Of a DNA stretch of 64,000 nucleotides, positions 1 through 64,000 are shown piece after piece. Source of the DNA: an uncultured Clostridia bacterium. Its GTDB lineage: Bacteria > Bacillota > Clostridia > Christensenellales > CAG-917. The position numbers and the translations under genes are program-made. The stretch lies in contig CAKQUX010000006.1 in NCBI GenBank assembly GCA_934277645.1, forward strand, positions 11,576-75,575. The letters run 5' to 3'. Each line of letters begins with the position of its first letter. Positions within the stretch are counted from its first letter, which is position 1. A model generated the notes under the pieces. The model had not been told where the DNA came from. It did not search any database and saw only the letters and a list, made by a program, of their open reading frames with translations.

Positions 1-682
1 CTGCCTTAATTTTCGCCAGACGCAGGAATACGAATACCATAGCGAGAACGCAGCTTATTCCTTGACAAATAAACGTTGCCCAAGCAACGCCCGCCACGCC
101 CATTTTGAACACGGTGACGAAAAGCACGTCCATTCCGATGTTTGCGGTAGACGATGCGGCAAGGAATATGAAAGGCGTTTTGGAATCGCCGAGAGCGGAG
201 AAAATACCCGTTGCGATGTTATAAAGCAATACGAAAGGAAGTCCCCAAACGTAAATGTCGAGATACAAGACCGAATCGGCAAGTATTTCGTCGGGGGTGT
301 TTATGACTTTCAATATGAGTTTTGAACAGGTCAGTCCTATGGCCATAAGAACAACGCACAAAACGGCGGATGAAATCAACGTCGTGTAGACGGCGGTTTT
401 CAGGTCGGTGTAATTTTTTGCACCGAACAGTCGCGATACGATGACCGAGCATCCTATATTGCACCCGAAAGCGAATGCCAAGAATATAAGGGTGATTTCG
501 TAGCTGTTTCCGACTGCCGCAAGTGCGTTTTCGCCGATGAAAAGCCCCGCTACAAGGCTGTCTGCCAAATTGTAAAGTTGTTGAAATATTACGCTGCCCA
601 AAAGCGGCAAGCAGAACTTCCATAAAACCGAAGCAGGCTTGCCGACCGTAAGGTCGACGTTCATCGATTTTTCTTTAGTCAT
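1..682 (-). CDS. MATE family efflux transporter, N-terminal part (gene continues past window start)
   Basis: Open minus-strand frame from ATG at 682-680, absent from the ORF track because it has no stop in the window. My translation is MTKEKSMNVDLTVGKPASVLWKFCLPLLGSVIFQQLYNLADSLVAGLFIGENALAAVGNSYEITLIFLAFAFGCNIGCSVIVSRLFGAK... It is multi-TM with a MATE-like N-terminal signature. Track ORFs 55-282, 62-325 and 219-623 are off-frame fragments of it. Confidence 0.8.
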   Translation of the reverse strand, partial: MTKEKSMNVDLTVGKPASVLWKFCLPLLGSVIFQQLYNLADSLVAGLFIGENALAAVGNSYEITLIFLAFAFGCNIGCSVIVSRLFGAKNYTDLKTAVYTTLISSAVLCVVLMAIGLTCSKLILKVINTPDEILADSVLYLDIYVWGLPFVLLYNIATGIFSALGDSKTPFIFLAASSTANIGMDVLFVTVFKMGVAGVAWATFICQGISCVLAMVFVFLRLAKIKA

Positions 683-1034
683 ATTTAAATTTTAGTCCTT
701 TTGTTTTTGCAAATCAAGCAAAATCGAGGTGTAAAAAAAGTAAAACAATGACAATAATTTTTTGGTTTATGTCGCGCTGTCAGCTATGCAAACTGTTATC
801 GTGAAATATTATGAATAATTAGAAATAATAGTGTAAATGCATAATCAAAATAAACGACTTAGCATAATTAGCATATTAGCATAAAAATAAATACATTACT
901 TAACTAAAATTAAGTATTAAAAATAATGTGTAGAGTTTGAATAGCAAACGGCAATACGAAAAAAATGATTAAATAAGCATTCTTAATCCCGATAAAAAAA
1001 TCGATAAAAATCAGTTTAAATTTTTAAAAAATAC

Positions 1035-1063
1035 TTGACAGCTTAAAGGGGCGGTGATAGTAT
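1035..1063 (+). promoter_or_regulatory. sigma-A type promoter of the T-box/trpB2 unit
   Basis: TTGACA 1035-1040, 17-nt spacer, TAGTAT 1058-1063, TG at 1055-1056 (extended -10). Confidence 0.7.
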
Positions 1064-1069
1064 GTGTGT

Positions 1070-1336
1070 AATAAGAAAACCGTTGAAAAAGAGGAAGTAA
1101 CTTAAATAAAGCTCCGATACAGAGAGCCGTCGATGATGAGAATACGGCACGGAAAGTTTAAGCGAATGGGCTTTTGAGGGCAAACCGAACCGAAAGGTAG
1201 GGGCGACGGGTACGCACCGTTACAGCGTCGGGATATGATAGTATCCAATGAGTGGGCGAAATTTTTTCGTCAAGCAGGGTGGCACCGCAGAGATTTCACA
1301 CCTCTGTCCCGGCATAGGGATAGAGGTGTTTTTTAT
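1070..1336 (+). promoter_or_regulatory. T-box leader RNA, predicted tryptophan specificity, ending in an intrinsic terminator
   Basis: AGAGAG box 1121-1126; candidate specifier GAA-UGG-G with UGG at 1167-1169; CCGTTA (F-box-like) 1217-1222; T-box core GGGTGGCACCGC 1277-1288. Terminator stem 1299-1310 / 1317-1328 followed by T-run 1329-1335. CAGAG 1288-1292 can pair with CTCTG 1302-1306 (antiterminator alternative). Lies directly upstream of a tryptophan synthase beta-like gene. Confidence 0.85.
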
Positions 1337-1487
1337 TGTCTAAACTAATTGTTAAGAACGGCTAAGCAATCGAGCAAAATAAGTTAAGTCACGGCGGCAA
1401 AAGAAGTTAGCGACGATTGCGTCTACCGAGATTTACGGTTGGGAAAGGACAATGAAATGCAAATAAATTTAAAAGGAGAAAAAAAAT

Positions 1488-2861
1488 ATGGCAGAACAAA
1501 AAATACCTTACAAAATTTATCTTGAAGAAAGCGAGATGCCTAAGGCATGGTATAACGTTCGTAGCGATATGAAAACAAAACCGGCTCCGCTTCTTAATCC
1601 GGCAACCGGCAAACCTATGACGGCAGAAGAGCTCGGACACGTTTTTTGCGACGAACTCGTAGCGCAAGAACTTAACAACGACGACAGATATATCGAAATA
1701 CCCGAAGAGATAAGAGCGTTTTACAAAATGTATCGTCCGTCGCCTCTTGTCAGAGCGTATTGTCTTGAAGAAAAACTTAAAACGCCTGCCAAGATTTATT
1801 ATAAATTTGAAGGCAACAACACGTCCGGAAGCCACAAGCTTAACAGTGCGATAGCTCAAGCGTATTACGCCAAAAAGCAAGGCTTGAAAGGCGTAACGAC
1901 CGAAACTGGGGCAGGACAATGGGGCACGGCTCTTTCGATGGCTTGCGCATATTTGGGACTTGACTGCAAAGTCTATATGGTAAAGTGCAGTTATGAACAA
2001 AAACCGTTCCGTCGTGAAGTCATGAGAACTTACGGCGCATCGGTTACACCGTCACCGTCAGCCGAAACTGAAGTAGGAAGAAAAATTCTTGCCGAACATC
2101 CAAACACAAACGGAAGCCTCGGTTGCGCGATTTCGGAAGCTGTCGAAACTGCAACAAAACTTGACGGTTATCGCTACGTTTTGGGAAGCGTTTTAAACCA
2201 AGTATTGCTTCATCAATCGATAATCGGTCTCGAAACAAAAGCGGCTCTTGACAAATACGGCGTAAAACCTGACATTATCATCGGTTGCGCGGGAGGCGGT
2301 TCCAACCTTGGCGGACTTATTTCTCCGTTTATGGGCGAAAAACTCCGTGGCGAAGCTGACTATCGCTTTATTGCAGTTGAGCCTGCGTCTTGTCCGTCCT
2401 TTACTCGCGGCAAATATGCATACGATTTTTGCGATACGGGTGCTGTTTGTCCGCTCGCAAAAATGTATACTTTGGGTTCGCAATTTATTCCTTCAGCGAG
2501 CCACGCAGGCGGTCTTCGCTACCACGGAATGAGTTCGACGCTTTCCGAGCTTTATGACGAAGGACTTATGGAAGCTCGTTCGGTTAAACAAACGGAAGTT
2601 TTTGAAGCCGCCGAATACTTTGCAAGAGTCGAAGGTATTCTTCCTGCGCCGGAATCTAGTCACGCAATCAAAGTTGCAATGGACGAAGCAATCAAATGTC
2701 GCGAAACGGGCGAAGAAAAGACAATCGTGTTCGGACTTACGGGAACGGGTTATTTCGATATGGTTGCTTACGGCAAGTTCAATGACGGTCAAATGGGCGA
2801 TTATATTCCGACCGATGCCGAAATCGAAGAATCACTCAAAAAATTGCCTAAAATCGGCTGA
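1488..2861 (+). CDS. trpB: TrpB2-type tryptophan synthase beta chain (stand-alone PLP enzyme)
   Basis: 457 aa, RBS AAAGGAGAA upstream. Motifs YRPSPLVRA, NTSGSHKLNSAIAQAYYAKKQG, TTETGAGQWGTALSMACA and EQKPFRREVMRTYGASV are typical of the long TrpB2 subfamily. Confidence 0.9.
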   Translation: MAEQKIPYKIYLEESEMPKAWYNVRSDMKTKPAPLLNPATGKPMTAEELGHVFCDELVAQELNNDDRYIEIPEEIRAFYKMYRPSPLVRAYCLEEKLKTPAKIYYKFEGNNTSGSHKLNSAIAQAYYAKKQGLKGVTTETGAGQWGTALSMACAYLGLDCKVYMVKCSYEQKPFRREVMRTYGASVTPSPSAETEVGRKILAEHPNTNGSLGCAISEAVETATKLDGYRYVLGSVLNQVLLHQSIIGLETKAALDKYGVKPDIIIGCAGGGSNLGGLISPFMGEKLRGEADYRFIAVEPASCPSFTRGKYAYDFCDTGAVCPLAKMYTLGSQFIPSASHAGGLRYHGMSSTLSELYDEGLMEARSVKQTEVFEAAEYFARVEGILPAPESSHAIKVAMDEAIKCRETGEEKTIVFGLTGTGYFDMVAYGKFNDGQMGDYIPTDAEIEESLKKLPKIG

Positions 2862-2970
2862 ATGACGATTAAAGATGATATTAAATGAAATATTATTCGT
2901 TGATATGAAAAACGTGCGGCGCAATCAAGGCTTAGCGGAATAGACGTCGCAAAACGGCAAAAAATCAAAC

Positions 2971-3037
2971 AAAAAAGGTGTCAAATTTGCTCAAATTATG
3001 CCTGAAAACAGGCGGCAAACGTTTGACACCTTTTTTT
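2971..3037 (+). terminator. large hairpin terminator after trpB2 (A-tract + stem + T-tract)
   Basis: AAAAAAGGTGTCAAA 2971-2985 pairs with TTTGACACCTTTTTTT 3022-3037. An inner small hairpin CCTG-AAAA-CAGG sits at 3001-3012. The 3' arm also carries the rplU -35. Confidence 0.65.
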
Positions 3038-3051
3038 CGTTATGGTAAACT
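3023..3051 (+). promoter_or_regulatory. sigma-A promoter of the rplU-prp-rpmA operon
   Basis: TTGACA 3023-3028, 17-nt spacer, TAAACT 3046-3051 with TG at 3043-3044. Confidence 0.65.
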
Positions 3052-3135
3052 AATAGTCGAGCCGCACGGGAGTGGTTTTTTAAGTATGCACGGCATCACC
3101 TAAGCTCGGCGAGACTGGTTAGAGGAGGTAAACAA

Positions 3136-3435
3136 ATGTACGCAATTATTGAAACAGGCGGCAAGCAATACAAGGTTGAAAAAGATATGCTCGTTAAGGT
3201 TGAAAAACTCAACGCTGAAGTCGGAGCAACTGTCGAACTCGACGCTTTGATGCTTGTTGACGACAAGGGTCAAGTCAAGACCGGAGCGAAAGTCGGCAAA
3301 GTTACGGCTACCGTAAACAAGCAAGACAAAGCAGCAAAAGTTTTGGTTTGTCACTACAAGTCAAAGAAGCAAATCAGAAAGCGTCAAGGTCATCGTCAAC
3401 CTTATACAGAACTTAAAATAGTTTCTATCGGTTAA
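3136..3435 (+). CDS. rplU: 50S ribosomal protein L21
   Basis: 99 aa, MYAIIETGGKQYKVEKD..., GAGGAGG RBS, first gene of the conserved L21-Prp-L27 operon. Confidence 0.97.
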   Translation: MYAIIETGGKQYKVEKDMLVKVEKLNAEVGATVELDALMLVDDKGQVKTGAKVGKVTATVNKQDKAAKVLVCHYKSKKQIRKRQGHRQPYTELKIVSIG

Positions 3436-3436
3436 T

Positions 3437-3778
3437 ATGACTACGATTAGATTTTTTAAAAAAGACGATTTTATTACGGCTGTCGAATGTGAGGGACATA
3501 CAGGCTATGACGTCGAAGGATATGACGTCGTTTGCGCCGCCCTTAGTTCTATCGTTCAGACGGCGGTCTTGGGACTTATGCAAATTGCTCAAATAAACGT
3601 TGAGTACAAAGTCCGCGAAAAAGACGGCTATTTGTTGGTCAAACTTCCTAAGGAGATGACCGAAGTCGAAAAACACGACAGCGACGTCATTTTAAAAACT
3701 CTGCTCTTAGGGGCGTCCGACCTCTATGAAGGCTTTTCGGACTATATCAATTTGGAGGTTAAAAACAATGTTCATTAA
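3437..3778 (+). CDS. prp: ribosomal-processing cysteine protease Prp
   Basis: 113 aa located between rplU and rpmA. Motif [24 protein letters not shown] carries the His/Cys dyad region typical of Prp (YsxB). Confidence 0.9.
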
Positions 3779-4052
3779 GATTCAATTGTTTGCTCATAAA
3801 AAAGGTGTCGGTTCATCGAGAAACGGTCGTGACAGCGCATCAAAAAGACTTGGTATCAAGCGCGCTGACGGTCAATTTGTTCTTGCCGGAAATATCTTAG
3901 TTCGTCAAAGAGGAACGAAATTCCACGCAGGCAACAACGTAGGTATCGGAAGCGATGACACTTTGTTTGCTTTGATTGACGGCGTCGTAAGATTCGAACG
4001 TTTCGGAAAAGATTCAAAGAAAGTGAGCGTTTACGAAAAAGAAGCAAAATAA
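3768..4052 (+). CDS. rpmA: 50S ribosomal protein L27 with N-terminal propeptide
   Basis: Start moved to ATG 3768 (GGAGG at 3754-3758). Sequence is [29 protein letters not shown]..., so the Prp cleavage context (F/A-x-KKG) is present. The track start 3726 is an upstream in-frame extension. Confidence 0.95.
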
Positions 4053-4091
4053 CGATTGCTTGAGCAAAACGGTTAAACAAATTTAAAAGAA

Positions 4092-4117
4092 ATCACGACT
4101 AAGTCGTGATTTTTTTA
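4092..4117 (+). terminator. intrinsic terminator of the rplU operon
   Basis: ATCACGAC 4092-4099 / GTCGTGAT 4103-4110, then T-run 4111-4116. Confidence 0.85.
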
Positions 4118-4262
4118 TATTATATTGATTTTAAATCGGAATTTACCAATTTTTTAGATTGTTTTATGTATGAAATGACATTTAAACCTATTTTATGTTT
4201 ACATTATCTTTTAACTGAAGTTGTTACGAATAAAAAATTTAATAGTTAAAAGCTATAATGCG

Positions 4263-4298
4263 ATTGTCTGACTTTGTCGAAATTTGTCTTGTTTTGTC
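4263..4298 (+). repeat. four helically phased (T)TTGTC direct repeats upstream of the GLUG protein gene
   Basis: aTTGTC 4263-4268, TTTGTC 4273-4278, 4283-4288 and 4293-4298. The period is exactly 10 bp. They lie just downstream of a TATAAT at 4254-4259. Confidence 0.7.
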
Positions 4299-4365
4299 GG
4301 ATATGTTTCTTAAAACTATTTTTATGTTAGACTGATTTTAATAAATGAAAAAGGAGAGAACTATT

Positions 4366-7300
4366 ATGAGAAGCACAATTGTAAATTTCAGAACTGTAAC
4401 AATTTGCGTATTGGTTGTCTGTTTGTTGTTGACGGTGTTATTCGGCATTTTATTCAGCGAAATAGCGATCGCTTTTGCTGATGAAGCCCAGCCTACACTT
4501 GAAGAACTTGCAGAAAGCTATACGCGCTCAGATGAGTTTAGTTTTGGCGGTGAAACTAAAACTATTCAGGATTATAAGAATTCATTGACGAATTCGACTA
4601 TCGGCTTATACGGAGTCAATAACAATTATAACTACGTAACAAATACATACACGATAACAGGAGATGACCCTATTGTAAACATAATTCCTAAGAATTATTT
4701 CTATACGGTAGGAAAACATTGCTATATCGGCGAGCAATACGGTTTTTTTGTCGATACCGTTGCAGAGACATATGGCAATAAGACGTCGGTTGTATTGCTG
4801 TTTGATATTACTCCTAACGTAGATTATCTAAACAACAACAGCAATATTCAATTTACCGTGCAGCCGTTGTTTGAAAGGCGATATACTTATGCGCTTGCGG
4901 GAAATAGTTCGTTGACGTTGTATACTCCTTCAGGAACGGCTCAAAGCGTTTTTTTGTCGTACAATATTTCTAACAATTACGTAGTTCCTACTTTCACGAA
5001 AGAAAATACCAGCATACTTTATAGAGAAAGCGAAATGTATTCAATCGGTGACGTGTGTTTTGCGTCGAATATGTTCAATATCAATAATTTCAATTTACAA
5101 GACGGTGTTGTTGCATATAAGCCTCAACAAGATAAAGGAGCTTTTTTCGTAAACGGCGACGCTTTTTACTCGGGAGCCATTATCAAAAGACCGACCACGG
5201 GAGAGAGCGTAGATTTCTTTATCGATGTTTTATACGGCTGGTGTTTGGACGCAATACCGGGAGCAGGGATAGTAGGCGACTTGTTCTCATTTACGACAGG
5301 CGACGCAGTTGAAATTGCGTCTTTCTTCACGCCTAAACACGAGCAAGTGGGGCATACGCCGAGCGGCAGCGATTTTCCTGCGACTCGTGACGAACAAATA
5401 ACGAATTATGATAATTTGATTAAAACAGTATACTGCTTATGCAGAAACGACGAAGACAATACAACATATTTTTATTCGCCTGACCATTATGTAACAGGCA
5501 GCTTTAAAATTTCAAACACTTCGCCTAATGAGCCTGATTGGTACACGGCTTTGGAAAACCAGATTACTTTGAATATTTATAAAAGAAGTGACGGCACGTT
5601 GGTGAAAAAATCTTTGGGCAGCAGACATAGATACCGAATCGGACAACAACAAACCGAAGTCCTCGGCTTTGACATCGAAAAGCAGTATTATGTTTTGGCA
5701 GGAGAAGAACAAAACTTTGTCTTTACGCCACAATACACAGGATACTACAACGTCAATTTAAGTAACGGCGAAAACGTAACGACGCTATTAAACAATACGG
5801 TTGTTACCCAAGGCACAGAACTAAAACTTATTGCGGGTACGCAATATAATATTAAAATAAAGGCAAGCGAATCGGCTACTTCATACGGAAATATTTCCGT
5901 TTCGCCGAAAGTTTTGGACAATACTTCGCAGATATCGTTGGAGAGCGGTGAAGAACAAATAGTTAAATTGGGAATAATAGGCGCGACTATTAAAAATGCC
6001 GCTTTGACAAATTCAAACTGCAAGTTCTTATCGATAAAGAAAAGTTTAAACCAAGTTTTGGTCGATGACATTACGTTTACGACAGCGACGAACGAATTTG
6101 GCAATTTATTTACTTCAAATTCATATTATGCTGTATTGAAAAACTTTGCGGACAATGCCGTGACCACAAGTATTAGTTTCACCGACCCTACGACAATAAG
6201 TGACAATTCTATGGTTCACGTCACAACCGCGCCGAAATTTTATAAGTTTGTTGCGCCTGCCGCAAATTGCGCGATTGTATTTGAAGACGCCAAATTTAAT
6301 AGTAGTGGGGTTAAAATATACAACAATCAGTTTGCGTTGCAAAGTTATTATGTAAAAGCAAACGGTTTAGTGTGCGTTTACGGTTTGGTTCAAAATGCGC
6401 AATATACTATTTGTGTGCGTGACAACGGGGACGGAACCCTTTCACAAAATGCGGTTTCGCTAAAGCAGTTTGATACGGATTATTCTTGGAGAGTCATCGA
6501 GTACTCCCCCGATGGGACTCAGAAAACTAGCACGTTGACAGGTTATAAATATTTACTAAAGCAAGGGTACAGTTTAAAATTGCAATTGTTGATTCATGGT
6601 GAAGTGTTTTGTGAAACATTTGAAGATGTAAACCCACCGAATTTAACTAATTTTGATTTTAACCCTAATACAAACATGGTATACGTTAAAAACGATGTGC
6701 TTTTATCGGGTGAGATATTTACTTTGGTTCCTACTCAGTATAATTCTAGTTTGTTTGGTTCAATAAAACAATTTCACGTTTACCCGACTGTTGCGGCTCT
6801 ACCGAGTGTTACGATAAACAGCGCAAATAATAACTTTTATAGCGTAACAATCGGCAATATAAATGTCGATTTCAATGCTACGGTTGTTTTATATAAATAT
6901 GTACCATATTTTGACGACGTATTAGACGAAGGTAGCGTATTGATAAAGAACAACAACAGTTATACAGTGAAAAGTAACTTTGCTACAAAATTTCCTGTAT
7001 ATAGAATTGTCGTTTCAGATATAAAAAGCGCAGGCAAGGACAAAACATTTGTGTATTATGATGCCAACTTTAATGAAGTGTCGAAATTTAGCGTTACGGT
7101 AGAAACGGAAAACTATTTGTTCGACGGTGGGGACGGTTCAAGTTCAAATCCGTATTTAATAAGAACTGCAACTAGTTTAGCAAACATTAAATTTATGGAT
7201 AATTATCCAAACGCATATTATCTGCAAACCGCGACGATAAATATGAGTGCAGAATATTCGGTTAATCCGTTGAAAGATACGACGTTCAAAGGCGTGTACA

Positions 7301-7992
7301 ACGGAAACAAAAAGTTTATCAGTGTGCAATATGAAACGAATGGACAGCACTTGGGCGGTTTGTTTGATATCAATCAAGGCACAATTAAAAACACGTATGT
7401 TTTCATACATTTGTTAAAGAGCACGTCAACAAAAGCAGTTGTGGGTGGTCTTGTCGCAGTCAACGAAGGAATACTTGCCGATTGTAAGGCTTTGATAACA
7501 GCGACGAATACAGACCAAATAGTTGCAACTGCTCAAAAAGAGTCGGGGTGCGCAATCGGTGGTTTTGCCGGCATTAACGAATCGAGCGGTAAAATCAGAA
7601 ACTGCTGGGCAACGCTGAAAATAAACGGAAAAATCAATATCGGCGGTATAGCAGGGATAAACAAGGGACAAATAACAAAATGCACGTACAACGAAACGCT
7701 TACGATGGAAATAACTGCCGCAACGTATGTATTCGGCTATAACTCGGTAGGCTTTATTGCCGGCAGAAATACCTCAACGGGAACAATAAGCGGAAGCACG
7801 ATTTACAGCGCGCATATAGTAGCCGGAACGATCGGCTTTTTAATGGGCGCGATAGGAAAAGTAGCCGGAGTGTACGAAAACACAAGCGGTGTCGCAATCG
7901 ACAACAGATACAACACGACTAACTGCAGCATTGAGAGAAGTAGTAGCTTTATTTCAATCAACTCTACAGGCGCAACGGATTATAGCGACTAG
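4366..7992 (+). CDS. large secreted protein with C-terminal GLUG-motif repeat domain
   Basis: Start placed at ATG 4366 (AAGGAGAG 4351-4358); the track start 4345 is also possible. Signal peptide ends ...IAIAFA-DEAQ. The beta-rich middle has no recognisable domain. The C-terminal region has GGDGSSSNPYLIRTATSLANI followed by repeated GGLxxxNxGxIxN units (GGLFDINQGTIKN, VGGLVAVNEGILADC, IGGFAGINESSGKIRNC, IGGIAGINKGQITKC), typical of GLUG domains. No LPXTG sorting signal. Confidence 0.8.
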   Translation: MRSTIVNFRTVTICVLVVCLLLTVLFGILFSEIAIAFADEAQPTLEELAESYTRSDEFSFGGETKTIQDYKNSLTNSTIGLYGVNNNYNYVTNTYTITGDDPIVNIIPKNYFYTVGKHCYIGEQYGFFVDTVAETYGNKTSVVLLFDITPNVDYLNNNSNIQFTVQPLFERRYTYALAGNSSLTLYTPSGTAQSVFLSYNISNNYVVPTFTKENTSILYRESEMYSIGDVCFASNMFNINNFNLQDGVVAYKPQQDKGAFFVNGDAFYSGAIIKRPTTGESVDFFIDVLYGWCLDAIPGAGIVGDLFSFTTGDAVEIASFFTPKHEQVGHTPSGSDFPATRDEQITNYDNLIKTVYCLCRNDEDNTTYFYSPDHYVTGSFKISNTSPNEPDWYTALENQITLNIYKRSDGTLVKKSLGSRHRYRIGQQQTEVLGFDIEKQYYVLAGEEQNFVFTPQYTGYYNVNLSNGENVTTLLNNTVVTQGTELKLIAGTQYNIKIKASESATSYGNISVSPKVLDNTSQISLESGEEQIVKLGIIGATIKNAALTNSNCKFLSIKKSLNQVLVDDITFTTATNEFGNLFTSNSYYAVLKNFADNAVTTSISFTDPTTISDNSMVHVTTAPKFYKFVAPAANCAIVFEDAKFNSSGVKIYNNQFALQSYYVKANGLVCVYGLVQNAQYTICVRDNGDGTLSQNAVSLKQFDTDYSWRVIEYSPDGTQKTSTLTGYKYLLKQGYSLKLQLLIHGEVFCETFEDVNPPNLTNFDFNPNTNMVYVKNDVLLSGEIFTLVPTQYNSSLFGSIKQFHVYPTVAALPSVTINSANNNFYSVTIGNINVDFNATVVLYKYVPYFDDVLDEGSVLIKNNNSYTVKSNFATKFPVYRIVVSDIKSAGKDKTFVYYDANFNEVSKFSVTVETENYLFDGGDGSSSNPYLIRTATSLANIKFMDNYPNAYYLQTATINMSAEYSVNPLKDTTFKGVYNGNKKFISVQYETNGQHLGGLFDINQGTIKNTYVFIHLLKSTSTKAVVGGLVAVNEGILADCKALITATNTDQIVATAQKESGCAIGGFAGINESSGKIRNCWATLKINGKINIGGIAGINKGQITKCTYNETLTMEITAATYVFGYNSVGFIAGRNTSTGTISGSTIYSAHIVAGTIGFLMGAIGKVAGVYENTSGVAIDNRYNTTNCSIERSSSFISINSTGATDYSD

Positions 7993-8001
7993 GATAAAAA
8001 A

Positions 8002-8030
8002 TTGACTTATTTCCCAGAAAATGGTATATT
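8002..8030 (+). promoter_or_regulatory. sigma-A promoter of lipoprotein gene 8088
   Basis: TTGACT 8002-8007, 17-nt spacer, TATATT 8025-8030, TG at 8022-8023. A perfect 8-bp hairpin GGAGCTTA-TGC-TAAGCTCC at 8043-8061 would sit at the 5' end of the mRNA. Confidence 0.65.
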
Positions 8031-8087
8031 GAAATAGAGGGGGGAGCTTATGCTAAGCTCCTATGAAAAAACGGGAGGAATTAGGTT

Positions 8088-10085
8088 ATGAAAAAATCAT
8101 TTAAAGCATTAAGTCTGGTCTTATGTATGTTGCTTTGTTTGTGCGCAATAGTTATACTTGCTGCATGCGATAATGGTGACGGCGATGCAAAAGACGCAGA
8201 TGATAAGTATAACGACGAATATGCAAAGTACAATTGGGTCTGCGCGACGGACAATACGGTTCGCGAAGAAAAATTCGACGATGCAGGCGAGCATTATTTA
8301 ACAGGAGTGCTATATTGGGACACAAGATATAAGCAACAGGTTATGCCTGCGCAGTATATTTCAAAAGCAACGCTTTCCGATAAAGACAAAAGTGAATACG
8401 GCGACAGAAATATCAGAGAATTTTTTGAATGGTATTATGAAAACGAAAACGATGATGCGGGCGGCTATGTTTATATGTTTGAAAATAGATATGGTTGGAG
8501 CTGGCCATATGAGTTTTCCAAAAACATAAAGGGGCTCTATGCGCATAGCTCGCACGGTTATGAAAAAATAGCCGGTTCAATCAACAAAAACGATAAATTC
8601 GAAGTAAGAGATTTGGTAGAGTGGTATCGCATTTTTGTAATGACCGATTTTGACGATAACAAACCTTTGCGTTTATGGTCTACTTATTGCGGAGAAAATT
8701 TTGGAATTGCGGAAGATAACAAGGCGGTGCATCTCGAAGCAAAACAAACAAAACTTGTTACGATTGACGTTCCTGAAGATATCTACGGGAGTATCGTTTC
8801 GACAGCACCTGTTACAGTAACAAGGAAAGACGGACGGACGTTAAACTTCGCAAATTCCGGGAAATTGAGTTTTGGTTTCAATTTATATGAAAAAGGGAAA
8901 CATGTTTTTAAGGTTTACAATGAAGCCGAAACCGCAATAGATTTTTCACTTGAAATTCAGGTGCCGAAATCGATTAGCCTCGGAGACGTTGTAGGCGAAG
9001 TGTCTCACGAATGGTACAGTTTTACTATTCCGCCGAAGACTAAATTGGCTAATGACGGTTTGAACAATTCATACGTTATAAGTTATATTATGGACGGCAA
9101 ATTCGTAAATAACAGCGAATGCGTATTTGAAAATGATAGCGAGCAAAGTAAAGATATGTTTATTTGCATATCTTGCAAAAATACGTTTAGTTTGGTTGAG
9201 TTTCCGATACAATTAGGATATAAGATAAACGGCGTTTGGGGGTTGCAAGAAAAAATTTTTGTCGGCGAAAAGAATACGATAGGTTTTTATTGCGACAACG
9301 AACTTATAAACGATTGCTACACAAAAATTCGCTTGGATTTTTTTGAAGAAGAACAGGCGGCAAATTACGATAAATTTTTTGATGTGTCCGGCGATATTAT
9401 AAAAACGGAGATTACAAGAACTATTGTGGCCATTGACGTGAAAGGCGAGTTTACTTTGACGGCAAAAAGCAGTGGCGATTTTTCGCGCATTCCGGATGTA
9501 ACGTTGTTTCCTTATGAAAATAATGGAAGCACTTCAATTAACGGTTTGGATTTGGCAAAAAAGCTGTTTGCGGATAAAGGGGTTTCGACCGAAATTGAAT
9601 CCGGCTCTTCACTCGAATACAAGTTAGAGGGTGCCTGCCGATGGTCAATTATTCATTTAGATATCGATGTAAGCGTTTACGAAAAGTTTAAATTTGAAGG
9701 CTTTTCGGATGATGTCGGCATTGGTTATTCTTTTAGCATTTCTGAAGAAGAATATGCAAAGTTGCTCTCAGACAAATCAAGTTTTGAAAGTGACGTTGCA
9801 GATGGATATGCAATATCGAACAACGGCGTGTATATTGCTGACGAATTGTCATACAAAATTGAAAAAACCGTTTCGGACGGAAAAGTTACTATCGTAAAAT
9901 ATTTGCTTAAGTATAACGGGAAACATAGAGCCGCATTCGACGGAATTACTTCATTCGAGCTAAAAACGTCTGCATATTGTGACCCTGATAATTTCCTGCT
10001 ACAAAGCAGAATTGATTATTCCGTGACTCTCGATTTGTCAAACGATGCAAATTGGCAAGCATTCGTATCGAGAAACATACAATAA
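8088..10085 (+). CDS. lipoprotein of unknown function (paralog A)
   Basis: 665 aa, GGGAGG RBS, lipobox ...VILAAC-DNG. Shares blocks with the next gene (KYNWVCA, HLEAKQTKLVTIDV, YEKGKHVFKVYN..IDFSLEIQVP, WYSFTIP) and an identical C-terminal YSVTLDLSNDANWQAFVSRNIQ. Confidence 0.85.
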   Translation: MKKSFKALSLVLCMLLCLCAIVILAACDNGDGDAKDADDKYNDEYAKYNWVCATDNTVREEKFDDAGEHYLTGVLYWDTRYKQQVMPAQYISKATLSDKDKSEYGDRNIREFFEWYYENENDDAGGYVYMFENRYGWSWPYEFSKNIKGLYAHSSHGYEKIAGSINKNDKFEVRDLVEWYRIFVMTDFDDNKPLRLWSTYCGENFGIAEDNKAVHLEAKQTKLVTIDVPEDIYGSIVSTAPVTVTRKDGRTLNFANSGKLSFGFNLYEKGKHVFKVYNEAETAIDFSLEIQVPKSISLGDVVGEVSHEWYSFTIPPKTKLANDGLNNSYVISYIMDGKFVNNSECVFENDSEQSKDMFICISCKNTFSLVEFPIQLGYKINGVWGLQEKIFVGEKNTIGFYCDNELINDCYTKIRLDFFEEEQAANYDKFFDVSGDIIKTEITRTIVAIDVKGEFTLTAKSSGDFSRIPDVTLFPYENNGSTSINGLDLAKKLFADKGVSTEIESGSSLEYKLEGACRWSIIHLDIDVSVYEKFKFEGFSDDVGIGYSFSISEEEYAKLLSDKSSFESDVADGYAISNNGVYIADELSYKIEKTVSDGKVTIVKYLLKYNGKHRAAFDGITSFELKTSAYCDPDNFLLQSRIDYSVTLDLSNDANWQAFVSRNIQ

Positions 10086-10177
10086 CGATATTATCGCACT
10101 TATAGGTAAATACAAGAAAAGAGCACAAAGAAATCACGACTTCGGTCGTGATTTTTTTCGTCCAAGGTATTAGCGGT
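10026..10177 (+). repeat. copy 1 of a ~150-nt direct repeat covering the gene 3' end, terminator and flank
   Basis: By eye, about 100 nt from TTATTCCGT(G/A)ACTCTCGATTTGTC... to ...CGCACTTATAGGTA match 12391-12490 with a single mismatch. The match loosens through the terminator to CGTCCAAGG..GCGGT. Confidence 0.9.
10133..10158 (+). terminator. intrinsic terminator
   Basis: ATCACGAC 10133-10140, loop TTCG, GTCGTGAT 10145-10152, T-run to 10158. Same stem family as the terminators at 4092 and 12506. Confidence 0.85.
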
Positions 10178-10348
10178 CACAAGTGTAATTTAAAAATTTT
10201 ATTTTAAAAATACTTTATTTAATTTGATTCCAATTTGTTTTGTAGATTATAAAAACGGTCTAAATGTTTGTAGCAATATCTTTGTGATATTAAAGTTTTG
10301 CAGATGCGTTGTGAAAGGTATTTACAAAGGCGTTGCAAAGTTTCCGTA

Positions 10349-10377
10349 TTGCATTTTATGCAAAAAAATGTTATACT
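10349..10377 (+). promoter_or_regulatory. sigma-A promoter of lipoprotein gene 10430
   Basis: TTGCAT 10349-10354, 17-nt spacer, TATACT 10372-10377, TG at 10369-10370. The small palindrome TGCAT-TTT-ATGCA overlaps the -35. Confidence 0.65.
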
Positions 10378-10429
10378 TATATAAAATTTGGAATAACCGA
10401 ATTTTAAAAGAATGGCGGAGGAAATGAAT

Positions 10430-12460
10430 ATGAAGAAAACGGGGAAATTGGCGGCATTTGTTTTATGTTGCTTGTTAATCATAAGTGCGGTTGTTATGCT
10501 CACAGCATGCGGAAAAAATGACACTGAAATTGACAATTCAAAATATAATTGGGTCTGCTCGGAAGTGAAGAACGGTGAGACGATAATCTATGATAGAGGG
10601 ACACGTATTAGCAATATTTCGTATGCGAGAGATTTTGAAATGTCGGCGGTTGCGCAGTTTATAGACAAAAAAACGTTGAATGCAAATGACGGCTATGGGG
10701 ATAAGGCAACAAGAAGTTATTTTAAATATGTATATTCCAATGGTTTGGACGTTCAAGGATACGTATACGTGTTTCCGAATATATCGTTGCGATACGACAA
10801 GCCTGACGAAATCGTGTCTTGCAGTTTTTCAAAAAAATTAAAAGCGGCGTATTTTACTTGCCAAACAGACTTTAATTTTGACGATTTTAATAAACTTGAT
10901 ATTGCATCCGACGGAAAAAGTTTGAATTTTAGCGAATCGGGAATCAATAATTTTACACTTTTCGCAATTTGTGATTTTTCCGACAACAAACCGCTTGTAG
11001 CAAAGTTTAATCAATTACCTTGGGAAAAAGCGAACGGCAATGAAAGTATTCATTTGGAAGCACAGCAAACCAAAATTGTAACCTTAAACGTTGCTGCAAG
11101 TATTCACGCGTATTTCGGCGCAAGCAAACCTGTAACCGTTACGCATTTATACGGTGATGAATCGACACATGCGGCTGAAACTGTTTTTTATAAGTACAAG
11201 TTTAGTGTTGACCCGACAAAACCTTTCGCAACGGGTTTTGATTATTACGAAAAAGGTGAAAATACATTTTTAATTACAAACAATTCAAATGAAGCGATAA
11301 ACTTTGACATAACTTTGCAATCTCCGCCTGAAATTAGAATCGGCGAAACAGTCGATATTGAAGAAGGGACTCCAAACGTTTGGTATAGATTTACCATTCC
11401 GAGCGGAAAGACTTATTATAATAATTCGTCTAACACCGTAATCAATAAGTATATAGACAGCGGACGTTATTGTATGGGCGGTCAGAGAGTTATGCTGACA
11501 AACGAAACTGAAAGCGATAAGCAAATTTTGATAAACGTATCGTTCAACAAAAACATTTTTGATTTGTGCGAAGTTCCTGTTGCTGTCGGGTACAAAGGCA
11601 ACGGCGAATGGTTAGGTTGGGATTTTGAACTTAAAGTCGGCGTGCTGACAGATATCGGTTTCTACGTCGGTAAAAACGAAGTCTTGGATACTTTTACAAG
11701 TATCGTCATAAAAGACGGGGTTAATAAGAATAATTATGTGAACATTGTCGGAGATATAGTGTCTAACACTACCAAAGGCGATGATGTCGTAGTACACGTT
11801 CGCGGTGCGTTTACGATGCAGACGACAGATAATGTCGGTTCGGATTCGGTTGATATAAGAGTTAGCGCCATAGAATCAGACGGTACGGTGTTGGGACGCG
11901 TGTCGGGTGTAAAAACATTGCTAACGAAATACGGATATGGCGACGGAATAGATGAAGGGTCGGAATTTCCTTATGGAGACTATTTGTATACGTCGGGCGA
12001 AATTTATGAAGACAGCAGCGTTTATGACAATTTGAAGTTTAACGCCATTTATGACGAAATAGGAATCGGCGTGGAGTGCAAACTAACTGTCGAAGAATAT
12101 AAAAAGTTGTATACCGATTTTGCCAAAAGCGAATTGGAAGATAACGTTTTTGAGGCGCTTGCTTTTGCCGATACAGGATTTGTTATCGAAAACGACAGAG
12201 ACTATCCGGAGGACAAAGTCGTATTGAGCGAATCGAACGGAACGGTTTCGTTGAAAAAGTATTTCGTCAGGTATAACCGTGGCAAGCAAAATGCATTATA
12301 TGGCATTAGCAGTTTTAAAATTGTTTGTATAGTAACTCTTTATAGTGCCGAAACGAGCGTTGGCTTTTGCCACAAAAACACAGTTCGTTATTATTCCGTA
12401 ACTCTCGATTTGTCAAACGATGCAAATTGGCAAGCATTCGTATCGAGAAACATACAATAA
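10430..12460 (+). CDS. lipoprotein of unknown function (paralog B)
   Basis: Start moved to ATG 10430 (GGAGGA RBS at 10416-10421): MKKTGKLAAFVLCCLLIISAVVMLTAC-GKND. Collinear with 8088-10085 but strongly diverged, except for the identical last 22 aa. Confidence 0.85.
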   Translation: MKKTGKLAAFVLCCLLIISAVVMLTACGKNDTEIDNSKYNWVCSEVKNGETIIYDRGTRISNISYARDFEMSAVAQFIDKKTLNANDGYGDKATRSYFKYVYSNGLDVQGYVYVFPNISLRYDKPDEIVSCSFSKKLKAAYFTCQTDFNFDDFNKLDIASDGKSLNFSESGINNFTLFAICDFSDNKPLVAKFNQLPWEKANGNESIHLEAQQTKIVTLNVAASIHAYFGASKPVTVTHLYGDESTHAAETVFYKYKFSVDPTKPFATGFDYYEKGENTFLITNNSNEAINFDITLQSPPEIRIGETVDIEEGTPNVWYRFTIPSGKTYYNNSSNTVINKYIDSGRYCMGGQRVMLTNETESDKQILINVSFNKNIFDLCEVPVAVGYKGNGEWLGWDFELKVGVLTDIGFYVGKNEVLDTFTSIVIKDGVNKNNYVNIVGDIVSNTTKGDDVVVHVRGAFTMQTTDNVGSDSVDIRVSAIESDGTVLGRVSGVKTLLTKYGYGDGIDEGSEFPYGDYLYTSGEIYEDSSVYDNLKFNAIYDEIGIGVECKLTVEEYKKLYTDFAKSELEDNVFEALAFADTGFVIENDRDYPEDKVVLSESNGTVSLKKYFVRYNRGKQNALYGISSFKIVCIVTLYSAETSVGFCHKNTVRYYSVTLDLSNDANWQAFVSRNIQ

Positions 12461-12549
12461 CGATATTATCGCACTTATAGGTAGATACAAATAAGAACAC
12501 AAAAAATCACGGCTTAGTCGTGATTTTTTTCGTCCAAGGGGTTGGCGGT
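12391..12549 (+). repeat. copy 2 of the ~150-nt 3'-end direct repeat
   Basis: See 10026-10177. Confidence 0.9.
12506..12530 (+). terminator. intrinsic terminator
   Basis: ATCACGGC / GTCGTGAT stem with loop TTA, then T-run 12524-12530. Confidence 0.8.
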
Positions 12550-12917
12550 GTTTTTAACAAAATCGCAGTAATGCCGAAGCGGAAACTTAAAAAAAGCGAG
12601 CGAAAAATGCAAAAGCTAAACGAACGTCGTTGATAGGAATTATTAAACAGATTTACATATAACAAGCTGAAACGAAATGCGGAAACTCAGAAGCGAATAA
12701 CGGCGAGAACAAAAAAGATAAAGCGAACAAAGCAAAGAGCAAGCTAAAAAACAACGATAAGCAAAACTGCATAACGGACAAATCGAAAACAAAACTTTAA
12801 AACCCAAAAATAAATGGCGATGAAAAAGGTAGAGCCGAAATGCGTATTATTGTAAAATGATTAGCTAATATTTAATTTGTTGTAAAAAAATTATTAGTGT
12901 GCTAAAATCATTGAGAT

Positions 12918-14714
12918 ATGAGAAAAGTTAAAAAAGTTTATTCTTTATTTAAAAGATATACGGGGTCGGCGATTTTGTCACCGCTTTGCAAGCTCATAGA
13001 AGCATTGCTCGAACTTTTAATTCCTTTGATAGTCGCAAAGATTATCGACGTGGGAATTCCGAGCGGCGATACGGGTTATATCGTAAAAATGATTCTCCTT
13101 ATGGCAGGGCTTGGCGTACTCGGGCTTGCGTTTTCGCTTACGGGGCAGTTGTTCTCCGCTAAGGCGGCGACGGGATATGCCTCGTCATTGCGTTTCGAGC
13201 TTTACAAAAAGACTATAAATTTGCCGTTTTTTGAAACAGACAAGCAAGGAATTCCTACTTTAATCACAAGGCTTACAAGCGATTGCAATCAAGTTCAAAC
13301 AGGCGTCAATATGGTGTTGCGACTTTTACTTCGTTCGCCTTTTGTCGTTTTTGGCGCATTTGCTATGGCGGCAGTTATAAACCTTAAACTTTCGCTTATA
13401 GTTTTGGCGGCTATTGCGGTTTTGTTTGTCATAGTCCTTGCAATTTCACTTTCGTCACTTCCTAAGTACCATAAAAATCAGGTTTTGCTTGACGGTGTTT
13501 CGGAATCTACTCGTGAAAATTTGTCGGGCGTAAGAGTAATAAGGGCATTTTGCGCGGAAGACCGATTTGAGTCCGAATTTAAAGAAAAGACCGAAAAACT
13601 TTATAAGGGTCAACTTGTCGTAGCGAGAATATCGTCGCTGCTCAATCCGTTCACTTATTTTATTGTCAACCTTGCAATAGTTTTAATTTTGTATTTCGGC
13701 GGACTTAAAGTAAACAGCGGAAGTTTGTCGCAGGGCGAAGTTATCGCGCTTTATCAATACGTTTTGCAAATTTTGGTCGAACTTATTAAACTTGCAAATC
13801 TTATCATTCTGATGCCTAAAAGCGTTGCTTGTTTAAAACGCTTGTCCGAAATTTTGGAAAACGAATCGCATTATGAAATCGCTGGCAATTCAAGCGGCTC
13901 GGAAGGTTTGACGGCAGAAACGAAAGACGGCGGCGCTCAAACGGATTTAACAGATAAAAACGAAAACGTTCCAGCTGTTAAATTCGACCACGTTTCTATG
14001 AAATATTACAGCGGCGGCGAAAATGCGATAAACGATTTCAGTTTGTCGGTCGGACGCGGCGAGACTATCGGAATTATCGGCGGCACGGGTAGCGGAAAAA
14101 GCACTCTCGTTTCGCTTATGCCACGCTTTTACGACGTCACGGAAGGGACTCTTGAAATTGACGGCAAAAACGTAAACAGCTATCAAATCGACGAGCTTCG
14201 CGGCAAGTTCGGATACGTTTTGCAAAAGTCGGAATTGTTTGCAGGCACGGTCAGAGAAAATATGCAATACGGCAAAGCCGACGCCACCGACGAAGAAATT
14301 TACGAGGCGCTGAAAGACTCGCAAGCAAAAGAAGTCATCGATAAAAAAGATGGCGGTCTTGACTATATGGTCGAACAAAAGGGTGCAAACTTTTCGGGCG
14401 GTCAAAAACAAAGGCTTGCAATAGCAAGAGCGCTTGTCAGAAAACCCGAAATTTTGGTGCTTGACGACAGTTCGTCCGCGCTTGATTACGCAACGGAAGC
14501 AAAACTGAGAAAAGCGCTCAGAAAACTGCCATATAAGCCTACGACGTTCGTCATTTCGCAACGAATAGGAATGGTGCGTCACGCCGACAAAATCATCGTG
14601 CTCGATAACGGCAAAGCGGTAGGCGTCGGCACGCACGAAGAACTTTTAAAGACGTGTCTGCTATACGGCGAAATTTGCAAATTGCAAGGCGTGGGAGGTG
14701 CGAAAAATGCGTAA
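12918..14714 (+). CDS. ABC exporter, fused permease/ATPase subunit 1 (heterodimeric type I exporter)
   Basis: 598 aa. N-terminal 6-TM domain; Walker A GGTGSGKST, signature FSGGQKQRLAIARA, Walker B ILVLDD. Confidence 0.92.
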   Translation: MRKVKKVYSLFKRYTGSAILSPLCKLIEALLELLIPLIVAKIIDVGIPSGDTGYIVKMILLMAGLGVLGLAFSLTGQLFSAKAATGYASSLRFELYKKTINLPFFETDKQGIPTLITRLTSDCNQVQTGVNMVLRLLLRSPFVVFGAFAMAAVINLKLSLIVLAAIAVLFVIVLAISLSSLPKYHKNQVLLDGVSESTRENLSGVRVIRAFCAEDRFESEFKEKTEKLYKGQLVVARISSLLNPFTYFIVNLAIVLILYFGGLKVNSGSLSQGEVIALYQYVLQILVELIKLANLIILMPKSVACLKRLSEILENESHYEIAGNSSGSEGLTAETKDGGAQTDLTDKNENVPAVKFDHVSMKYYSGGENAINDFSLSVGRGETIGIIGGTGSGKSTLVSLMPRFYDVTEGTLEIDGKNVNSYQIDELRGKFGYVLQKSELFAGTVRENMQYGKADATDEEIYEALKDSQAKEVIDKKDGGLDYMVEQKGANFSGGQKQRLAIARALVRKPEILVLDDSSSALDYATEAKLRKALRKLPYKPTTFVISQRIGMVRHADKIIVLDNGKAVGVGTHEELLKTCLLYGEICKLQGVGGAKNA

Positions 14715-16458
14715 AATCTCACTTAAAAATTTAAAGCCGTATTTAAAAGGCGACGGATTGATTTTTTCCGTTATGATTTTTGCATCGATTTGCGCAGCGG
14801 CACTGTCACTTGTAATTCCCGTATTTTTCGGTTATGCGGTTGACAGCCTTATAGGCAAAGGGAAAGTCGATTTTGACGCTCTTATACAAAATCTTATATA
14901 TGCAATCGCTTTAACGGGAGGAATGTGCTTTTCCGAATGGCTCAAACAAATTTTAAGCGCAAAAATAGTCAGCCGACTTAGCAAAAAACTTCGTGACGAA
15001 GCTGTAACCAAACTTCAAACTCTGCCGCTAAACTATCTTGATACTCACCAAACGGGCGAGACTATGGGCATTATTGTCGGCGACGTCGAACAGGTGTCCG
15101 ACGGTCTTCTTATGGGACTTAATCAGCTCATTTCGGGAGTTTTGACGGTTATCGGCGTGCTTATAATCTTGTTTATCGTAAACTGGATTTTGGCGCTGGT
15201 CGTTCTTTGCCTTACGCCGATTTCGCTTCTTATAGCAAGATTTATCTCGAAGCACACTTATACCTATTTTAAGTCGCAATCGAAAGTCAGAAACGAGCAG
15301 GCAGGTTTGCTCGACGAAATGATAGGCGCAGTCAAAACCGTACAGGCATACGGCTATGAAGAGCGTTCGATAGAGAGATTTAAAAAGATTAACAAGGAAT
15401 ATGAAAAAACGTCATTTAAAGCGACTTTTTTCTCGTCGCTGACAAACCCTACGACAAGATTTGTCAACGCATTGGTTTATGCGGCTGTCGCTTTGGTTTC
15501 TGCTTTCGTTTGTATGGGAATGATAAACGGCGTAACTCTTTCAATCGGTATGTTCTCGGCGGTTTTAAGCTACGTAAATCAGTATACGAAGCCGTTCAAC
15601 GAAATTACGGCGGTTATCACCGAACTGCAAAATTCGGTTGCCTGCCTTGAAAGAGTGACGAATTTGCTTGACGAAAAGTCCGAAAAACCTGACGACGTCG
15701 ACGCTGTAACGCTTGGCGAAGCAAAAGGTCAAATCGAAATAGATCACGTCTATTTTTCGTACGTTCCGTCGCGTCCGCTCATCGAAGATTTCAATTTGAA
15801 GGTCGAAAACGGAAAACGCATTGCTATCGTAGGACCTACAGGTTGCGGAAAAACGACCTTGATAAACTTGCTTATGCGTTTTTACGACGTGTGTGACGGC
15901 AAAATTATGGTTGACGGAATTCCGACGGACAAACTTACAAGAGAATCTTTAAGAGAGAACTTCGGAATGGTGTTGCAAGAAAGCTATATAATGGAAGGAA
16001 CGGTTTATGAGAACGTCAAACTCGGCAAACCCGACGCGACGCTCGAAGAGGTAAAGCAGGCGTGTATACTTTGCGGCGCAGACGGCTTTATAAGCCGAAT
16101 GGAAAACGGTTACGACACGCTTTTGAAAGAGTCGGGCAACCTGTCGCAAGGCGAAAGACAGCTGCTTTGTATAGCAAGAGTTATGTTGACGAAACCGCCT
16201 ATGTTAATTTTAGACGAAGCTACGTCGTCGGTAGACGCTTTGACCGAAGCGAAAATTTCGAGTGCGTTTGAAAAACTTATGGAGGGCAAAACGAGCTTTA
16301 TCGTAGCTCATAGGTTGTCGACTATTCAGAGTGCAGACACGATTTTGGTTATGAAAGACGGCAACGTTATCGAACAGGGAAGCCACGTCGAATTGCTTAA
16401 AAAGGGCGGATACTACAACGAACTTTATAACAGCCAGTTCGATACGTCGCTTGCGTAA
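14707..16458 (+). CDS. ABC exporter, fused permease/ATPase subunit 2
   Basis: Start moved to ATG 14707 (GGGAGG 14693-14698), overlapping the upstream stop by 8 nt. Walker A GPTGCGKTT, signature LSQGERQLLCIARV, Walker B ILILDEATS. Confidence 0.92.
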   Translation: MRKISLKNLKPYLKGDGLIFSVMIFASICAAALSLVIPVFFGYAVDSLIGKGKVDFDALIQNLIYAIALTGGMCFSEWLKQILSAKIVSRLSKKLRDEAVTKLQTLPLNYLDTHQTGETMGIIVGDVEQVSDGLLMGLNQLISGVLTVIGVLIILFIVNWILALVVLCLTPISLLIARFISKHTYTYFKSQSKVRNEQAGLLDEMIGAVKTVQAYGYEERSIERFKKINKEYEKTSFKATFFSSLTNPTTRFVNALVYAAVALVSAFVCMGMINGVTLSIGMFSAVLSYVNQYTKPFNEITAVITELQNSVACLERVTNLLDEKSEKPDDVDAVTLGEAKGQIEIDHVYFSYVPSRPLIEDFNLKVENGKRIAIVGPTGCGKTTLINLLMRFYDVCDGKIMVDGIPTDKLTRESLRENFGMVLQESYIMEGTVYENVKLGKPDATLEEVKQACILCGADGFISRMENGYDTLLKESGNLSQGERQLLCIARVMLTKPPMLILDEATSSVDALTEAKISSAFEKLMEGKTSFIVAHRLSTIQSADTILVMKDGNVIEQGSHVELLKKGGYYNELYNSQFDTSLA

Positions 16459-16684
16459 TTTTTTGTGTAAAAGTTAATTACTTTGCTAAAACGATTATTG
16501 TGGCGGCTTGTAATTTGCAAAAATCGAATAATTCTTTATGATAACGGTTAAAATTTTTTAGCCGTTATTTTTATGGAAAAATTAGTAAACGAAATTGCTA
16601 TATTGTGTGTAAAATCGATTTTTGATATTTACACCTTAAAACGATTTTGCTAAAATGTGCGTGTTGTAGGAGGCAGATGCAGAT

Positions 16685-17305
16685 ATGGATAGCTTTAAAA
16701 GTTTTATGAAGAGAATCAAATGGGAAGCGCTACTTGCGGCGATTTTTGCAATCGTCATCGGTGCTTTGTTTATCGCATATCCCGAAAATTCGGGCAACGT
16801 GCTTTGTTACGTCGGTGGCGGATTGTTTATCGCTCTCGGCATGGCAATGCTCGTCGCATATTTTACGGCAGGCTTGCTTTTCGGCTCATACTTCTTTATT
16901 ATCAGTATGATTTTGTTTTTGGTCGGCATCGTTTGCGTTGCTTGTCCGGAAATCGTCAAAGGCTTTATAACGGTCATATTCGGCATATTCTTGGTGGCGG
17001 ACGGCGTAACGAAGCTGCAACTCGGAATTGACGGCGTGAAAGTCGGGATAAAAGGTTCGTGGTCGTTGTTTATAGTTGCCGCCGCATCTATTGCGCTCGG
17101 CATTACGGTGACTTTCGGAACGTTTGAAGACGTAATGTTGTTTGCAGGCATTTCGCTCATAATCGACGGCATAAGCGATATTATAACAACGCTTGTGTTC
17201 AGCGCGAAATATCAAAACGCCACAAGAAACGTAAAGAGAGTTTTGAAAAACGTCAAGAGCGATGCCGATGACGTTATCGAAGGCACTGTCGATAAAGACG
17301 AATAA
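16685..17305 (+). CDS. polytopic membrane protein, HdeD/DUF308-like
   Basis: 206 aa, AGGAGG RBS, about six hydrophobic helices with Gly-rich repeats (GALFIAYP, GGGLFIALG). The family assignment is by resemblance only. Confidence 0.6.
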   Translation: MDSFKSFMKRIKWEALLAAIFAIVIGALFIAYPENSGNVLCYVGGGLFIALGMAMLVAYFTAGLLFGSYFFIISMILFLVGIVCVACPEIVKGFITVIFGIFLVADGVTKLQLGIDGVKVGIKGSWSLFIVAAASIALGITVTFGTFEDVMLFAGISLIIDGISDIITTLVFSAKYQNATRNVKRVLKNVKSDADDVIEGTVDKDE

Positions 17306-17441
17306 TTAACGATTGCCGGACTAAATCGCTGCATTGAAAGTCAGCGGTTTTAATCAACTATTTGAATTTTAGTATTGAAAAAATGCCGATAATTTGCTAT
17401 AATTATTTTATTATGATTAGCAAACGCTATATGGAGGAATT

Positions 17442-18560
17442 ATGGCAAAAAAAACTTACGTAGGTTGGCAAGAACTCGGCTATAAGAGAAACCAAGTCGA
17501 GTATAAAGAGCCTACAAAACTTTTGGCAGACGACGGAACAGTGCTCGTTCAAGGCGGATGGGCGCGTCACAACGTTTTTGAATACGACCGCACGAAGGCT
17601 CAACCGCAAAAACGCGGCAAAGAATGGGATTTCTATCAGCTCTCGGACGGCAAGTATATGCTTCAAATTTCGGTTGCAAACATTTCAATCGGCGGATATG
17701 CTTCGGCTGTATTGCTCGAACTTGACAAGGCGCACAACCGCAAAGGCAAAATTATCACGAGCATGTCGCTTTTCCTTGGCGGAAAAAACAAATACGTTCT
17801 TCCTGAAAACGGAGACAAACCGAATTATTTTGAATATAACAACGGAAAATTCAAGTGTATTTTCGATACGAAAGCTACAAGCAGAAAGATTTATTTCGAA
17901 GGTCCTGTAAAAGGCAAAAAATTTGTTTGCGATATCGATATGGACTTGTTTGAAGACCACGAAAGCATTACGATTGTAACGCCTTTCAAAAAACGCGGAA
18001 AGTTTTTGCCGACTCGTTTCTTTATGACGATGAAACAAAACTGTATGCCTGCATACGGAACCGTAAAACTCGGTGACGAAACGCTTTATACTTTCAAAAA
18101 AGAAGACACGATGTGCGTTCTCGACTGGGGACGCGGTGTATGGCCTTATAGAAACGTATGGTACTGGGGCAACGGCGCAAAGATGGTTAAGGGCGCGGAC
18201 GGCAAAGAACATATGTTCGGCTTTGAAATCACTTGGGGCATAGGTTGCGAAGACAATGCAACCGAAACCTGCTTGTTCTGGGACGGCAAAGCTCAAAAAA
18301 TCGGCTCTGTCGACGTCGAAACTTTCCCTAAGGGCAAATATATGGAGCCGTGGAAATTCGTTTCGGAAGACGGCAGATTCAATCTTACAATGACGCCTTA
18401 TTACGACCATCATTCGGATATGAACGTCCTTAAAATCGTAAGACTTCACAGCCATCAAGTCCACGGACTTTGGAACGGAACGGTCACGCTTGACAGTGGC
18501 GAAGTAGTCGAAATCAAAGATATGTACGCCTTCTGCGAATACGTCGAAAACAAGTGGTAG
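17442..18560 (+). CDS. conserved hypothetical protein (DUF2804-like by recollection)
   Basis: 372 aa, GGAGGA RBS, soluble and beta-rich, W-rich motifs (WDFYQL, PYRNVWYWGNGA). TTGAAA-17-TATAAT promoter upstream. The family name is tentative. Confidence 0.55.
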   Translation: MAKKTYVGWQELGYKRNQVEYKEPTKLLADDGTVLVQGGWARHNVFEYDRTKAQPQKRGKEWDFYQLSDGKYMLQISVANISIGGYASAVLLELDKAHNRKGKIITSMSLFLGGKNKYVLPENGDKPNYFEYNNGKFKCIFDTKATSRKIYFEGPVKGKKFVCDIDMDLFEDHESITIVTPFKKRGKFLPTRFFMTMKQNCMPAYGTVKLGDETLYTFKKEDTMCVLDWGRGVWPYRNVWYWGNGAKMVKGADGKEHMFGFEITWGIGCEDNATETCLFWDGKAQKIGSVDVETFPKGKYMEPWKFVSEDGRFNLTMTPYYDHHSDMNVLKIVRLHSHQVHGLWNGTVTLDSGEVVEIKDMYAFCEYVENKW

Positions 18561-18636
18561 AAAGTAGAGCACAATTTTTGTGCTTTATAAATTATAACAA
18601 TTTAAAACTTATCAATATTAAAATAAAAAAGAAGCT

Positions 18637-19071
18637 TTAAACAGCTTCTTTTTTTATGAGTTTGAGTTTTTTCAGATATTGCATTACTTCGTTTTTTTGC
18701 ACGTCGGTTTCGTAAACGATAATGGCTTCCGTTGCCTTCGAGTTGTCTTTGACTGCGGTCAGCCATTTTTCCATACTTCTGCAAGTCAGTTTTAAATCCG
18801 AGGACGTTTGAACTTCGTCAACGTTTTTACTTATCAAAAACAAATCTAAAATGCAGTGCATGACGCTGTGTTTGTGTCCTACGGTGTGAAGATAGCAGTC
18901 TTTTTTTAAGTTGTCTGTTATGCGGTCGCAAGTGACGTTCATTTCTTCTTCGGTCAATTTGTCACAAAAGCAGAGTACAGACGCGCCTTTGGGCAATTTT
19001 TCCGTTTGCAGTTTTTCAAAAGATACGAAGCCGTATTTTTGAAAAAGTTTTGTTCCAATCTCGTATTCCAT
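18637..19071 (-). CDS. hypothetical protein
   Basis: 144 aa, AAGGAG RBS, Cys/His-rich (CFCDK, HTVGHKHSVMHC). No domain recognised. Confidence 0.6.
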   Translation of the reverse strand: MEYEIGTKLFQKYGFVSFEKLQTEKLPKGASVLCFCDKLTEEEMNVTCDRITDNLKKDCYLHTVGHKHSVMHCILDLFLISKNVDEVQTSSDLKLTCRSMEKWLTAVKDNSKATEAIIVYETDVQKNEVMQYLKKLKLIKKEAV

Positions 19072-19207
19072 ATAAGCTCCTTTTATAGGTATATTTTACC
19101 AAATTATACTGACTTTGTAAAATTAAAGCAGGGAAAAATTTTGCCCAAATACCACGAATTTTAGTTTACGCAGATTTGTTGTATATATTCCGAAATTGTG
19201 TTACACT

Positions 19208-20020
19208 ATGGCTATGAAAAAAGAAAAGTACTGTTTGATTAAATTTGCGGATATGCAAAACGAATACCTGTGCGATTTGTCGGATACTAAGGCGAAAGTC
19301 GGTGCTGTTGTTGCAGTTCCTGTCGGAAGCGACGGAGCGTTGAAAAAGGCGCGCGTCGAAAAAATCGTTAAACTCGACAAAGATTCTTTAAAAACTACGC
19401 CGTCGAAACTTGACAGCGTCATTGCAAAAAAAGATAAAGAAGGGTATTTTTCGGGAAAAAAAGACGATGAAAACGTTAAAAAGCCTATTTCGGTAACAGT
19501 CACAGGCGTTGAAATGGTAAGCGGCGATTTCGACCCCGAAGGAATAGTTATGCTTGTGCCTTATAATAAAGACAACGTTTCTTGTTTTGCAACTGTAACG
19601 TTTGGCGACGATTTCGATAAGTCTTATAAGGTTTTTACGGACAACTACGGACTTGGCGCAGAAAATATCATCGTCAAGGGCGACTACGCTTATTTTACTA
19701 ACAGTCAGGATATAGTTAAATTCGATTTGAAAGAAGATAAGATAGTAAAAAGGACGAAACTTAACAGTTTCACTTTCAACACTTATGAGTTCGAAGACGG
19801 AATATTCGTCCACGGCGAGTCGACGAATACGTTTTTAGATTTCGATCTCGGCGTGAGATGGCTTTATGACAGCAAAGACATTTTTGCAAGTGCCGACACC
19901 GACGATATTTTCGAAATGGGCGATGGGTTTGTCAGAGTTTTGGATTCGGACAACGTCAAACATTTTTATGACTTAAACGGCGAGTTTAAGATTGAAAACG
20001 GGTTTAGAATTAAACTTTAA
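19208..20020 (+). CDS. hypothetical protein
   Basis: Long ORF with coding-like composition. First ATG is at 19208 (the track starts at TTG 19196). No clear RBS, so the start is uncertain. The stop lies 9 nt before the tautomerase gene. Confidence 0.6.
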   Translation: MAMKKEKYCLIKFADMQNEYLCDLSDTKAKVGAVVAVPVGSDGALKKARVEKIVKLDKDSLKTTPSKLDSVIAKKDKEGYFSGKKDDENVKKPISVTVTGVEMVSGDFDPEGIVMLVPYNKDNVSCFATVTFGDDFDKSYKVFTDNYGLGAENIIVKGDYAYFTNSQDIVKFDLKEDKIVKRTKLNSFTFNTYEFEDGIFVHGESTNTFLDFDLGVRWLYDSKDIFASADTDDIFEMGDGFVRVLDSDNVKHFYDLNGEFKIENGFRIKL

Positions 20021-20029
20021 GGAGACAAT

Positions 20030-20260
20030 ATGCCTTATATAAGAATTAAAGCCTATCCGAAAGATAAGGCGATAAAAGAAAAAATTGCCGACGAAGTCAG
20101 CGAAATATTTGAAAAATATTGGGGCTGTCCTAAGGCGGCTATTTCTGTTTCTATCGAGGAAGTCGCACCGGAAAACTGGGTGAGCGAAGTCGAAGAGAAA
20201 GAAATAGCAACAAATAAAGACGCTATGTTTGTTTTAAACGGCGAAAAGGTAAATCGTTAA
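20030..20260 (+). CDS. tautomerase family protein (4-oxalocrotonate tautomerase-like)
   Basis: 76 aa. N-terminal MPYIRIK (catalytic Pro1 context), beta-alpha-beta size class, AAGGAG RBS. Confidence 0.7.
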   Translation: MPYIRIKAYPKDKAIKEKIADEVSEIFEKYWGCPKAAISVSIEEVAPENWVSEVEEKEIATNKDAMFVLNGEKVNR

Positions 20261-20310
20261 GGCTTGCCGATTCGTTCGCTCTTACGATACTTTAAGTATC
20301 CGAGGTATTT

Positions 20311-21327
20311 ATGGGCGAAGTTTTTCTTGACGCTTTTTTAGACAGTTTAAAAGTTTTTGCGGTTTTGTTTGCAATCAGCATTATTTTCTCATTGGTTGAA
20401 AACAAAATAGGAAAAGGAGTGAAGCTCAAAGGCAGTATTGCGCCTTTGGTCGGCACGGCATTGGGACTTTTGCCTCAATGCGGTTTTAGCGTTGTCGCAA
20501 CCGACCTTTATCAAAAAAGGCACATAACCGTCGGCACATTGCTCGGCGTATATCTTGCGACAAGCGACGAGGCAATTCCGATATTCCTTGCAAATCCCGA
20601 TAAAGCGTTGCACGTTTTGCCTATTTTGCTTGCGAAATTCGTTATCGGCGTTATAGTCGGATACCTTGCCGACCTTATTTGCGTAAAAAGCCGCAATGCG
20701 GTTAAGGAACACAATCTCGAATGTCATCATACGCCGACAGTGCACGTCGGATGTTGCGGACACGAAATAGACGATGATAGCGAGACTGATGCAAAAATCG
20801 AAAACGAAGCGCACGAAGCAGGTAATGAGCATAGCGGCACTTGCGGCGAAGATTTGGGTGAAACCGTTAAGGAAAACATAGAAAAGGAAGAAAAACGCAA
20901 AAAAGTCAAAGCCGAACTAAAAAGATATCTTATTCATCCGCTTGTCCATTCGCTTAAAATTTTCGCATACGTCTTTGTCATTAACGTCATTTTCGGATTG
21001 ATAATCTATCGTGTAGGCGAAAAGGCTTTAATCGATTTTATTGCGGCAAACAAATACGTTGCGCCGTTGTTAGCCGTCGTTGTTGGAGCAATTCCGAATT
21101 GCGCATCGTCCGTTGTGATTTCAAATTTGTATATTATGGGCGGTTTGGGCTTCGGCGCAACCGTGGGCGGACTTTGTATGAACGCAGGACTTGGCTTTGC
21201 AGTGCTGTTCAAAAACGTAAAAATGGCAAAGGAAAACGCCGCTATATTTTTTGCTATGCTTTTTATCAGTATCGTTGTAGCTTATATTTTATCGGCTATT
21301 TTCGGTTTTGAGCCGTTGAAATTCTGA
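20311..21327 (+). CDS. putative 10-TM metal exporter (ArsP_2 / putative manganese transporter family)
   Basis: 338 aa. LPQCGFSVVATDLYQKRHITVGTLLGVYLATSDEAIPIF resembles that family. Central His/Cys/acidic loop ECHHTPTVHVGCCGHEIDDD. The second half repeats the fold (PNCASSVVISNLY). Confidence 0.65.
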   Translation: MGEVFLDAFLDSLKVFAVLFAISIIFSLVENKIGKGVKLKGSIAPLVGTALGLLPQCGFSVVATDLYQKRHITVGTLLGVYLATSDEAIPIFLANPDKALHVLPILLAKFVIGVIVGYLADLICVKSRNAVKEHNLECHHTPTVHVGCCGHEIDDDSETDAKIENEAHEAGNEHSGTCGEDLGETVKENIEKEEKRKKVKAELKRYLIHPLVHSLKIFAYVFVINVIFGLIIYRVGEKALIDFIAANKYVAPLLAVVVGAIPNCASSVVISNLYIMGGLGFGATVGGLCMNAGLGFAVLFKNVKMAKENAAIFFAMLFISIVVAYILSAIFGFEPLKF

Positions 21328-21468
21328 CAGTTAAACCAAAACAAAAAAATAAAGCCGTTATAGGGAAATCTTATAACGGCTTTTTGAACATATGCAATAT
21401 TATTAAGATGTTTTTAATATTGTCGCAGCAATATTTTCTTAGTTTGAAGTTTAGTTTAAGTGCTATGT

Positions 21469-24159
21469 TTATTCCGATTTTAAAGCCACAACGGGATCTT
21501 TGTTTGCAGCAATTATTGCAGGAATAAGTCCCGAAATCAGCGTCAGCACGATAGAGCAGCCAACGAGCGTAAGCGAGTGCCACCAAGCTACGCTAATAAG
21601 GTTGGAAATCGCAAGCACGCTTTTTAACAACAAATTTACAGGATACGATATTATATGCGCCAGTACCGTGCCGACTATGCTGGCGAAGAATCCCAAAAGC
21701 AGTGATTCGACGTTGAATATTCGCATTATGTCTAATTTTCTTGCGCCTATCGAACGCAAAATTCCTATTTCCTGAGTTCTGTCCTGAACGATTGTATACA
21801 TCAAAAGAGCAATCATAAACAGCGCGACTACGACCGATATGCAAGTAACCGCCATAAGAACGTATGTTATTGTCGAAACGGTTGCCGTAAGCGAGTTGAC
21901 GATTGCGGTAGATTCGTCCGTATAGGTCACGGTGTTGTTTTCGTTTTGTTTGTTAAAGTCGTCAATCATCGAAGTTATTTTGCTTTTCGCTTCGACGCTG
22001 CTTGCGTAAACGTAAATAAAATCAGGCGAATCGATTTCTTTGAGTTTCAAAGTGTTTTTAAGGTAAACCGAAAAGTTAAGTTCCGATTTGTCTTTTGGGT
22101 CTATCGTAAGCGGTTTTCTTGTGATGACGCTTCTTAAAATCGGATTAGGCTCGTTGTTGTTTACGGCTTCGAGATAATCGCTGTATTCTTGCATTTGTTT
22201 TAAAACGAGTTCGGTGGTCGCATTCGTTTCGATATATTTTTGCGTAAACTGCTCCGTGTAGCAAATAGTGCCTTTAAGGCAACCGTTTGTAACGCTTTGC
22301 TTTTGGCGCAGTATTCCCGAAATTTTTATAGTCAGTGATTTTGCGGCTATTTTTTCGTTTATTTCGCTTTCATCGGTAATTTCGACGTAGCGGTCTTTTG
22401 CTACGTCATATTCATAGTATTCGGTCGGAACCATAACTTGAAACTCTTTGCCGATAAATTCATTGAAGTCGAAAGTGAATTTGTCCGTATCGACGGAAGC
22501 AGAGAGCATAGTGTTCAACAAGTCGGATACGCTAAGCACGCCGAGACTGTAAAGAGCATAATCGTTTACTTGGTTGTATTTGTCAACTACAAGCATAACG
22601 TCGGTTGCGCCGTCTACGCCGTTTGACGGAAAACTGCCGCCGATTAAATCGTATTGCGCTTGAACGGTGGAAAGGTTAGGCATCTGCTCCCAAATTTTGA
22701 TTGCGCTGAGGCTGGACGTCAGAGAAGCGTGCATATTTGAATCGATATACGCGCCGAGCGATTTAAGGTCGTTTGTCAATCTGTCGGCAAACGGAGCAAG
22801 GCGAGTGTACGTGTCGTCATCGTTTTTCGTATAGATATTAGGGTTTATGTCGTAGTCGTATTTGACAAAGCCCCAATCGGAATTCATATTTTTGTCGATA
22901 AATGCTTTAAGCGCCGCTGTATCGTTGTCCTTTGTGAAATCGCTGCGATTTTTGAGCAATGCGCCCAAAAGCATATTCGTGTATATTTCTTTTGCCTTGG
23001 TGTATTCTTCCGCGGCAGAATGTTCGTCCGAAAGCACCGCTAAAACCTGACTTAAATTTATTTGGCTAGGGTCGAACGAGTCGAGATTGTCTATATTTTT
23101 GAATACGTCGGAGAAAGTCGAATTCGCCTTTTGCACGGTTATCGGGTAGGTCGCAAGCGATTGCTTTTCATAGCTTGTCACGTAATTGTTAAAGCCGTTG
23201 TTAAAACCGAGAACGAGCGCAATGCTGACTATTGCAATCGCGCCTGCAATAACCGTCATAAGCGTTCTGCCGATGTTGGACGAAAGGTTTTTAAGGCTCA
23301 AAATAACGGATGATAAAAACGGCATAGACGGCGTTTTCTTTTTCCGTACTTTTTTAGGCTTTTTGACTATTTGCGATTTTTCCGCATCGCCGCTTGAAAG
23401 CTCATAGCTTATGACTTCTTCGTCAGTATTCAAGTCGTTTAAATCCGATTCGGATATTTCCGTTTGCTTTAACGCTTTAGTAGGGACGTTTGCGTCGTCG
23501 CCTGCGATTATGCCGTCGGCAATTCTTATTATGCGGTTTGAATATTCATAGGCAAGTTCTTCGTTGTGCGTGACCATAATGACGAGTTTGTCGGCTGAAA
23601 ACTCGCTTAAAATATCCATAACTTGTTTGCTGTTTACGCTGTCGAGCGCGCCCGTCGGTTCGTCTGCCAAAATGATTTGCGGATCGTGAACGATTGCTCT
23701 TGCAAGCGCCACTCGTTGCATTTGACCGTTCGAAAGTTGGTTGGGCCTTTTTTTTGCGTGTTCAATAAGCCCGACCTTTTCGAGCGCGGAAAGAGCCTTT
23801 TGTCGTCTTTCTTTTGCGGTTATTCCGGAAAGCGACAGCGAAAGCTCTACGTTTTCAACGATATTAAGATGCGGAATAAGGTGATAACTTTGAAAAACAA
23901 AACCTATATAGTTGTTACGATAACTGTCCCAATCCGTTTGTTTGAAATCTTTTGTAGAAATGCCGTTTATGACAAGGTCGCCGTACGTGCAAGGCATAAG
24001 TCCGCCGATAATATTCAGCATTGTCGATTTGCCGCAACCCGAGCCGCCGAGTATGGAGATAAATCCCGTTTTATCAAATTTTAAATTTACATCTTTAATT
24101 GCAGCCGAGTAAACGTCGCCGTTTTTGTAGGTTTTTGAAACGCCTATAAGTTCTAACAT
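21469..24159 (-). CDS. fused ABC ATPase / FtsX-family permease (MacB-like) with large extracytoplasmic domain
   Basis: 896 aa. Walker A GGSGCGKST, signature LSNGQMQRVALARA, Walker B IILADEPTGALD. One TM, then about 400 aa of external domain, then a C-terminal FtsX 3-TM bundle. Confidence 0.9.
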   Translation of the reverse strand: MLELIGVSKTYKNGDVYSAAIKDVNLKFDKTGFISILGGSGCGKSTMLNIIGGLMPCTYGDLVINGISTKDFKQTDWDSYRNNYIGFVFQSYHLIPHLNIVENVELSLSLSGITAKERRQKALSALEKVGLIEHAKKRPNQLSNGQMQRVALARAIVHDPQIILADEPTGALDSVNSKQVMDILSEFSADKLVIMVTHNEELAYEYSNRIIRIADGIIAGDDANVPTKALKQTEISESDLNDLNTDEEVISYELSSGDAEKSQIVKKPKKVRKKKTPSMPFLSSVILSLKNLSSNIGRTLMTVIAGAIAIVSIALVLGFNNGFNNYVTSYEKQSLATYPITVQKANSTFSDVFKNIDNLDSFDPSQINLSQVLAVLSDEHSAAEEYTKAKEIYTNMLLGALLKNRSDFTKDNDTAALKAFIDKNMNSDWGFVKYDYDINPNIYTKNDDDTYTRLAPFADRLTNDLKSLGAYIDSNMHASLTSSLSAIKIWEQMPNLSTVQAQYDLIGGSFPSNGVDGATDVMLVVDKYNQVNDYALYSLGVLSVSDLLNTMLSASVDTDKFTFDFNEFIGKEFQVMVPTEYYEYDVAKDRYVEITDESEINEKIAAKSLTIKISGILRQKQSVTNGCLKGTICYTEQFTQKYIETNATTELVLKQMQEYSDYLEAVNNNEPNPILRSVITRKPLTIDPKDKSELNFSVYLKNTLKLKEIDSPDFIYVYASSVEAKSKITSMIDDFNKQNENNTVTYTDESTAIVNSLTATVSTITYVLMAVTCISVVVALFMIALLMYTIVQDRTQEIGILRSIGARKLDIMRIFNVESLLLGFFASIVGTVLAHIISYPVNLLLKSVLAISNLISVAWWHSLTLVGCSIVLTLISGLIPAIIAANKDPVVALKSE

Positions 24160-24235
24160 AAAATTCCACCCAAACCTAAATTTTCCCCTTCTATAACATT
24201 ATAGTATGAAATTCGTTTGTTTGCAATAAGGCGTA

Positions 24236-24264
24236 TTGACTATTTTGAAAACCTGATATAAAAT
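24236..24264 (+). promoter_or_regulatory. sigma-A promoter placed for a leaderless Sel1-repeat mRNA
   Basis: TTGACT 24236-24241, 17-nt spacer, TAAAAT 24259-24264, then 6 nt (ATTTTT) and ATG 24271. No Shine-Dalgarno. Confidence 0.6.
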
Positions 24265-24270
24265 ATTTTT

Positions 24271-25317
24271 ATGAACGAGTCTATCGAAAAGTTGATAAAA
24301 AAGGCAAACGAGGGCTTTGCCGATGCGGAATGTCAGCTCGGCTGTTGTTATGCCTTGGGTGACGGTGTGCCGCAAAGCGATATAAAAGCGTTGTATTATT
24401 TTGAAAGCAGCGCAAAAAAAGGCAATCCGTTTGCTCAGTTTAAACTCGCCAAATATTATTTCGACGGCATAGCGGTGAAAAAAGACGACGAAAAAGCGTT
24501 TGAACTTTTCAGCGAAGCCGCCACAGCGATTGACGAAGCATATTACAATCTCGGAATTTGTTATTTAAACGGAATAGGCGTGAACGGCAATTTTGAAAAA
24601 GCGGCGGAGTGTTTTTTGAAATTGCCCGAAAACGCCGATTCTTTGAACGCCCTCGGAACAATGTACCAAAAGGGGCAGAGCATTATGCAAAACTATGAAA
24701 AGGCGGTTGCGCTTTATAACAAGGCGGCAAAGCTCGGTTCGGCAGACGCCGTTTTCAATCTTGCGCTTTGCTACAGGGCAGGCGAAGGCGTCGAGCAAAA
24801 CGACGAAAAAGCGTTTGAGCTTTTTAAAAAGGCGGCTGATTTCGGAATAGACAAAGCAAGCTATTATTTGGGAAAAGCCTATGAAAACGGTTTGGGGGTA
24901 AAAGCCGACTGCTCACTTGCCGTCAAGCATTATAAACTTGCGGCTGAATTCGGAATTTTAAAGGCGACGGTTGCCCTTGCGGAGTGTTATTTGAACGGAG
25001 TCGGGGTCGAACATAGCGACGAAAAGGCATTTGAACTTTATAAAAGGGCGAGCGAATATCCCGAAGCAATGCGTATGATTTCATTTTGTTATGAAAACGG
25101 ACTCGGCGTCAGACAAGATGACGAAGAGGCGTTTGAGTGGCTTGTAAAAGCCGCAAAAGCAGGCGATGCTATGAGTCAGTACAATCTTGCCGAAAGTTAT
25201 CGAACGGGCGTCGGCGCGCCGAAAGACGCCGATTTGGCAAAGTATTGGTATCGTCGAGCCGCAAGACAGGGCGACGTCGATTCAATCGAGGCTTTGGAAA
25301 CGTTTTTTGCCGAATAG
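24271..25317 (+). CDS. Sel1-like (SLR/TPR-family) repeat protein
   Basis: 348 aa made of about nine ~36-aa units of the pattern A..WY.KAA.QG...AQ..LG.CY..G.GV..D. No signal peptide. Confidence 0.9.
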   Translation: MNESIEKLIKKANEGFADAECQLGCCYALGDGVPQSDIKALYYFESSAKKGNPFAQFKLAKYYFDGIAVKKDDEKAFELFSEAATAIDEAYYNLGICYLNGIGVNGNFEKAAECFLKLPENADSLNALGTMYQKGQSIMQNYEKAVALYNKAAKLGSADAVFNLALCYRAGEGVEQNDEKAFELFKKAADFGIDKASYYLGKAYENGLGVKADCSLAVKHYKLAAEFGILKATVALAECYLNGVGVEHSDEKAFELYKRASEYPEAMRMISFCYENGLGVRQDDEEAFEWLVKAAKAGDAMSQYNLAESYRTGVGAPKDADLAKYWYRRAARQGDVDSIEALETFFAE

Positions 25318-25338
25318 CAAATTTTTTAATAACAAACG

Positions 25339-25364
25339 AAAAACCCGACAACGTCGGGTTTTTA
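25339..25364 (+). terminator. bidirectional intrinsic terminator
   Basis: ACCCGAC 25343-25349 / GTCGGGT 25353-25359, flanked by an A-run and a T-run. Confidence 0.85.
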
Positions 25365-25474
25365 ATTTGTGTTCTTACCTTATTTAATCGACACTTTTAG
25401 ATTAGCTACTACATCGCATTTCAGGGCGTACGTTTAAAGCTAATCGTAAATTTGATAATCAAATAAAATATCGA

Positions 25475-27937
25475 TTATTTTTTAGGTGTTTCGCCGTTTA
25501 ACACTTTCTTGATACGCTTTTTATCGCCAAAGCCTCTACGGAACTTTCTAAAACCGCCTCGTTTTTTGTTTAACATATCACGAATACCCTCAACCGAGGT
25601 TGTGGACAAAACGCCGCCGCTAAATCCCATAAAACTTCTGAGCGGCATATCTTTTGCCGACGCTTTGAGCATTTGCGAGTTTTCGCTGTTTCCTGCAAAA
25701 AGTTTAATTCCGAGTTGAATTATTCTTTGAATGAACTTGCCTAATCCCGTTATGGAAATATCGTCAACCGTGCTGTTCATTGTGAATTCACCCTTTTTGA
25801 ACGGCAAGTTTGACGGAAGCGCTCTGCCTAAAACCGCTTCGAATTGTTCGGCAGGTACGTCGTAGTTTTCCGTCGTAAGGTCATAGAAGCAAGGCGCAAC
25901 ATCACGATAATTCGGAATTTCGGCATTAGGGTTTAAACTTTCGACGTATATGCGTTTTTGAAGTTTTATATCTCTTGACGACGCACCGACCAAAATATCG
26001 AAATCGCCGCTTTCGACGTGCCAATCGTTAACTTTTACGTTGTAGTAGCTAAAACATCTGCTGTCCAAAGTGAATTTGATTTCGGCTGTTTCGCCCGCTT
26101 TAAGGAATACCTTTTTAAAGCGTTTCAACTCCTTGACAGGGCGGAAGATTGTCGATTCGACGTCGCCGACGTAAAGTTGTGCAATTTCCGCGCCGTCAAC
26201 GTTGCCGACGTTTTTGACGGTAAAACTGACTTCAACGTTTTCATTTTCTTTGAATTTGTCCTTGTTGATTTTAAGATTTGAATATTCAAACTTCGTATAG
26301 CTAAGTCCGTAGCCGAAAGGATACGCAACTTCTTTGTTTGCCTTGTCGTAGAAACGATAGCCGACGTAAACGCTTTCGCGATATTCGACCGTTCTCGGTC
26401 CCATAGGGAAATAGTTTGCGGTCACGCTGTCGTGCAAACGTACAGGGAATGTTTCGGCAAGTTTACCTGACGGGTTGACATCGCCGTAAAGTACGTCCAT
26501 AATGGCTTCGCCTGCCGCTTGACCTTGAAGATAGGCAAGGAGCAAGCCTTTTGCATATTCTGACCATTGACGCATGCAGATAGGCGAGCCGCCCACCAAA
26601 ACGACGATGACGTTAGGGTTGACCTCTGCTAATTTTTCAATCAAAATTTCGTGGCTTGACGGCATATTCATATGAGAGCGGTCAAAACCTTCCGACTCGT
26701 ATTCATCGGTAAGTCCGATAAACGCAATAACTTTATCTGCGCCTTTTGCGATTTTTTGAGCTTCCTTTATAAGGCTTGCTTTATAGCCTGTGCCTTTAAG
26801 TGTATAGCCGTCGGCATAAGCAAACGTCTTTCCGCTTTTTGTCAATGCGTCCGTAAACGAAACGAGCTTTGTCGGATTGATACGCGAGCTTCCTGCTCCT
26901 TGATAGCGGATATGCTTTGCAAGCGCGCCTACGACGGCGATTTTTTCGTTTCCGTCAAGTGGTAAAATATTGTCTTCGTTTTTAAGGAGAACCGAACCTT
27001 GCGACGCGGCTTTTCTTGCAAGCTCGTGGTGTTTGTCGTAATCGGTTTTATAGTTAGGCACTTCTTTTGTCTTACATTCAAAAGCAAATTTAATCAGACG
27101 CAAAACGACTTTGTCAAGGTCGGCTTCTTCAAGTCTGCCTTCTTTGACTGCTTTTATAATTTCGTAGTCGTTCATTCCGTTGTTACCCGGCATTTCGAGG
27201 TCGTTTCCTGCTTTTATGCCTTCGACGCGGTTGTTGACAGCACCCCAGTCGGAAATGGTGATGCCTTTATAGCCCCATTCGTCACGAAGAATATCGGTGA
27301 GAAGTTTTTTGTTTTCACACATATATTCGCCGTTTACCTTGTTGTAGCTCGGCATAATGGTTGTCGGTTGTTCGGCTTTGACGGTATGTTCAAAAGCAGG
27401 GAGATAGATTTCACGCAATGCGCGTTCGTCGCAAACGGTGTCTATACTCATACGGATATGTTCTTGATTGTTTGCGCAAAAGTGTTTAAGGCTTACGCCG
27501 ATATTTTGACTTTGAACGCCGTGAACCCAGCTTGCGCCCATTTGACCTGCAAGATAAGGATCTTCGGAAAAATATTCAAAGTTTCTTCCGCAAAGAGGCG
27601 AACGCTTTATGTTTACGCCCGGTCCTAAAACGGTGGATTGCCCTTGTTCCTTGGCTTCGTCGGCAATCGCTTGACCTATTTCGACCGCAAGGTCGGTATC
27701 CCAGCTCGAAGCAAGAGTGACCGCAGGCGGAAAACAAACGGCAGGGTAGCTGAGCTTCATAATGTTTGTACCTTGCGATTCTTTTTCTTTTCTGAGTCCG
27801 TGAGGTCCGTCCGTCATAAGTACCGACGGAATATTAAGCCTTTCAATAGGTTTAGTACGCCAAAAATCAAGTCCCGAACAAAGGGAAGCCTTTTCTTCGA
27901 GAGTCATCTGCTTTAAAATATCTTCATAATTTGCCAT
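25475..27937 (-). CDS. glycoside hydrolase family 3 beta-glucosidase-like enzyme
   Basis: 820 aa, GGGAGA RBS. Motifs GPHGLRKE, GVNIKRSPLCGRNFEYFSEDP and ISDWGAV (nucleophile region). Fn3-like module (LKRFKKVFLKAGE) plus an extra C-terminal basic tail. Confidence 0.92.
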   Translation of the reverse strand: MANYEDILKQMTLEEKASLCSGLDFWRTKPIERLNIPSVLMTDGPHGLRKEKESQGTNIMKLSYPAVCFPPAVTLASSWDTDLAVEIGQAIADEAKEQGQSTVLGPGVNIKRSPLCGRNFEYFSEDPYLAGQMGASWVHGVQSQNIGVSLKHFCANNQEHIRMSIDTVCDERALREIYLPAFEHTVKAEQPTTIMPSYNKVNGEYMCENKKLLTDILRDEWGYKGITISDWGAVNNRVEGIKAGNDLEMPGNNGMNDYEIIKAVKEGRLEEADLDKVVLRLIKFAFECKTKEVPNYKTDYDKHHELARKAASQGSVLLKNEDNILPLDGNEKIAVVGALAKHIRYQGAGSSRINPTKLVSFTDALTKSGKTFAYADGYTLKGTGYKASLIKEAQKIAKGADKVIAFIGLTDEYESEGFDRSHMNMPSSHEILIEKLAEVNPNVIVVLVGGSPICMRQWSEYAKGLLLAYLQGQAAGEAIMDVLYGDVNPSGKLAETFPVRLHDSVTANYFPMGPRTVEYRESVYVGYRFYDKANKEVAYPFGYGLSYTKFEYSNLKINKDKFKENENVEVSFTVKNVGNVDGAEIAQLYVGDVESTIFRPVKELKRFKKVFLKAGETAEIKFTLDSRCFSYYNVKVNDWHVESGDFDILVGASSRDIKLQKRIYVESLNPNAEIPNYRDVAPCFYDLTTENYDVPAEQFEAVLGRALPSNLPFKKGEFTMNSTVDDISITGLGKFIQRIIQLGIKLFAGNSENSQMLKASAKDMPLRSFMGFSGGVLSTTSVEGIRDMLNKKRGGFRKFRRGFGDKKRIKKVLNGETPKK

Positions 27938-28290
27938 AGTATTCTCCCTGTTTCATAATCAAAATAATTGTAACAAACAAATAAAAGTTTTGCAATAGGG
28001 AAAATTTATATTTAGTATTTAAAAATTTAAAACAAAAAGCCAACAATTAAATTTAAACAGTATAAATTTAAACAGTAGTAGAGTTTAAAGTTTATTATAT
28101 AGTTAGATTTCTTAGTTAGATTTATTGCTTAATCGTTGCGGCAGATATAACGCTATAAATTGCAATGCAAAATTGCAATACAAATTTAAATACTGAAAAT
28201 TTCAATGCCATAAATTGAAATGTATTAAGTTGGTACGATAAATTGTAATACGAAGGTAAAAATAAAGCAAAAAGAAATGAAAAATTTTGC

Positions 28291-28319
28291 TTTACTTAAA
28301 AAGCGATATTTGATAAAAT
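28291..28319 (+). promoter_or_regulatory. candidate promoter of the microsatellite-containing small ORF
   Basis: TTTACT 28291-28296, 17-nt spacer, TAAAAT 28314-28319, TG at 28311-28312. Confidence 0.5.
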
Positions 28320-28381
28320 GTGCATAGGTATAAGTTTTGATAAAACAAAAGATTGAATTTAACGTAAAGGAGTTGACTTGT

Positions 28382-28528
<147 letters not shown>

Positions 28529-28544
28529 GCAATAGCCTATGTGG

Positions 28545-28790
28545 CGATGCGTTTTTGCTTTTTAGCAAGTTTATTAGATAAAGGCAGCAAGAGCAGACAA
28601 AAAGCAAAGGGTGGCAAAACAAAAGCAAACAAAACTTAAACAAGAACAAGCAAAACGCAACGACTAAAAGAAGAAACAACACCAAAAAACAACCGTAATA
28701 AAACCAAACTATAGCAAAGGTAACAAAAAACATAAACAAAAAACAAAGACAAACAAAACTTAAACAGAGCTGATTTATTTTGCAAAGGCA
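28545..28790 (+). other. A/C-rich, T/G-poor low-complexity tract between the microsatellite ORF and the surface protein gene
   Basis: Reads ...AAAGGCAGCAAGAGCAGACAAAAAGCAAAGG..CAAAACAAAAGCAAACAAAAC..AACAACACCAAAAAACAACCG..AAACAAAGACAAACAAAAC. Strongly strand-asymmetric, with no plus-strand ORF. Confidence 0.8.
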
Positions 28791-28826
28791 ATTTAAATAT
28801 AAATAAAAATAAAAGGAGATAATATT

Positions 28827-31544
28827 ATGACACACAGCAATATAAAAAAATCAAAGATATTTATGCTGATACTCGGTCTTGCGATGTGCCTTGCGCTTAT
28901 GCTCGGCATTGCGATGGCAAGCGGCGCTACAACTGCGTTTGCAGGCGGCGAAACTGACCCTCGCACACCGATCAAAACGATTATCGCAACGTCAAATATT
29001 GATGACATTGTGGGCTTCGATAAAAGCGTAGAAAGACCTACTTTTAATATAACCGAAGGTTCGCCGGCTTATTTCTTAGCTTATGGTGGTAGTTGCAACT
29101 GGAAAATTAAGACCGCGACAGGCTGGGAAAATTATACGGGCGCAGTGTTTAAGGAAGGGACTTATCAATATGTTACTCAAATTCGTATCGACGAACCGGA
29201 AGGTACAACTTACGTACTTGACAAAAACGGCATTACCGTCACGGTAAACGGCGTAAAATGGGCAGATAATTCCATCCCCAGCGTTGATGATACGTATTCG
29301 TGCGATTGGGTCTTTTCAAAAGAGTATGAAGTCGTTGCTCCGGCAGGCACGCCGTTGGAATTTTTTAAAAACAATAATTGGGATATCGACAGTGCTTATA
29401 TAAACCAAGCGATAACTGCGTTTTCGGTGGCAGACGGCGCGTCGGGCGGCACAAAACCTTACACGTTCTCAAAGGTTTCAGGCCCCGAGTGGCTTGAAGT
29501 TGCGGCAGACGGCATGGTTTCGGGAACGCCGACAGCTGTGGGCGAAAACGCAGACCTTGTGATTAAGGTCACGGACAGCGCAGCGGATCCCGCCTCAACG
29601 GAAATCACCCTGAAAGTCGGCAATACGTACGTTCTCCCTGCAGACCGCACAGTAATCAGCGTAATCAGGGCAACTTCAAACATCGGTGAAAAAATCGGTT
29701 ATGGAAAATCCGTGGTTAAACCGTCGTTCACTTTGACGGAAGGCACGCAGGCACATTTTTCCGGCATCATGGGTCACTGGAATAAGAAAGTAGGAACGGA
29801 GTGGAAAAGATATGAAGAAGCGACGTTTACGGAAGGAACTTACATGTATTTTGACCAGCTTCGCGTCGATGACGAATACGGAATGACTCACGTACTAAAC
29901 AAAGGCGGCGTATCCGTTTATATCGACGGCGAGTTGTGCGCAGACAATCAAATACCCGATGTATATGACACTTATTCATTAATATACGTTGAAACCGCTG
30001 AATATGAAGTTTTGGGTGCGACGAACATAACCGAAGCTCTTGTGCCTATAAGTGACCTTGACGGAAAAGTGTACAGCGGAGCGGCGCAAGAGCCGACCTT
30101 TGGCGGAACGCTTGCTTTGGGCACAGACTACGAAGTTAGCTATGCAATAGCCGCAAACGGTGAACTTAGTTCGGACGGCAAGCCTGTAGGCGCAGGAAAG
30201 TACTCTGTTACCGTTACGGGCAAGGGCGCTTATAAAGGAAGTTTCACCAAAGACTTTGTGATTGCAAAGGCAGAACAATCTGCACCGATACTAATAGGTT
30301 ATGGTCCTACAACCGATGGCGGAAGTGACGGCAAAATAACGAGAACGACTAAGGATATGGAATATGACGTCGATTCGTTGTTTACAAATCCAATAGATTG
30401 CGCGGACGGTGAAACCACAGGACTTACTGAGGGTGTGTATTTCGTTCGCATTAAGGAAACGGACAATTATAAGGCAAGCGCTACTTTTCAAGTGGAAGTC
30501 AGACTTTACAAGGTTACCGTGGAAGACGGCGCCGGTACAGTCGTTAAAAAATATAGAACAGGCGATACCGTCACTATAACGGTCAACAAGCCTAAGGGCA
30601 AGGCGTTGAATAGATGGGTCTATGGGGGCGTTACCATTCCTGACGTAACGAAAGAAACAATAACGTTTGAAATGCCGAACTGCGACGTTAGTTTGGTCGC
30701 CGTTTTCGAGGACGTTGAATATAGCATAACCGTCACAAACGGAACGACAACCTTGAACAAGGCAACGTATCAAACGGAAGTTATCGTAAAGGCAAACGAT
30801 CCTGCAACCGATATGAACTTCGACAAGTGGGAAGTTACGGGACTTGATACGACGGATATGGACCTAACCAAAACGGAAATCAAGTTCAATATGCCTGACG
30901 GAAACGTAACATTTAAGGCAACTTACTTGGCTGTTAGAAAGTATGATATAGTCGTTGTGGACGGCACGAAAGATATATCCCCTGCAAAAGCAGGCGAAAC
31001 CGTGACCATAACCGCAAACCCTGCTCCTTCGGGAAAAGTCTTTGACAAATGGACTTGCGAAACGGCAGGGGTTACGATTGAGTTTGCAAGTGCGACAAGC
31101 AAACAAACAACCTTTGTAATGCCTGCAAGCGACGTTAAGATTCAAGCGCATTTCAGAGATATAGAAGCTGCTCCGTCTATTGAAATCAAAGTCAACGGCG
31201 GAACAGGCGCAGGAACTTATAAGCAAGGCGACAGCGTAACCGTTACCGCTGATGCGCCGTCGGCAGGAAAAGTCTTCAAATGCTGGAAAGACGGTAGCGG
31301 AAAAATCGTCAGTACGAACAAGAACTATACCTTTACGGTAGACGGCGAAATTAACCTTACCGCCGTATACGACAATGCGGCAGCGCCTGAAATCGAAACG
31401 GACGGCAGCGGCAAGGGCGGCAGCGGAAAGAGTGGCGGCACGATAAGCGGCGGCAAGGTCGCAGGCATAGTAGTGGGCGTGTTAGCGGCAGTAGGAGCAG
31501 CTGTGGCGGCAGTCGTTATAGTCATAAAGAAAAAGAGAAAATAA
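28827..31544 (+). CDS. cell-surface repeat protein with signal peptide and C-terminal membrane anchor
   Basis: 905 aa, AAGGAG RBS. Signal peptide ...ATTAFA-GGE. Two copies of a ~125-aa N-terminal module. A putative Ig-like segment (GGTKPYTFSKVSGPEWLEVAADGMVSGTP). Four ~70-aa InlB-B-repeat-like units (Y.VTV.DG.....Y..GD.VTITA..P..GK.F..W). Gly-rich spacer, TM helix VAGIVVGVLAAVGAAVAAVVIVI, then KKKRK. Confidence 0.88.
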   Translation: MTHSNIKKSKIFMLILGLAMCLALMLGIAMASGATTAFAGGETDPRTPIKTIIATSNIDDIVGFDKSVERPTFNITEGSPAYFLAYGGSCNWKIKTATGWENYTGAVFKEGTYQYVTQIRIDEPEGTTYVLDKNGITVTVNGVKWADNSIPSVDDTYSCDWVFSKEYEVVAPAGTPLEFFKNNNWDIDSAYINQAITAFSVADGASGGTKPYTFSKVSGPEWLEVAADGMVSGTPTAVGENADLVIKVTDSAADPASTEITLKVGNTYVLPADRTVISVIRATSNIGEKIGYGKSVVKPSFTLTEGTQAHFSGIMGHWNKKVGTEWKRYEEATFTEGTYMYFDQLRVDDEYGMTHVLNKGGVSVYIDGELCADNQIPDVYDTYSLIYVETAEYEVLGATNITEALVPISDLDGKVYSGAAQEPTFGGTLALGTDYEVSYAIAANGELSSDGKPVGAGKYSVTVTGKGAYKGSFTKDFVIAKAEQSAPILIGYGPTTDGGSDGKITRTTKDMEYDVDSLFTNPIDCADGETTGLTEGVYFVRIKETDNYKASATFQVEVRLYKVTVEDGAGTVVKKYRTGDTVTITVNKPKGKALNRWVYGGVTIPDVTKETITFEMPNCDVSLVAVFEDVEYSITVTNGTTTLNKATYQTEVIVKANDPATDMNFDKWEVTGLDTTDMDLTKTEIKFNMPDGNVTFKATYLAVRKYDIVVVDGTKDISPAKAGETVTITANPAPSGKVFDKWTCETAGVTIEFASATSKQTTFVMPASDVKIQAHFRDIEAAPSIEIKVNGGTGAGTYKQGDSVTVTADAPSAGKVFKCWKDGSGKIVSTNKNYTFTVDGEINLTAVYDNAAAPEIETDGSGKGGSGKSGGTISGGKVAGIVVGVLAAVGAAVAAVVIVIKKKRK

Positions 31545-31737
31545 AGCAAAATTGTTTTAGACAAAAAGCAAAATTGTTTTATGAAAAACAACAAACGTTA
31601 GTTATAACAAAAAGCTAAGTAGTTTTATGAAAAACAACAAACGTTAGTTAGTACAAAAAGCTAAATTGTTTTATGAAAAACAACAAACGTTAGTTAGAAA
31701 AAAGCAAAATTGTTTTATGAAAACAACAAACGTTAGT
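31545..31737 (+). repeat. about four tandem copies of a 44-46-nt unit in the 3' region of the surface protein gene
   Basis: Unit is AAAAAGC(A/T)AA(A/G)TTGTTTTATGAAAAACAACAAACGTTAGTT... The core TTTTATGAAAA starts at 31577, 31623, 31669 and 31713. Partial units occur at both ends. Confidence 0.9.
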
Positions 31738-31745
31738 AAAAAAGC

Positions 31746-31776
31746 AAAAGCCGATTGCAAAGCAATCGGCTTTTGC
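31746..31776 (+). terminator. intrinsic terminator of the surface protein gene
   Basis: GCCGATTGC 31750-31758, loop AAA, GCAATCGGC 31762-31770, T-run 31771-31774. Confidence 0.8.
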
Positions 31777-31945
31777 CTTCCGATAAACTTATCTTGCGAC
31801 AAATGGGCGAAACTATATTTGTGTTAGCAAAAACGGTACTACTTGCACGAAAAGCAAATACAATTTTTGCAAAGCGAAAATATCGGTTTTTGCATTCTAA
31901 TAAACTTATCTTGCGGCAAAACCGACAAAACTATATGTATAGCCG
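31775..31945 (+). repeat. two copies of a ~50-nt direct repeat spaced 117 nt apart
   Basis: TTTTGC(C/A)TTC(CG/TA)ATAAACTTATCTTGCG(A/G)CAAA...AAACTATAT, with ATAAACTT starting at 31783 and 31900. Each copy begins with the 3' half of the terminator stem (ATCGG(C/T)TTTTGC). Confidence 0.8.
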
Positions 31946-32115
31946 TTTAAATATTACTTTGACTTAGGTCAAATATAACTATCATTTGCACGGTAACTCA
32001 TAATCGTGTTAGCGTTGCAAATCATATTCGCTTGTATTTTAAAGGGCAAAATCACGCTATTTGTAAGGTGAATATCCGTTCAATTAAAAAAAATTCAAAA
32101 GAATGTGAAAAACAG

Positions 32116-32144
32116 TTGCCAAAACGCTAAAAGTTTGATATGAT
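32116..32144 (+). promoter_or_regulatory. sigma-A promoter of the tRNA pair
   Basis: TTGCCA 32116-32121, 17-nt spacer, TATGAT 32139-32144, TG at 32136-32137. The tRNA starts 26 nt downstream. Confidence 0.65.
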
Positions 32145-32169
32145 AAATCACGTTGAAGTTAGTGCTTAT

Positions 32170-32244
32170 GCGGGAGTGACTCAGTGGTAGAGTGTCACCT
32201 TGCCAAGGTGAAAGTCGCGGGTCCGAATCCCGTCTCCCGCTCCA
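32170..32244 (+). tRNA. tRNA-Gly (anticodon GCC)
   Basis: Manual cloverleaf: acceptor GCGGGAG/CTCCCGC, D-arm ACTC-AGTGGTA-GAGT, anticodon arm TCACC-TTGCCAA-GGTGA, T-arm GCGGG-TCCGAAT-CCCGT, encoded CCA. Confidence 0.93.
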
Positions 32245-32325
32245 AAGTGTTGGCATTAGCTTTCACAAAGACTTGCTAGTCCCCCCATTTGGGAGGGACG
32301 AAATGCAAGCATTTTTGCTTTATAT

Positions 32326-32401
32326 GCGCTGTTAGCTCAGTTGGTAGAGCAACTGACTCTTAATCAGTGGGTCCCGGGTTCGAATCCCTGACGGCGCACC
32401 A
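32326..32401 (+). tRNA. tRNA-Lys (anticodon CTT)
   Basis: Manual cloverleaf: acceptor GCGCTGT/ACGGCGC, D-arm GCTC-AGTTGGTA-GAGC, anticodon arm ACTGA-CTCTTAA-TCAGT, T-loop TTCGAAT (one mismatch in the T stem), encoded CCA. Confidence 0.9.
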
Positions 32402-32402
32402 G

Positions 32403-32432
32403 ACGAATCGATTTTGTCGGTTCGTTTTTTTT
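32403..32432 (+). terminator. intrinsic terminator after the tRNA genes
   Basis: ACGAATCGA 32403-32411 / TCGGTTCGT 32417-32425 (one G-U pair), then a T-run of 8. Confidence 0.8.
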
Positions 32433-32498
32433 ATGTGAGTTTTGTAAAAAACTTTTTTAGAAAACCAAAACTCACCTTTTCAAATTTTATTATTTTTC

Positions 32499-32915
32499 GT
32501 TACGCACGGTTAGCTTTTGCATTTTGCTAATTATAGAGTACGGTTGAACTTAGCTGTCTGTTTGTTACGCTCGGTTAGCTTTGCGTTTTCGCTGATTATA
32601 GAGTACGGTTTGAACTTAGCTGTCTATTTGTTACGCACGGTTAGTTTTGCATTTTGCTAATTATAGAGTACGGTTTGAACTTGGCTGTCTGTTTGTTACG
32701 CTCGGTTAGCTTTTGCATTTTCGCTGATTATAGAGTACGGTTTGAATTTAGCTATCTATTTGTTACGCACGGTTAGCTTTGCATTTTGCTAATTATAGAG
32801 TACGGTTGAACTTAGCTGTCTGTTTGTTACGCACGGTTAGCTTTTGCATTTTGCTAATTATAGAGTACGGTTTGAACTTAGCTGTCTATTTGTTACGCAC
32901 GGTTAGTTTTGCATT
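32499..32915. repeat. tandem array, ~6.4 copies of a 64-67-bp unit
   Basis: GTTACGC starts at 32499, 32564, 32630, 32695, 32762, 32826 and 32892. Unit is GTTACGC(A/T)CGGTTAGC(T)TTTGC(A/G)TTTT(C)GCT(A/G)ATTATAGAGTACGGT(T)TGAACTTAGCTGTCT(G/A)TTT. The first four units alternate two variants (CACGG..GCTAATT versus CTCGG..CGCTGATT). No ORF is listed for this interval, and there are no unique spacers. Confidence 0.95.
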
Positions 32916-33017
32916 AAAGTTTGCATATAGATTGTATATATTTTTATTTCCCTATTGAAATATTGAAAATGATATATTATAATTTATTTATAATTAAAAA
33001 TCAGGGTGGAAAACTTA

Positions 33018-33824
33018 ATGAAAAAGATTTATCGTATTATCAGGGCGGTGCATTTGCCTGCGGAGGCGGCGTGCCTTTTTAAGCGTGCGGCAAACGGCTA
33101 TAAGCATATTATCGATTTGGGCGAAAAGAACGGCGTCAAGATGATTGCGCACAGAGGTCTTAGCGCATTGAACCGTGAAAACACGGTTGCGTCCTTTAAA
33201 GCGGCGGCAAAAGAAAACTATTTCGGAATCGAAACCGACGTGCATCTTACCGCTGACGGAAAATACGTCATCATTCACGACGACTTTACGGGCAGAGTAA
33301 GCAACGTCAACGTACCTATCGAAACGTCGACGCTTGACAAAATTCAAGCGGTCAGACTTAAACCGAAAAACGGTGACACTTCGGACGAAGGAACGACAAT
33401 TCCAATGCTTACCGATTATATTTCCGTTTGCAAAGACGGCGGCAAAATTGCGGTTTTAGAACTTAAAAATCACTTTGATGAGAAGTATATCGTCGAAATT
33501 CTCGATATTATAAAGGGTATGGGCTATTTGGAAAATATGGTTTTCATTTCCTTTGATTGGGAAAACTGCCTTACCCTAAGAAAGCTCGGCAAAGATTTTA
33601 AAATTCAATTCTTGTCGGCAAGATATGATAAAAAACTTGTAAAACACCTTGCCGAACACGGTTTCGCTTTGGACGTATATTACAGGGATTTGACAAAAAA
33701 AAGAATTAAATACCTTCACGACAACGGCGTCGAGGTCAACTGCTGGACGGTGGATAATGCGCGCGACGCTAAACGCCTTATCAAAAACGGCGTAGACTTT
33801 ATCACCACAAACGTACTTGTTTAA
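33018..33824 (+). CDS. glycerophosphodiester phosphodiesterase family protein
   Basis: Start moved to ATG 33018 (AGGGTGGA 7 nt upstream). Motifs IAHRGLS..ENT and GIETDVHLTADGKYVIIHDD. C-terminal WTVD..DA..L...GVD.ITTN. Confidence 0.88.
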   Translation: MKKIYRIIRAVHLPAEAACLFKRAANGYKHIIDLGEKNGVKMIAHRGLSALNRENTVASFKAAAKENYFGIETDVHLTADGKYVIIHDDFTGRVSNVNVPIETSTLDKIQAVRLKPKNGDTSDEGTTIPMLTDYISVCKDGGKIAVLELKNHFDEKYIVEILDIIKGMGYLENMVFISFDWENCLTLRKLGKDFKIQFLSARYDKKLVKHLAEHGFALDVYYRDLTKKRIKYLHDNGVEVNCWTVDNARDAKRLIKNGVDFITTNVLV

Positions 33825-34018
33825 GAATAATTCGATAGAGCTATAAACGCTAATTCGTTTTTAATTTGCAAACGACTTGCTATCTAAATAACGATTAACG
33901 ATTAAATTATAGGTAATTTATCAATGATAGCGTGACTTATCAAAAAGAGTGCGACTTGTCAAATGGTATTACGTTTTATATGCCGCTTAGTGTATTAGCA
34001 TAAAAAGTTAACGAAATT

Positions 34019-34069
34019 AAAAACGTGTTAAAAAAGACCTTATGAGTTCCATAAGGCCTTTTTTACGTT
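34019..34069 (+). repeat. copy 1 of a ~50-nt repeat that contains an intrinsic terminator
   Basis: AAAAACGTGTTAAAAAAGACCTTATGAGTTCCATAAGGCCTTTTTTACGTT, with stem CCTTATG 34038-34044 / CATAAGG 34050-34056 and a T-run. Near-identical copy at 36547-36596. Confidence 0.9.
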
Positions 34070-34169
34070 ATTTAATACTAAATTCAATTACTAATATTTA
34101 AAATCTTTAATACTAAACACGATTACTAACGTGTAATTCGTAACAACGTTTAGGTTTTGCAAAATTTTT

Positions 34170-34367
34170 TTAATAGGGTTGCAAACCCAAAATATAATCG
34201 GTTGACGTCTGATAAAGTTTTGCAAGCAAAATCAGCGCGGATAAGGGAAGTTCGCGCTTTCCGTTTTCGTATTGCGAATAGGTATTTTGTTTGACGTGAA
34301 GATAGTCGGCAACGTAGGATTGCGTGTAGCCGAATTCTTCGCGAAGTTGCTTTAATCTTAAATTCAT
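34170..34367 (-). CDS. XRE-family helix-turn-helix transcriptional regulator (module 1)
   Basis: 65 aa from ATG 34367: MNLRLKQLREEFGYTQSYVADYLHVKQNTYSQYENGKRELPLSALILLAKLYQTSTDYILG, a typical HTH_3 pattern. TATAAT lies 6 nt upstream of the ATG, with no RBS. Confidence 0.9.
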   Translation of the reverse strand: MNLRLKQLREEFGYTQSYVADYLHVKQNTYSQYENGKRELPLSALILLAKLYQTSTDYILGLQPY

Positions 34368-34398
34368 AAACAAATTATAATTATCGCATTCCGTGATA

Positions 34399-34427
34399 TT
34401 GACAAATATCTCAAAATGAGATAAAAT
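34399..34427 (+). promoter_or_regulatory. promoter of lipoprotein gene 34460 with a palindromic operator in the spacer
   Basis: TTGACA 34399-34404, 17-nt spacer, TAAAAT 34422-34427. Palindrome TATCTCA-AAA-TGAGATA at 34407-34423. Confidence 0.75.
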
Positions 34428-34459
34428 TACGACATAAAATAAAAAGCAGGAGAAGAAAT

Positions 34460-36181
34460 GTGAAGAAAAAATTATTTACGTTTTTATGTTTGGCAATGTG
34501 CGTAATTTTATGCATAGCTCTTTGCGCTTGCGGCGAAACGTCGGACAGCGATAATGGCAAAACGCCTACGGGCGGTACGGAAACCGGCGGTTCGGGAACA
34601 GGTGAGAGCGGCGGTTCGACAGGCGGCTCTGGAACTGGAGAGAGCGGCGGTTCAACGGGCGGTTCGACGATTGAAAACGACGATCCGTTGCCTACTGCGG
34701 CGCAAGTCGTCGAAGCAAGACAAGCGGTTTGCGATTTGAACGAAGAGAATTACGATTTTTCGTTGAAAATCAACGGAACGCTGAACTATCAAGGTTTTAA
34801 CGGCACGGCGAACGCAAACTATGAAGGAAAGTACAGATACAACAAAACGACAAACGATTTGAGCTTTTATCGTGAGACAAGCGGAATTTTGCTCAGCGAT
34901 TCGCAAGAGTACATTTACACCGAAAACGGCTCAAAAATTAAAATCGTTGCAAACGAAAAGGGAAAAATCAAAAAGGTGTCCGTCGTCGGCACAAACGACA
35001 AAGGACTCAGCCTTGTCAACCTTCCGTTTGTTAAACTTGTTGACGCGCTCAAAGCGGAAAACCTTATCGATATCAAACTTAACGGCAGCGGAAACGGCTT
35101 TAAGTATCAGGCAACGTTGAAGTTGGAGTCGGATTTTTCTGCGCTTCAAGGCATTTACGACGCGCTTGCAAAGTTTGACACCGATATCGAGCTTAGCGGC
35201 GTTACGTTTACGAATCCGAACAACGGCATAGTCGTTTACTTCAATATGGACGGCGACGAGCTTAAAGAATTTACGTTCGGTGCGGAAATTAAAGTTCCTG
35301 TCGCAGGGCAGCTCGTTAGCTTTAAAATTACTTACGAACACAAACTCGGAAGCGGCAACGTTTTGCCACCGTCGATAAAGAGTTTCAAGCTCGGCGAGAA
35401 TTGCAGCGACGATATTGCCGTAATCAACAACGCTCTTGCCACTTTGAAAAACTATGACGCATATTCGCTTGACGTTGCGGCTATCAACGATTTTGACCCG
35501 GGCTGGAACGTGACCGCAACCGTAGACAAATTTTTGTCGAGAGTTTACAAGAATACCGTAGACGGTTTTGTGAACTTCAACGATACCTACGAATACGTCG
35601 CTCACACCGAAACGGAAGGCAAGGAAACTTATAAGTACACAATCGGAAATATCGAGGACGGAAGCGTTTATATCGTTTCGAGAAAGGGCAAAAACACCGT
35701 AACTCCGCTTTCGGACGTCAGCGTCGATACGCGTTTCGATTATCTTACAGCGCCGTTTATTATCGACGCAAACAAAGTCGATTGTCTTTCAAAAACGATT
35801 GCCGACGGTGTAACTACCTATCAAATCGGCATTAAAGACGAGTATACGGTCGCAATGCAAGACAAGATTCTCGAAATGGTAAATTCAAACAACGTCGAGG
35901 GCGTTATAAAAGCCGAAAACTATTTCAACAACGAGTTTTACAACATTAAAAGCTCGGAACTTATCGTGACTATGCGCAACGGAAAAATCGAATCGATTAC
36001 GGTAGAAACAAACGTCAAATATTGCCCGACGGACGGCGAGTGGGTTGATTCAAACGTTACGCTCAAAAACACGCTTCAACTTTTGGTCAACTCAAATCTC
36101 GACAAGGCAAAGAAATACACCGCTCCAAGCAGTACGGGCAACGTTGTCGGACTTAGCTCGGTAAGCAAAGCAATCAGATAG
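34460..36181 (+). CDS. lipoprotein of unknown function (module 1 cargo)
   Basis: 573 aa. GTG start 8 nt after AGGAG (the adjacent ATG at 34458 runs straight into TGA). Lipobox ...CIALCAC-GETSD. Gly/Ser/Thr linker with a 36-nt tandem duplication (GGSGTGESGGST x2). The remainder is beta-rich with no recognised domain. Confidence 0.85.
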   Translation: MKKKLFTFLCLAMCVILCIALCACGETSDSDNGKTPTGGTETGGSGTGESGGSTGGSGTGESGGSTGGSTIENDDPLPTAAQVVEARQAVCDLNEENYDFSLKINGTLNYQGFNGTANANYEGKYRYNKTTNDLSFYRETSGILLSDSQEYIYTENGSKIKIVANEKGKIKKVSVVGTNDKGLSLVNLPFVKLVDALKAENLIDIKLNGSGNGFKYQATLKLESDFSALQGIYDALAKFDTDIELSGVTFTNPNNGIVVYFNMDGDELKEFTFGAEIKVPVAGQLVSFKITYEHKLGSGNVLPPSIKSFKLGENCSDDIAVINNALATLKNYDAYSLDVAAINDFDPGWNVTATVDKFLSRVYKNTVDGFVNFNDTYEYVAHTETEGKETYKYTIGNIEDGSVYIVSRKGKNTVTPLSDVSVDTRFDYLTAPFIIDANKVDCLSKTIADGVTTYQIGIKDEYTVAMQDKILEMVNSNNVEGVIKAENYFNNEFYNIKSSELIVTMRNGKIESITVETNVKYCPTDGEWVDSNVTLKNTLQLLVNSNLDKAKKYTAPSSTGNVVGLSSVSKAIR

Positions 36182-36411
36182 TTAATAGTTTTTATAGATT
36201 TGACGACAATTTGAACTGTTAGCAATAAAAACTATTATGCTTTAAGCAGTTATGCAAACAGTCTATGCACTTTAAAATCGGTTTGTTATGGCAAACAATA
36301 TATGCTTAAAGATTGCTTTGTCAGTAAATCGTGTACTGTCAGATGAAATGTTTTGTTAGAAAACTATTAGTCAAATATGTTATGGGCGTTAAAGACGTTT
36401 AAGCATTAAAC

Positions 36412-36443
36412 AAAAAATCCGCAACTTGATTGCGGATTTTTTA
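36412..36443 (+). terminator. intrinsic terminator of lipoprotein gene 34460
   Basis: ATCCGCAA 36417-36424 / TTGCGGAT 36430-36437, A-run before and T-run after. Confidence 0.85.
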
Positions 36444-36546
36444 TGTCATGAAGTTTTTATGACGATTAGCGAATTTATAGATTTTAATCTGTTTGTCATT
36501 AGGATTTTAATTTAACAATACAAATACAATTTGAAACGACATAACT

Positions 36547-36596
36547 AAAAACGTGTTAAAGAGACCTTATGAGTTCCATAAGGCCTTTTTTACGTT
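36547..36596 (+). repeat. copy 2 of the ~50-nt terminator-containing repeat
   Basis: AAAAACGTGTTAAAGAGACCTTATGAGTTCCATAAGGCCTTTTTTACGTT. It is itself flanked by the direct repeat AATTTAACAATACA..AATACAATTTGAAACGACA (about 36509-36545 and 36630-36675). Confidence 0.9.
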
Positions 36597-36676
36597 TGAT
36601 GAACGTTTAAATTTAACAATGCAAATTTAAATTTAACAATACAGATATAAACAAATACAATTTGAAACGACACTTA

Positions 36677-36709
36677 TTGACATAAGAAACAAATGTGTAT
36701 TATAATACA
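36677..36709 (+). promoter_or_regulatory. TetR gene promoter with a palindrome over the -10
   Basis: TTGACA 36677-36682, TATAAT 36701-36706 (18-nt spacer). Perfect 14-nt palindrome TGTATTA-TAATACA at 36696-36709. Confidence 0.65.
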
Positions 36710-36757
36710 TACAAGAAGTGTTTTGTGGCATACGCAGCGTATGTCGTTGGAGAGAGT

Positions 36758-37318
36758 ATGGCAGAAGATAAAAGATGTAAAAAAACAAAAAAGGCAATCA
36801 AAAATGCCTTTATCGCAAAGCTCGCCGAAAAGAGTTATGATTCTATCACCGTTTCGGAAATCGCCGAACTTGCGGATATAAACCGCAAAACCTTTTACAC
36901 GCATTACGAAGGCGTGTTTGACGTGCTTGAAGAGATTGAGGACGACGTGGTGACAAGAGCAACCGAAATTTTTAAAGATATTAACGTTAAAGAGCTTATC
37001 GACAATCCTTATCCGCTTTTTGAAAGGCTGACAAACGCCCTGAGCGAAGAAGGAGCGTTTTTTGACAATCTTATGCTTGCAGGCTCGATGAACGACCTTG
37101 AAAGAAAAATCAAGGAAAGGGTAATCGACAATCTTGCCGCAACGTTTCCTAAGGAACATTTCAATCCGACCAAAGTCCGCGACGTGCTTGAATTTATCGC
37201 AGGCGGAATGCTTGCCGCCTATATGCGTTGGCTCGGCGACAAACAATCCGAAACCTTAGAAGAGCTTTGCATAACAATCGGCAAACTCGTCATCTACGGC
37301 GCAAAAGAGCTTGTTTGA
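36758..37318 (+). CDS. TetR/AcrR family transcriptional regulator
   Basis: Start moved to ATG 36758 (GGAGAGAG RBS). KKTKKAIKNAFIAKLAEKSYDSITVSEIAELADINRKTFYTHYEGVFDV is a TetR N-terminal HTH. Confidence 0.88.
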   Translation: MAEDKRCKKTKKAIKNAFIAKLAEKSYDSITVSEIAELADINRKTFYTHYEGVFDVLEEIEDDVVTRATEIFKDINVKELIDNPYPLFERLTNALSEEGAFFDNLMLAGSMNDLERKIKERVIDNLAATFPKEHFNPTKVRDVLEFIAGGMLAAYMRWLGDKQSETLEELCITIGKLVIYGAKELV

Positions 37319-37603
37319 ATTTAAGTAAAAATTTAAACAGGCCTTAATTGCATATTGCTTTAATTGCATATTGATTTAATCGCATATTATATAATATTGC
37401 GTTGATGTTGTGTTATAAAATCTATTACGTTTAGTTAAGAGTGCTGTGAGAGCGTCTAAACAGCAAAAATATGAGTGCGCAATTGCACCAATTAGTATTT
37501 GTATAGTCTTACGAGTTTTTTTGAGATTGTTTAATATGATTTAAAAGAATTAGATTGAAGTTTTAATATTTTAATAGAAGTTTTAGAGTTAAAAAGGAAA
37601 AAA

Positions 37604-37852
37604 TCACAAGTTGTTTGGCGGACATTGACTGCGTATATTTGTTTTATTGAAATTGCAGTCACGGTCAACAAGTTCGTCAAGCGTAATTTCGTAAAAATCG
37701 GCAAGTTTTATACATTCGGCAATATCGGGAAGGTGTATGCCTTTTTCCCAGCGTGAAAGGTTCTGTTGTTTAATTCCCGTCTTTTCAGCCAATTCTTGTT
37801 GCGTCAAACCCTGCATTTTTCTAAGAATTTTTAAGTTTTCACCGATTCGCAT
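37604..37852 (-). CDS. XRE-family helix-turn-helix transcriptional regulator (module 2)
   Basis: 82 aa: MRIGENLKILRKMQGLTQQELAEKTGIKQQNLSRWEKGIHLPDIAECIKLADFYEITLDELV. TAATAT lies 6 nt upstream of the ATG, with no RBS. Confidence 0.9.
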   Translation of the reverse strand: MRIGENLKILRKMQGLTQQELAEKTGIKQQNLSRWEKGIHLPDIAECIKLADFYEITLDELVDRDCNFNKTNIRSQCPPNNL

Positions 37853-37862
37853 AACGCTATAT

Positions 37863-37912
37863 TACACGAATAAGTGTATTTTTGTTGACTTTACACGAAA
37901 TCGTGTTAAAAT
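37863..37912. promoter_or_regulatory. divergent promoter/operator region of module 2
   Basis: Plus strand: TTGACT 37885-37890, 16-nt spacer, TAAAAT 37907-37912 (TG at 37904-37905), with palindrome ACACGA-AA-TCGTGT at 37893-37906 in the spacer. Minus strand: TAATAT 37864-37859, with palindrome TACAC-N6-GTGTA at 37863-37878 in its spacer. Both sites begin TTACACGAA. Confidence 0.7.
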
Positions 37913-37953
37913 AAAATTAAAAAAAGGAAAAATATGGAAAAAGGAGAGAAATT

Positions 37954-39564
37954 ATGCAAAAGAGCAAGTTTTTAATGATTTGTTTGATTCTGCTTATCGC
38001 AATATTATCCATAGGCATTTTAGCGGCTTGCGATAAGGATACGGAAGATCCGAATAAAAAATACACAATTCAATTTACCGTAAACGGCGAAATAAACCAA
38101 ATTGAGGTAAAGGATGGGGATTTATATTCGACAAATATTATTCCACAAAAATATGGATACATTTTTGCAGGATATTTTGATGCTCAAAGCGGTGGAACTA
38201 AGTATATCGATAATCAAGGTTCGGCTTTATCGGCATTCAACGACAAGAAGAATTTAGTATTATTTCCGCAATTTGTTGCAAAGGAATATACATTGATTTT
38301 GGATTATCAAGGTGCGGAAGTTACAGGGGGAAGAAGCATTAACGTTTGCTATGACGGAGACGTGAAGAATTTACCACTAAACTTATATGTCGAAAACAAA
38401 GATTTTATGGGTTGGTACACCGAACCTAATCGTGAGGGAATTCAAGTAGCTGATGCGTATGGTGTTCTGCCGCAGGCGGAAAAATTCAATAATGAATTTT
38501 ACGATATTCCGACTAACGGAAATAAGATTACTCTTTATGCAGGTTTCAGGGGCACGTTAAAAACTTTGACATTATATTTTAATGATTATAATGCACCTGA
38601 AGAGATAATCGTTGAATACGGAACAAACATCAATGACATCAAATCGACAACAAGAATAGATGGAAAAGGAGTTTTGAACTGGACAAAAACGAATGGAAGC
38701 ACTGAAGTGTTTGTCGGGAAAGTAACGACGGATATGGTTTTATATGCGTTGGAATATGCTCCTGTGCTGGACTTCAATGTTGATGGAGGAAAGGAAGTTA
38801 GCTCGATTATTGCTAAATCGGGGGCAAGTATAACGCTTCCTGTTTCTACAAAAAAGAATTATTCATTTGGCGGTTGGAAAACCGAAAGCGGCAGTCCCGC
38901 AAATTTTTCGACCATGCCGAATGAAAGTATGACTCTTGTCGCCATATGGAATCCAATTATATTTCTTAACGAACGCGGCGGCACAGACGTAGCGGATATA
39001 TGCCAAAGTGCAGGTACAAAAATAACTCTTCCGAAGACAAACAAAAACGGCTATGTTTTTGCAGGTTGGTATTTTGAAAACGGCGACGAATTTATCGAAT
39101 CATCTATGCCGAGCGAAAGCATAACTCTTATTGCAAAATATTATAAAATAGCGACTATGAAAAAAGTTTTATGTGAATCTAATACCCACGTGTCTTGTGC
39201 AATTAAAATTGAGGAAGACAAAAGATATATTATAGATTTGAAAGAAATATACAATGGAAAACCGATTAACGTTAAATTTAGCGGTCATTTGGTTGCTTAT
39301 CATGGGGCCGACAATAAAGAGTGCTATTTTCAGTTTTATAACGACGCAACTGTGAGCTCATCAAATTTAATAAAAAAATTCATTTTTAATGTTGGCCAAG
39401 TCAAGAAAGAATTTGACTATGAATTTGATTTCGAGCTAAACACAACGGAGATTTATTTATATTATGGTACAAATTTTTATGAGTACGGACTTAACCAAAA
39501 ATTATGTAGTATTTCTGATGTTTATATAAATATTGAGTATGTCGATACTACGGAAATATATTAA
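37954..39564 (+). CDS. lipoprotein with Listeria-Bacteroides (InlB B-type) repeat domains
   Basis: 536 aa, AAGGAGAG RBS, lipobox ...GILAAC-DKD. At least four repeats with the G(Y/F).F.GW(Y/K) signature (YGYIFAGYFD, KDFMGWYTEP, NYSFGGWKTE, NGYVFAGWYFE). C-terminal ~140 aa unassigned. Confidence 0.85.
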   Translation: MQKSKFLMICLILLIAILSIGILAACDKDTEDPNKKYTIQFTVNGEINQIEVKDGDLYSTNIIPQKYGYIFAGYFDAQSGGTKYIDNQGSALSAFNDKKNLVLFPQFVAKEYTLILDYQGAEVTGGRSINVCYDGDVKNLPLNLYVENKDFMGWYTEPNREGIQVADAYGVLPQAEKFNNEFYDIPTNGNKITLYAGFRGTLKTLTLYFNDYNAPEEIIVEYGTNINDIKSTTRIDGKGVLNWTKTNGSTEVFVGKVTTDMVLYALEYAPVLDFNVDGGKEVSSIIAKSGASITLPVSTKKNYSFGGWKTESGSPANFSTMPNESMTLVAIWNPIIFLNERGGTDVADICQSAGTKITLPKTNKNGYVFAGWYFENGDEFIESSMPSESITLIAKYYKIATMKKVLCESNTHVSCAIKIEEDKRYIIDLKEIYNGKPINVKFSGHLVAYHGADNKECYFQFYNDATVSSSNLIKKFIFNVGQVKKEFDYEFDFELNTTEIYLYYGTNFYEYGLNQKLCSISDVYINIEYVDTTEIY

Positions 39565-39582
39565 AATTTAGGAGGGAAACAT

Positions 39583-42500
39583 ATGAAAAAAAGAATTTTC
39601 TTAATGTTATTAATCATTAGTTTGCTGCTGGTTATTGCTGTTTTAACATTTACAGCTTGCAACAAGGAAGATTTGGGCGGACTTGTAAAGCCGAAAAATT
39701 TGCAATATGACGGTGCGGTTATCACTTGGGATAAGGTGGCGGTTGCAAGTTACTATAGTGTATCAATAAATGGCGGCGACAAACAGAGAGTAAACACAAA
39801 TTCCTTTACTTATAATGCAGAAGATAAGGAATTTACAGTTAAGGTAATAGCCGTAAATTCGGTTGGCGAACTAGGAATAGAGAAAACGTTTCATCCGCTT
39901 GAGAAAGTAAAGAACATTACTATAGCAAATGACGGTACGCTAAATTGGGATGCCGTTGTCGGAGCAAGCGAATATGAAATTAGAATAAACGGAAAAGTAT
40001 TATCCGATAAGTCGACAAGCAATGCTTATGACGCATTAGAAGCAGGTTCAAACAGAGTAGCTATAAAAGCAAAGGTGAAAGGTGACGATAGTTATTTCTC
40101 TTCTTGGAGCGACGATATAAATTTGTACATTTATAGTGCACCTCAAAGAGTCAAATATGATGGCGAAAAAATCACTTGGACGGGAAATGCACAGAAATAT
40201 GAAGTAAATGTAAATGGTCAAAAAACAGAAGTAAACGAAGCGTCTTTTGTTTATAACTCAAACAATCTAGATTTTGATGTCGAAATTAAAGCATTAGGCA
40301 ATTATGCTAATACCTATGATTCAAAAATAACTTCTATGGATTTTCACTATCTTGATAGTGTTAGGAACGTAAACATTGTTGACGGAGTTTTAACTTGGGA
40401 TAAAGTGAATGGTGCAACAGAATACAAGTTAAAAATTGACGGTGTGATACAAAACATAAAAATTGAGGATAACAGGTATGGAAAACTTCTTACGGGCAAA
40501 TCGCTTGACGTTCAACTTTTGCCGTATGCAGGAGAAAATTATTTCTCTAATTGGACAGAAACGAAAACAATTTATATTCTTGAAACGCCTGTTTTAAATT
40601 GGAATGCAGATCTAGAACTGGACGGATTAGCAAATAATAATTTGACTTGGAACTTGGTCAATGGGGCTGCGGGTTATACTGTTGAAACCAATTTTGATGG
40701 AAATATAAATAACGAATCTTTTAGTGCGGCTCAAGCCTCTTATGCTAATGCGTACACAAAAGTAGGCTTATATTGCATTAGAGTAAAGGCAGTTGCCGAA
40801 GGCGACGGGACATATAGTGATTCTAAATATTCAGAGGTTATCAAAATCGAAAGACTCGCCGCGCCTAAAGCCGTTGCAACTGGATTTATTGTTAGCGATT
40901 CATCAAATCTAAAAAGAGGGTTCACAGTAAATTACCAAGCCGTATCTAATGCGAGTGGCTATCAATTGTATAAAGATGGAGTTTTGCTTAACGGTAAAAG
41001 CGGTATCTCATTGTCGCTTACGGATAATGCGGTTGCCGATGATTCCGTTTCTGCCGAACAACAATATACTTATATGGTAAAGAGTATCGGAAGCGTTAAA
41101 AGTATTGGGTCGACTAAATACGTTACACTCTCTTGTTTGACAGAAAACGCATTATCTTTTAATATCATTGTTCAAGCAATGCCGACCAATTTAAATATGT
41201 CTGGATATAATGCGAGTTGGAATTCTGTTGCAGGAAATAACGGTTATTCTGTTAAGTACGCTTCTGCATTGATAGGAACTACTGCGGAAGTATGCGATTT
41301 GTCGACCATAAAAGCAGGTACATATGGTGTAAGTGTTTGTACAAAGGGTAATGGTGGAACAACGCTTCCGTCAAATTTTACGGCTGAAATGGCGGTTACG
41401 AGACTTGAGGCACCAAGTGGAATTAAAATTACTTATGGCTCGGGCGAGGGGGTGCTTACTTATGATGCAATTGCTAACGCTAAAAGCTATCAAGCTTTTC
41501 TCGATGCTAGTGAAACGGCGCTACCAGAGAATGCGTTTGATAATATGTATCAATACATAAAAGAATCAGGAACAACTCTGAATATGATTGCCGTAGCAAA
41601 TTACTATAATGATGCGAAAACCATATATTACATGTCTAGCGAAGCATCTCTTACGCAACAATTTATTAGGCTCGCGGCTCCTATCTTTCCTGATGGTGCT
41701 TTGGCAAACAGTAAAGAACTTTTATGGAATGCATCAAGCAATATTAATACCCAAGAATACACACCTACTTATGAGGTGTATGAGAGCGGAGTTATGCAAA
41801 CCGGCGGAGTCCAGAATGCTACGAAATATAATATTGAGCATTTTGACGGTGGAAATTCATACACGTTTAAGGTTAAAGCTGTAGGAAATGATAGCAAATA
41901 TCTTGATAGCGCAATGTCGAAAGATATAACGGTTTATAAACTTTCTACGCCTAATCTATACATACAGGATGGAGCGTATAAGTGGAATACTGTAGCAAAT
42001 GCAAGTTCTTATATATTAGAAATCGATGGTGAAAGAGTTAATAACGATATTCATGTTTCGGGTTCGACGTTTAGCTATAATCCGCTTTATACAAAAATAG
42101 GAACACATACTGTTAAGTTGTATGCGGTTGGTGATGGATATAGAAATATCAATAGTAATAACTTCGTATATAATCAAAATGTGAAATCACTTTATGCACC
42201 TGAAATTTCGTATAAATATAGTGATGACCAATTTGTCAACAGCGGAGCAATACTTGTTACGATTACCAAGGCATCAGATAACGCAAAGAATTATCAATAT
42301 GAAATTGCAGGAGAAAGTATTGTTAGTTCTGAATTGAGTTGTTCAAAAACCATTGAAAGCGTTGGAATTTACTATATAAGAGTTAAGGCATTGGGAGGAA
42401 TTTTTGACAGTCATGAAAACTACTACATTGATTCGCAATATGTCGGTGGCAATGAAGGATATAAAATGGTCTTGCTTGCTCCGCCTACATTAAGCACTTT

Positions 42501-42750
42501 TTCGGTTAATTCTGATGGGGTAATAAAGTGGGGCACCGTGAGTGGAGCAAATGGTTATGATTATTTTTTAGCTAAAGGAGATAGCGATTATTCAGAAACA
42601 TTTATGCATGTATCTGCGGCTGCTTTGAATCCAATTAATGATTTTGGCAACTATAGAACCATTAAAATAAAAGTTCGCGCACATGGTGGTAAGCAAAATG
42701 TTGTTTCATCAGCTTGGGTAGAATACATTTGGGTAAATCCTAAAATGTGA
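39583..42750 (+). CDS. lipoprotein built of about 12 FN3-like modules
   Basis: 1055 aa, AGGAGGG RBS, 18 nt after the upstream stop. Lipobox ...LTFTAC-NKE. ~85-aa modules each carry (L/I)xW(D/N)xVxGAxxY (ITWDKVAVASYY, LNWDAVVGASEY, LTWDKVNGATEY, LTWNLVNGAAGY, ASWNSVAGNNGY, YKWNTVANASSY, IKWGTVSGANGY...). Confidence 0.85.
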   Translation: MKKRIFLMLLIISLLLVIAVLTFTACNKEDLGGLVKPKNLQYDGAVITWDKVAVASYYSVSINGGDKQRVNTNSFTYNAEDKEFTVKVIAVNSVGELGIEKTFHPLEKVKNITIANDGTLNWDAVVGASEYEIRINGKVLSDKSTSNAYDALEAGSNRVAIKAKVKGDDSYFSSWSDDINLYIYSAPQRVKYDGEKITWTGNAQKYEVNVNGQKTEVNEASFVYNSNNLDFDVEIKALGNYANTYDSKITSMDFHYLDSVRNVNIVDGVLTWDKVNGATEYKLKIDGVIQNIKIEDNRYGKLLTGKSLDVQLLPYAGENYFSNWTETKTIYILETPVLNWNADLELDGLANNNLTWNLVNGAAGYTVETNFDGNINNESFSAAQASYANAYTKVGLYCIRVKAVAEGDGTYSDSKYSEVIKIERLAAPKAVATGFIVSDSSNLKRGFTVNYQAVSNASGYQLYKDGVLLNGKSGISLSLTDNAVADDSVSAEQQYTYMVKSIGSVKSIGSTKYVTLSCLTENALSFNIIVQAMPTNLNMSGYNASWNSVAGNNGYSVKYASALIGTTAEVCDLSTIKAGTYGVSVCTKGNGGTTLPSNFTAEMAVTRLEAPSGIKITYGSGEGVLTYDAIANAKSYQAFLDASETALPENAFDNMYQYIKESGTTLNMIAVANYYNDAKTIYYMSSEASLTQQFIRLAAPIFPDGALANSKELLWNASSNINTQEYTPTYEVYESGVMQTGGVQNATKYNIEHFDGGNSYTFKVKAVGNDSKYLDSAMSKDITVYKLSTPNLYIQDGAYKWNTVANASSYILEIDGERVNNDIHVSGSTFSYNPLYTKIGTHTVKLYAVGDGYRNINSNNFVYNQNVKSLYAPEISYKYSDDQFVNSGAILVTITKASDNAKNYQYEIAGESIVSSELSCSKTIESVGIYYIRVKALGGIFDSHENYYIDSQYVGGNEGYKMVLLAPPTLSTFSVNSDGVIKWGTVSGANGYDYFLAKGDSDYSETFMHVSAAALNPINDFGNYRTIKIKVRAHGGKQNVVSSAWVEYIWVNPKM

Positions 42751-42766
42751 GTATTATTAATTTATC

Positions 42767-42799
42767 AAAAAAGGTCACGGATTCTGCGTGGCCTTTTTT
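42767..42799 (+). terminator. intrinsic terminator of the module 2 operon
   Basis: GGTCACG 42773-42779 / CGTGGCC 42787-42793, A-run before and T6 after. Confidence 0.85.
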
Positions 42800-42906
42800 G
42801 ATTGAATGATAACGCAATAAACAACAATGTGAATGTTTAAGTTTATATTTATTATAAATAACTCTTTGTTTCGCAAATAATTATTTTTACAAGTTTGGCG
42901 TTTTGT

Positions 42907-42935
42907 TTGACATCGAAATTAAATAGCAATATAAT
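42907..42935 (+). promoter_or_regulatory. consensus sigma-A promoter of thrS
   Basis: TTGACA 42907-42912, 17-nt spacer, TATAAT 42930-42935. The leader is only about 35 nt. Confidence 0.75.
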
Positions 42936-42974
42936 TTCTATACTATGGCGTTTGTATAGCCAACTGGAGGGTTT

Positions 42975-44912
42975 ATGGAACTTATTTTGAAAGACGGAAG
43001 CAAGATTTCCGCACAAGACAACATCAGCGCAATCGAAGCTGTTAAACTTATCAGCGAGGGATTGGCAAGAAACACGTTAGTTATCAAAGTCAACGACAAG
43101 TTCGTTCCGTTTGACGAAAAACTTAGCGGCGAGTGCAAAATCGAGGCGTTCACCTTTGCCGACGAAATCGGTCGTGAAGCCTATCGTCACACTTGTTCGC
43201 ACATTTTGGCGCAAGCCGTCAGAACGGTTTTCCCGACTGCGTTGTTTGCAATCGGACCTGCAATCGCAAACGGTTTTTACTATGATTTTGAGTTTAAGAC
43301 TCCTATTTCTCAAGAAGACTTTGCAAAAATAGAAGCCGAAATGACGAAAATCATCAAGGCGAATTTCCCTATCGTCAAAAGCACAAAGACGAGAGCGGAA
43401 GCGGAAAAGTTTTTAAGACAAATCAAGCAACCTTACAAGGTTGAACTTTTGGGCGATATTCCTGAGGGCGAAGAAATTTCGTTCTATACGCAAGGCGATT
43501 TTGCCGACCTTTGCAGCGGACCGCACCTTAACAGTACGGGCAGAATTAAGGCATTCAAACTTACTTCGCTCACCGGCGCATATTGGCGCGGAAACGAAAA
43601 GAACAAAATGCTTACCCGTATTTACGGCACGGCGTTTGACAAAAAGTCCGACCTTGACGACTATCTCGTAAAGCTCGAAGAAGCCAAAAACCGCGACCAC
43701 AACAAACTCGGTCGTGAACTCGGCATTTTTATGACGGACGAAAACGTAGGCAAGGGCTTGCCGCTTATTATGCCAAAAGGCGCAAGAATGATTCAAATTC
43801 TTCAACGCTTTGTCGAAGACGAAGAAGAACGCCGCGGCTATCTTTTGACAAAGACTCCGTCGATGACAAAGAACAATCTTTTCATCACAAGCGGACACTG
43901 GGATCACTATAAAGACAAAATGTTCTGGATGGGCGCAGAAGGCGAGGACGACGGCATATTGTGCCTTAGACCTATGACTTGTCCTTTCCAATTTACTATC
44001 TACAAAAACGGACTTAAAAGCTATCGTGATTTGCCTATCCGCTATGCAGAAACGGCGCAAGAATTCCGCAAGGAAGCGTCGGGCGAAATGCACGGACTTA
44101 TCCGCATAAGACAATTCACTTTGGCTGACGGACACATTGTTTGTACCCGTGACCAATTAAAAGACGAATTTGCAGGCGCGGTAGACCTTATCAAATATCT
44201 TGCGACTTGCTTAGGACTTGACGACAGCATTTCGTTCCGTTTCTCACGTTGGGACCCGAAAAATGCCGACAAGTATATCGGCACCGCGGAAGAGTGGGAA
44301 AAGACGGAAAGCACAATGAAGAAGATTTTGGACGACCTTAACATCGATTATAAGGAAGAGTGGGGCGAAGCCGCATTCTACGGTCCGAAACTCGACGTTC
44401 AAGGCACAAACGTTTACGGCAAGGAAGACACGCTCTTCACCGTTCAAATCGACTTTGCGTTGGCTGAGCGTTTCGATATGGTGTACGTCGACGAAAACGG
44501 CGAAAAAGTGCATCCGCTTATCATTCACCGTTCGTCAATCGGTTGCTACGAAAGAACGCTTGCTATGCTCATCGAAAAGTACGCAGGCGCATTCCCGCTT
44601 TGGTTTGCTCCTATTCAAGCGAGAGTTATGTCGCTTACCGACAGAACCATTGACAATGCAAAAGCCGTCGCCGACAAACTTCGCTACAACGGGTTCAGAG
44701 TCGAAGTAGATACAAGAAGCGAAAAAATCGGCAAGAAGATAAGAGAGGCTCAACTTGAAAAAGTTCCTTATATGCTTATCATCGGCGACAAGGAAGCAGA
44801 GCAAGGCGTTGTTGCGGTTCGTTATCGTTCGGAAGGCGACCTCGGAACTATGACGCTTGACGACCTTATGGCAAGAATGAGCGAAGAAGTCAGAACAAAA
44901 AAGAACAACTGA
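42975..44912 (+). CDS. thrS: threonine--tRNA ligase
   Basis: 645 aa, GGAGGG RBS. N-terminal TGS-like domain, editing-domain HTCSHILAQA, class II core (RGFTQDDAH-like region QFTLADGHIVC), C-terminal anticodon-binding domain. Confidence 0.96.
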   Translation: MELILKDGSKISAQDNISAIEAVKLISEGLARNTLVIKVNDKFVPFDEKLSGECKIEAFTFADEIGREAYRHTCSHILAQAVRTVFPTALFAIGPAIANGFYYDFEFKTPISQEDFAKIEAEMTKIIKANFPIVKSTKTRAEAEKFLRQIKQPYKVELLGDIPEGEEISFYTQGDFADLCSGPHLNSTGRIKAFKLTSLTGAYWRGNEKNKMLTRIYGTAFDKKSDLDDYLVKLEEAKNRDHNKLGRELGIFMTDENVGKGLPLIMPKGARMIQILQRFVEDEEERRGYLLTKTPSMTKNNLFITSGHWDHYKDKMFWMGAEGEDDGILCLRPMTCPFQFTIYKNGLKSYRDLPIRYAETAQEFRKEASGEMHGLIRIRQFTLADGHIVCTRDQLKDEFAGAVDLIKYLATCLGLDDSISFRFSRWDPKNADKYIGTAEEWEKTESTMKKILDDLNIDYKEEWGEAAFYGPKLDVQGTNVYGKEDTLFTVQIDFALAERFDMVYVDENGEKVHPLIIHRSSIGCYERTLAMLIEKYAGAFPLWFAPIQARVMSLTDRTIDNAKAVADKLRYNGFRVEVDTRSEKIGKKIREAQLEKVPYMLIIGDKEAEQGVVAVRYRSEGDLGTMTLDDLMARMSEEVRTKKNN

Positions 44913-45141
44913 TTTTAAAGGAACAACCGATTTTAACGCAAAACCGATATTTCATAGATAAAGCGGCAAACGACAATCGACTTGCAGAAAAATCGATATG
45001 CCAAAAAACGTAGCACGGCTAAACGCTATGCTAAAAAGTGTAAAATAAACCGTTAAAAACGTGTGAAAACGTTGAAATATCAAACAAAACACGTTAAACA
45101 TAGCAAACAAAATCGGTAAAACGTGTAAACAAAAAACAAAA

Positions 45142-45166
45142 GGCATCGCTTGGCGACGCCTTTTTA
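45142..45166. terminator. bidirectional terminator shared by thrS (+) and the zinc-ribbon gene (-)
   Basis: GGCATCGC 45142-45149 / GCGACGCC 45153-45160 (one mismatch), A-run upstream and T-run downstream. Confidence 0.8.
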
Positions 45167-45324
45167 CGTTTTATTTCATATTACATTTTTATTACGCTTT
45201 TTGCGGTGGCATTATTGATTTTAAGTTTATTGCCGCAAATCGATTGCATTGTTAAGTTAGATTTAATTTTGCCGTTAAATTTAATCGATTAGCGATTTAT
45301 CGTATATTGCCGCCGATAGCCGCT

Positions 45325-46209
45325 TTAAAGATTGTTGACTTTTTTATAAAGTTTGTTTTTTTGAAGTCTTTCAAATGCCGCTCTTTGTTCGGCGTTTCGC
45401 CTTTCAATGTTTCGCTTGCACTCATTCACTTCGCGTTTGGCGGCGTTTACGACTTTGCCGACAGGGTAGGCTTGTCCAAAGCCTAAACCTATGCTCGATA
45501 TTGCAAAACATATCGTCAAAAGGTACAAAAAGTTTGAATTGAGTACGGCAGCCAAAATCGGCGAGATGATTGCAATCAAAGCCAAAATCGACGCTCCGAC
45601 AATGCCGCCTGCATATTTTTTCTTTTCTTCCATCAAAGAAAAACGATGATTTGAAATAATTCTTGCGTCTTCGGTATTTTGGGCTTCGTTTATTACGGTG
45701 TTCTTTTTATATACGATAAATTCGACGGCGTCCGCTAAATAATCGTTTACTTCGACGCTCAGAGTTTGCGCTTCCGAACTTTTTATGAGCGAAAGACTTT
45801 TTGCAATTCTTTTAAGCGGTTCGAGAAGTTTGTTCGCCTGTACGGGGTCGTTTTCGCGGTCGATTTGTTTAGGAAGCGTTGCTTTAATACACTGATAGCC
45901 TACGTTGTAGCCGCGTACGTCGTACGGGTCTTTGTCAATCGCCAATTTGCTTTGGGTGAAAGCGTTTTCATAATCCTGCACGGACAAATATTTTTCGGCG
46001 CTGCTAATATAGTCGTCGGCGTCGCTTTGCAAATTGCCGTTTACGATTTTCACGACGTTTGTTGTGTAGTTGTTCGTGTTGTTTATTGTTTGATTGATTT
46101 GTTCGTTGACCACTTCCGTTCCGCAAAAAGAACAGAATCTTTTTTTCTGATTTTCGTCAAATTCCAAGTTTGCTCCGCATTGCGGACAAACCATTGCGAC
46201 AAGTGGCAT
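45325..46209 (-). CDS. zinc-ribbon membrane protein of unknown function
   Basis: 294 aa, AAAGGAGAA RBS. N-terminal CPQCGANL...CSFCGTEV zinc ribbon, a helical (TPR-like) middle, two predicted TM helices (GGIVGASILALIAIISPILAAV, LYLLTICFAISSIGLGFG) and a basic coiled C-terminus. Confidence 0.8.
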   Translation of the reverse strand: MPLVAMVCPQCGANLEFDENQKKRFCSFCGTEVVNEQINQTINNTNNYTTNVVKIVNGNLQSDADDYISSAEKYLSVQDYENAFTQSKLAIDKDPYDVRGYNVGYQCIKATLPKQIDRENDPVQANKLLEPLKRIAKSLSLIKSSEAQTLSVEVNDYLADAVEFIVYKKNTVINEAQNTEDARIISNHRFSLMEEKKKYAGGIVGASILALIAIISPILAAVLNSNFLYLLTICFAISSIGLGFGQAYPVGKVVNAAKREVNECKRNIERRNAEQRAAFERLQKNKLYKKVNNL

Positions 46210-46259
46210 ATATCGGTTCTCCTTTTTTGTAAATTTTCTTTACTTATTTGTATGACAAA

Positions 46260-46288
46260 ATAATATCTCAAAATGAGATATTTGTCAA
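46260..46288 (-). promoter_or_regulatory. promoter+operator of the zinc-ribbon gene, near-identical to 34399-34427
   Basis: Read on the minus strand: TTGACA (46288-46283), 17-nt spacer, TATTAT (46265-46260). Palindrome TATCTCA-TTT-TGAGATA at 46264-46280. ATATTGACAAATATCTCA is identical to the module 1 site. Confidence 0.75.
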
Positions 46289-46412
46289 TATAATTTCACA
46301 ATTGAATTACGCTTGTCCGCCTTTTTAATTCGCTTCGCCTTAAAACGATAAGTATAAATTAAAAACGAAGCGACTTTGAAGATGTAGAAAAGTTTAGATA
46401 AGGATAGGGCAC

Positions 46413-46437
46413 AAAAAAACACAGCCATAAGCTGTGT
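46413..46437 (-). terminator. intrinsic terminator of dinB
   Basis: CACAGC 46420-46425 / GCTGTG 46431-46436. The plus-strand A7 at 46413-46419 gives a T7 tail on the minus strand. Confidence 0.8.
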
Positions 46438-46584
46438 AAATCATCGATGACGATTGCTTTAAAATTTATTGGTTGGAATGTAGGCGGAAAGTAGCAAATT
46501 GCTAAATTGCTGAAAACGGCGAAATGCTAAACAACCATTGCTTTCGGGTGGTAATTTACGCATTAAATTTTGCTATATTTTAAG

Positions 46585-47808
46585 CTATCTTTTAAACGGC
46601 AAAAAGTCGTCGTCTTCGTGAAGGTCGCCGAGAATTTCGTTGTCAATCAGAATTCCGCGTTTAACGGAATCGTAGCCGTATTTGTTGCGTATGCCGTCGA
46701 TAGTTTTTTCGAGATTTAATTGTTTATCTTCGTTTTCGGAGAAGAACGAAAGCTGATATTTGCTTGCGTCGTCGAGTTTTATTGCCCCGACGGTAATCGC
46801 TCTTAACGGCGCTTTGAAATCGTGCATTTCTTTAAGCATTGCGATTGCGTTTTCGCCGATGGTTTTTGCCGACGCCGTGGCGTCTATAAGTCCTTTTTGT
46901 TTGCCGTTCCATTTAAGGTCCAATCCTTTAAGACCGAGTGAAATTCCGCCGGCAACAAGATTGTAGCGGCGAAGTCTTACGGCAACCATTTCGCTCAATG
47001 CGTATATGACCGTTTTTGCCTCTTCCAAAGTTTTTATGTCCTTAGGGGTAGTCGTGCCGTGACTGACGGATTTTGGAACAAAGGTATCGTAATAGAGCTT
47101 TACTTCTTCGTCGCTTATTCCTTGCGCAGCGTTTATCATTTTATCGCCGACAATTCCGAAATGTTGCTTCAATGCTTTGCGGTCGGCTCTTGCCAAGTCG
47201 CCTATGGTTTTAATGTTAAGGTCGTCGAGCTTTTTGGCGGTCTTTTTGCCTATCATAATAAGTTCGGCAGGCGACATATCATAAATTCTGTCCTTAAAAT
47301 TGTCGCGATTCAAAACGGTCACCGCATCGGGTTTTTTTAAGTCTGAACCGAGTTTTGCAAGCGTTTTGGTGAAAGATACCCCGACGGAGATGGTGAGTCC
47401 CGTTTCGCGTTTTACTCGTTCTTTAATGTCGTATGCGATTTTTTCTCCGCTTCCTAACAGCGGTATGGATTCCGTCACGTCAAGCCAACATTCGTCAATG
47501 CCGAATCTTTCGACGCGGTCGGTGTAGTTTGTGTAAATGTCAAAAACGATTTTGCTGTAATAGACGTACTTGTCGAAGTGCGGTCTTAAAAACACTACGT
47601 CGGGGCATTTTTGTTTCGATTGCCAGATAGGCTCGCCCGTCTGTACGCCTGCGGCTTTCGCAATTTGATTTTTTGCCAAAACAATCCCGTGTCTTAATTC
47701 GGGATTTCCGCAAACAACAATCGGCAAACCGCTAAGTTCGGGGTGAGCGAGCGCTTCGACCGATGCGTAAAAATTGTTTAAGTCGCAATGAAGTATCGTT
47801 TTGTCCAT
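46585..47808 (-). CDS. dinB: Y-family DNA polymerase IV
   Basis: 407 aa. MDKTILHCDLNNFYASVE, GIDECWLDVT and the little-finger region. TATAAT lies 6 nt before the ATG, with no RBS. Confidence 0.93.
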   Translation of the reverse strand: MDKTILHCDLNNFYASVEALAHPELSGLPIVVCGNPELRHGIVLAKNQIAKAAGVQTGEPIWQSKQKCPDVVFLRPHFDKYVYYSKIVFDIYTNYTDRVERFGIDECWLDVTESIPLLGSGEKIAYDIKERVKRETGLTISVGVSFTKTLAKLGSDLKKPDAVTVLNRDNFKDRIYDMSPAELIMIGKKTAKKLDDLNIKTIGDLARADRKALKQHFGIVGDKMINAAQGISDEEVKLYYDTFVPKSVSHGTTTPKDIKTLEEAKTVIYALSEMVAVRLRRYNLVAGGISLGLKGLDLKWNGKQKGLIDATASAKTIGENAIAMLKEMHDFKAPLRAITVGAIKLDDASKYQLSFFSENEDKQLNLEKTIDGIRNKYGYDSVKRGILIDNEILGDLHEDDDFLPFKR

Positions 47809-47828
47809 ACACTTATTATAGCAAAAAA

Positions 47829-47847
47829 TCTATTGCAAAACAATAGA
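47829..47847. promoter_or_regulatory. palindrome covering both -35 boxes of the divergent dinB and galE promoters
   Basis: TCTATTG-CAAAA-CAATAGA at 47829-47847. galE promoter: TTGCAA 47833-47838, 17 nt, TATACT 47856-47861. dinB promoter (minus): TTGTTT 47843-47838, 17 nt, TATAAT 47820-47815. Confidence 0.6.
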
Positions 47848-47899
47848 CATTGTTGTATACTTTATATAATATCAATAAAATTTTTACGGAGATAAAATC

Positions 47900-48886
47900 G
47901 TGATTTTAGTTACCGGCGGAGCAGGATACATCGGCAGTCACACTGTCAGAGAATTACGCAGTCGCGGATATGACGTAGTCGTTTACGATAACCTTTCGAC
48001 TGGACATATCGAATCGATCGGCGACGCGCTTTTCGTCAAGGGCGATTTGTTTGACGTCGAATTGTTGAAAGATACGTTCAAAAAATACGGCGTAGATTCG
48101 GTCATCCATTTTGCGGCGTATTCGCTTGTCGGCGAGTCGATGATAAATCCGCTTAAATATTACAAGAACAACGTTTCGGGAACGCTTTGCCTATTAGAGG
48201 CTATGACTGCGTGCGACGTTAAGTATCTCGTGTTTTCGTCAAGTGCGGCGACCTACGGAGATACTGGCGAAGATATTATAACCGAAAATTCGCCGCAAAA
48301 CCCTACAAGCGTTTACGGAATGACGAAACTTATGATGGAACGACTTATGGCGGACTTTGACCGCGCTTACGGGATGAAGTACGTTGCGCTGCGTTATTTC
48401 AATGCGGCAGGCGCACACGCTGACGGAGATATCGGCGAAGACCACAATCCGGAAAGTCATCTTATTCCGATAATAATGCAAGTCTTAAACGGAAAACGTG
48501 AAAAACTCGGCATTTTCGGCGACGATTATCCGACTTTTGACGGCACTTGCATAAGAGACTATATTCACATATCCGACCTTGCCGACGCTCATATCAAAGC
48601 GCTCGAAAGCCTTAGAGCGGGGGCAAATTCAAATTTCTATAATCTCGGAAACGGCAACGGCTTTTCCGTGAAACAAGTTATCGAGACCGTGTCTAAGGTT
48701 ACGGGACGAAACGTCAATTACGAAGTTGTTCCGCGCAGAGCAGGCGACCCTGCGATATTGGTAGCTTCGAGCGACAAAATCAGAAGAGAACTTGGCTGGA
48801 AACCTCAGTTTGACAGCCTTGAAAAAATAGTAGCTTCGGCTTGGAAGTGGCACAGCGCTCACCCCGACGGCTACAAAACCAAATAA
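47900..48886 (+). CDS. galE: UDP-glucose 4-epimerase
   Basis: 328 aa, GTG start after GGAGA. TGGAGYIGSH Rossmann motif, SSSAATYG, catalytic YGMTK. Confidence 0.93.
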   Translation: MILVTGGAGYIGSHTVRELRSRGYDVVVYDNLSTGHIESIGDALFVKGDLFDVELLKDTFKKYGVDSVIHFAAYSLVGESMINPLKYYKNNVSGTLCLLEAMTACDVKYLVFSSSAATYGDTGEDIITENSPQNPTSVYGMTKLMMERLMADFDRAYGMKYVALRYFNAAGAHADGDIGEDHNPESHLIPIIMQVLNGKREKLGIFGDDYPTFDGTCIRDYIHISDLADAHIKALESLRAGANSNFYNLGNGNGFSVKQVIETVSKVTGRNVNYEVVPRRAGDPAILVASSDKIRRELGWKPQFDSLEKIVASAWKWHSAHPDGYKTK

Positions 48887-48897
48887 TGGGAGAGATT

Positions 48898-49806
48898 ATG
48901 ATTTCTGAGACAAAAAAGAGCAATATTAAACCGGTCAGAAAAGCGGTTATACCTGCGGCGGGTTACGGAACGAGATTCCTGCCTGCAACGAAAGCGATTC
49001 CGAAAGAGATGCTTCCGATTGTCGACACTCCGTCGCTTCAATACGTCGTTAAAGAAGCTGTCGAAAGCGGCATTACCGATATTTTGATTATCACGACAAG
49101 AGGAAAAGAGGCAATCGAAAATCATTTCGATAAGTCTTTTGAACTCGAAACAAATCTTAAAAACGCGGGCAAAGACGATTATCTCAAACTTTGTCAGGAT
49201 ATAAGTTCGATGGCGAATATCGAATACGTTCGCCAAAAAGAAATGAAAGGAAGCGGCTGGGCAGTTCACTATGCCAAAAACTTTGTGGGCGACGAACCGT
49301 TTGTCGTTTTGTTCGGCGACGACGTCATCTATACGACAAAGGAACAACAACCTGTTTCCAAACAGCTTATCGACGCTTACAACGTCACGGGAACGTCAAT
49401 TCTCGGCGTTCAGACCATCGAAGGCGAAGAAATCAGAAAATACGGCGTCGTCGTTCCGGACGGCAAGACCGAAGGCAGATTTACAAAACTTAAATCGCTT
49501 ATCGAAAAACCGCAAGGCGAGATTCCGTCGCACCTTACGAGTCTCGGAAGATTTTTGCTTACGCCGGATATTTTTGAAATTTTGGAGCGTACGCCTCCTG
49601 CGCCGAACGGCGAAGTTTATCTTACCGACGCTATCGGCACGCAAGCGAAAGAAAGCGGCGTATACGCTTATGAATTTGCAGGCAGAAGATACGATATAGG
49701 CGACAAGCAAGGATTTTTGGAAGCGTGCGTCGAATACGCATTGCGTGACGAAAGGCTTGCGGGTGGCTTTAAGGCATATCTTAAAGATATAACGAAAAAC
49801 CTTTAA
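48898..49806 (+). CDS. galU: UTP--glucose-1-phosphate uridylyltransferase
   Basis: Start moved to ATG 48898 (GGGAGAG RBS). KAVIPAAGYGTRFLPATKAIPKEMLPIVD signature. Confidence 0.93.
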   Translation: MISETKKSNIKPVRKAVIPAAGYGTRFLPATKAIPKEMLPIVDTPSLQYVVKEAVESGITDILIITTRGKEAIENHFDKSFELETNLKNAGKDDYLKLCQDISSMANIEYVRQKEMKGSGWAVHYAKNFVGDEPFVVLFGDDVIYTTKEQQPVSKQLIDAYNVTGTSILGVQTIEGEEIRKYGVVVPDGKTEGRFTKLKSLIEKPQGEIPSHLTSLGRFLLTPDIFEILERTPPAPNGEVYLTDAIGTQAKESGVYAYEFAGRRYDIGDKQGFLEACVEYALRDERLAGGFKAYLKDITKNL

Positions 49807-49834
49807 TTGAAGCCCTTCGGGGCTTTTGAATTTT

Positions 49835-50170
49835 ATGATACTGTGTGATTATTGCAAAAAGAGAGAAGGCGTCCTGCCTTACAGTAAAACTTCGAGCGGT
49901 CAATGCGTCGTTTTGCATCTTTGTCCCGAATGTTACAAAAAGATGAACAGCTTGGGACTTGACCCTTTTGAAGTCGTAAAAGAGTTGATTGAACGTGACG
50001 GCACGGAATGTAATTCGTGCGGTTTTTCCGTTGACGATTTTAAAGATACCTTTTATCTCGGATGCGCCGATTGCTATAAGGATATGTCCGACGCCGTTTT
50101 GGGTGCGATAAGCAGAGTTCAACCTGCCGTTCGCCACGTCGGGAAGCGTCCTACGGGGGGCAGGGGATGA
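49835..50170 (+). CDS. mcsA: McsA-like protein-arginine kinase activator (short form)
   Basis: Start at ATG 49835: MILCDYCKKREG...LCPECYKK...CNSCGFS...CADCYKD, i.e. two CxxC pairs twice. Directly precedes mcsB with a 4-nt overlap. Confidence 0.8.
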   Translation: MILCDYCKKREGVLPYSKTSSGQCVVLHLCPECYKKMNSLGLDPFEVVKELIERDGTECNSCGFSVDDFKDTFYLGCADCYKDMSDAVLGAISRVQPAVRHVGKRPTGGRG

Positions 50171-51165
50171 GCATTTTCGACACGGTTATTTCATCGAGAA
50201 TAAGACTTGCAAGAAATATCAGAGGTTTAAGTTTTCCGCAGAATTACAAGCCTTTCGAAGCGGACAAGATTTACGAATTTACTTTTAAGGCAGGTTCGGC
50301 AATTAAGACGGTTGAAAACTGTGAAACTATCGTTATGTCGTCGCTCAGCGAAATAGACAGACAGTCGCTTGTCGAAATGCATCTCGTAAGTCCTAACTTG
50401 CTTAAAAACAAATACGGCAGCGTCGTGTTGTCGGCAGACAAAAACATAAGCGTTATGCTCAGCGAAGAAGACCACATAAGAGAGCAATGCATCACTGACG
50501 GTTTGAACCTCGACTTGGCTTATAAACGACTTGACAGAGTAGACGACGCACTTATAAACGCACTCGATATTGCGTTTGACGACAGGCTCGGCTTTTTGAC
50601 GGCGTGTCCGACAAACGTAGGAACAGGAATGAGAGCGTCCGTTATGATGTTTTTGCCGGCTTTAAAAATGACGCATTTACTTGACGACGTGTTGGTTAAG
50701 GTTGCGCGTTCGGGCGGATATACGTTCAGGGGTGCATACGGCGAGGGTAGCGACGCCGAGGGCAACGTCTATCAGCTTTCAAATTCGTATACGTTGGGAC
50801 TCAGCGAAAAGGACATATTGGACGGAGTAACGAAAACGGCAATTCAGCTTGCAGAGTGTGAAGATAAAGCGAGAAGGAAACTGCTTGCGGAAATGACTAT
50901 TCCGCTTAAAGATAAGATATGTCGAAGCTGGGGACTTATATCGAATGCGTATATAATGTCTTCAAGCGAACTTATGAGCCTTCTTTCCGACGTAAAACTC
51001 GGAATAATTTTGGGAATATTACCAAGTTACGACATAAAAAAACTTGACCGCCTTGCCGTTCTTTCGGGGGCGGCTATGCTGTGTCAGGGCGTCGGCGAAC
51101 TTTCGCCCGAACAAAGAGATATCAGAAGAGCGGCTTTTGTAAAGAATGCGATAAACGGAGATTAG
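50167..51165 (+). CDS. mcsB: protein arginine kinase McsB
   Basis: 332 aa. Phosphagen-kinase-like core with LTACPTNVGTGMRASVMMFLPAL. Confidence 0.92.
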   Translation: MSIFDTVISSRIRLARNIRGLSFPQNYKPFEADKIYEFTFKAGSAIKTVENCETIVMSSLSEIDRQSLVEMHLVSPNLLKNKYGSVVLSADKNISVMLSEEDHIREQCITDGLNLDLAYKRLDRVDDALINALDIAFDDRLGFLTACPTNVGTGMRASVMMFLPALKMTHLLDDVLVKVARSGGYTFRGAYGEGSDAEGNVYQLSNSYTLGLSEKDILDGVTKTAIQLAECEDKARRKLLAEMTIPLKDKICRSWGLISNAYIMSSSELMSLLSDVKLGIILGILPSYDIKKLDRLAVLSGAAMLCQGVGELSPEQRDIRRAAFVKNAINGD

Positions 51166-51166
51166 T

Positions 51167-53746
51167 ATGAGTACGGTTACGAGAAATTTTGAAAACGTTT
51201 TTTATGCGGCAACTCGCCTCGCTTCGGAAACGGGCGGAAACGTATATTCGGAACATATACTTTACGGCTTAGCCAGCGTCAAAGGCTCGGTCGCTCAAAA
51301 GATTTTGTCCGAGTTCGTTTCGGCTGACGAACTTTTAAACAATTTTAAACTTCATTCGGTCGGCGGAGCTATCTTTTCGGAACGAGCAAACAGAATAAGA
51401 CAAAGAGCAATCGAGACGGCGGCGATAAAAGGCACGGCGGCGGCAACCGAGCACATTTTGTATGCACTTTTGCTCGAAACCGATTGCGTCGCATATAGAT
51501 ATCTCGTTTCAAAAGGAATGAACGTAGGCGCGCTCGAATATGAATTCGAAACTTCGTTCGGAATCAGAAAAGACGACAGATATAGTCAGCCGACTCGTTC
51601 TAACGTGTTGGTTGCAGATTTTAACGACCTTATCGGAAAGCTCAACAACGGACTTACTTATAACGGCGAAGACAAGCAGAATTCAGTTGGCGATAAGCAA
51701 GACGCGGAGTTTTCGGGAAAGGGGGATTCGTTTGGAAAAGGCTTAAAACCGTATAACAAAAGCGGTTTCGAGCCGATTGAAAATTTAAAAAGCACTCTTC
51801 CCGTCGGACTTGAAAAATTCGGCGTAGACCTGACAAAGAAGGCAAGAGACGGAAAATTGGACCCCGTTATAGGACGCGGAAAGGAAATCGAAAGATTGGT
51901 GCAGGTCCTTTGTCGTCGCACGAAAAACAATCCCGTGCTTATAGGCGAACCGGGCGTCGGAAAATCTGCGGTTCTTGAAGGACTCAGCCAAGCGATAGTT
52001 AGCGGAAACGTCCCCGACGCGCTTTTGGGAAAGACCGTGTTTTCGCTTGACCTTACGTCAATCGTTGCGGGAGCGAAATATCGCGGCGAATTCGAAGAGC
52101 GTTTTAAATCGGCGCTCGACGCTATAAAGTCGGCAGGAAATATAATTTTGTTTATAGACGAAATTCACACGCTCATTAAAACAGGCGGAAGCGAAGGCGC
52201 GCTTGACGCCGCAAACATTTTAAAGCCTATGCTCGCTCGCGGCGAACTTCAAACAATAGGCGCAACTACGATAGAGGAATATCGAAAGTATATCGAAAAA
52301 GACCCTGCCTTAGAAAGAAGGTTCCAACCTGTGCTTGTAGAAGAACCTTCGGTTTCGGAAACCGTCGAAATATTGAAGGGGCTTAAACAAAAGTTTGAAA
52401 ATCATCATAAAGTTTCCATAACCGAAGATGCATTGCAAGCGGCGGCAGTCATGGCAGACAGATATATAACTGATAGATTTTTGCCCGACAAGGCAATAGA
52501 TTTGCTTGACGAAGCCTGCTCGAAAAAGAAGATATATTCGTTTACCGTTCCTAAAGAAATCAGGGAACTTGACGGAAAAATCAACGAACTCGAACTTGAA
52601 ATATCCGAAGCCGTAAGGCACGAACAGACGTCGGTTGCGGAACACCTGAAAGCCGAACTCGGCGGCGTTATCGAAACTAAAAAGCAAAAAGATGCCGAAT
52701 GGCAACTTAAAACGCAAAACGCAAACCGCATAGTGACCGAAAACGAAATTGCGGAAATCGTTGCGTCGTCTACGGGCGTACCTGTGACAAAATTGACCGA
52801 AACCGAGTCGGAAAAATTGCTCGGTTTGGGCGAAGCTCTTCATAAGCGCGTAATCGGACAAAACGAGGCTGTGGAAGCGGTGGCAAAAGCCATTAAAAGG
52901 GCAAGAGCAGGACTTGGCGACAGCGGCAGACCGATAGGCAGCTTTATTTTTCTCGGACCTACGGGCGTAGGAAAGACCGAGCTTAGCAAAGCGCTTGCCG
53001 CAGAACTTTTCGGCGATGAAAACCTTATGATACGAATCGATATGTCCGAATATATGCAAAAGGAAAACGTATCGAAAATGATAGGCTCAGCCCCGGGATA
53101 CGTCGGATACGACGAGGGCGGACAGCTTACCGAAAAGGTCAGAAGAAAACCGTATTCCGTCGTATTGTTCGACGAAATCGAAAAAGCGCATCCCGACGTA
53201 TATAATCTGCTTTTGCAAATCCTTGACGACGGCAGACTTACCGACAGTCAGGGCAGACTTGTCAGTTTTAAAAATACCGTAATCATAATGACGTCAAACG
53301 CAGGCGCGGCGGAAGTCGGTAAAAATAAGGTCGGATTTGACGATGACGACGAAATAAAAGCGTTTGAAAGAAAAAAGGAAGCGCAAATCAATGCCTTGAA
53401 GCGTTTTATGAAACCCGAATTTATAAATCGCGTCGACGAAATAATAGTGTTTAAAAACCTTACGCTCGGCGACGTCGAAAAAATCGGCTCGTTGATGCTC
53501 GATAAGCTTGTAAAGAAAATGGCAAGACAAGGCATAGAGCTTACGTTCACCGACGAAGCGAAAGAGTACGTTTTTAAAAGGGGATATGACCCTGAATACG
53601 GCGCAAGACCGCTTAAACGCACAATCGCAAAACTTTTGGAAGACAGTTTGTCGGAAGAAATTTTGCTTGGCGACATACAATCGGGCGATAAAGTCGAAGC
53701 CGCAGTTGAAAACGGCGAATTGACGTTTAACCTTTTAGACGAATGA
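51167..53746 (+). CDS. clpC: ATP-dependent Clp protease ATP-binding subunit ClpC
   Basis: 859 aa. N-terminal Clp repeat; AAA+ module 1 GEPGVGKSA...ILFIDEIH; coiled-coil M-domain; AAA+ module 2 GPTGVGKTE...VVLFDEIEKAH. Confidence 0.95.
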   Translation: MSTVTRNFENVFYAATRLASETGGNVYSEHILYGLASVKGSVAQKILSEFVSADELLNNFKLHSVGGAIFSERANRIRQRAIETAAIKGTAAATEHILYALLLETDCVAYRYLVSKGMNVGALEYEFETSFGIRKDDRYSQPTRSNVLVADFNDLIGKLNNGLTYNGEDKQNSVGDKQDAEFSGKGDSFGKGLKPYNKSGFEPIENLKSTLPVGLEKFGVDLTKKARDGKLDPVIGRGKEIERLVQVLCRRTKNNPVLIGEPGVGKSAVLEGLSQAIVSGNVPDALLGKTVFSLDLTSIVAGAKYRGEFEERFKSALDAIKSAGNIILFIDEIHTLIKTGGSEGALDAANILKPMLARGELQTIGATTIEEYRKYIEKDPALERRFQPVLVEEPSVSETVEILKGLKQKFENHHKVSITEDALQAAAVMADRYITDRFLPDKAIDLLDEACSKKKIYSFTVPKEIRELDGKINELELEISEAVRHEQTSVAEHLKAELGGVIETKKQKDAEWQLKTQNANRIVTENEIAEIVASSTGVPVTKLTETESEKLLGLGEALHKRVIGQNEAVEAVAKAIKRARAGLGDSGRPIGSFIFLGPTGVGKTELSKALAAELFGDENLMIRIDMSEYMQKENVSKMIGSAPGYVGYDEGGQLTEKVRRKPYSVVLFDEIEKAHPDVYNLLLQILDDGRLTDSQGRLVSFKNTVIIMTSNAGAAEVGKNKVGFDDDDEIKAFERKKEAQINALKRFMKPEFINRVDEIIVFKNLTLGDVEKIGSLMLDKLVKKMARQGIELTFTDEAKEYVFKRGYDPEYGARPLKRTIAKLLEDSLSEEILLGDIQSGDKVEAAVENGELTFNLLDE

Positions 53747-53844
53747 TGAAATTTTCCATAAAACGGTAAATTTTTAAATTGGGTATTGAAATAGCGACCG
53801 ACTGAGTGTATAATATAATTATCAAAAGGCTTAGGAGGTCGGCT

Positions 53845-54204
53845 ATGAAAATCGAATACGTTGGAAAGGGCTATAACGTCAGCGATTCCCTTAAAAGTGT
53901 AACTGAAAAGAAGAGCAAAAAGTTTAAGAAGTATTTGGGCGACGACGCAGTGCTTAAATACACTATTACGTTGACGGGTGATACTTACACGACCGAGCTT
54001 ATTGCCGAATATAACGGACAACTTATTAAAGCAGAAGCGCAATCGGACACACCTTTTAAAAACCTCGACGAAGTAAATTCTCGTTTTGAAGGTCAAGCAA
54101 GAAAATTTAAAACCGCAGACGGGAAAAGCAAGAGAGGTTGGAAACGTACCTATCCTGAAGTTCCGAGTAAAATCGAAACCGAACCGACGGAAGAGGACAA
54201 ATAA
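53845..54204 (+). CDS. hpf: ribosome hibernation factor (short HPF/RaiA type)
   Basis: Start moved to ATG 53845 (AGGAGG 53833-53838). MKIEYVGKGYNVSDSLKSVTEKKSKKFKKYL follows the HPF N-terminal pattern. 119 aa with a basic/acidic tail. Confidence 0.8.
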   Translation: MKIEYVGKGYNVSDSLKSVTEKKSKKFKKYLGDDAVLKYTITLTGDTYTTELIAEYNGQLIKAEAQSDTPFKNLDEVNSRFEGQARKFKTADGKSKRGWKRTYPEVPSKIETEPTEEDK

Positions 54205-54216
54205 TTTTTAAAATTT

Positions 54217-54244
54217 AAAAAACGGCTTTAATAGCCGTTTTTTA
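54217..54244 (+). terminator. intrinsic terminator after hpf
   Basis: AACGGCT 54221-54227 / AGCCGTT 54233-54239, with an A-run and a T-run. Confidence 0.85.
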
Positions 54245-54468
54245 TTTTTGCCCTAATTAAAAATTGCTTTTTAAGTTTAAAAATTTTAAATTTCATTTCA
54301 TCTGCTTAAAAGGTTGTATATTTATAATGCATAAACGCATAAATATGATAAAAATCGTTATCTATATGTATAAATATACAAAATTTGCTAAAATATACAA
54401 AAAACCGCGTGAAACTGTAAAACGCTTGATATAAGGTGTGATTTGGTATATAATGGGCAAAAATAGAT

Positions 54469-55812
54469 ATGAAAATGATTTTTAAAATTAAAAACAAAAT
54501 GACGAATTATCAAATTGTTGCGATAGCTTTCGTCTTACTTATATTTTTGGGTTCGGCGCTTCTTAGTCTACCGATTGCCTCAAAAAAAAGTACGCCATAT
54601 ATTGACGCTCTATTTACTTCTACTTCGGCTGTGTGCGTAACGGGGCTTGCTACTTTTGACACTTTTACGCATTGGACGACTTTCGGACAAGTGGTTATTT
54701 TAATCTTGACGCAAATCGGCGGTTTGGGACTTATGACGCTCATGACGATCTTTTCGCTTTTTGTACGCAAACAGTTGACGCTTTCCGAAAGGAGCTTGTT
54801 TATTTATTCGACGGGCAGTCAAGCCGGCTCGATAAAGAGCGTAGTTAAGCACGTCGTGTTGGGAACCGCAATTTTTGAACTTATCGGAACGATTTTTTTA
54901 TCGATAAGATTTTGTGCGATTTTCGGCGCGGGAAAGGGCTTGTATTTTGCTCTGTTTCACGCAGTGTCGGCGTTTTGTAACGGCGGCTTTGACCTTATGG
55001 GGGCTTATTCGGGGCAGTTCAGCTCGCTTACTGCTTTTTCAAACGACGTTATAGTAAATTTGACGATATCGTTTTTGATATTTATGGGCGGTTTGGGCTT
55101 TTTGGTTTGGAGCGACGTAATAGCAAAAAAATTCAATCCGAAAAAATTTTCTTTGCACACAAAAATCGTTCTCGTTACGTCTTGTTCGCTTTTAGTCATA
55201 GGAATGGTTTTATTCTATCTTTTTGAAATGAACAACTATTTGGCAGGTAAAACGTCGGGAGAAGCGTTTTTAATTTGTCTGTTCCAATCGACTTCGGCAA
55301 GAACTGCAGGTTATGCTACGGTTGACACGGCGGCTCTTTCCGAAAGTTCAAAGCTGCTTACAATAGTACTTATGTTCATCGGCGGAAGCCCCGGTTCGAC
55401 GGCAGGCGGCATAAAGACGACAACGCTTGTTATTTTACTGTTTTCCATAATTGCCAACGTAAAAAGAAAGAATACGATAACGGTAGGCAAAAGGCGAATA
55501 GACAACAGCAATGCTTCTCAAGCATACGCAATCGTTACGCTTTATCTCATTGCGGCGGCTTTTGCGGCGGCAGTGCTGTGTCTCGATACGAGCATAACTT
55601 TGGATCAGGCGGTGTTTGAAACGGTTTCTGCATTAGGCACGGCAGGACTTACGCTCGGCATAACGCCTTATCTTGCTTGGTGGGGAAAATTGGTTTTGAT
55701 AATTTGTATGTTTGGCGGCAGAGTAGGTATGTTGTCGCTTGTTATGATATTCGCAAACAAAAACAAGGTCGTTCCGCTTGAAAGACCTAAAGAAAAAATT
55801 ATTATAGGATAG
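54469..55812 (+). CDS. ktrB: TrkH/KtrB family potassium uptake membrane subunit
   Basis: 447 aa, polytopic, with four MPM-type repeats carrying selectivity-filter-like Gly motifs (TGLAT, TQIGGLG, NGGFD, GGSPGSTAGGIKT). The start is uncertain (ATG at 54469, 54475 or 54499, none with a good RBS). Confidence 0.88.
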   Translation: MKMIFKIKNKMTNYQIVAIAFVLLIFLGSALLSLPIASKKSTPYIDALFTSTSAVCVTGLATFDTFTHWTTFGQVVILILTQIGGLGLMTLMTIFSLFVRKQLTLSERSLFIYSTGSQAGSIKSVVKHVVLGTAIFELIGTIFLSIRFCAIFGAGKGLYFALFHAVSAFCNGGFDLMGAYSGQFSSLTAFSNDVIVNLTISFLIFMGGLGFLVWSDVIAKKFNPKKFSLHTKIVLVTSCSLLVIGMVLFYLFEMNNYLAGKTSGEAFLICLFQSTSARTAGYATVDTAALSESSKLLTIVLMFIGGSPGSTAGGIKTTTLVILLFSIIANVKRKNTITVGKRRIDNSNASQAYAIVTLYLIAAAFAAAVLCLDTSITLDQAVFETVSALGTAGLTLGITPYLAWWGKLVLIICMFGGRVGMLSLVMIFANKNKVVPLERPKEKIIIG

Positions 55813-55821
55813 GTATAAATT

Positions 55822-56493
55822 ATGGCAAAAAAACGCGCTTCAAAATCAATGCTTGTTATAGGTGTCGGACGATACGGTAAGTATCTTGCTTTAAAACTTT
55901 TGGAACTTGGCAACGACGTTATGATTATCGATCAGGACGAAAAAGTTATCGAGGAGCTTGCGCCTGTTTTTACCGACGCACATATAGGCGATTGCACTAG
56001 CGAAACGGTGCTTAGAGCAATCGGCGCAGCTAGCTTCGATTGTTGTTTTGTTACCATTGACGAAAACTTTCAGGCATCGCTTGAAATCACATCGCTTTTA
56101 TCTGATATAGGCGCAAAGAAAATCGTTGCGAAAGCGTCCAGAGAATCGCAAGCGAAATTTTTGATGAAAGTTGGGGCAAACGAAGTTGTATATCCCGAAA
56201 AAGACAATGCCGAAAGACTTGCCGTTAAATACGGAACTAACAACGTTTTCGATTATATTCAACTTTCAAAGGATTATTCGCTTGTTGAAATTCCTATTAT
56301 GAAAGATTGGATAGGCAAGAGCATTTTGGAAATCGGCGTCAGAAAAAACTATGACATAAACGTCATAGCGATTAAACGTGACAGCGAATTTATTCCTTCT
56401 CCTGCTCCCGATTTTGTGTTTGCCTCAGGCGACCACGTCGTTACGCTCGGACATTCCGATGAAGTGATTGAAATTGCTCAAAAACTGAAATAG
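55822..56493 (+). CDS. ktrA: TrkA/KtrA family potassium uptake regulatory subunit
   Basis: 223 aa. RCK_N Rossmann motif VIGVGRYGKYLA plus an RCK_C domain. Confidence 0.9.
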   Translation: MAKKRASKSMLVIGVGRYGKYLALKLLELGNDVMIIDQDEKVIEELAPVFTDAHIGDCTSETVLRAIGAASFDCCFVTIDENFQASLEITSLLSDIGAKKIVAKASRESQAKFLMKVGANEVVYPEKDNAERLAVKYGTNNVFDYIQLSKDYSLVEIPIMKDWIGKSILEIGVRKNYDINVIAIKRDSEFIPSPAPDFVFASGDHVVTLGHSDEVIEIAQKLK

Positions 56494-56681
56494 TAAGGCA
56501 TTTGCCTAAATTTACGGTATTCTATGCCGTCGCTTTTTGCGGCTTTGTCGCTGAAAATTCGGTTTAATTTTATGCTTGGTTTTAACTTAGTGAGTAAATT
56601 TAAATAGCATAACATTTAAAAAGTTTATGTTTTAAAAAGTCAAGCCGAGATAATCGAGATAATATAATTTAAGATAAAACA

Positions 56682-56710
56682 AATAAGTCAAGCCATAGGC
56701 TTGACTTATT
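56682..56710. terminator. strong hairpin terminator, oriented mainly for the minus-strand two-component operon
   Basis: Perfect 13-bp stem AATAAGTCAAGCC 56682-56694 / GGCTTGACTTATT 56698-56710. T-rich tail on the minus strand (TTTGTTTTATCTT). Confidence 0.8.
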
Positions 56711-56934
56711 ACATTTCAATTTGCTATTGAACTTTAATTTAATATTACACTTCAATTTGACTTGCTTTCGTATTTCATTTTGGCTATTACTTTTATTTTG
56801 ATTACTGTATCAATTTAACTATAATAATTTTAACTATCGTATTTCAATTTGACTCATTTTGTTTAAACTTGACAATTTCAAAATGACTTACTTTATTTTT
56901 AATTTTATTAAATTATGCATATCGTTTTAGAATT

Positions 56935-58275
56935 TTAGCCTAATATATCTTGTTCTGAATCGGTTTGCTTGCATTTTACGGGTTTTAACTTTTTAGGCTT
57001 CTTTTCTTTTTCTTTTTTTGCTTCGCCGAACAATGAAATTACAAACATGGTATATTTGCCTTCTTCGCTTTGACATTCGATTTTTCCGTTCATCGTATCG
57101 ACAATGGACTTTGCGATGGACAAGCCCAGTCCGAAACTTTTCTTTTCGGATTCTTCGTTCGTCACTTTATAGAAGCGTTCGAAAATATGTTTTTGATTTT
57201 CTTCCGAAATTCCGTTTCCGGTGTTAGAAATCGTAAGTCGAATTGTTTTTTTGTTTCGCTCTAAGCCGGCTCTGATTTTTCCGCCGACGTTGACGTACTT
57301 AATGGCGTTGTCGCAAAGTATAGACAAAAGTTTGTCAAGGCTTGCCGTATCGACCATATAGTAAATGTCGTTTTCGATTTTTGTTTCGAGCGTAATGTTC
57401 TTTTCAAAGCAAGTCGCTTCAAATGACAATAGGGTGGATTCTAAATATTCGCTGAGATTGATGAGCTTTTTGTCGGGCTTATAAAATATGCTTTGGAATT
57501 TACTAAGCTCTAACATTTCGAAAACGAGATGATTCATTTTTTCTATTTGTTGATTTGAACTTGTAAGCCATTTTTTCGCATCTGGGTTATCGCTTAGCGA
57601 ATCGCTGATTAAGTTTAAATCGGTAGCAATGACGGTGAGTGGAGTTTTAAGTTCATGCGAAACGTTTGCGACGAGTTCTTTTTGGTTGTTGAAAGCGTTT
57701 TCGACGGGTTTGACAGCCTTTCTTGCAAAAAGCCAGCCGAGCAAGGCAAACAGCCATACGCACGCAACCGTAACGGCGGCGAAAGATACGACAAGCGTTA
57801 TGATTGCCCTATGGTCGGCAGAGTAGTCGCAGACCGCATATACAATTTCATTGCTGACGGGATTGTTTGTGCGCGCGGTTTGAATCCAAAAATGACGGGA
57901 GCCGATTTCGATTTTCTCTTTTTCGGTGTTTAAAACTTTGTTGATTATTTGCGCTTGTTCGGTCGCCGTGTAAGGTTCAAGACGCTTTTTTTCGACTACG
58001 ACTCCGTCGCGCTCGACAATGACAATGCAGTTTGTCATGCCGTCGAAACTTTTAAATTCACGACCGAAACCGCCGCTTATCTGATAGTCGTTTATTGTGC
58101 GGTTTAAACTGTCTTTTACGTTTCTTGTCATATTGGCATATGCTATGCTGAATACAACGGTGAATATAACGACTAAAATGCCCGTGCCGATAGCCGAGCA
58201 TAAAAGCATGAATTTATATTTTAAATCGCCGAAGAGTTCGGTGTTGTCGTTTGAAGGTTTTTCGTTGTTATTCAC
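56935..58275 (-). CDS. sensor histidine kinase
   Basis: 446 aa. Two TM helices flank a ~130-aa external domain. H-box VSHELKTPLT, N-box DNAIKY, G-boxes ISNTGNGI and GLGLSIAK. 8-nt overlap with the regulator gene. Confidence 0.92.
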   Translation of the reverse strand: MNNNEKPSNDNTELFGDLKYKFMLLCSAIGTGILVVIFTVVFSIAYANMTRNVKDSLNRTINDYQISGGFGREFKSFDGMTNCIVIVERDGVVVEKKRLEPYTATEQAQIINKVLNTEKEKIEIGSRHFWIQTARTNNPVSNEIVYAVCDYSADHRAIITLVVSFAAVTVACVWLFALLGWLFARKAVKPVENAFNNQKELVANVSHELKTPLTVIATDLNLISDSLSDNPDAKKWLTSSNQQIEKMNHLVFEMLELSKFQSIFYKPDKKLINLSEYLESTLLSFEATCFEKNITLETKIENDIYYMVDTASLDKLLSILCDNAIKYVNVGGKIRAGLERNKKTIRLTISNTGNGISEENQKHIFERFYKVTNEESEKKSFGLGLSIAKSIVDTMNGKIECQSEEGKYTMFVISLFGEAKKEKEKKPKKLKPVKCKQTDSEQDILG

Positions 58276-58948
58276 TCTTTTTATCCTCTAATTGATAGCC
58301 CACGCCTCTGATTGCCGAAATAGTGAACGGCGCGTTTAAGAAATTGAGTTTCTTTCTTAAAAAAGATATGAACACTTCGACCGTGTTCGATTCAAACTCG
58401 CTGTCGAATCCCCATACTTTTGCGATGAGATTTTCCTTGTCGGCGATTTTCCCGTCACGTTCGTAAAGATATTTCATAATCTCGAACTCTTTAAGCGACA
58501 GTTTTACGCTTTTTGCTTCATAGCTGAGTTCGTATGTGTTGACGTCGAGTTTAACGCCTTTATGGTCGAGTACGCCCAAATATGCGTCCGATTTGCGACG
58601 GGTGAGCGCGCGTATTCTTGCAAGAAGCTCGGGTATCGAAAACGGCTTTGCGATATAATCGTCCGCGCCGTAGTCGAGCCCCTGAACCTTGTTTGCCTCG
58701 TCGGTGAGAGCGGTAAGCATAATAACGGGTGTTGAAATTTCGTTTTGACGAAGTTTTTTCAAAACCTCGAAGCCGTTCATTTGCGGAAGCATAACGTCAA
58801 GCAAAATAACGTCGAAAATTCCGCTGAGAGCGTATTCATAACCGCTTTTACCGTCGTATACGTTTTCGACCTCGTACTTTTCTTTTTTAAGCACAGCCAC
58901 CAAAGCGTCGGATAGGCTCGGTGAATCTTCAATAAGTAAAACACGCAT
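58268..58948 (-). CDS. OmpR/PhoB-family response regulator
   Basis: 226 aa, AAGGAG RBS. Receiver domain (LLIEDS, DVILLDVMLP, LTA..., K at ADDYIAKPF) and a winged-helix C-terminal domain (TVEVFISFLRKKL...IRGVGY). Confidence 0.93.
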   Translation of the reverse strand: MRVLLIEDSPSLSDALVAVLKKEKYEVENVYDGKSGYEYALSGIFDVILLDVMLPQMNGFEVLKKLRQNEISTPVIMLTALTDEANKVQGLDYGADDYIAKPFSIPELLARIRALTRRKSDAYLGVLDHKGVKLDVNTYELSYEAKSVKLSLKEFEIMKYLYERDGKIADKENLIAKVWGFDSEFESNTVEVFISFLRKKLNFLNAPFTISAIRGVGYQLEDKKSE

Positions 58949-59094
58949 AATATATCTCCTTTGTTTTAGGATAAATCCGCTTGCTTAAACTTTCATTAAA
59001 AAAACAATTTTAAAAAACATTTAAAAAAATTTTTAAAAAAGTATTTTTTTATCGATTATTTAAGGTATTTTTAAGCTATTGCAATTATTATAAC

Positions 59095-59251
59095 GGTAGT
59101 AGGCAGGCAGAATAGATAGTGGCTGGCGTAGACCACGGTTAAAACGCTCATCTAACTATGGTTAAGTTTTTTGCCCTAATCTTGTCGCTTAGCGACGCCT
59201 TGACGGAACACCTTTTTTCTCTCCGATTTTTGGGTGTTCCGTCCTTTTTTA
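59095..59251 (+). ncRNA. candidate small RNA or orphan cis-element defined by a strong plus-strand terminator (class unknown)
   Basis: 10-bp GC-rich stem ACGGAACACC 59203-59212 / GGTGTTCCGT 59233-59242, followed by CC and T6 (59245-59250). No plus-strand gene lies upstream, because the neighbouring gene is on the minus strand. Local hairpins GTGG..CCAC (59119-59136) and GTCGC-TTA-GCGAC (59184-59196). GGCG 59127-59130 could pair with CGCC 59197-59200. The next gene starts 200 nt further on, behind its own -10. The 5' end is not defined. Confidence 0.35.
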
Positions 59252-59451
59252 TTCAATTTTATCTTTAACATTATATATCTTTTTATTTTTATTTTCAATA
59301 TTCATTTTAAAAACGGCTTTTGTTTCGACTTAATTATGCTGATTTTTGCCCGATAAAGAACGAAAAATTTAAAATTTGGATATTATATCATAGAATGTGA
59401 GCAAATTTTTATGGACTTTGCCTGTTTTCGTGTTAAAATGAGTTGACGCTT

Positions 59452-60303
59452 ATGAGAAAACTGAAAGTAATTATAAATAGAATGAGCGGAAACGGCTCAA
59501 AGGCATATCTCGACAAGGTCGTATCCAAGTTGGAAACAAAATTTGACGAGAAGTTTGAAATCGCGCAGGTTATAAATCTTGCCGACGAAAACGACACGTT
59601 CGAGCTTGACGGGTGCGACGCCGTTGCCGTTTGCGGCGGCGACGGGACTTTAAGCAATGCTTTAAACAAGGCGAGAGAGTTTGGCATCGACGTTTTTTAT
59701 TTTCCTTACGGCACTCTTAACGAGCTTGCAAAACATATAGCAAAAGTCGGCGGTGAGGCAGTAAACGAAACGGGCTTTATAGGTGACAGACAATTCGTTT
59801 ACGTTGCGGCTACGGGGTCATTTACGCCGATAGGATATTCGACCACAAACAAATCGAAACGCAAGTTGAAATTTTTCGCATACGTTTTGCGTGTGCTTAA
59901 AGAATATAAGGTTTACAATATGAAAGCTACAATCGATGCGGACGGCGTTATCGACAGCGGCGAATATTCGCTCATTATGTGCCTCGATTCAAGAAGATGT
60001 TTCAGTTTTAATTTTAACAGACTTTACAAATTCAACGACGGAAAGTTTCATCTGCTCACCATCAAGACACCGAAAGGAGCGTTTAAAAAATTCAAAATTT
60101 TCTTTCCGCTTTTCAGAGCGTTCTTCATCGGCTTTAACAAAGAGTATAAAAGCAAAAATATGATTTTCAAAGCTGCCGAAAAAGTCAAAATCAGTTATGA
60201 CAAGGATTATCCGATTTGTCTTGACGGCGAAAAGTATTTTGCAGGCACCGAGTATGAGGTAAAAATCGACCGCTCTAAAAGCAGGATATTCGTTATCGTT
60301 TGA
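59452..60303 (+). CDS. diacylglycerol/lipid kinase family protein (DagK/YegS-like)
   Basis: Start at ATG 59452 (the track starts at TTG 59443). VIINRMSGNG, and CDAVAVCGGDGTLSNALN with the GGDGT motif. Confidence 0.85.
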   Translation: MRKLKVIINRMSGNGSKAYLDKVVSKLETKFDEKFEIAQVINLADENDTFELDGCDAVAVCGGDGTLSNALNKAREFGIDVFYFPYGTLNELAKHIAKVGGEAVNETGFIGDRQFVYVAATGSFTPIGYSTTNKSKRKLKFFAYVLRVLKEYKVYNMKATIDADGVIDSGEYSLIMCLDSRRCFSFNFNRLYKFNDGKFHLLTIKTPKGAFKKFKIFFPLFRAFFIGFNKEYKSKNMIFKAAEKVKISYDKDYPICLDGEKYFAGTEYEVKIDRSKSRIFVIV

Positions 60304-60533
60304 TAGCTGCCTAAAAAAGGCGGTTTAAAACAAAGTGCGGCATTTAAGTTTTGCGGTGTAAAGACAAAAAGTTAAATCCGAATCGTTATAACCAAAAAAC
60401 TAAATCGAAATCGTTATAAGCGATATAGCCGTAATCGGAATCGTATTAGCAAAATTAGTTATAATTAAAATCGTTATAAAAAAAATAATAATCAAAATTG
60501 TTATAAACAAAATAACTCTAATAAAAATTAAAA

Positions 60534-60561
60534 AACGAAACAGAATGGTTGTTTCGTTTTT
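60534..60561. terminator. bidirectional terminator (lipid kinase gene on +, small ORF on -)
   Basis: ACGAAACA 60534-60541 / TGTTTCGT 60549-60556, A-run upstream and T-run downstream. Confidence 0.8.
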
Positions 60562-60619
60562 TAATTGATTAAGATTTGAAAGTTTAACGCTTAGACGCTA
60601 TGACGCAAATGCGAGACGC

Positions 60620-60748
60620 TTATTTAAACAAACTTTCGATTTTTCTTAAAATTTTCTTTTCGCCACGAGCGGCGATTTCGTTTTTATAGACTAGGTAGCC
60701 GGTCGCTACTGCGCCGACCGCCACGCCCAAGAGTAATTTGTTTTTCAT
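60620..60748 (-). CDS. small membrane protein (42 aa), below the ORF-track size cutoff
   Basis: GGAGGAAG RBS 5 nt before ATG 60748. MKNKLLLGVAVGAVATGYLVYKNEIAARGEKKILRKIESLFK: one hydrophobic helix plus an amphipathic basic tail. Terminator downstream. Confidence 0.55.
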   Translation of the reverse strand: MKNKLLLGVAVGAVATGYLVYKNEIAARGEKKILRKIESLFK

Positions 60749-61063
60749 TTCTTCCTCCTATATTTATAATGTGATATTTAAGAAAGGTTAGGGAAAAAAA
60801 ATTTTGCCATATAATGGTGAAATAAATCCTTATAGTTTTTTAATGAATAAACTAAAGATTTTTAATAAATGAAATTATTTAATGAATTGACGAAATTGAG
60901 TTTTATAGATAAATAAAATCGAGTTTTAATAAATGACGAAGTGTTTTGGCGAATAAGCAAAACCGTGTTTTAATAAATGAAGGTGTGTATTACAAATTGT
61001 TTATAATTAACGCAAAAGCTAAGTTGCAAAGTGTATTGACTAAAAGTCGCAACGATAAAAAAA

Positions 61064-61080
61064 CCGCAACATAGTTGCGG
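61064..61080 (-). terminator. intrinsic terminator of the protease gene
   Basis: CCGCAAC 61064-61070 / GTTGCGG 61074-61080. The plus-strand A-run 61057-61063 gives a T7 tail on the minus strand. Confidence 0.8.
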
Positions 61081-61338
61081 CTTTTCAATTTGTAAAAGAT
61101 TAGTTGATTTTTAGATTTCTTGACATAATGAATTAGTCAAAATAAATGATAACTTGAATAACAGATTAGTCGATTCTATTTAAATGATTAGCCAAATAAA
61201 AGATTGGTCTAAATATTTAAATTGATTAGTCATAAGTCAATTATAATATAGTCCATATAGCCTTTATGAATCAAACTATATAAATGAAAATTTAATCTAT
61301 ATAAGCTATAATGATTAGTCGATATATTTATTTGACTT

Positions 61339-62361
61339 TTAAGCTCTGCCTTGCGCGACGTAATCGATAGTTATGGATTTTTCGGTTTCCACATCGGATA
61401 GGAACTTTAAAACCGTTTGCATAGCGACGGCAAATCCCATATTTTCCGCTTCGGTTTCTGAAATCTTGCTTTCGATAATGCCGATGACAACGCCGTTTTT
61501 ATCGAACATAGGTCCGCCCGAATTTCCGTTATTGACGGCGGCGTCCGTCATAATGTAATAGGCGTCGCCCCAGTTTGAAAGTTTCATTGCGCCGTGACTT
61601 ATCGAGCCTGTCGTAACCGAAAGTCCGATGCCCTTAGGGTTGCCGATGATTGCGACTTGTTCGCCGAGTTTTGCATAATCGCTTGAAGCAAGTTTGACGG
61701 CAGGGTGAGTCGTGGACGACGGGGTAGCGGTTTTGAAAGTCAGAAGCGCAAGGTCTACGTCTTCGTCGAGATAAACGATTTCAAGTTGATAAGCGGTCGA
61801 TTCGCCGTAAAAACGACAAACGATAGATTCGTATTGAACGGTTGTTTTAGTCACGAACATTCCGGTTCTCGTTTCTTTTTCGTAGGTCACTACGTGGTGA
61901 TTTGTGAGCATATATCTCGTATCGCCGTCGTTAATCAAAAATCCCGTAGCTGTCGAGGTGGTGGAGCTGCTTTCGCAAGTAATGACCGCACAAGCCGACA
62001 TACAGTTGTCGGCGACGTATTCGCCAATCGACGTTTCGAGCCTTGACGACGCGCTCTTGGAAGCGGAATCGATAACGTCGGCAACAATATCCGAATCGGA
62101 GAGTTTGTCTTCGATTGCCTGTTGATATTGGTCACGGACGGCTGACGAAATAGTCGTTGCGTATTTTTCCGCAATGATGTTTTTCATCGACGCTAAAACG
62201 ACTATGTTTACTATAACTACAAGAGCAAGCAAAATCGAAATGACAATAAGAGTAGTGTTGGTGCGTTTCAGTTTTGCGTACGCTTCTGTTTTTTCGGGCG
62301 GAATTTGTCCGTTGCCTCTGTCGTTATCGTTGTTATCGTAAAAATTATAAAAGTTATCCAT
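61339..62361 (-). CDS. membrane-anchored trypsin-like serine protease (S1C/HtrA-like, no PDZ domain seen)
   Basis: 340 aa, GAGGTGG RBS. N-terminal TM LIVISILLALVVIVNIVVLA. Catalytic-triad context TNHHV, DVDLALL, GNSGGPMFD. Confidence 0.88.
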   Translation of the reverse strand: MDNFYNFYDNNDNDRGNGQIPPEKTEAYAKLKRTNTTLIVISILLALVVIVNIVVLASMKNIIAEKYATTISSAVRDQYQQAIEDKLSDSDIVADVIDSASKSASSRLETSIGEYVADNCMSACAVITCESSSTTSTATGFLINDGDTRYMLTNHHVVTYEKETRTGMFVTKTTVQYESIVCRFYGESTAYQLEIVYLDEDVDLALLTFKTATPSSTTHPAVKLASSDYAKLGEQVAIIGNPKGIGLSVTTGSISHGAMKLSNWGDAYYIMTDAAVNNGNSGGPMFDKNGVVIGIIESKISETEAENMGFAVAMQTVLKFLSDVETEKSITIDYVAQGRA

Positions 62362-62542
62362 AAGCCACCTCTGATGAGATAATATTAGTCACGCTGTCTT
62401 AAAATAATATTAAACTTTTTTTAATTATATTATAAAAAACGAAAAATATAGTCTATTTTATTGCAAAATTCGATTATCGTCAAAATTTTACGGATTTCAC
62501 TTCCATTTCGGGCCATTTGTTCATTTTAAAGGCAAAAAAAGA

Positions 62543-62570
62543 TTGAATATTGTTAAATTTATGTTATAAT
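62543..62570 (+). promoter_or_regulatory. sigma-A promoter placed for a leaderless fhs mRNA
   Basis: TTGAAT 62543-62548, 16-nt spacer, TATAAT 62565-62570 with TG at 62562-62563, then 6 nt (CAAGCT) and ATG 62577. No Shine-Dalgarno. Confidence 0.6.
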
Positions 62571-62576
62571 CAAGCT

Positions 62577-64000
62577 ATGAAAAGTGATATCGAAATTGCA
62601 GAGGCAATAGTTCCTCAAAAAATTAAAGACGTTGCAAAAAAGTTGGGAATCGACGAAAGCAATCTCTTTTGCTATGGCGAATATATGGCAAAAGTCAAGT
62701 CGAGAGGCGACAAAAACGGTAAACTCGTTTTAGTCACTGCCATAAACCCGACTCCGCAAGGCGAAGGAAAAACGACCGTCGCGATAGGTCTTGCCGACGG
62801 GCTTTCCCTTTTGGGAGAAAAAGCGGCTCTCGCATTGAGAGAACCTTCTCTCGGTCCTGTATTCGGCGTTAAAGGCGGAGCTGCAGGCGGCGGATATTCG
62901 CAAGTTTATCCTATGGCTGAAATCAACCTTCATTTTACCGGTGACATTCACGCAATCACGGCGGCAAACAATTTGCTTGCTTCTATGATTGACAATCATA
63001 TTTTCCAAGGCAACGTTTTGGGAATCGACCCTAACAATATCGTTTTCAAAAGATGCCTTGACGCAAACGACAGAGCGCTTAGAGATATAACCGTAAACAG
63101 CGGCAATAAGAACTTGGAACACAAAGCCAATTTTGTAATTACAGCGGCTTGCGAAGTTATGGCAATTTTTTGCCTTGCAACGTCTCTTGACAATCTTAAA
63201 GAGCGTCTTGGAAACATTCTCGTTGCTTATACGTTTGACGGCAGACCTGTTTATGCGCATCAACTTAAAGCGGAAGACGCAATGACAATTTTGCTTAAGG
63301 ACGCTTTCAGTCCTAATCTTGTCCAAACTTTGGAAGGAACGCCTGCATTCATTCACGGCGGACCTTTTGCAAACGTCGCTCACGGCTGTAACAGTGTTCA
63401 GGCAACGTATACCGCACTTAGTTATGCTGACGTCGTAGTTACGGAAGCAGGTTTCGGCGCGGACCTTGGCGCAGAAAAGTTTTTCGATATTAAATGCAGA
63501 AATGCGTCGCTTAGTCCGTCTGCGGTTGTTCTGGTTGCGTCTATAAGAGCTTTGAAACTCAACGGCGGAATGGATAAAGACAATCTCGGCGAAGAAAACG
63601 AAGAGTGTTTAATCGGCGGTTGTCAAAACCTTGTCGGACACGTCGAAAACCTTAAAAAGTTCGGAGTGCCGATTGTCATTTCGCTCAATCGTTTCCCGAC
63701 GGATACAGACAAAGAAATCGATATGATTGCGCATTTGGCGGAAGTTATGGGCGTTAAGTTTGCCGTTTGCGACAGCTATGCAAAAGGCGGCGCAGGCGCT
63801 GTCGAACTTGCAAAAGTCGTTAAAGAAACTATCGAGACAGAAAAAGCCGACCTTAAATTCATTTACGATTTAAACGACGATATTAAAGACAAAATTACGA
63901 AACTTGCCGTCGAATATTACGGCGCAGGCTCGGTTGAATTTTCCGAACAAGCATTGAAGAGATTGCATCAAATCGAAAAGTTAGTAAAAGGTCTTCCTAT
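62577..64000 (+). CDS. fhs: formate--tetrahydrofolate ligase (partial, runs off window end)
   Basis: Not in the ORF track because there is no stop in the window. My translation is MKSDIEIAEAIVPQKIKDVAKKLGIDESNLFCYGEYMAKV...LVLVTAINPTPQGEGKTTVAIGL...EPSLGPVFGVKGGAAGGGYSQV...INLHFTGDIHAIT, all hallmark FTHFS motifs. Confidence 0.95.
   Translation, partial: MKSDIEIAEAIVPQKIKDVAKKLGIDESNLFCYGEYMAKVKSRGDKNGKLVLVTAINPTPQGEGKTTVAIGLADGLSLLGEKAALALREPSLGPVFGVKGGAAGGGYSQVYPMAEINLHFTGDIHAITAANNLLASMIDNHIFQGNVLGIDPNNIVFKRCLDANDRALRDITVNSGNKNLEHKANFVITAACEVMAIFCLATSLDNLKERLGNILVAYTFDGRPVYAHQLKAEDAMTILLKDAFSPNLVQTLEGTPAFIHGGPFANVAHGCNSVQATYTALSYADVVVTEAGFGADLGAEKFFDIKCRNASLSPSAVVLVASIRALKLNGGMDKDNLGEENEECLIGGCQNLVGHVENLKKFGVPIVISLNRFPTDTDKEIDMIAHLAEVMGVKFAVCDSYAKGGAGAVELAKVVKETIETEKADLKFIYDLNDDIKDKITKLAVEYYGAGSVEFSEQALKRLHQIEKLVKGLP

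Follow-up and report, generated by a model that had tools for sequence, protein, structure and literature searches.

A small Cro/CI-type regulator predicted to repress a divergent surface-lipoprotein operon in an uncultured gut Christensenellales bacterium

Introduction

How might an 82-aa regulator control the lipoprotein operon that is transcribed away from it, and what kind of control would this be? Members of the Christensenellales are common in the gut and associated with health, but they are difficult to work with, and the control of their surface is little known. A search of the literature turned up nothing specific on this operon, nor on the regulation of Christensenellales surface proteins by XRE factors. 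The locus discussed here lies in a stretch of 64,000 nucleotides, referred to as the window, for which an earlier note had proposed a modular switch consisting of a small XRE gene, its operators and a divergent two-gene cargo.

The XRE2 gene and protein

The XRE gene is found as described, on the minus strand at 37604..37852, and its product (XRE2, 82 aa) is a Cro/CI-type protein that matches Pfam HTH_3 (PF01381, E=1.6e-18) over residues 7-61 with 66.9 bits against a cutoff of 23. The protein is built from this five-helix DNA-binding domain, which lies above the curated threshold, and a 17-aa non-conserved tail. An in-frame start further upstream was looked for in the ORF and none was found. 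No C-terminal dimerisation or S24 autocleavage domain was detected in the 82 residues, where the HTH domain stands alone, therefore XRE2 is not a lambda-type CI or LexA-like protein; it has neither a sensor nor an oligomerisation domain. The nearest solved structure in a PDB sequence comparison is the N-terminal domain of ImmR (7t8i, E=3e-8), and the syntenic ortholog in lineage L016 is 85% identical. Searches of XRE2 against NCBIfam and PHROGs gave generic repressor families only, all below cutoff, the best being phage repressors.

Downstream of XRE2 there are 285 nt of non-coding DNA and then a convergent TetR gene. There is no ORF between the two and no adjacent ImmA (COG2856) metalloprotease gene, and integrase is absent from the gene tables of the two loci (L001 and L002) whose contigs carry XRE2. 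An ImmR/ImmA-type mobile-element immunity module is ruled out at this locus, since neither an ImmA gene nor an integrase adjoins XRE2. An antitoxin of the HipB/HigA kind, from a type II toxin-antitoxin system, is contradicted too, because the XRE2 operon has no downstream ORF that could be a co-transcribed toxin gene and the matches to NCBIfam antitoxin models are far below cutoff. The linkage to restriction endonuclease and methyltransferase genes that marks a restriction-modification (R-M) controller is absent, the neighbours being the TetR gene, two lipoprotein genes and thrS.

Promoters and operators of the control region

Read directly on the minus strand, the DNA 5' of XRE2 consists of TAATAT (the reverse complement of 37859-37864), AGCGTT and the ATG. 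The -10 hexamer thus lies exactly 6 nt before the start codon and, as had been claimed, a ribosome binding site is missing; no GGAG-like Shine-Dalgarno (SD) motif occurs upstream of the XRE2 ATG, in contrast to 27 of the 33 long ORFs in the window, for which an SD was found. Transcription of XRE2 probably starts at the A of the ATG at 37852, and the geometry predicts a leaderless mRNA. Relatives lend support to this, as the distance from -10 to ATG among related cassettes is bimodal, either 6-8 nt without an SD or 17-30 nt with one. The place of the -10 itself is fixed: of 44 related cassettes, 39 have a -10-like hexamer 19-21 nt after a conserved GTCAA core.

The divergent cargo promoter is also borne out. 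A promoter scan of the plus strand found TTGACT (37885-37890), a 16-nt spacer and TAAAAT (37907-37912) with 10 of 12 matches and a TGn directly 5' of the -10, i.e. an extended -10 promoter at 37885..37912, and the spacer contains ACACGAAATCGTGT. The palindrome ACACGA-AA-TCGTGT is present in this spacer at 37893-37906 and the second site, TACAC-N6-GTGTA, at 37863-37878; the common start proposed for the two sites, TTACACGAA, occurs at 37862 and 37891. The idea of two back-to-back -35 boxes stands only in part. The region where an XRE2 -35 is expected does overlap the cargo -35, but no recognisable -35 was found for the XRE2 promoter and the second box is not convincing. The SD of the first cargo gene (GGAG, 37943..37946, plus strand) was read directly. 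An Rfam scan of 33800-47000 found no known RNA family, hence no riboswitch or leader RNA.

The two sites are copies of an 18-bp dyad that lie 29 bp apart in a compact 60-bp control region. The distal operator, the predicted stronger copy (TTACACGAAATCGTGTTA, 37891..37908), is centred at about -47 from the XRE2 ATG, has 1 mismatch to a consensus of 23 sites and occupies the whole 16-nt spacer of the cargo promoter. The proximal operator, the predicted weaker copy (ATACACTTATTCGTGTAA on the minus strand, 37862..37879), is centred at -18, has 3 mismatches to the consensus and overlaps the XRE2 -10 and spacer. In a scan of the 64-kb window the distal operator was the sole match at no more than 3 mismatches, where 0.16 would be expected by chance, and no second XRE2 operator was returned.

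When the 101-nt AT-rich spacer was shuffled with dinucleotides preserved, arms of at least 6 arose in 36% of cases, direct repeats of at least 9 in 20% and both together in about 7%. By the statistics of the window alone, a palindrome plus a repeat in such a spacer is not rare and not significant; their significance comes from position and from the comparative data. The centre-to-centre spacing of 29 bp corresponds to about 2.8 helical turns, so that two dimers would not lie on one face and cooperativity is not implied. The distal site, at -47.5 relative to the presumed start, lies outside the canonical positions of activators, which makes positive autoregulation a conjecture.

Conservation of the operators and the cassette family

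Every relative with the IKQQNxSRWE recognition helix has the consensus TTACACGAWWTCGTGTAA, derived from the 23 sites, at fixed positions, which agrees with the proposal of operators in both promoters. Four leaderless lineages (the window, L016, L003-6 and L007-10) have the sites centred at -47 and -18; in relatives with an SD-led gene the distance between the sites is 28-29 bp and both are displaced by the length of the leader. In the relatives compared the distal site is always the better match to the consensus, with 0-3 mismatches versus 3-5 for the proximal site. Between the window and L016 the control block from 37853 to about 37914 is identical at 60 of 62 positions, whereas the adjoining 5'UTR of the cargo is about 50% identical with indels.

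The earlier note had argued for a modular family and not a coincidence, and the comparison of relatives favours this. One promoter scaffold, with an [A/T]GTCAA core that corresponds to the cargo promoter, is common to 55 of 96 related upstream regions. Operators are shared between loci with similar recognition helices and the half-sites covary with the helix, in sequences that are related and not independent. The spacer site agrees with the second site of its own locus at 9.45 of 11 positions, compared with 8.12 of 11 for loci with different recognition helices (p ~1e-15, a value computed on related, not independent, sequences). From the presence of the dyads, their conserved position and their covariation with the recognition helix, XRE2 is predicted to bind the dyad operators near its own gene. 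It had also been suggested that the cargo may be swapped while the switch is kept, and a cassette with an LRR_5 lipoprotein in L003 is such a case. The converse swap is found as well: one and the same cargo operon has a divergent XRE in seven lineages that represent at least six operator classes. The divergent genes of relatives were called by SD anchoring.

Is the module of phage origin? Among 2.9 million viral contigs the relatives of XRE2 are at most 49% identical and the scaffold is rare, while those on Christensenellales chromosomes are 55-85% identical, which argues that the module is not a recent phage gene. One 126-aa protein (P0008) that has the same recognition helix and operators is encoded beside an integrase, and its three sites recall an OR region.

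The cargo operon

Cargo 1 (37954..39564, plus strand) is the 536-aa lipoprotein with Listeria-Bacteroides repeats that had been described. It has a lipobox (LAAC, in GILAAC26) after a K/R-rich n-region and a hydrophobic core, and the InlB B-repeat family Flg_new (PF09479, E=7e-29, 100 bits versus a cutoff of 27) is matched in 3 stretches; a putative jelly-roll domain of about 140 aa lies at the C-terminus. The AF2 model of the protein has a pLDDT of 86.8, and Foldseek matched it to the InlB B-repeat 2y5p (TMt 0.77). In the Foldseek search of the full-length model, the C-terminal domain matched the BC2L-C N-terminal domain (TMt 0.5-0.57) and PLTL (TMt 0.63) with E ~1e-3, and it also matched phage receptor-binding and tail-tip domains with E ~1e-3. 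In view of the matches to TNF-like lectins, the modelled C-terminal domain is possibly a lectin-like tip. Cargo 1 is fast-evolving, with 58-60% identity to its L016 ortholog compared with 94% for ThrRS.

Cargo 2 (39583..42750, plus strand) starts 18 nt after cargo 1 with its own SD, and encodes a 1055-aa lipoprotein that has the lipobox FTAC (LTFTAC26) after the same kind of signal region. The L016 orthologs of the two lipoproteins have LVAC. Twelve tandem FN3-like modules of about 85 aa tile residues 33-1054, in agreement with the earlier description, but the proposed strict signature W..V.GA..Y is present in only 6 of them. Pfam and PDB sequence searches of the 1055-aa protein found nothing. 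The fold was modelled from its own 12 repeats, and a single module (AF2 pLDDT 81) matched almost only FN3 domains in Foldseek (TM 0.6-0.77, E of at least 0.013). Cargo 2 is 75% identical in L016. The operon is followed by a hairpin and T-run at 42754..42812 (inverted repeat I1, 26-nt arms, 81% complementary) that is likely a terminator.

The locus adjoins thrS and is syntenic in two species, with integrase and phage genes absent. The operon is widely conserved; in it the Flg_new gene is variable and occurs in 1-4 copies, and the 12xFN3 gene is conserved. The cargo is probably a surface adhesin, in which the variable Flg_new lipoprotein would carry the lectin-like tip and the conserved 12xFN3 lipoprotein would form the stalk.

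Inverted-repeat segments in other lineages

In seven other lineages, inverted repeats of 24-32 bp enclose 98-142 bp directly upstream of the homologous Flg_new + FN3 operon. The repeats are accompanied by an adjacent tyrosine recombinase gene in L165, L176, L179 and L248 and stand alone in L166, L168 and L178. Clear promoters are present in the segments of L165, L178 and L179 only, those of L178 and L179 having been recognised by eye; a consensus promoter scan of the L166 and L168 segments gave nothing at threshold. In L165 and L179 the internal promoter reads away from the operon, in L178 it reads into it, the orientations being from different species. These segments are putative DNA-inversion switches, or invertible promoters. 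In the window, neither flanking inverted repeats nor a recombinase were found around 37853-37953, and the recombination-site motif of L165 and L166 is absent.

Comparison with known systems

The controller (C) proteins of R-M systems are among the closest known systems. C-protein genes commonly lack a leader and have two sites that differ in affinity, and they occur outside R-M systems too (PMC2632904). Like C.PvuII and C.AhdI, XRE2 is an HTH-only XRE protein of about 80 aa. Upstream of its own gene it has two dyad operators that are predicted to be unequal in strength, and its geometry, with a leaderless start that is a predicted one, fits the C-protein pattern. However, the XRE2 locus lacks R-M genes, and its operator is TTACACGA..TCGTGTAA and not a C-box. 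C promoters are without a -10 and that of XRE2 is clear. C proteins activate a co-transcribed gene, while the strong site of XRE2 lies in the spacer of a strong divergent promoter, which implies repression of the divergent cargo.

A similar arrangement exists on the Bacillus subtilis plasmid pLS20, where the Pc and Pr promoters are divergent, overlap and are of unequal strength, and Rco represses its cargo and autoregulates (PMC4207663). Both Rco and XRE2 are XRE-type proteins whose weak own promoter overlaps a strong divergent cargo promoter (PMC4207663). Rco differs in that it forms a tetramer and brings two distant operators together by DNA looping, is relieved by the antirepressor Rap and controls a conjugation operon; XRE2 has 82 aa and two sites 29 bp apart.

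The comparison with lambda CI and XRE2 rests on shared dyad operators, a weak own promoter and a repressor mRNA that begins at AUG, the last being predicted for XRE2. At OR of lambda the divergent promoters share dyad operators, and the leaderless cI mRNA from PRM begins at the AUG. Unlike CI, XRE2 lacks a C-terminal domain for oligomerisation or cleavage and is not opposed by a Cro-like counter-regulator; its sites number two and not three, and its cargo is a surface operon and not lytic genes. ImmR of ICEBs1, the best match to XRE2 among solved structures, acts within a mobile element, where it represses a divergent promoter, but XRE2 has no adjacent gene for an ImmA-type protease and its locus is chromosomal and syntenic. 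The invertons of gut bacteria, which phase-vary surface structures, have putative counterparts in the same place, upstream of the homologous operon, in the seven other lineages. Both devices would give ON/OFF control of a surface structure; the control proposed for XRE2 is by a diffusible protein and not by DNA rearrangement.

Proposed mechanism and alternative explanations

We consider it likely that XRE2 is an autoregulated, probably leaderless Cro/CI-type repressor that occludes the strong divergent promoter of the two-gene surface-lipoprotein operon. A XRE2 dimer on the distal site would block RNA polymerase at the near-consensus sigma-A promoter of the cargo, thus the operon would be OFF whenever XRE2 is present. 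At higher concentrations of XRE2 the proximal site would be filled and limit its own synthesis, from an mRNA that may begin at the ATG and be translated without a leader. It is more speculative that the two promoters, the strong one of the cargo and the weak one of XRE2 without a -35, exclude each other's polymerase on the DNA in which they overlap. Exclusion combined with repression could then give two self-sustaining states, XRE2 high with the cargo OFF or XRE2 low with the cargo ON, so that ON/OFF bistability is possible. The putative invertible promoters on the homologous operon of other lineages fit the reading of a protein-based ON/OFF switch. As a tentative extension, which may well go too far, the XRE cassette may be a heritable, protein-based bistable switch in which a repressor tips competing promoters. 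Over evolution this cassette and DNA invertons would repeatedly have replaced one another as the means by which gut Christensenellales phase-vary a single conserved surface adhesin operon, and the cassette family would have diversified into many orthogonal repressor/operator pairs on one scaffold.

The alternative that survives best, although we regard it as rather unlikely, is that XRE2 is a conventional signal-responsive repressor, where the operon is off until an antirepressor, protease or ligand removes XRE2 and expression follows the environment in a graded way, without bistability. The anatomy of operators and promoters would be identical to that of the preferred reading, and many XRE repressors are relieved by partner proteins, among them ImmR, which is relieved by ImmA. 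However, no partner gene is adjacent, as XRE2 is followed by the non-coding DNA and the convergent TetR gene, and XRE2 is HTH-only. The inverted-repeat and recombinase elements on the homologous operon in seven other lineages point to stochastic ON/OFF control and not to sensing.

It is very unlikely that the XRE gene and its operators are what remains of an immunity region from a former prophage or integrative element, with the lipoprotein operon a mere neighbour. P0008 beside its integrase, with its three sites, and the phage repressors among the best PHROG and NCBIfam matches would suit such an origin, but the locus is syntenic beside thrS in two species without integrase or phage genes and its stronger operator is exactly within the cargo promoter spacer. 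Moreover, the pairing of XRE and cargo recurs in seven lineages with different XRE classes, and the nearest viral relatives are more distant than those on Christensenellales chromosomes, as given above.

The likelihood is smaller still of an activating role, in which XRE2 at the spacer site would switch on the cargo promoter after the fashion of MerR or of a class II activator. The lack of a -35 in the XRE2 promoter would be in keeping with this, as would the activity of some small XRE proteins, namely the C proteins, as activators (PMC2632904). But the cargo promoter is close to consensus as it stands, its -10 being extended and its spacer 16 nt long, whereas MerR-type activation requires an over-long spacer of 19-20 nt, and a dyad that fills the space between -35 and -10 normally occludes polymerase. 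We regard as negligible the probability that the palindromes arose at random in AT-rich intergenic DNA and that the XRE gene has some other target, because the shuffles that equal the palindrome and repeat are outweighed by the comparative data, namely position-specific conservation across relatives, the 60/62 footprint and covariation with the recognition helix.

Significance

From the arrangement of its upstream regions, the conserved surface operon appears to have two interchangeable devices for its ON/OFF control. This marks it as a likely contingency locus, whose product could for example be an adhesin, serve as a phage receptor or be a target of immunity. The cassette family pairs XRE recognition helices with operators on a constant scaffold, and could help to derive a specificity code for HTH_3 proteins and supply orthogonal repressors. 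As some cassettes of the family have a leader and others lack one, nature provides a clean contrast between leaderless and SD-led translation for one and the same regulator.

The window holds a further module of this design, which is as earlier described: XRE1 (34170..34367, minus strand) has TATAAT, 6 nt and then the ATG. A tblastn search found no close XRE2 paralog in the 64-kb window, and XRE1 is detectable there from the XRE2 family only with a family HMM.

Control region of XRE2 and its cargo

XRE2, an 82-aa HTH_3 protein (37604..37852, minus strand, E=1.6e-18), is encoded divergently from an operon of two lipoproteins, its cargo. The source of the window is a human-gut (Hadza) metagenome contig, and the nearest genomes are Christensenellales MAGs. 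The promoter scan places the cargo promoter on the plus strand, with TTGACT (37885), a 16-nt spacer, TGn and TAAAAT (37907-37912). The dyad ACACGA-AA-TCGTGT (37893-37906) lies in this spacer. A weaker dyad, TACAC-N6-GTGTA (37863-37878), overlaps the XRE2 -10 and spacer, and both dyads start with TTACACGAA. The promoter, the spacer palindrome, the second site and the common start are thus all present where an earlier note had located them. From the window alone the signal is barely beyond chance: in dinucleotide-preserving shuffles of the 101-nt spacer between XRE2 and the cargo, a palindrome as long appeared in 36%, a direct repeat as long in 20% and both in 7%. Position and comparison carry the case.

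At the syntenic locus of the XRE2 ortholog (L016), the 62 nt reaching from the distal site down to the ATG match the window at 60/62 positions, and the adjoining cargo 5'UTR, which contains indels, is only about 50% identical. An 18-bp consensus, TTACACGAWWTCGTGTAA (23 sites), fits the sites of all relatives with the recognition helix I[K/S]QQN[L/I]SRWE. In four leaderless lineages, counted from the ATG, the site centres are at -47/-48 and -18; in lineages with a leader the sites are 28-29 bp apart and offset by the leader length. The distal site matches the consensus better than the proximal site in every case. Three tandem 16-nt units, GCCTTAATTGCATATT, are also found at 37341-37388, where non-coding DNA separates the TetR and XRE2 stops.

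The 5' end of XRE2

Sequence reading bears out the claim that TAATAT stands exactly 6 nt before the XRE2 ATG with no RBS. The strand reads ...CGTGTAATAT AGCGTT ATG, with this -10-like hexamer 6 nt from the start codon, a GGAG-like motif is absent before the ATG, and no in-frame start was found upstream of it in the ORF reading of the window. Since 27/33 long ORFs of the window have a Shine-Dalgarno sequence, XRE2 is unusual, although not unique, in having none. The scan returned no minus-strand promoter for XRE2 above threshold and no -35 is recognisable. It had been proposed that the two -35 boxes overlap back-to-back; the place expected for the XRE2 -35 does overlap the cargo -35, but the box itself is unrecognisable.

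The distances in related cassettes bear on where the mRNA begins. Of 44 cassettes with the XRE2 arrangement, 39 have the -10 hexamer 19-21 nt past the GTCAA core. The distance from the -10 to the ATG is 6-8 nt, with no Shine-Dalgarno, at 10 loci (exactly 6 nt in seven), and 17-30 nt, with a Shine-Dalgarno present, at about 28 loci; among the same cassettes it is never 9-13 nt and is 14-15 nt in only three. Because this distance is bimodal and the place of the -10 is fixed, one promoter appears to precede either a normal leader or none. We infer that the XRE2 mRNA begins at its own ATG, for which the leader geometry is the best available evidence. The cI mRNA of lambda, derived from PRM, is leaderless and is a precedent for this prediction. 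A gene for a DinB/IMS-family polymerase in the window (46585-47808, minus strand) also has TATAAT, 6 nt and ATG without a Shine-Dalgarno, so the leaderless geometry is not limited to XRE genes in this organism.

A cassette family with one scaffold and many dyads

Genomes searched with an alignment of XRE2 relatives yielded 79 loci, mostly from Christensenellales. A common order of elements is found in 55/96 distinct upstream regions: an ATTATA-like motif (the reverse complement of the divergent -10), a dyad, [A/T]GTCAA[G/C] (the reverse complement of the divergent -35), about 5 nt, a second copy of the dyad and a -10 hexamer. The dyad sequence varies by locus and tracks the recognition helix. 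The helix IKQQNxSRWE is paired with TTACACGA, TSHQNIxRWE with TGCACAAAT, IPQSTISAWE with TAACAGAA, LKQQMISWWE with TACATAAA and ISRVNYTRYE with GTACA-N5-TGTAC, and more pairs obey the same rule. Loci with like helices have dyads in common. The spacer dyad scores 9.45/11 against the downstream region of its own locus vs 8.12/11 against loci with unlike helices (Mann-Whitney p about 1e-15); such p-values exaggerate independence because the sequences are related, but the pattern is still plain by eye. The scaffold and its helix-tracking dyads uphold the view that this is a modular family and not a coincidence. Among the XRE genes of viral contigs the scaffold is uncommon, and the best identity to XRE2 is 49%.

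In many cassettes built on the common scaffold, the only gene divergent from XRE encodes a small DUF6809 protein (about 80-100 aa) or a Cys-rich protein of some 95 aa (L017, L018, L023, L026, L032, L038, L039, L041, L042, L045, L049, L051, L057, L063, L072, L073, L074, L086). These are stand-alone two-gene units amid housekeeping genes. At the P0006 loci, the divergent promoter (TTGACG, operator, TAAAAT; L007:7500-7900) enters about 450 nt of hairpin-rich repeats in which no ORF was called.

The cargo operon

The first cargo gene (37954..39564, plus strand) encodes a 536-aa protein with the lipobox LAAC and Flg_new repeats. The second (39583..42750, plus strand) starts 18 nt later and encodes a 1055-aa protein with the lipobox FTAC; downstream of this gene a hairpin with a T-run is found at 42754-42812. 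When the 1055-aa protein is scanned with an HMM of its own repeats, 12 tandem modules, each about 85 aa long, cover it, the number proposed earlier, but the strict W..V.GA..Y motif that was said to mark them occurs in only six. The AF2 model of a single module (pLDDT 81) matches almost only FN3 domains (TM 0.6-0.77), although the E-values are modest for a domain of this size. The model of the 536-aa protein (pLDDT 86.8) matches the InlB B-repeat. Its C-terminal stretch of about 140 residues, roughly 395-536, resembles TNF-like lectins (BC2L-C, PLTL) as well as the receptor-binding tips of phages at E about 1e-3, a likeness in the model that may be taken as a lead.

For the 536-aa protein, over 180 full-length homologs were found (about 540-560 aa, 38-46% identity). 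In the contexts read, one to four tandem homologs precede a gene homologous to that of the 1055-aa protein, and a DUF3267 gene sometimes comes next. The number of tandem Flg_new paralogs is 1 to 4 across lineages and differs even between close strains, with one vs two at the same chromosomal site between DUF885 and the FN3 gene (L164 vs L247). Between the window and L016, identity is 94% for the neighbouring ThrRS, 85% for XRE2, 75% for the FN3 protein and 58-60% for the Flg_new protein. The picture of a conserved stalk bearing a fast-evolving tip of variable copy number is consistent with an exposed adhesin or receptor.

Cargo swaps and alternative controls

The earlier note had raised the question of whether the cargo is swapped while the switch is kept, and such a case exists. 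The closest XRE2 relative outside the species (77% identity) has the same operators and the same leaderless geometry, and faces a 1098-aa LRR_5 lipoprotein unlike the window cargo. LRR_5 surface proteins are cassette cargo in five loci.

The control upstream of the homologous operon also varies. In seven distinct lineages (window/L016, L087, L164 group, L172 group, L180, L186, L249) a small HTH_3 gene lies divergently and immediately upstream, and the cargo promoter contains dyads. These lineages represent at least six operator classes, and the leaderless geometry recurs in several of them (e.g. CATAAT-GTCAAT-ATG). Seven other lineages without XRE have near-perfect inverted repeats of 24-32 bp, with an asymmetric core, around 98-142 bp. 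These segments look like invertible promoters (L165:1288-1451; L166:3060-3253; L168:4793-4965; L178, about -157 to -19, and L248, -234 to -65, from the first Flg_new start codon; L179, upstream of 1310; L176, upstream of 4141). A tyrosine recombinase adjoins the repeats in L165, L176, L179 and L248. In L165 and L179 the promoter within the segment is directed away from the operon, and in L178 it faces the operon; the segments stay putative invertons because both orientations were not seen within one species. None of the contexts read has both an XRE cassette and an inverted-repeat device, and L183 has a plain consensus promoter. The wider interest lies in modularity at the level of the family and in the apparent exchange between this cassette and invertible promoters at a single conserved surface operon.

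Proposed mechanism and known systems

Most likely, XRE2 bound to the distal site would occlude the strong cargo promoter, and with more XRE2 its own promoter would be shut via the weaker proximal site. A strong promoter overlapping one with no -35, the absence of a sensor domain and the putative invertons found upstream of the homologous operon all point to, rather than prove, a bistable unit. The original observation is real, as confirmed by sequence reading and tool output, and its interpretation is largely right.

The XRE2 unit is of a well-known regulator type. Well-studied precedents exist for its elements. C-protein genes that are leaderless and have two sites of unequal affinity (PMC2632904) are one for the predicted start and site hierarchy of XRE2. 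Rco of pLS20, with overlapping divergent promoters of unequal strength, is a precedent for the XRE2/cargo overlap (PMC4207663). XRE2 lacks a defining feature of each of the following: an R-M controller, a CI/LexA member, an ImmR/ImmA member and an antitoxin, and these assignments were rejected.

Module 1 and other features of the window

Module 1, another small XRE cassette (XRE1, 34170..34367), has the same scaffold as XRE2 and a different dyad, TCTCAnnnTGAGA. The window contains exactly two copies of its operator, TATCTCAAAATGAGATA (34407-34423 and 46264-46280; chance expectation 0.02). The copy at 46264-46280 occupies the spacer of a minus-strand promoter, TTGACA(46289-46284)-17-TATTAT, which drives the gene for a 294-aa Zn-ribbon/TM protein (45325..46209, minus strand), so that a second XRE1 target, 12 kb away, is probable. 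The two copies of a 39-nt direct repeat (34031-34069 and 36558-36596; 97% identity) bracket XRE1 and its 573-aa lipoprotein. The repeat contains a terminator-like hairpin, CCTTATGAGTTCCATAAGG, with a T-run, and may be the mark of an insertion or duplication.

AT-rich repeats at 36505-36672, which include the exact 22-mer ACAAATACAATTTGAAACGACA at 36520 and 36651, immediately precede the promoter of the TetR gene (36677-36706), a 12/12 match to the consensus, and may be TetR operators. The true start codon of TetR is probably at 36758, an ATG with a Shine-Dalgarno. A short run encoding (ASKQ)n in one frame (28337-28528) is found in the gap upstream of the gene for a 905-aa Flg_new_2 surface protein (28827..31544).
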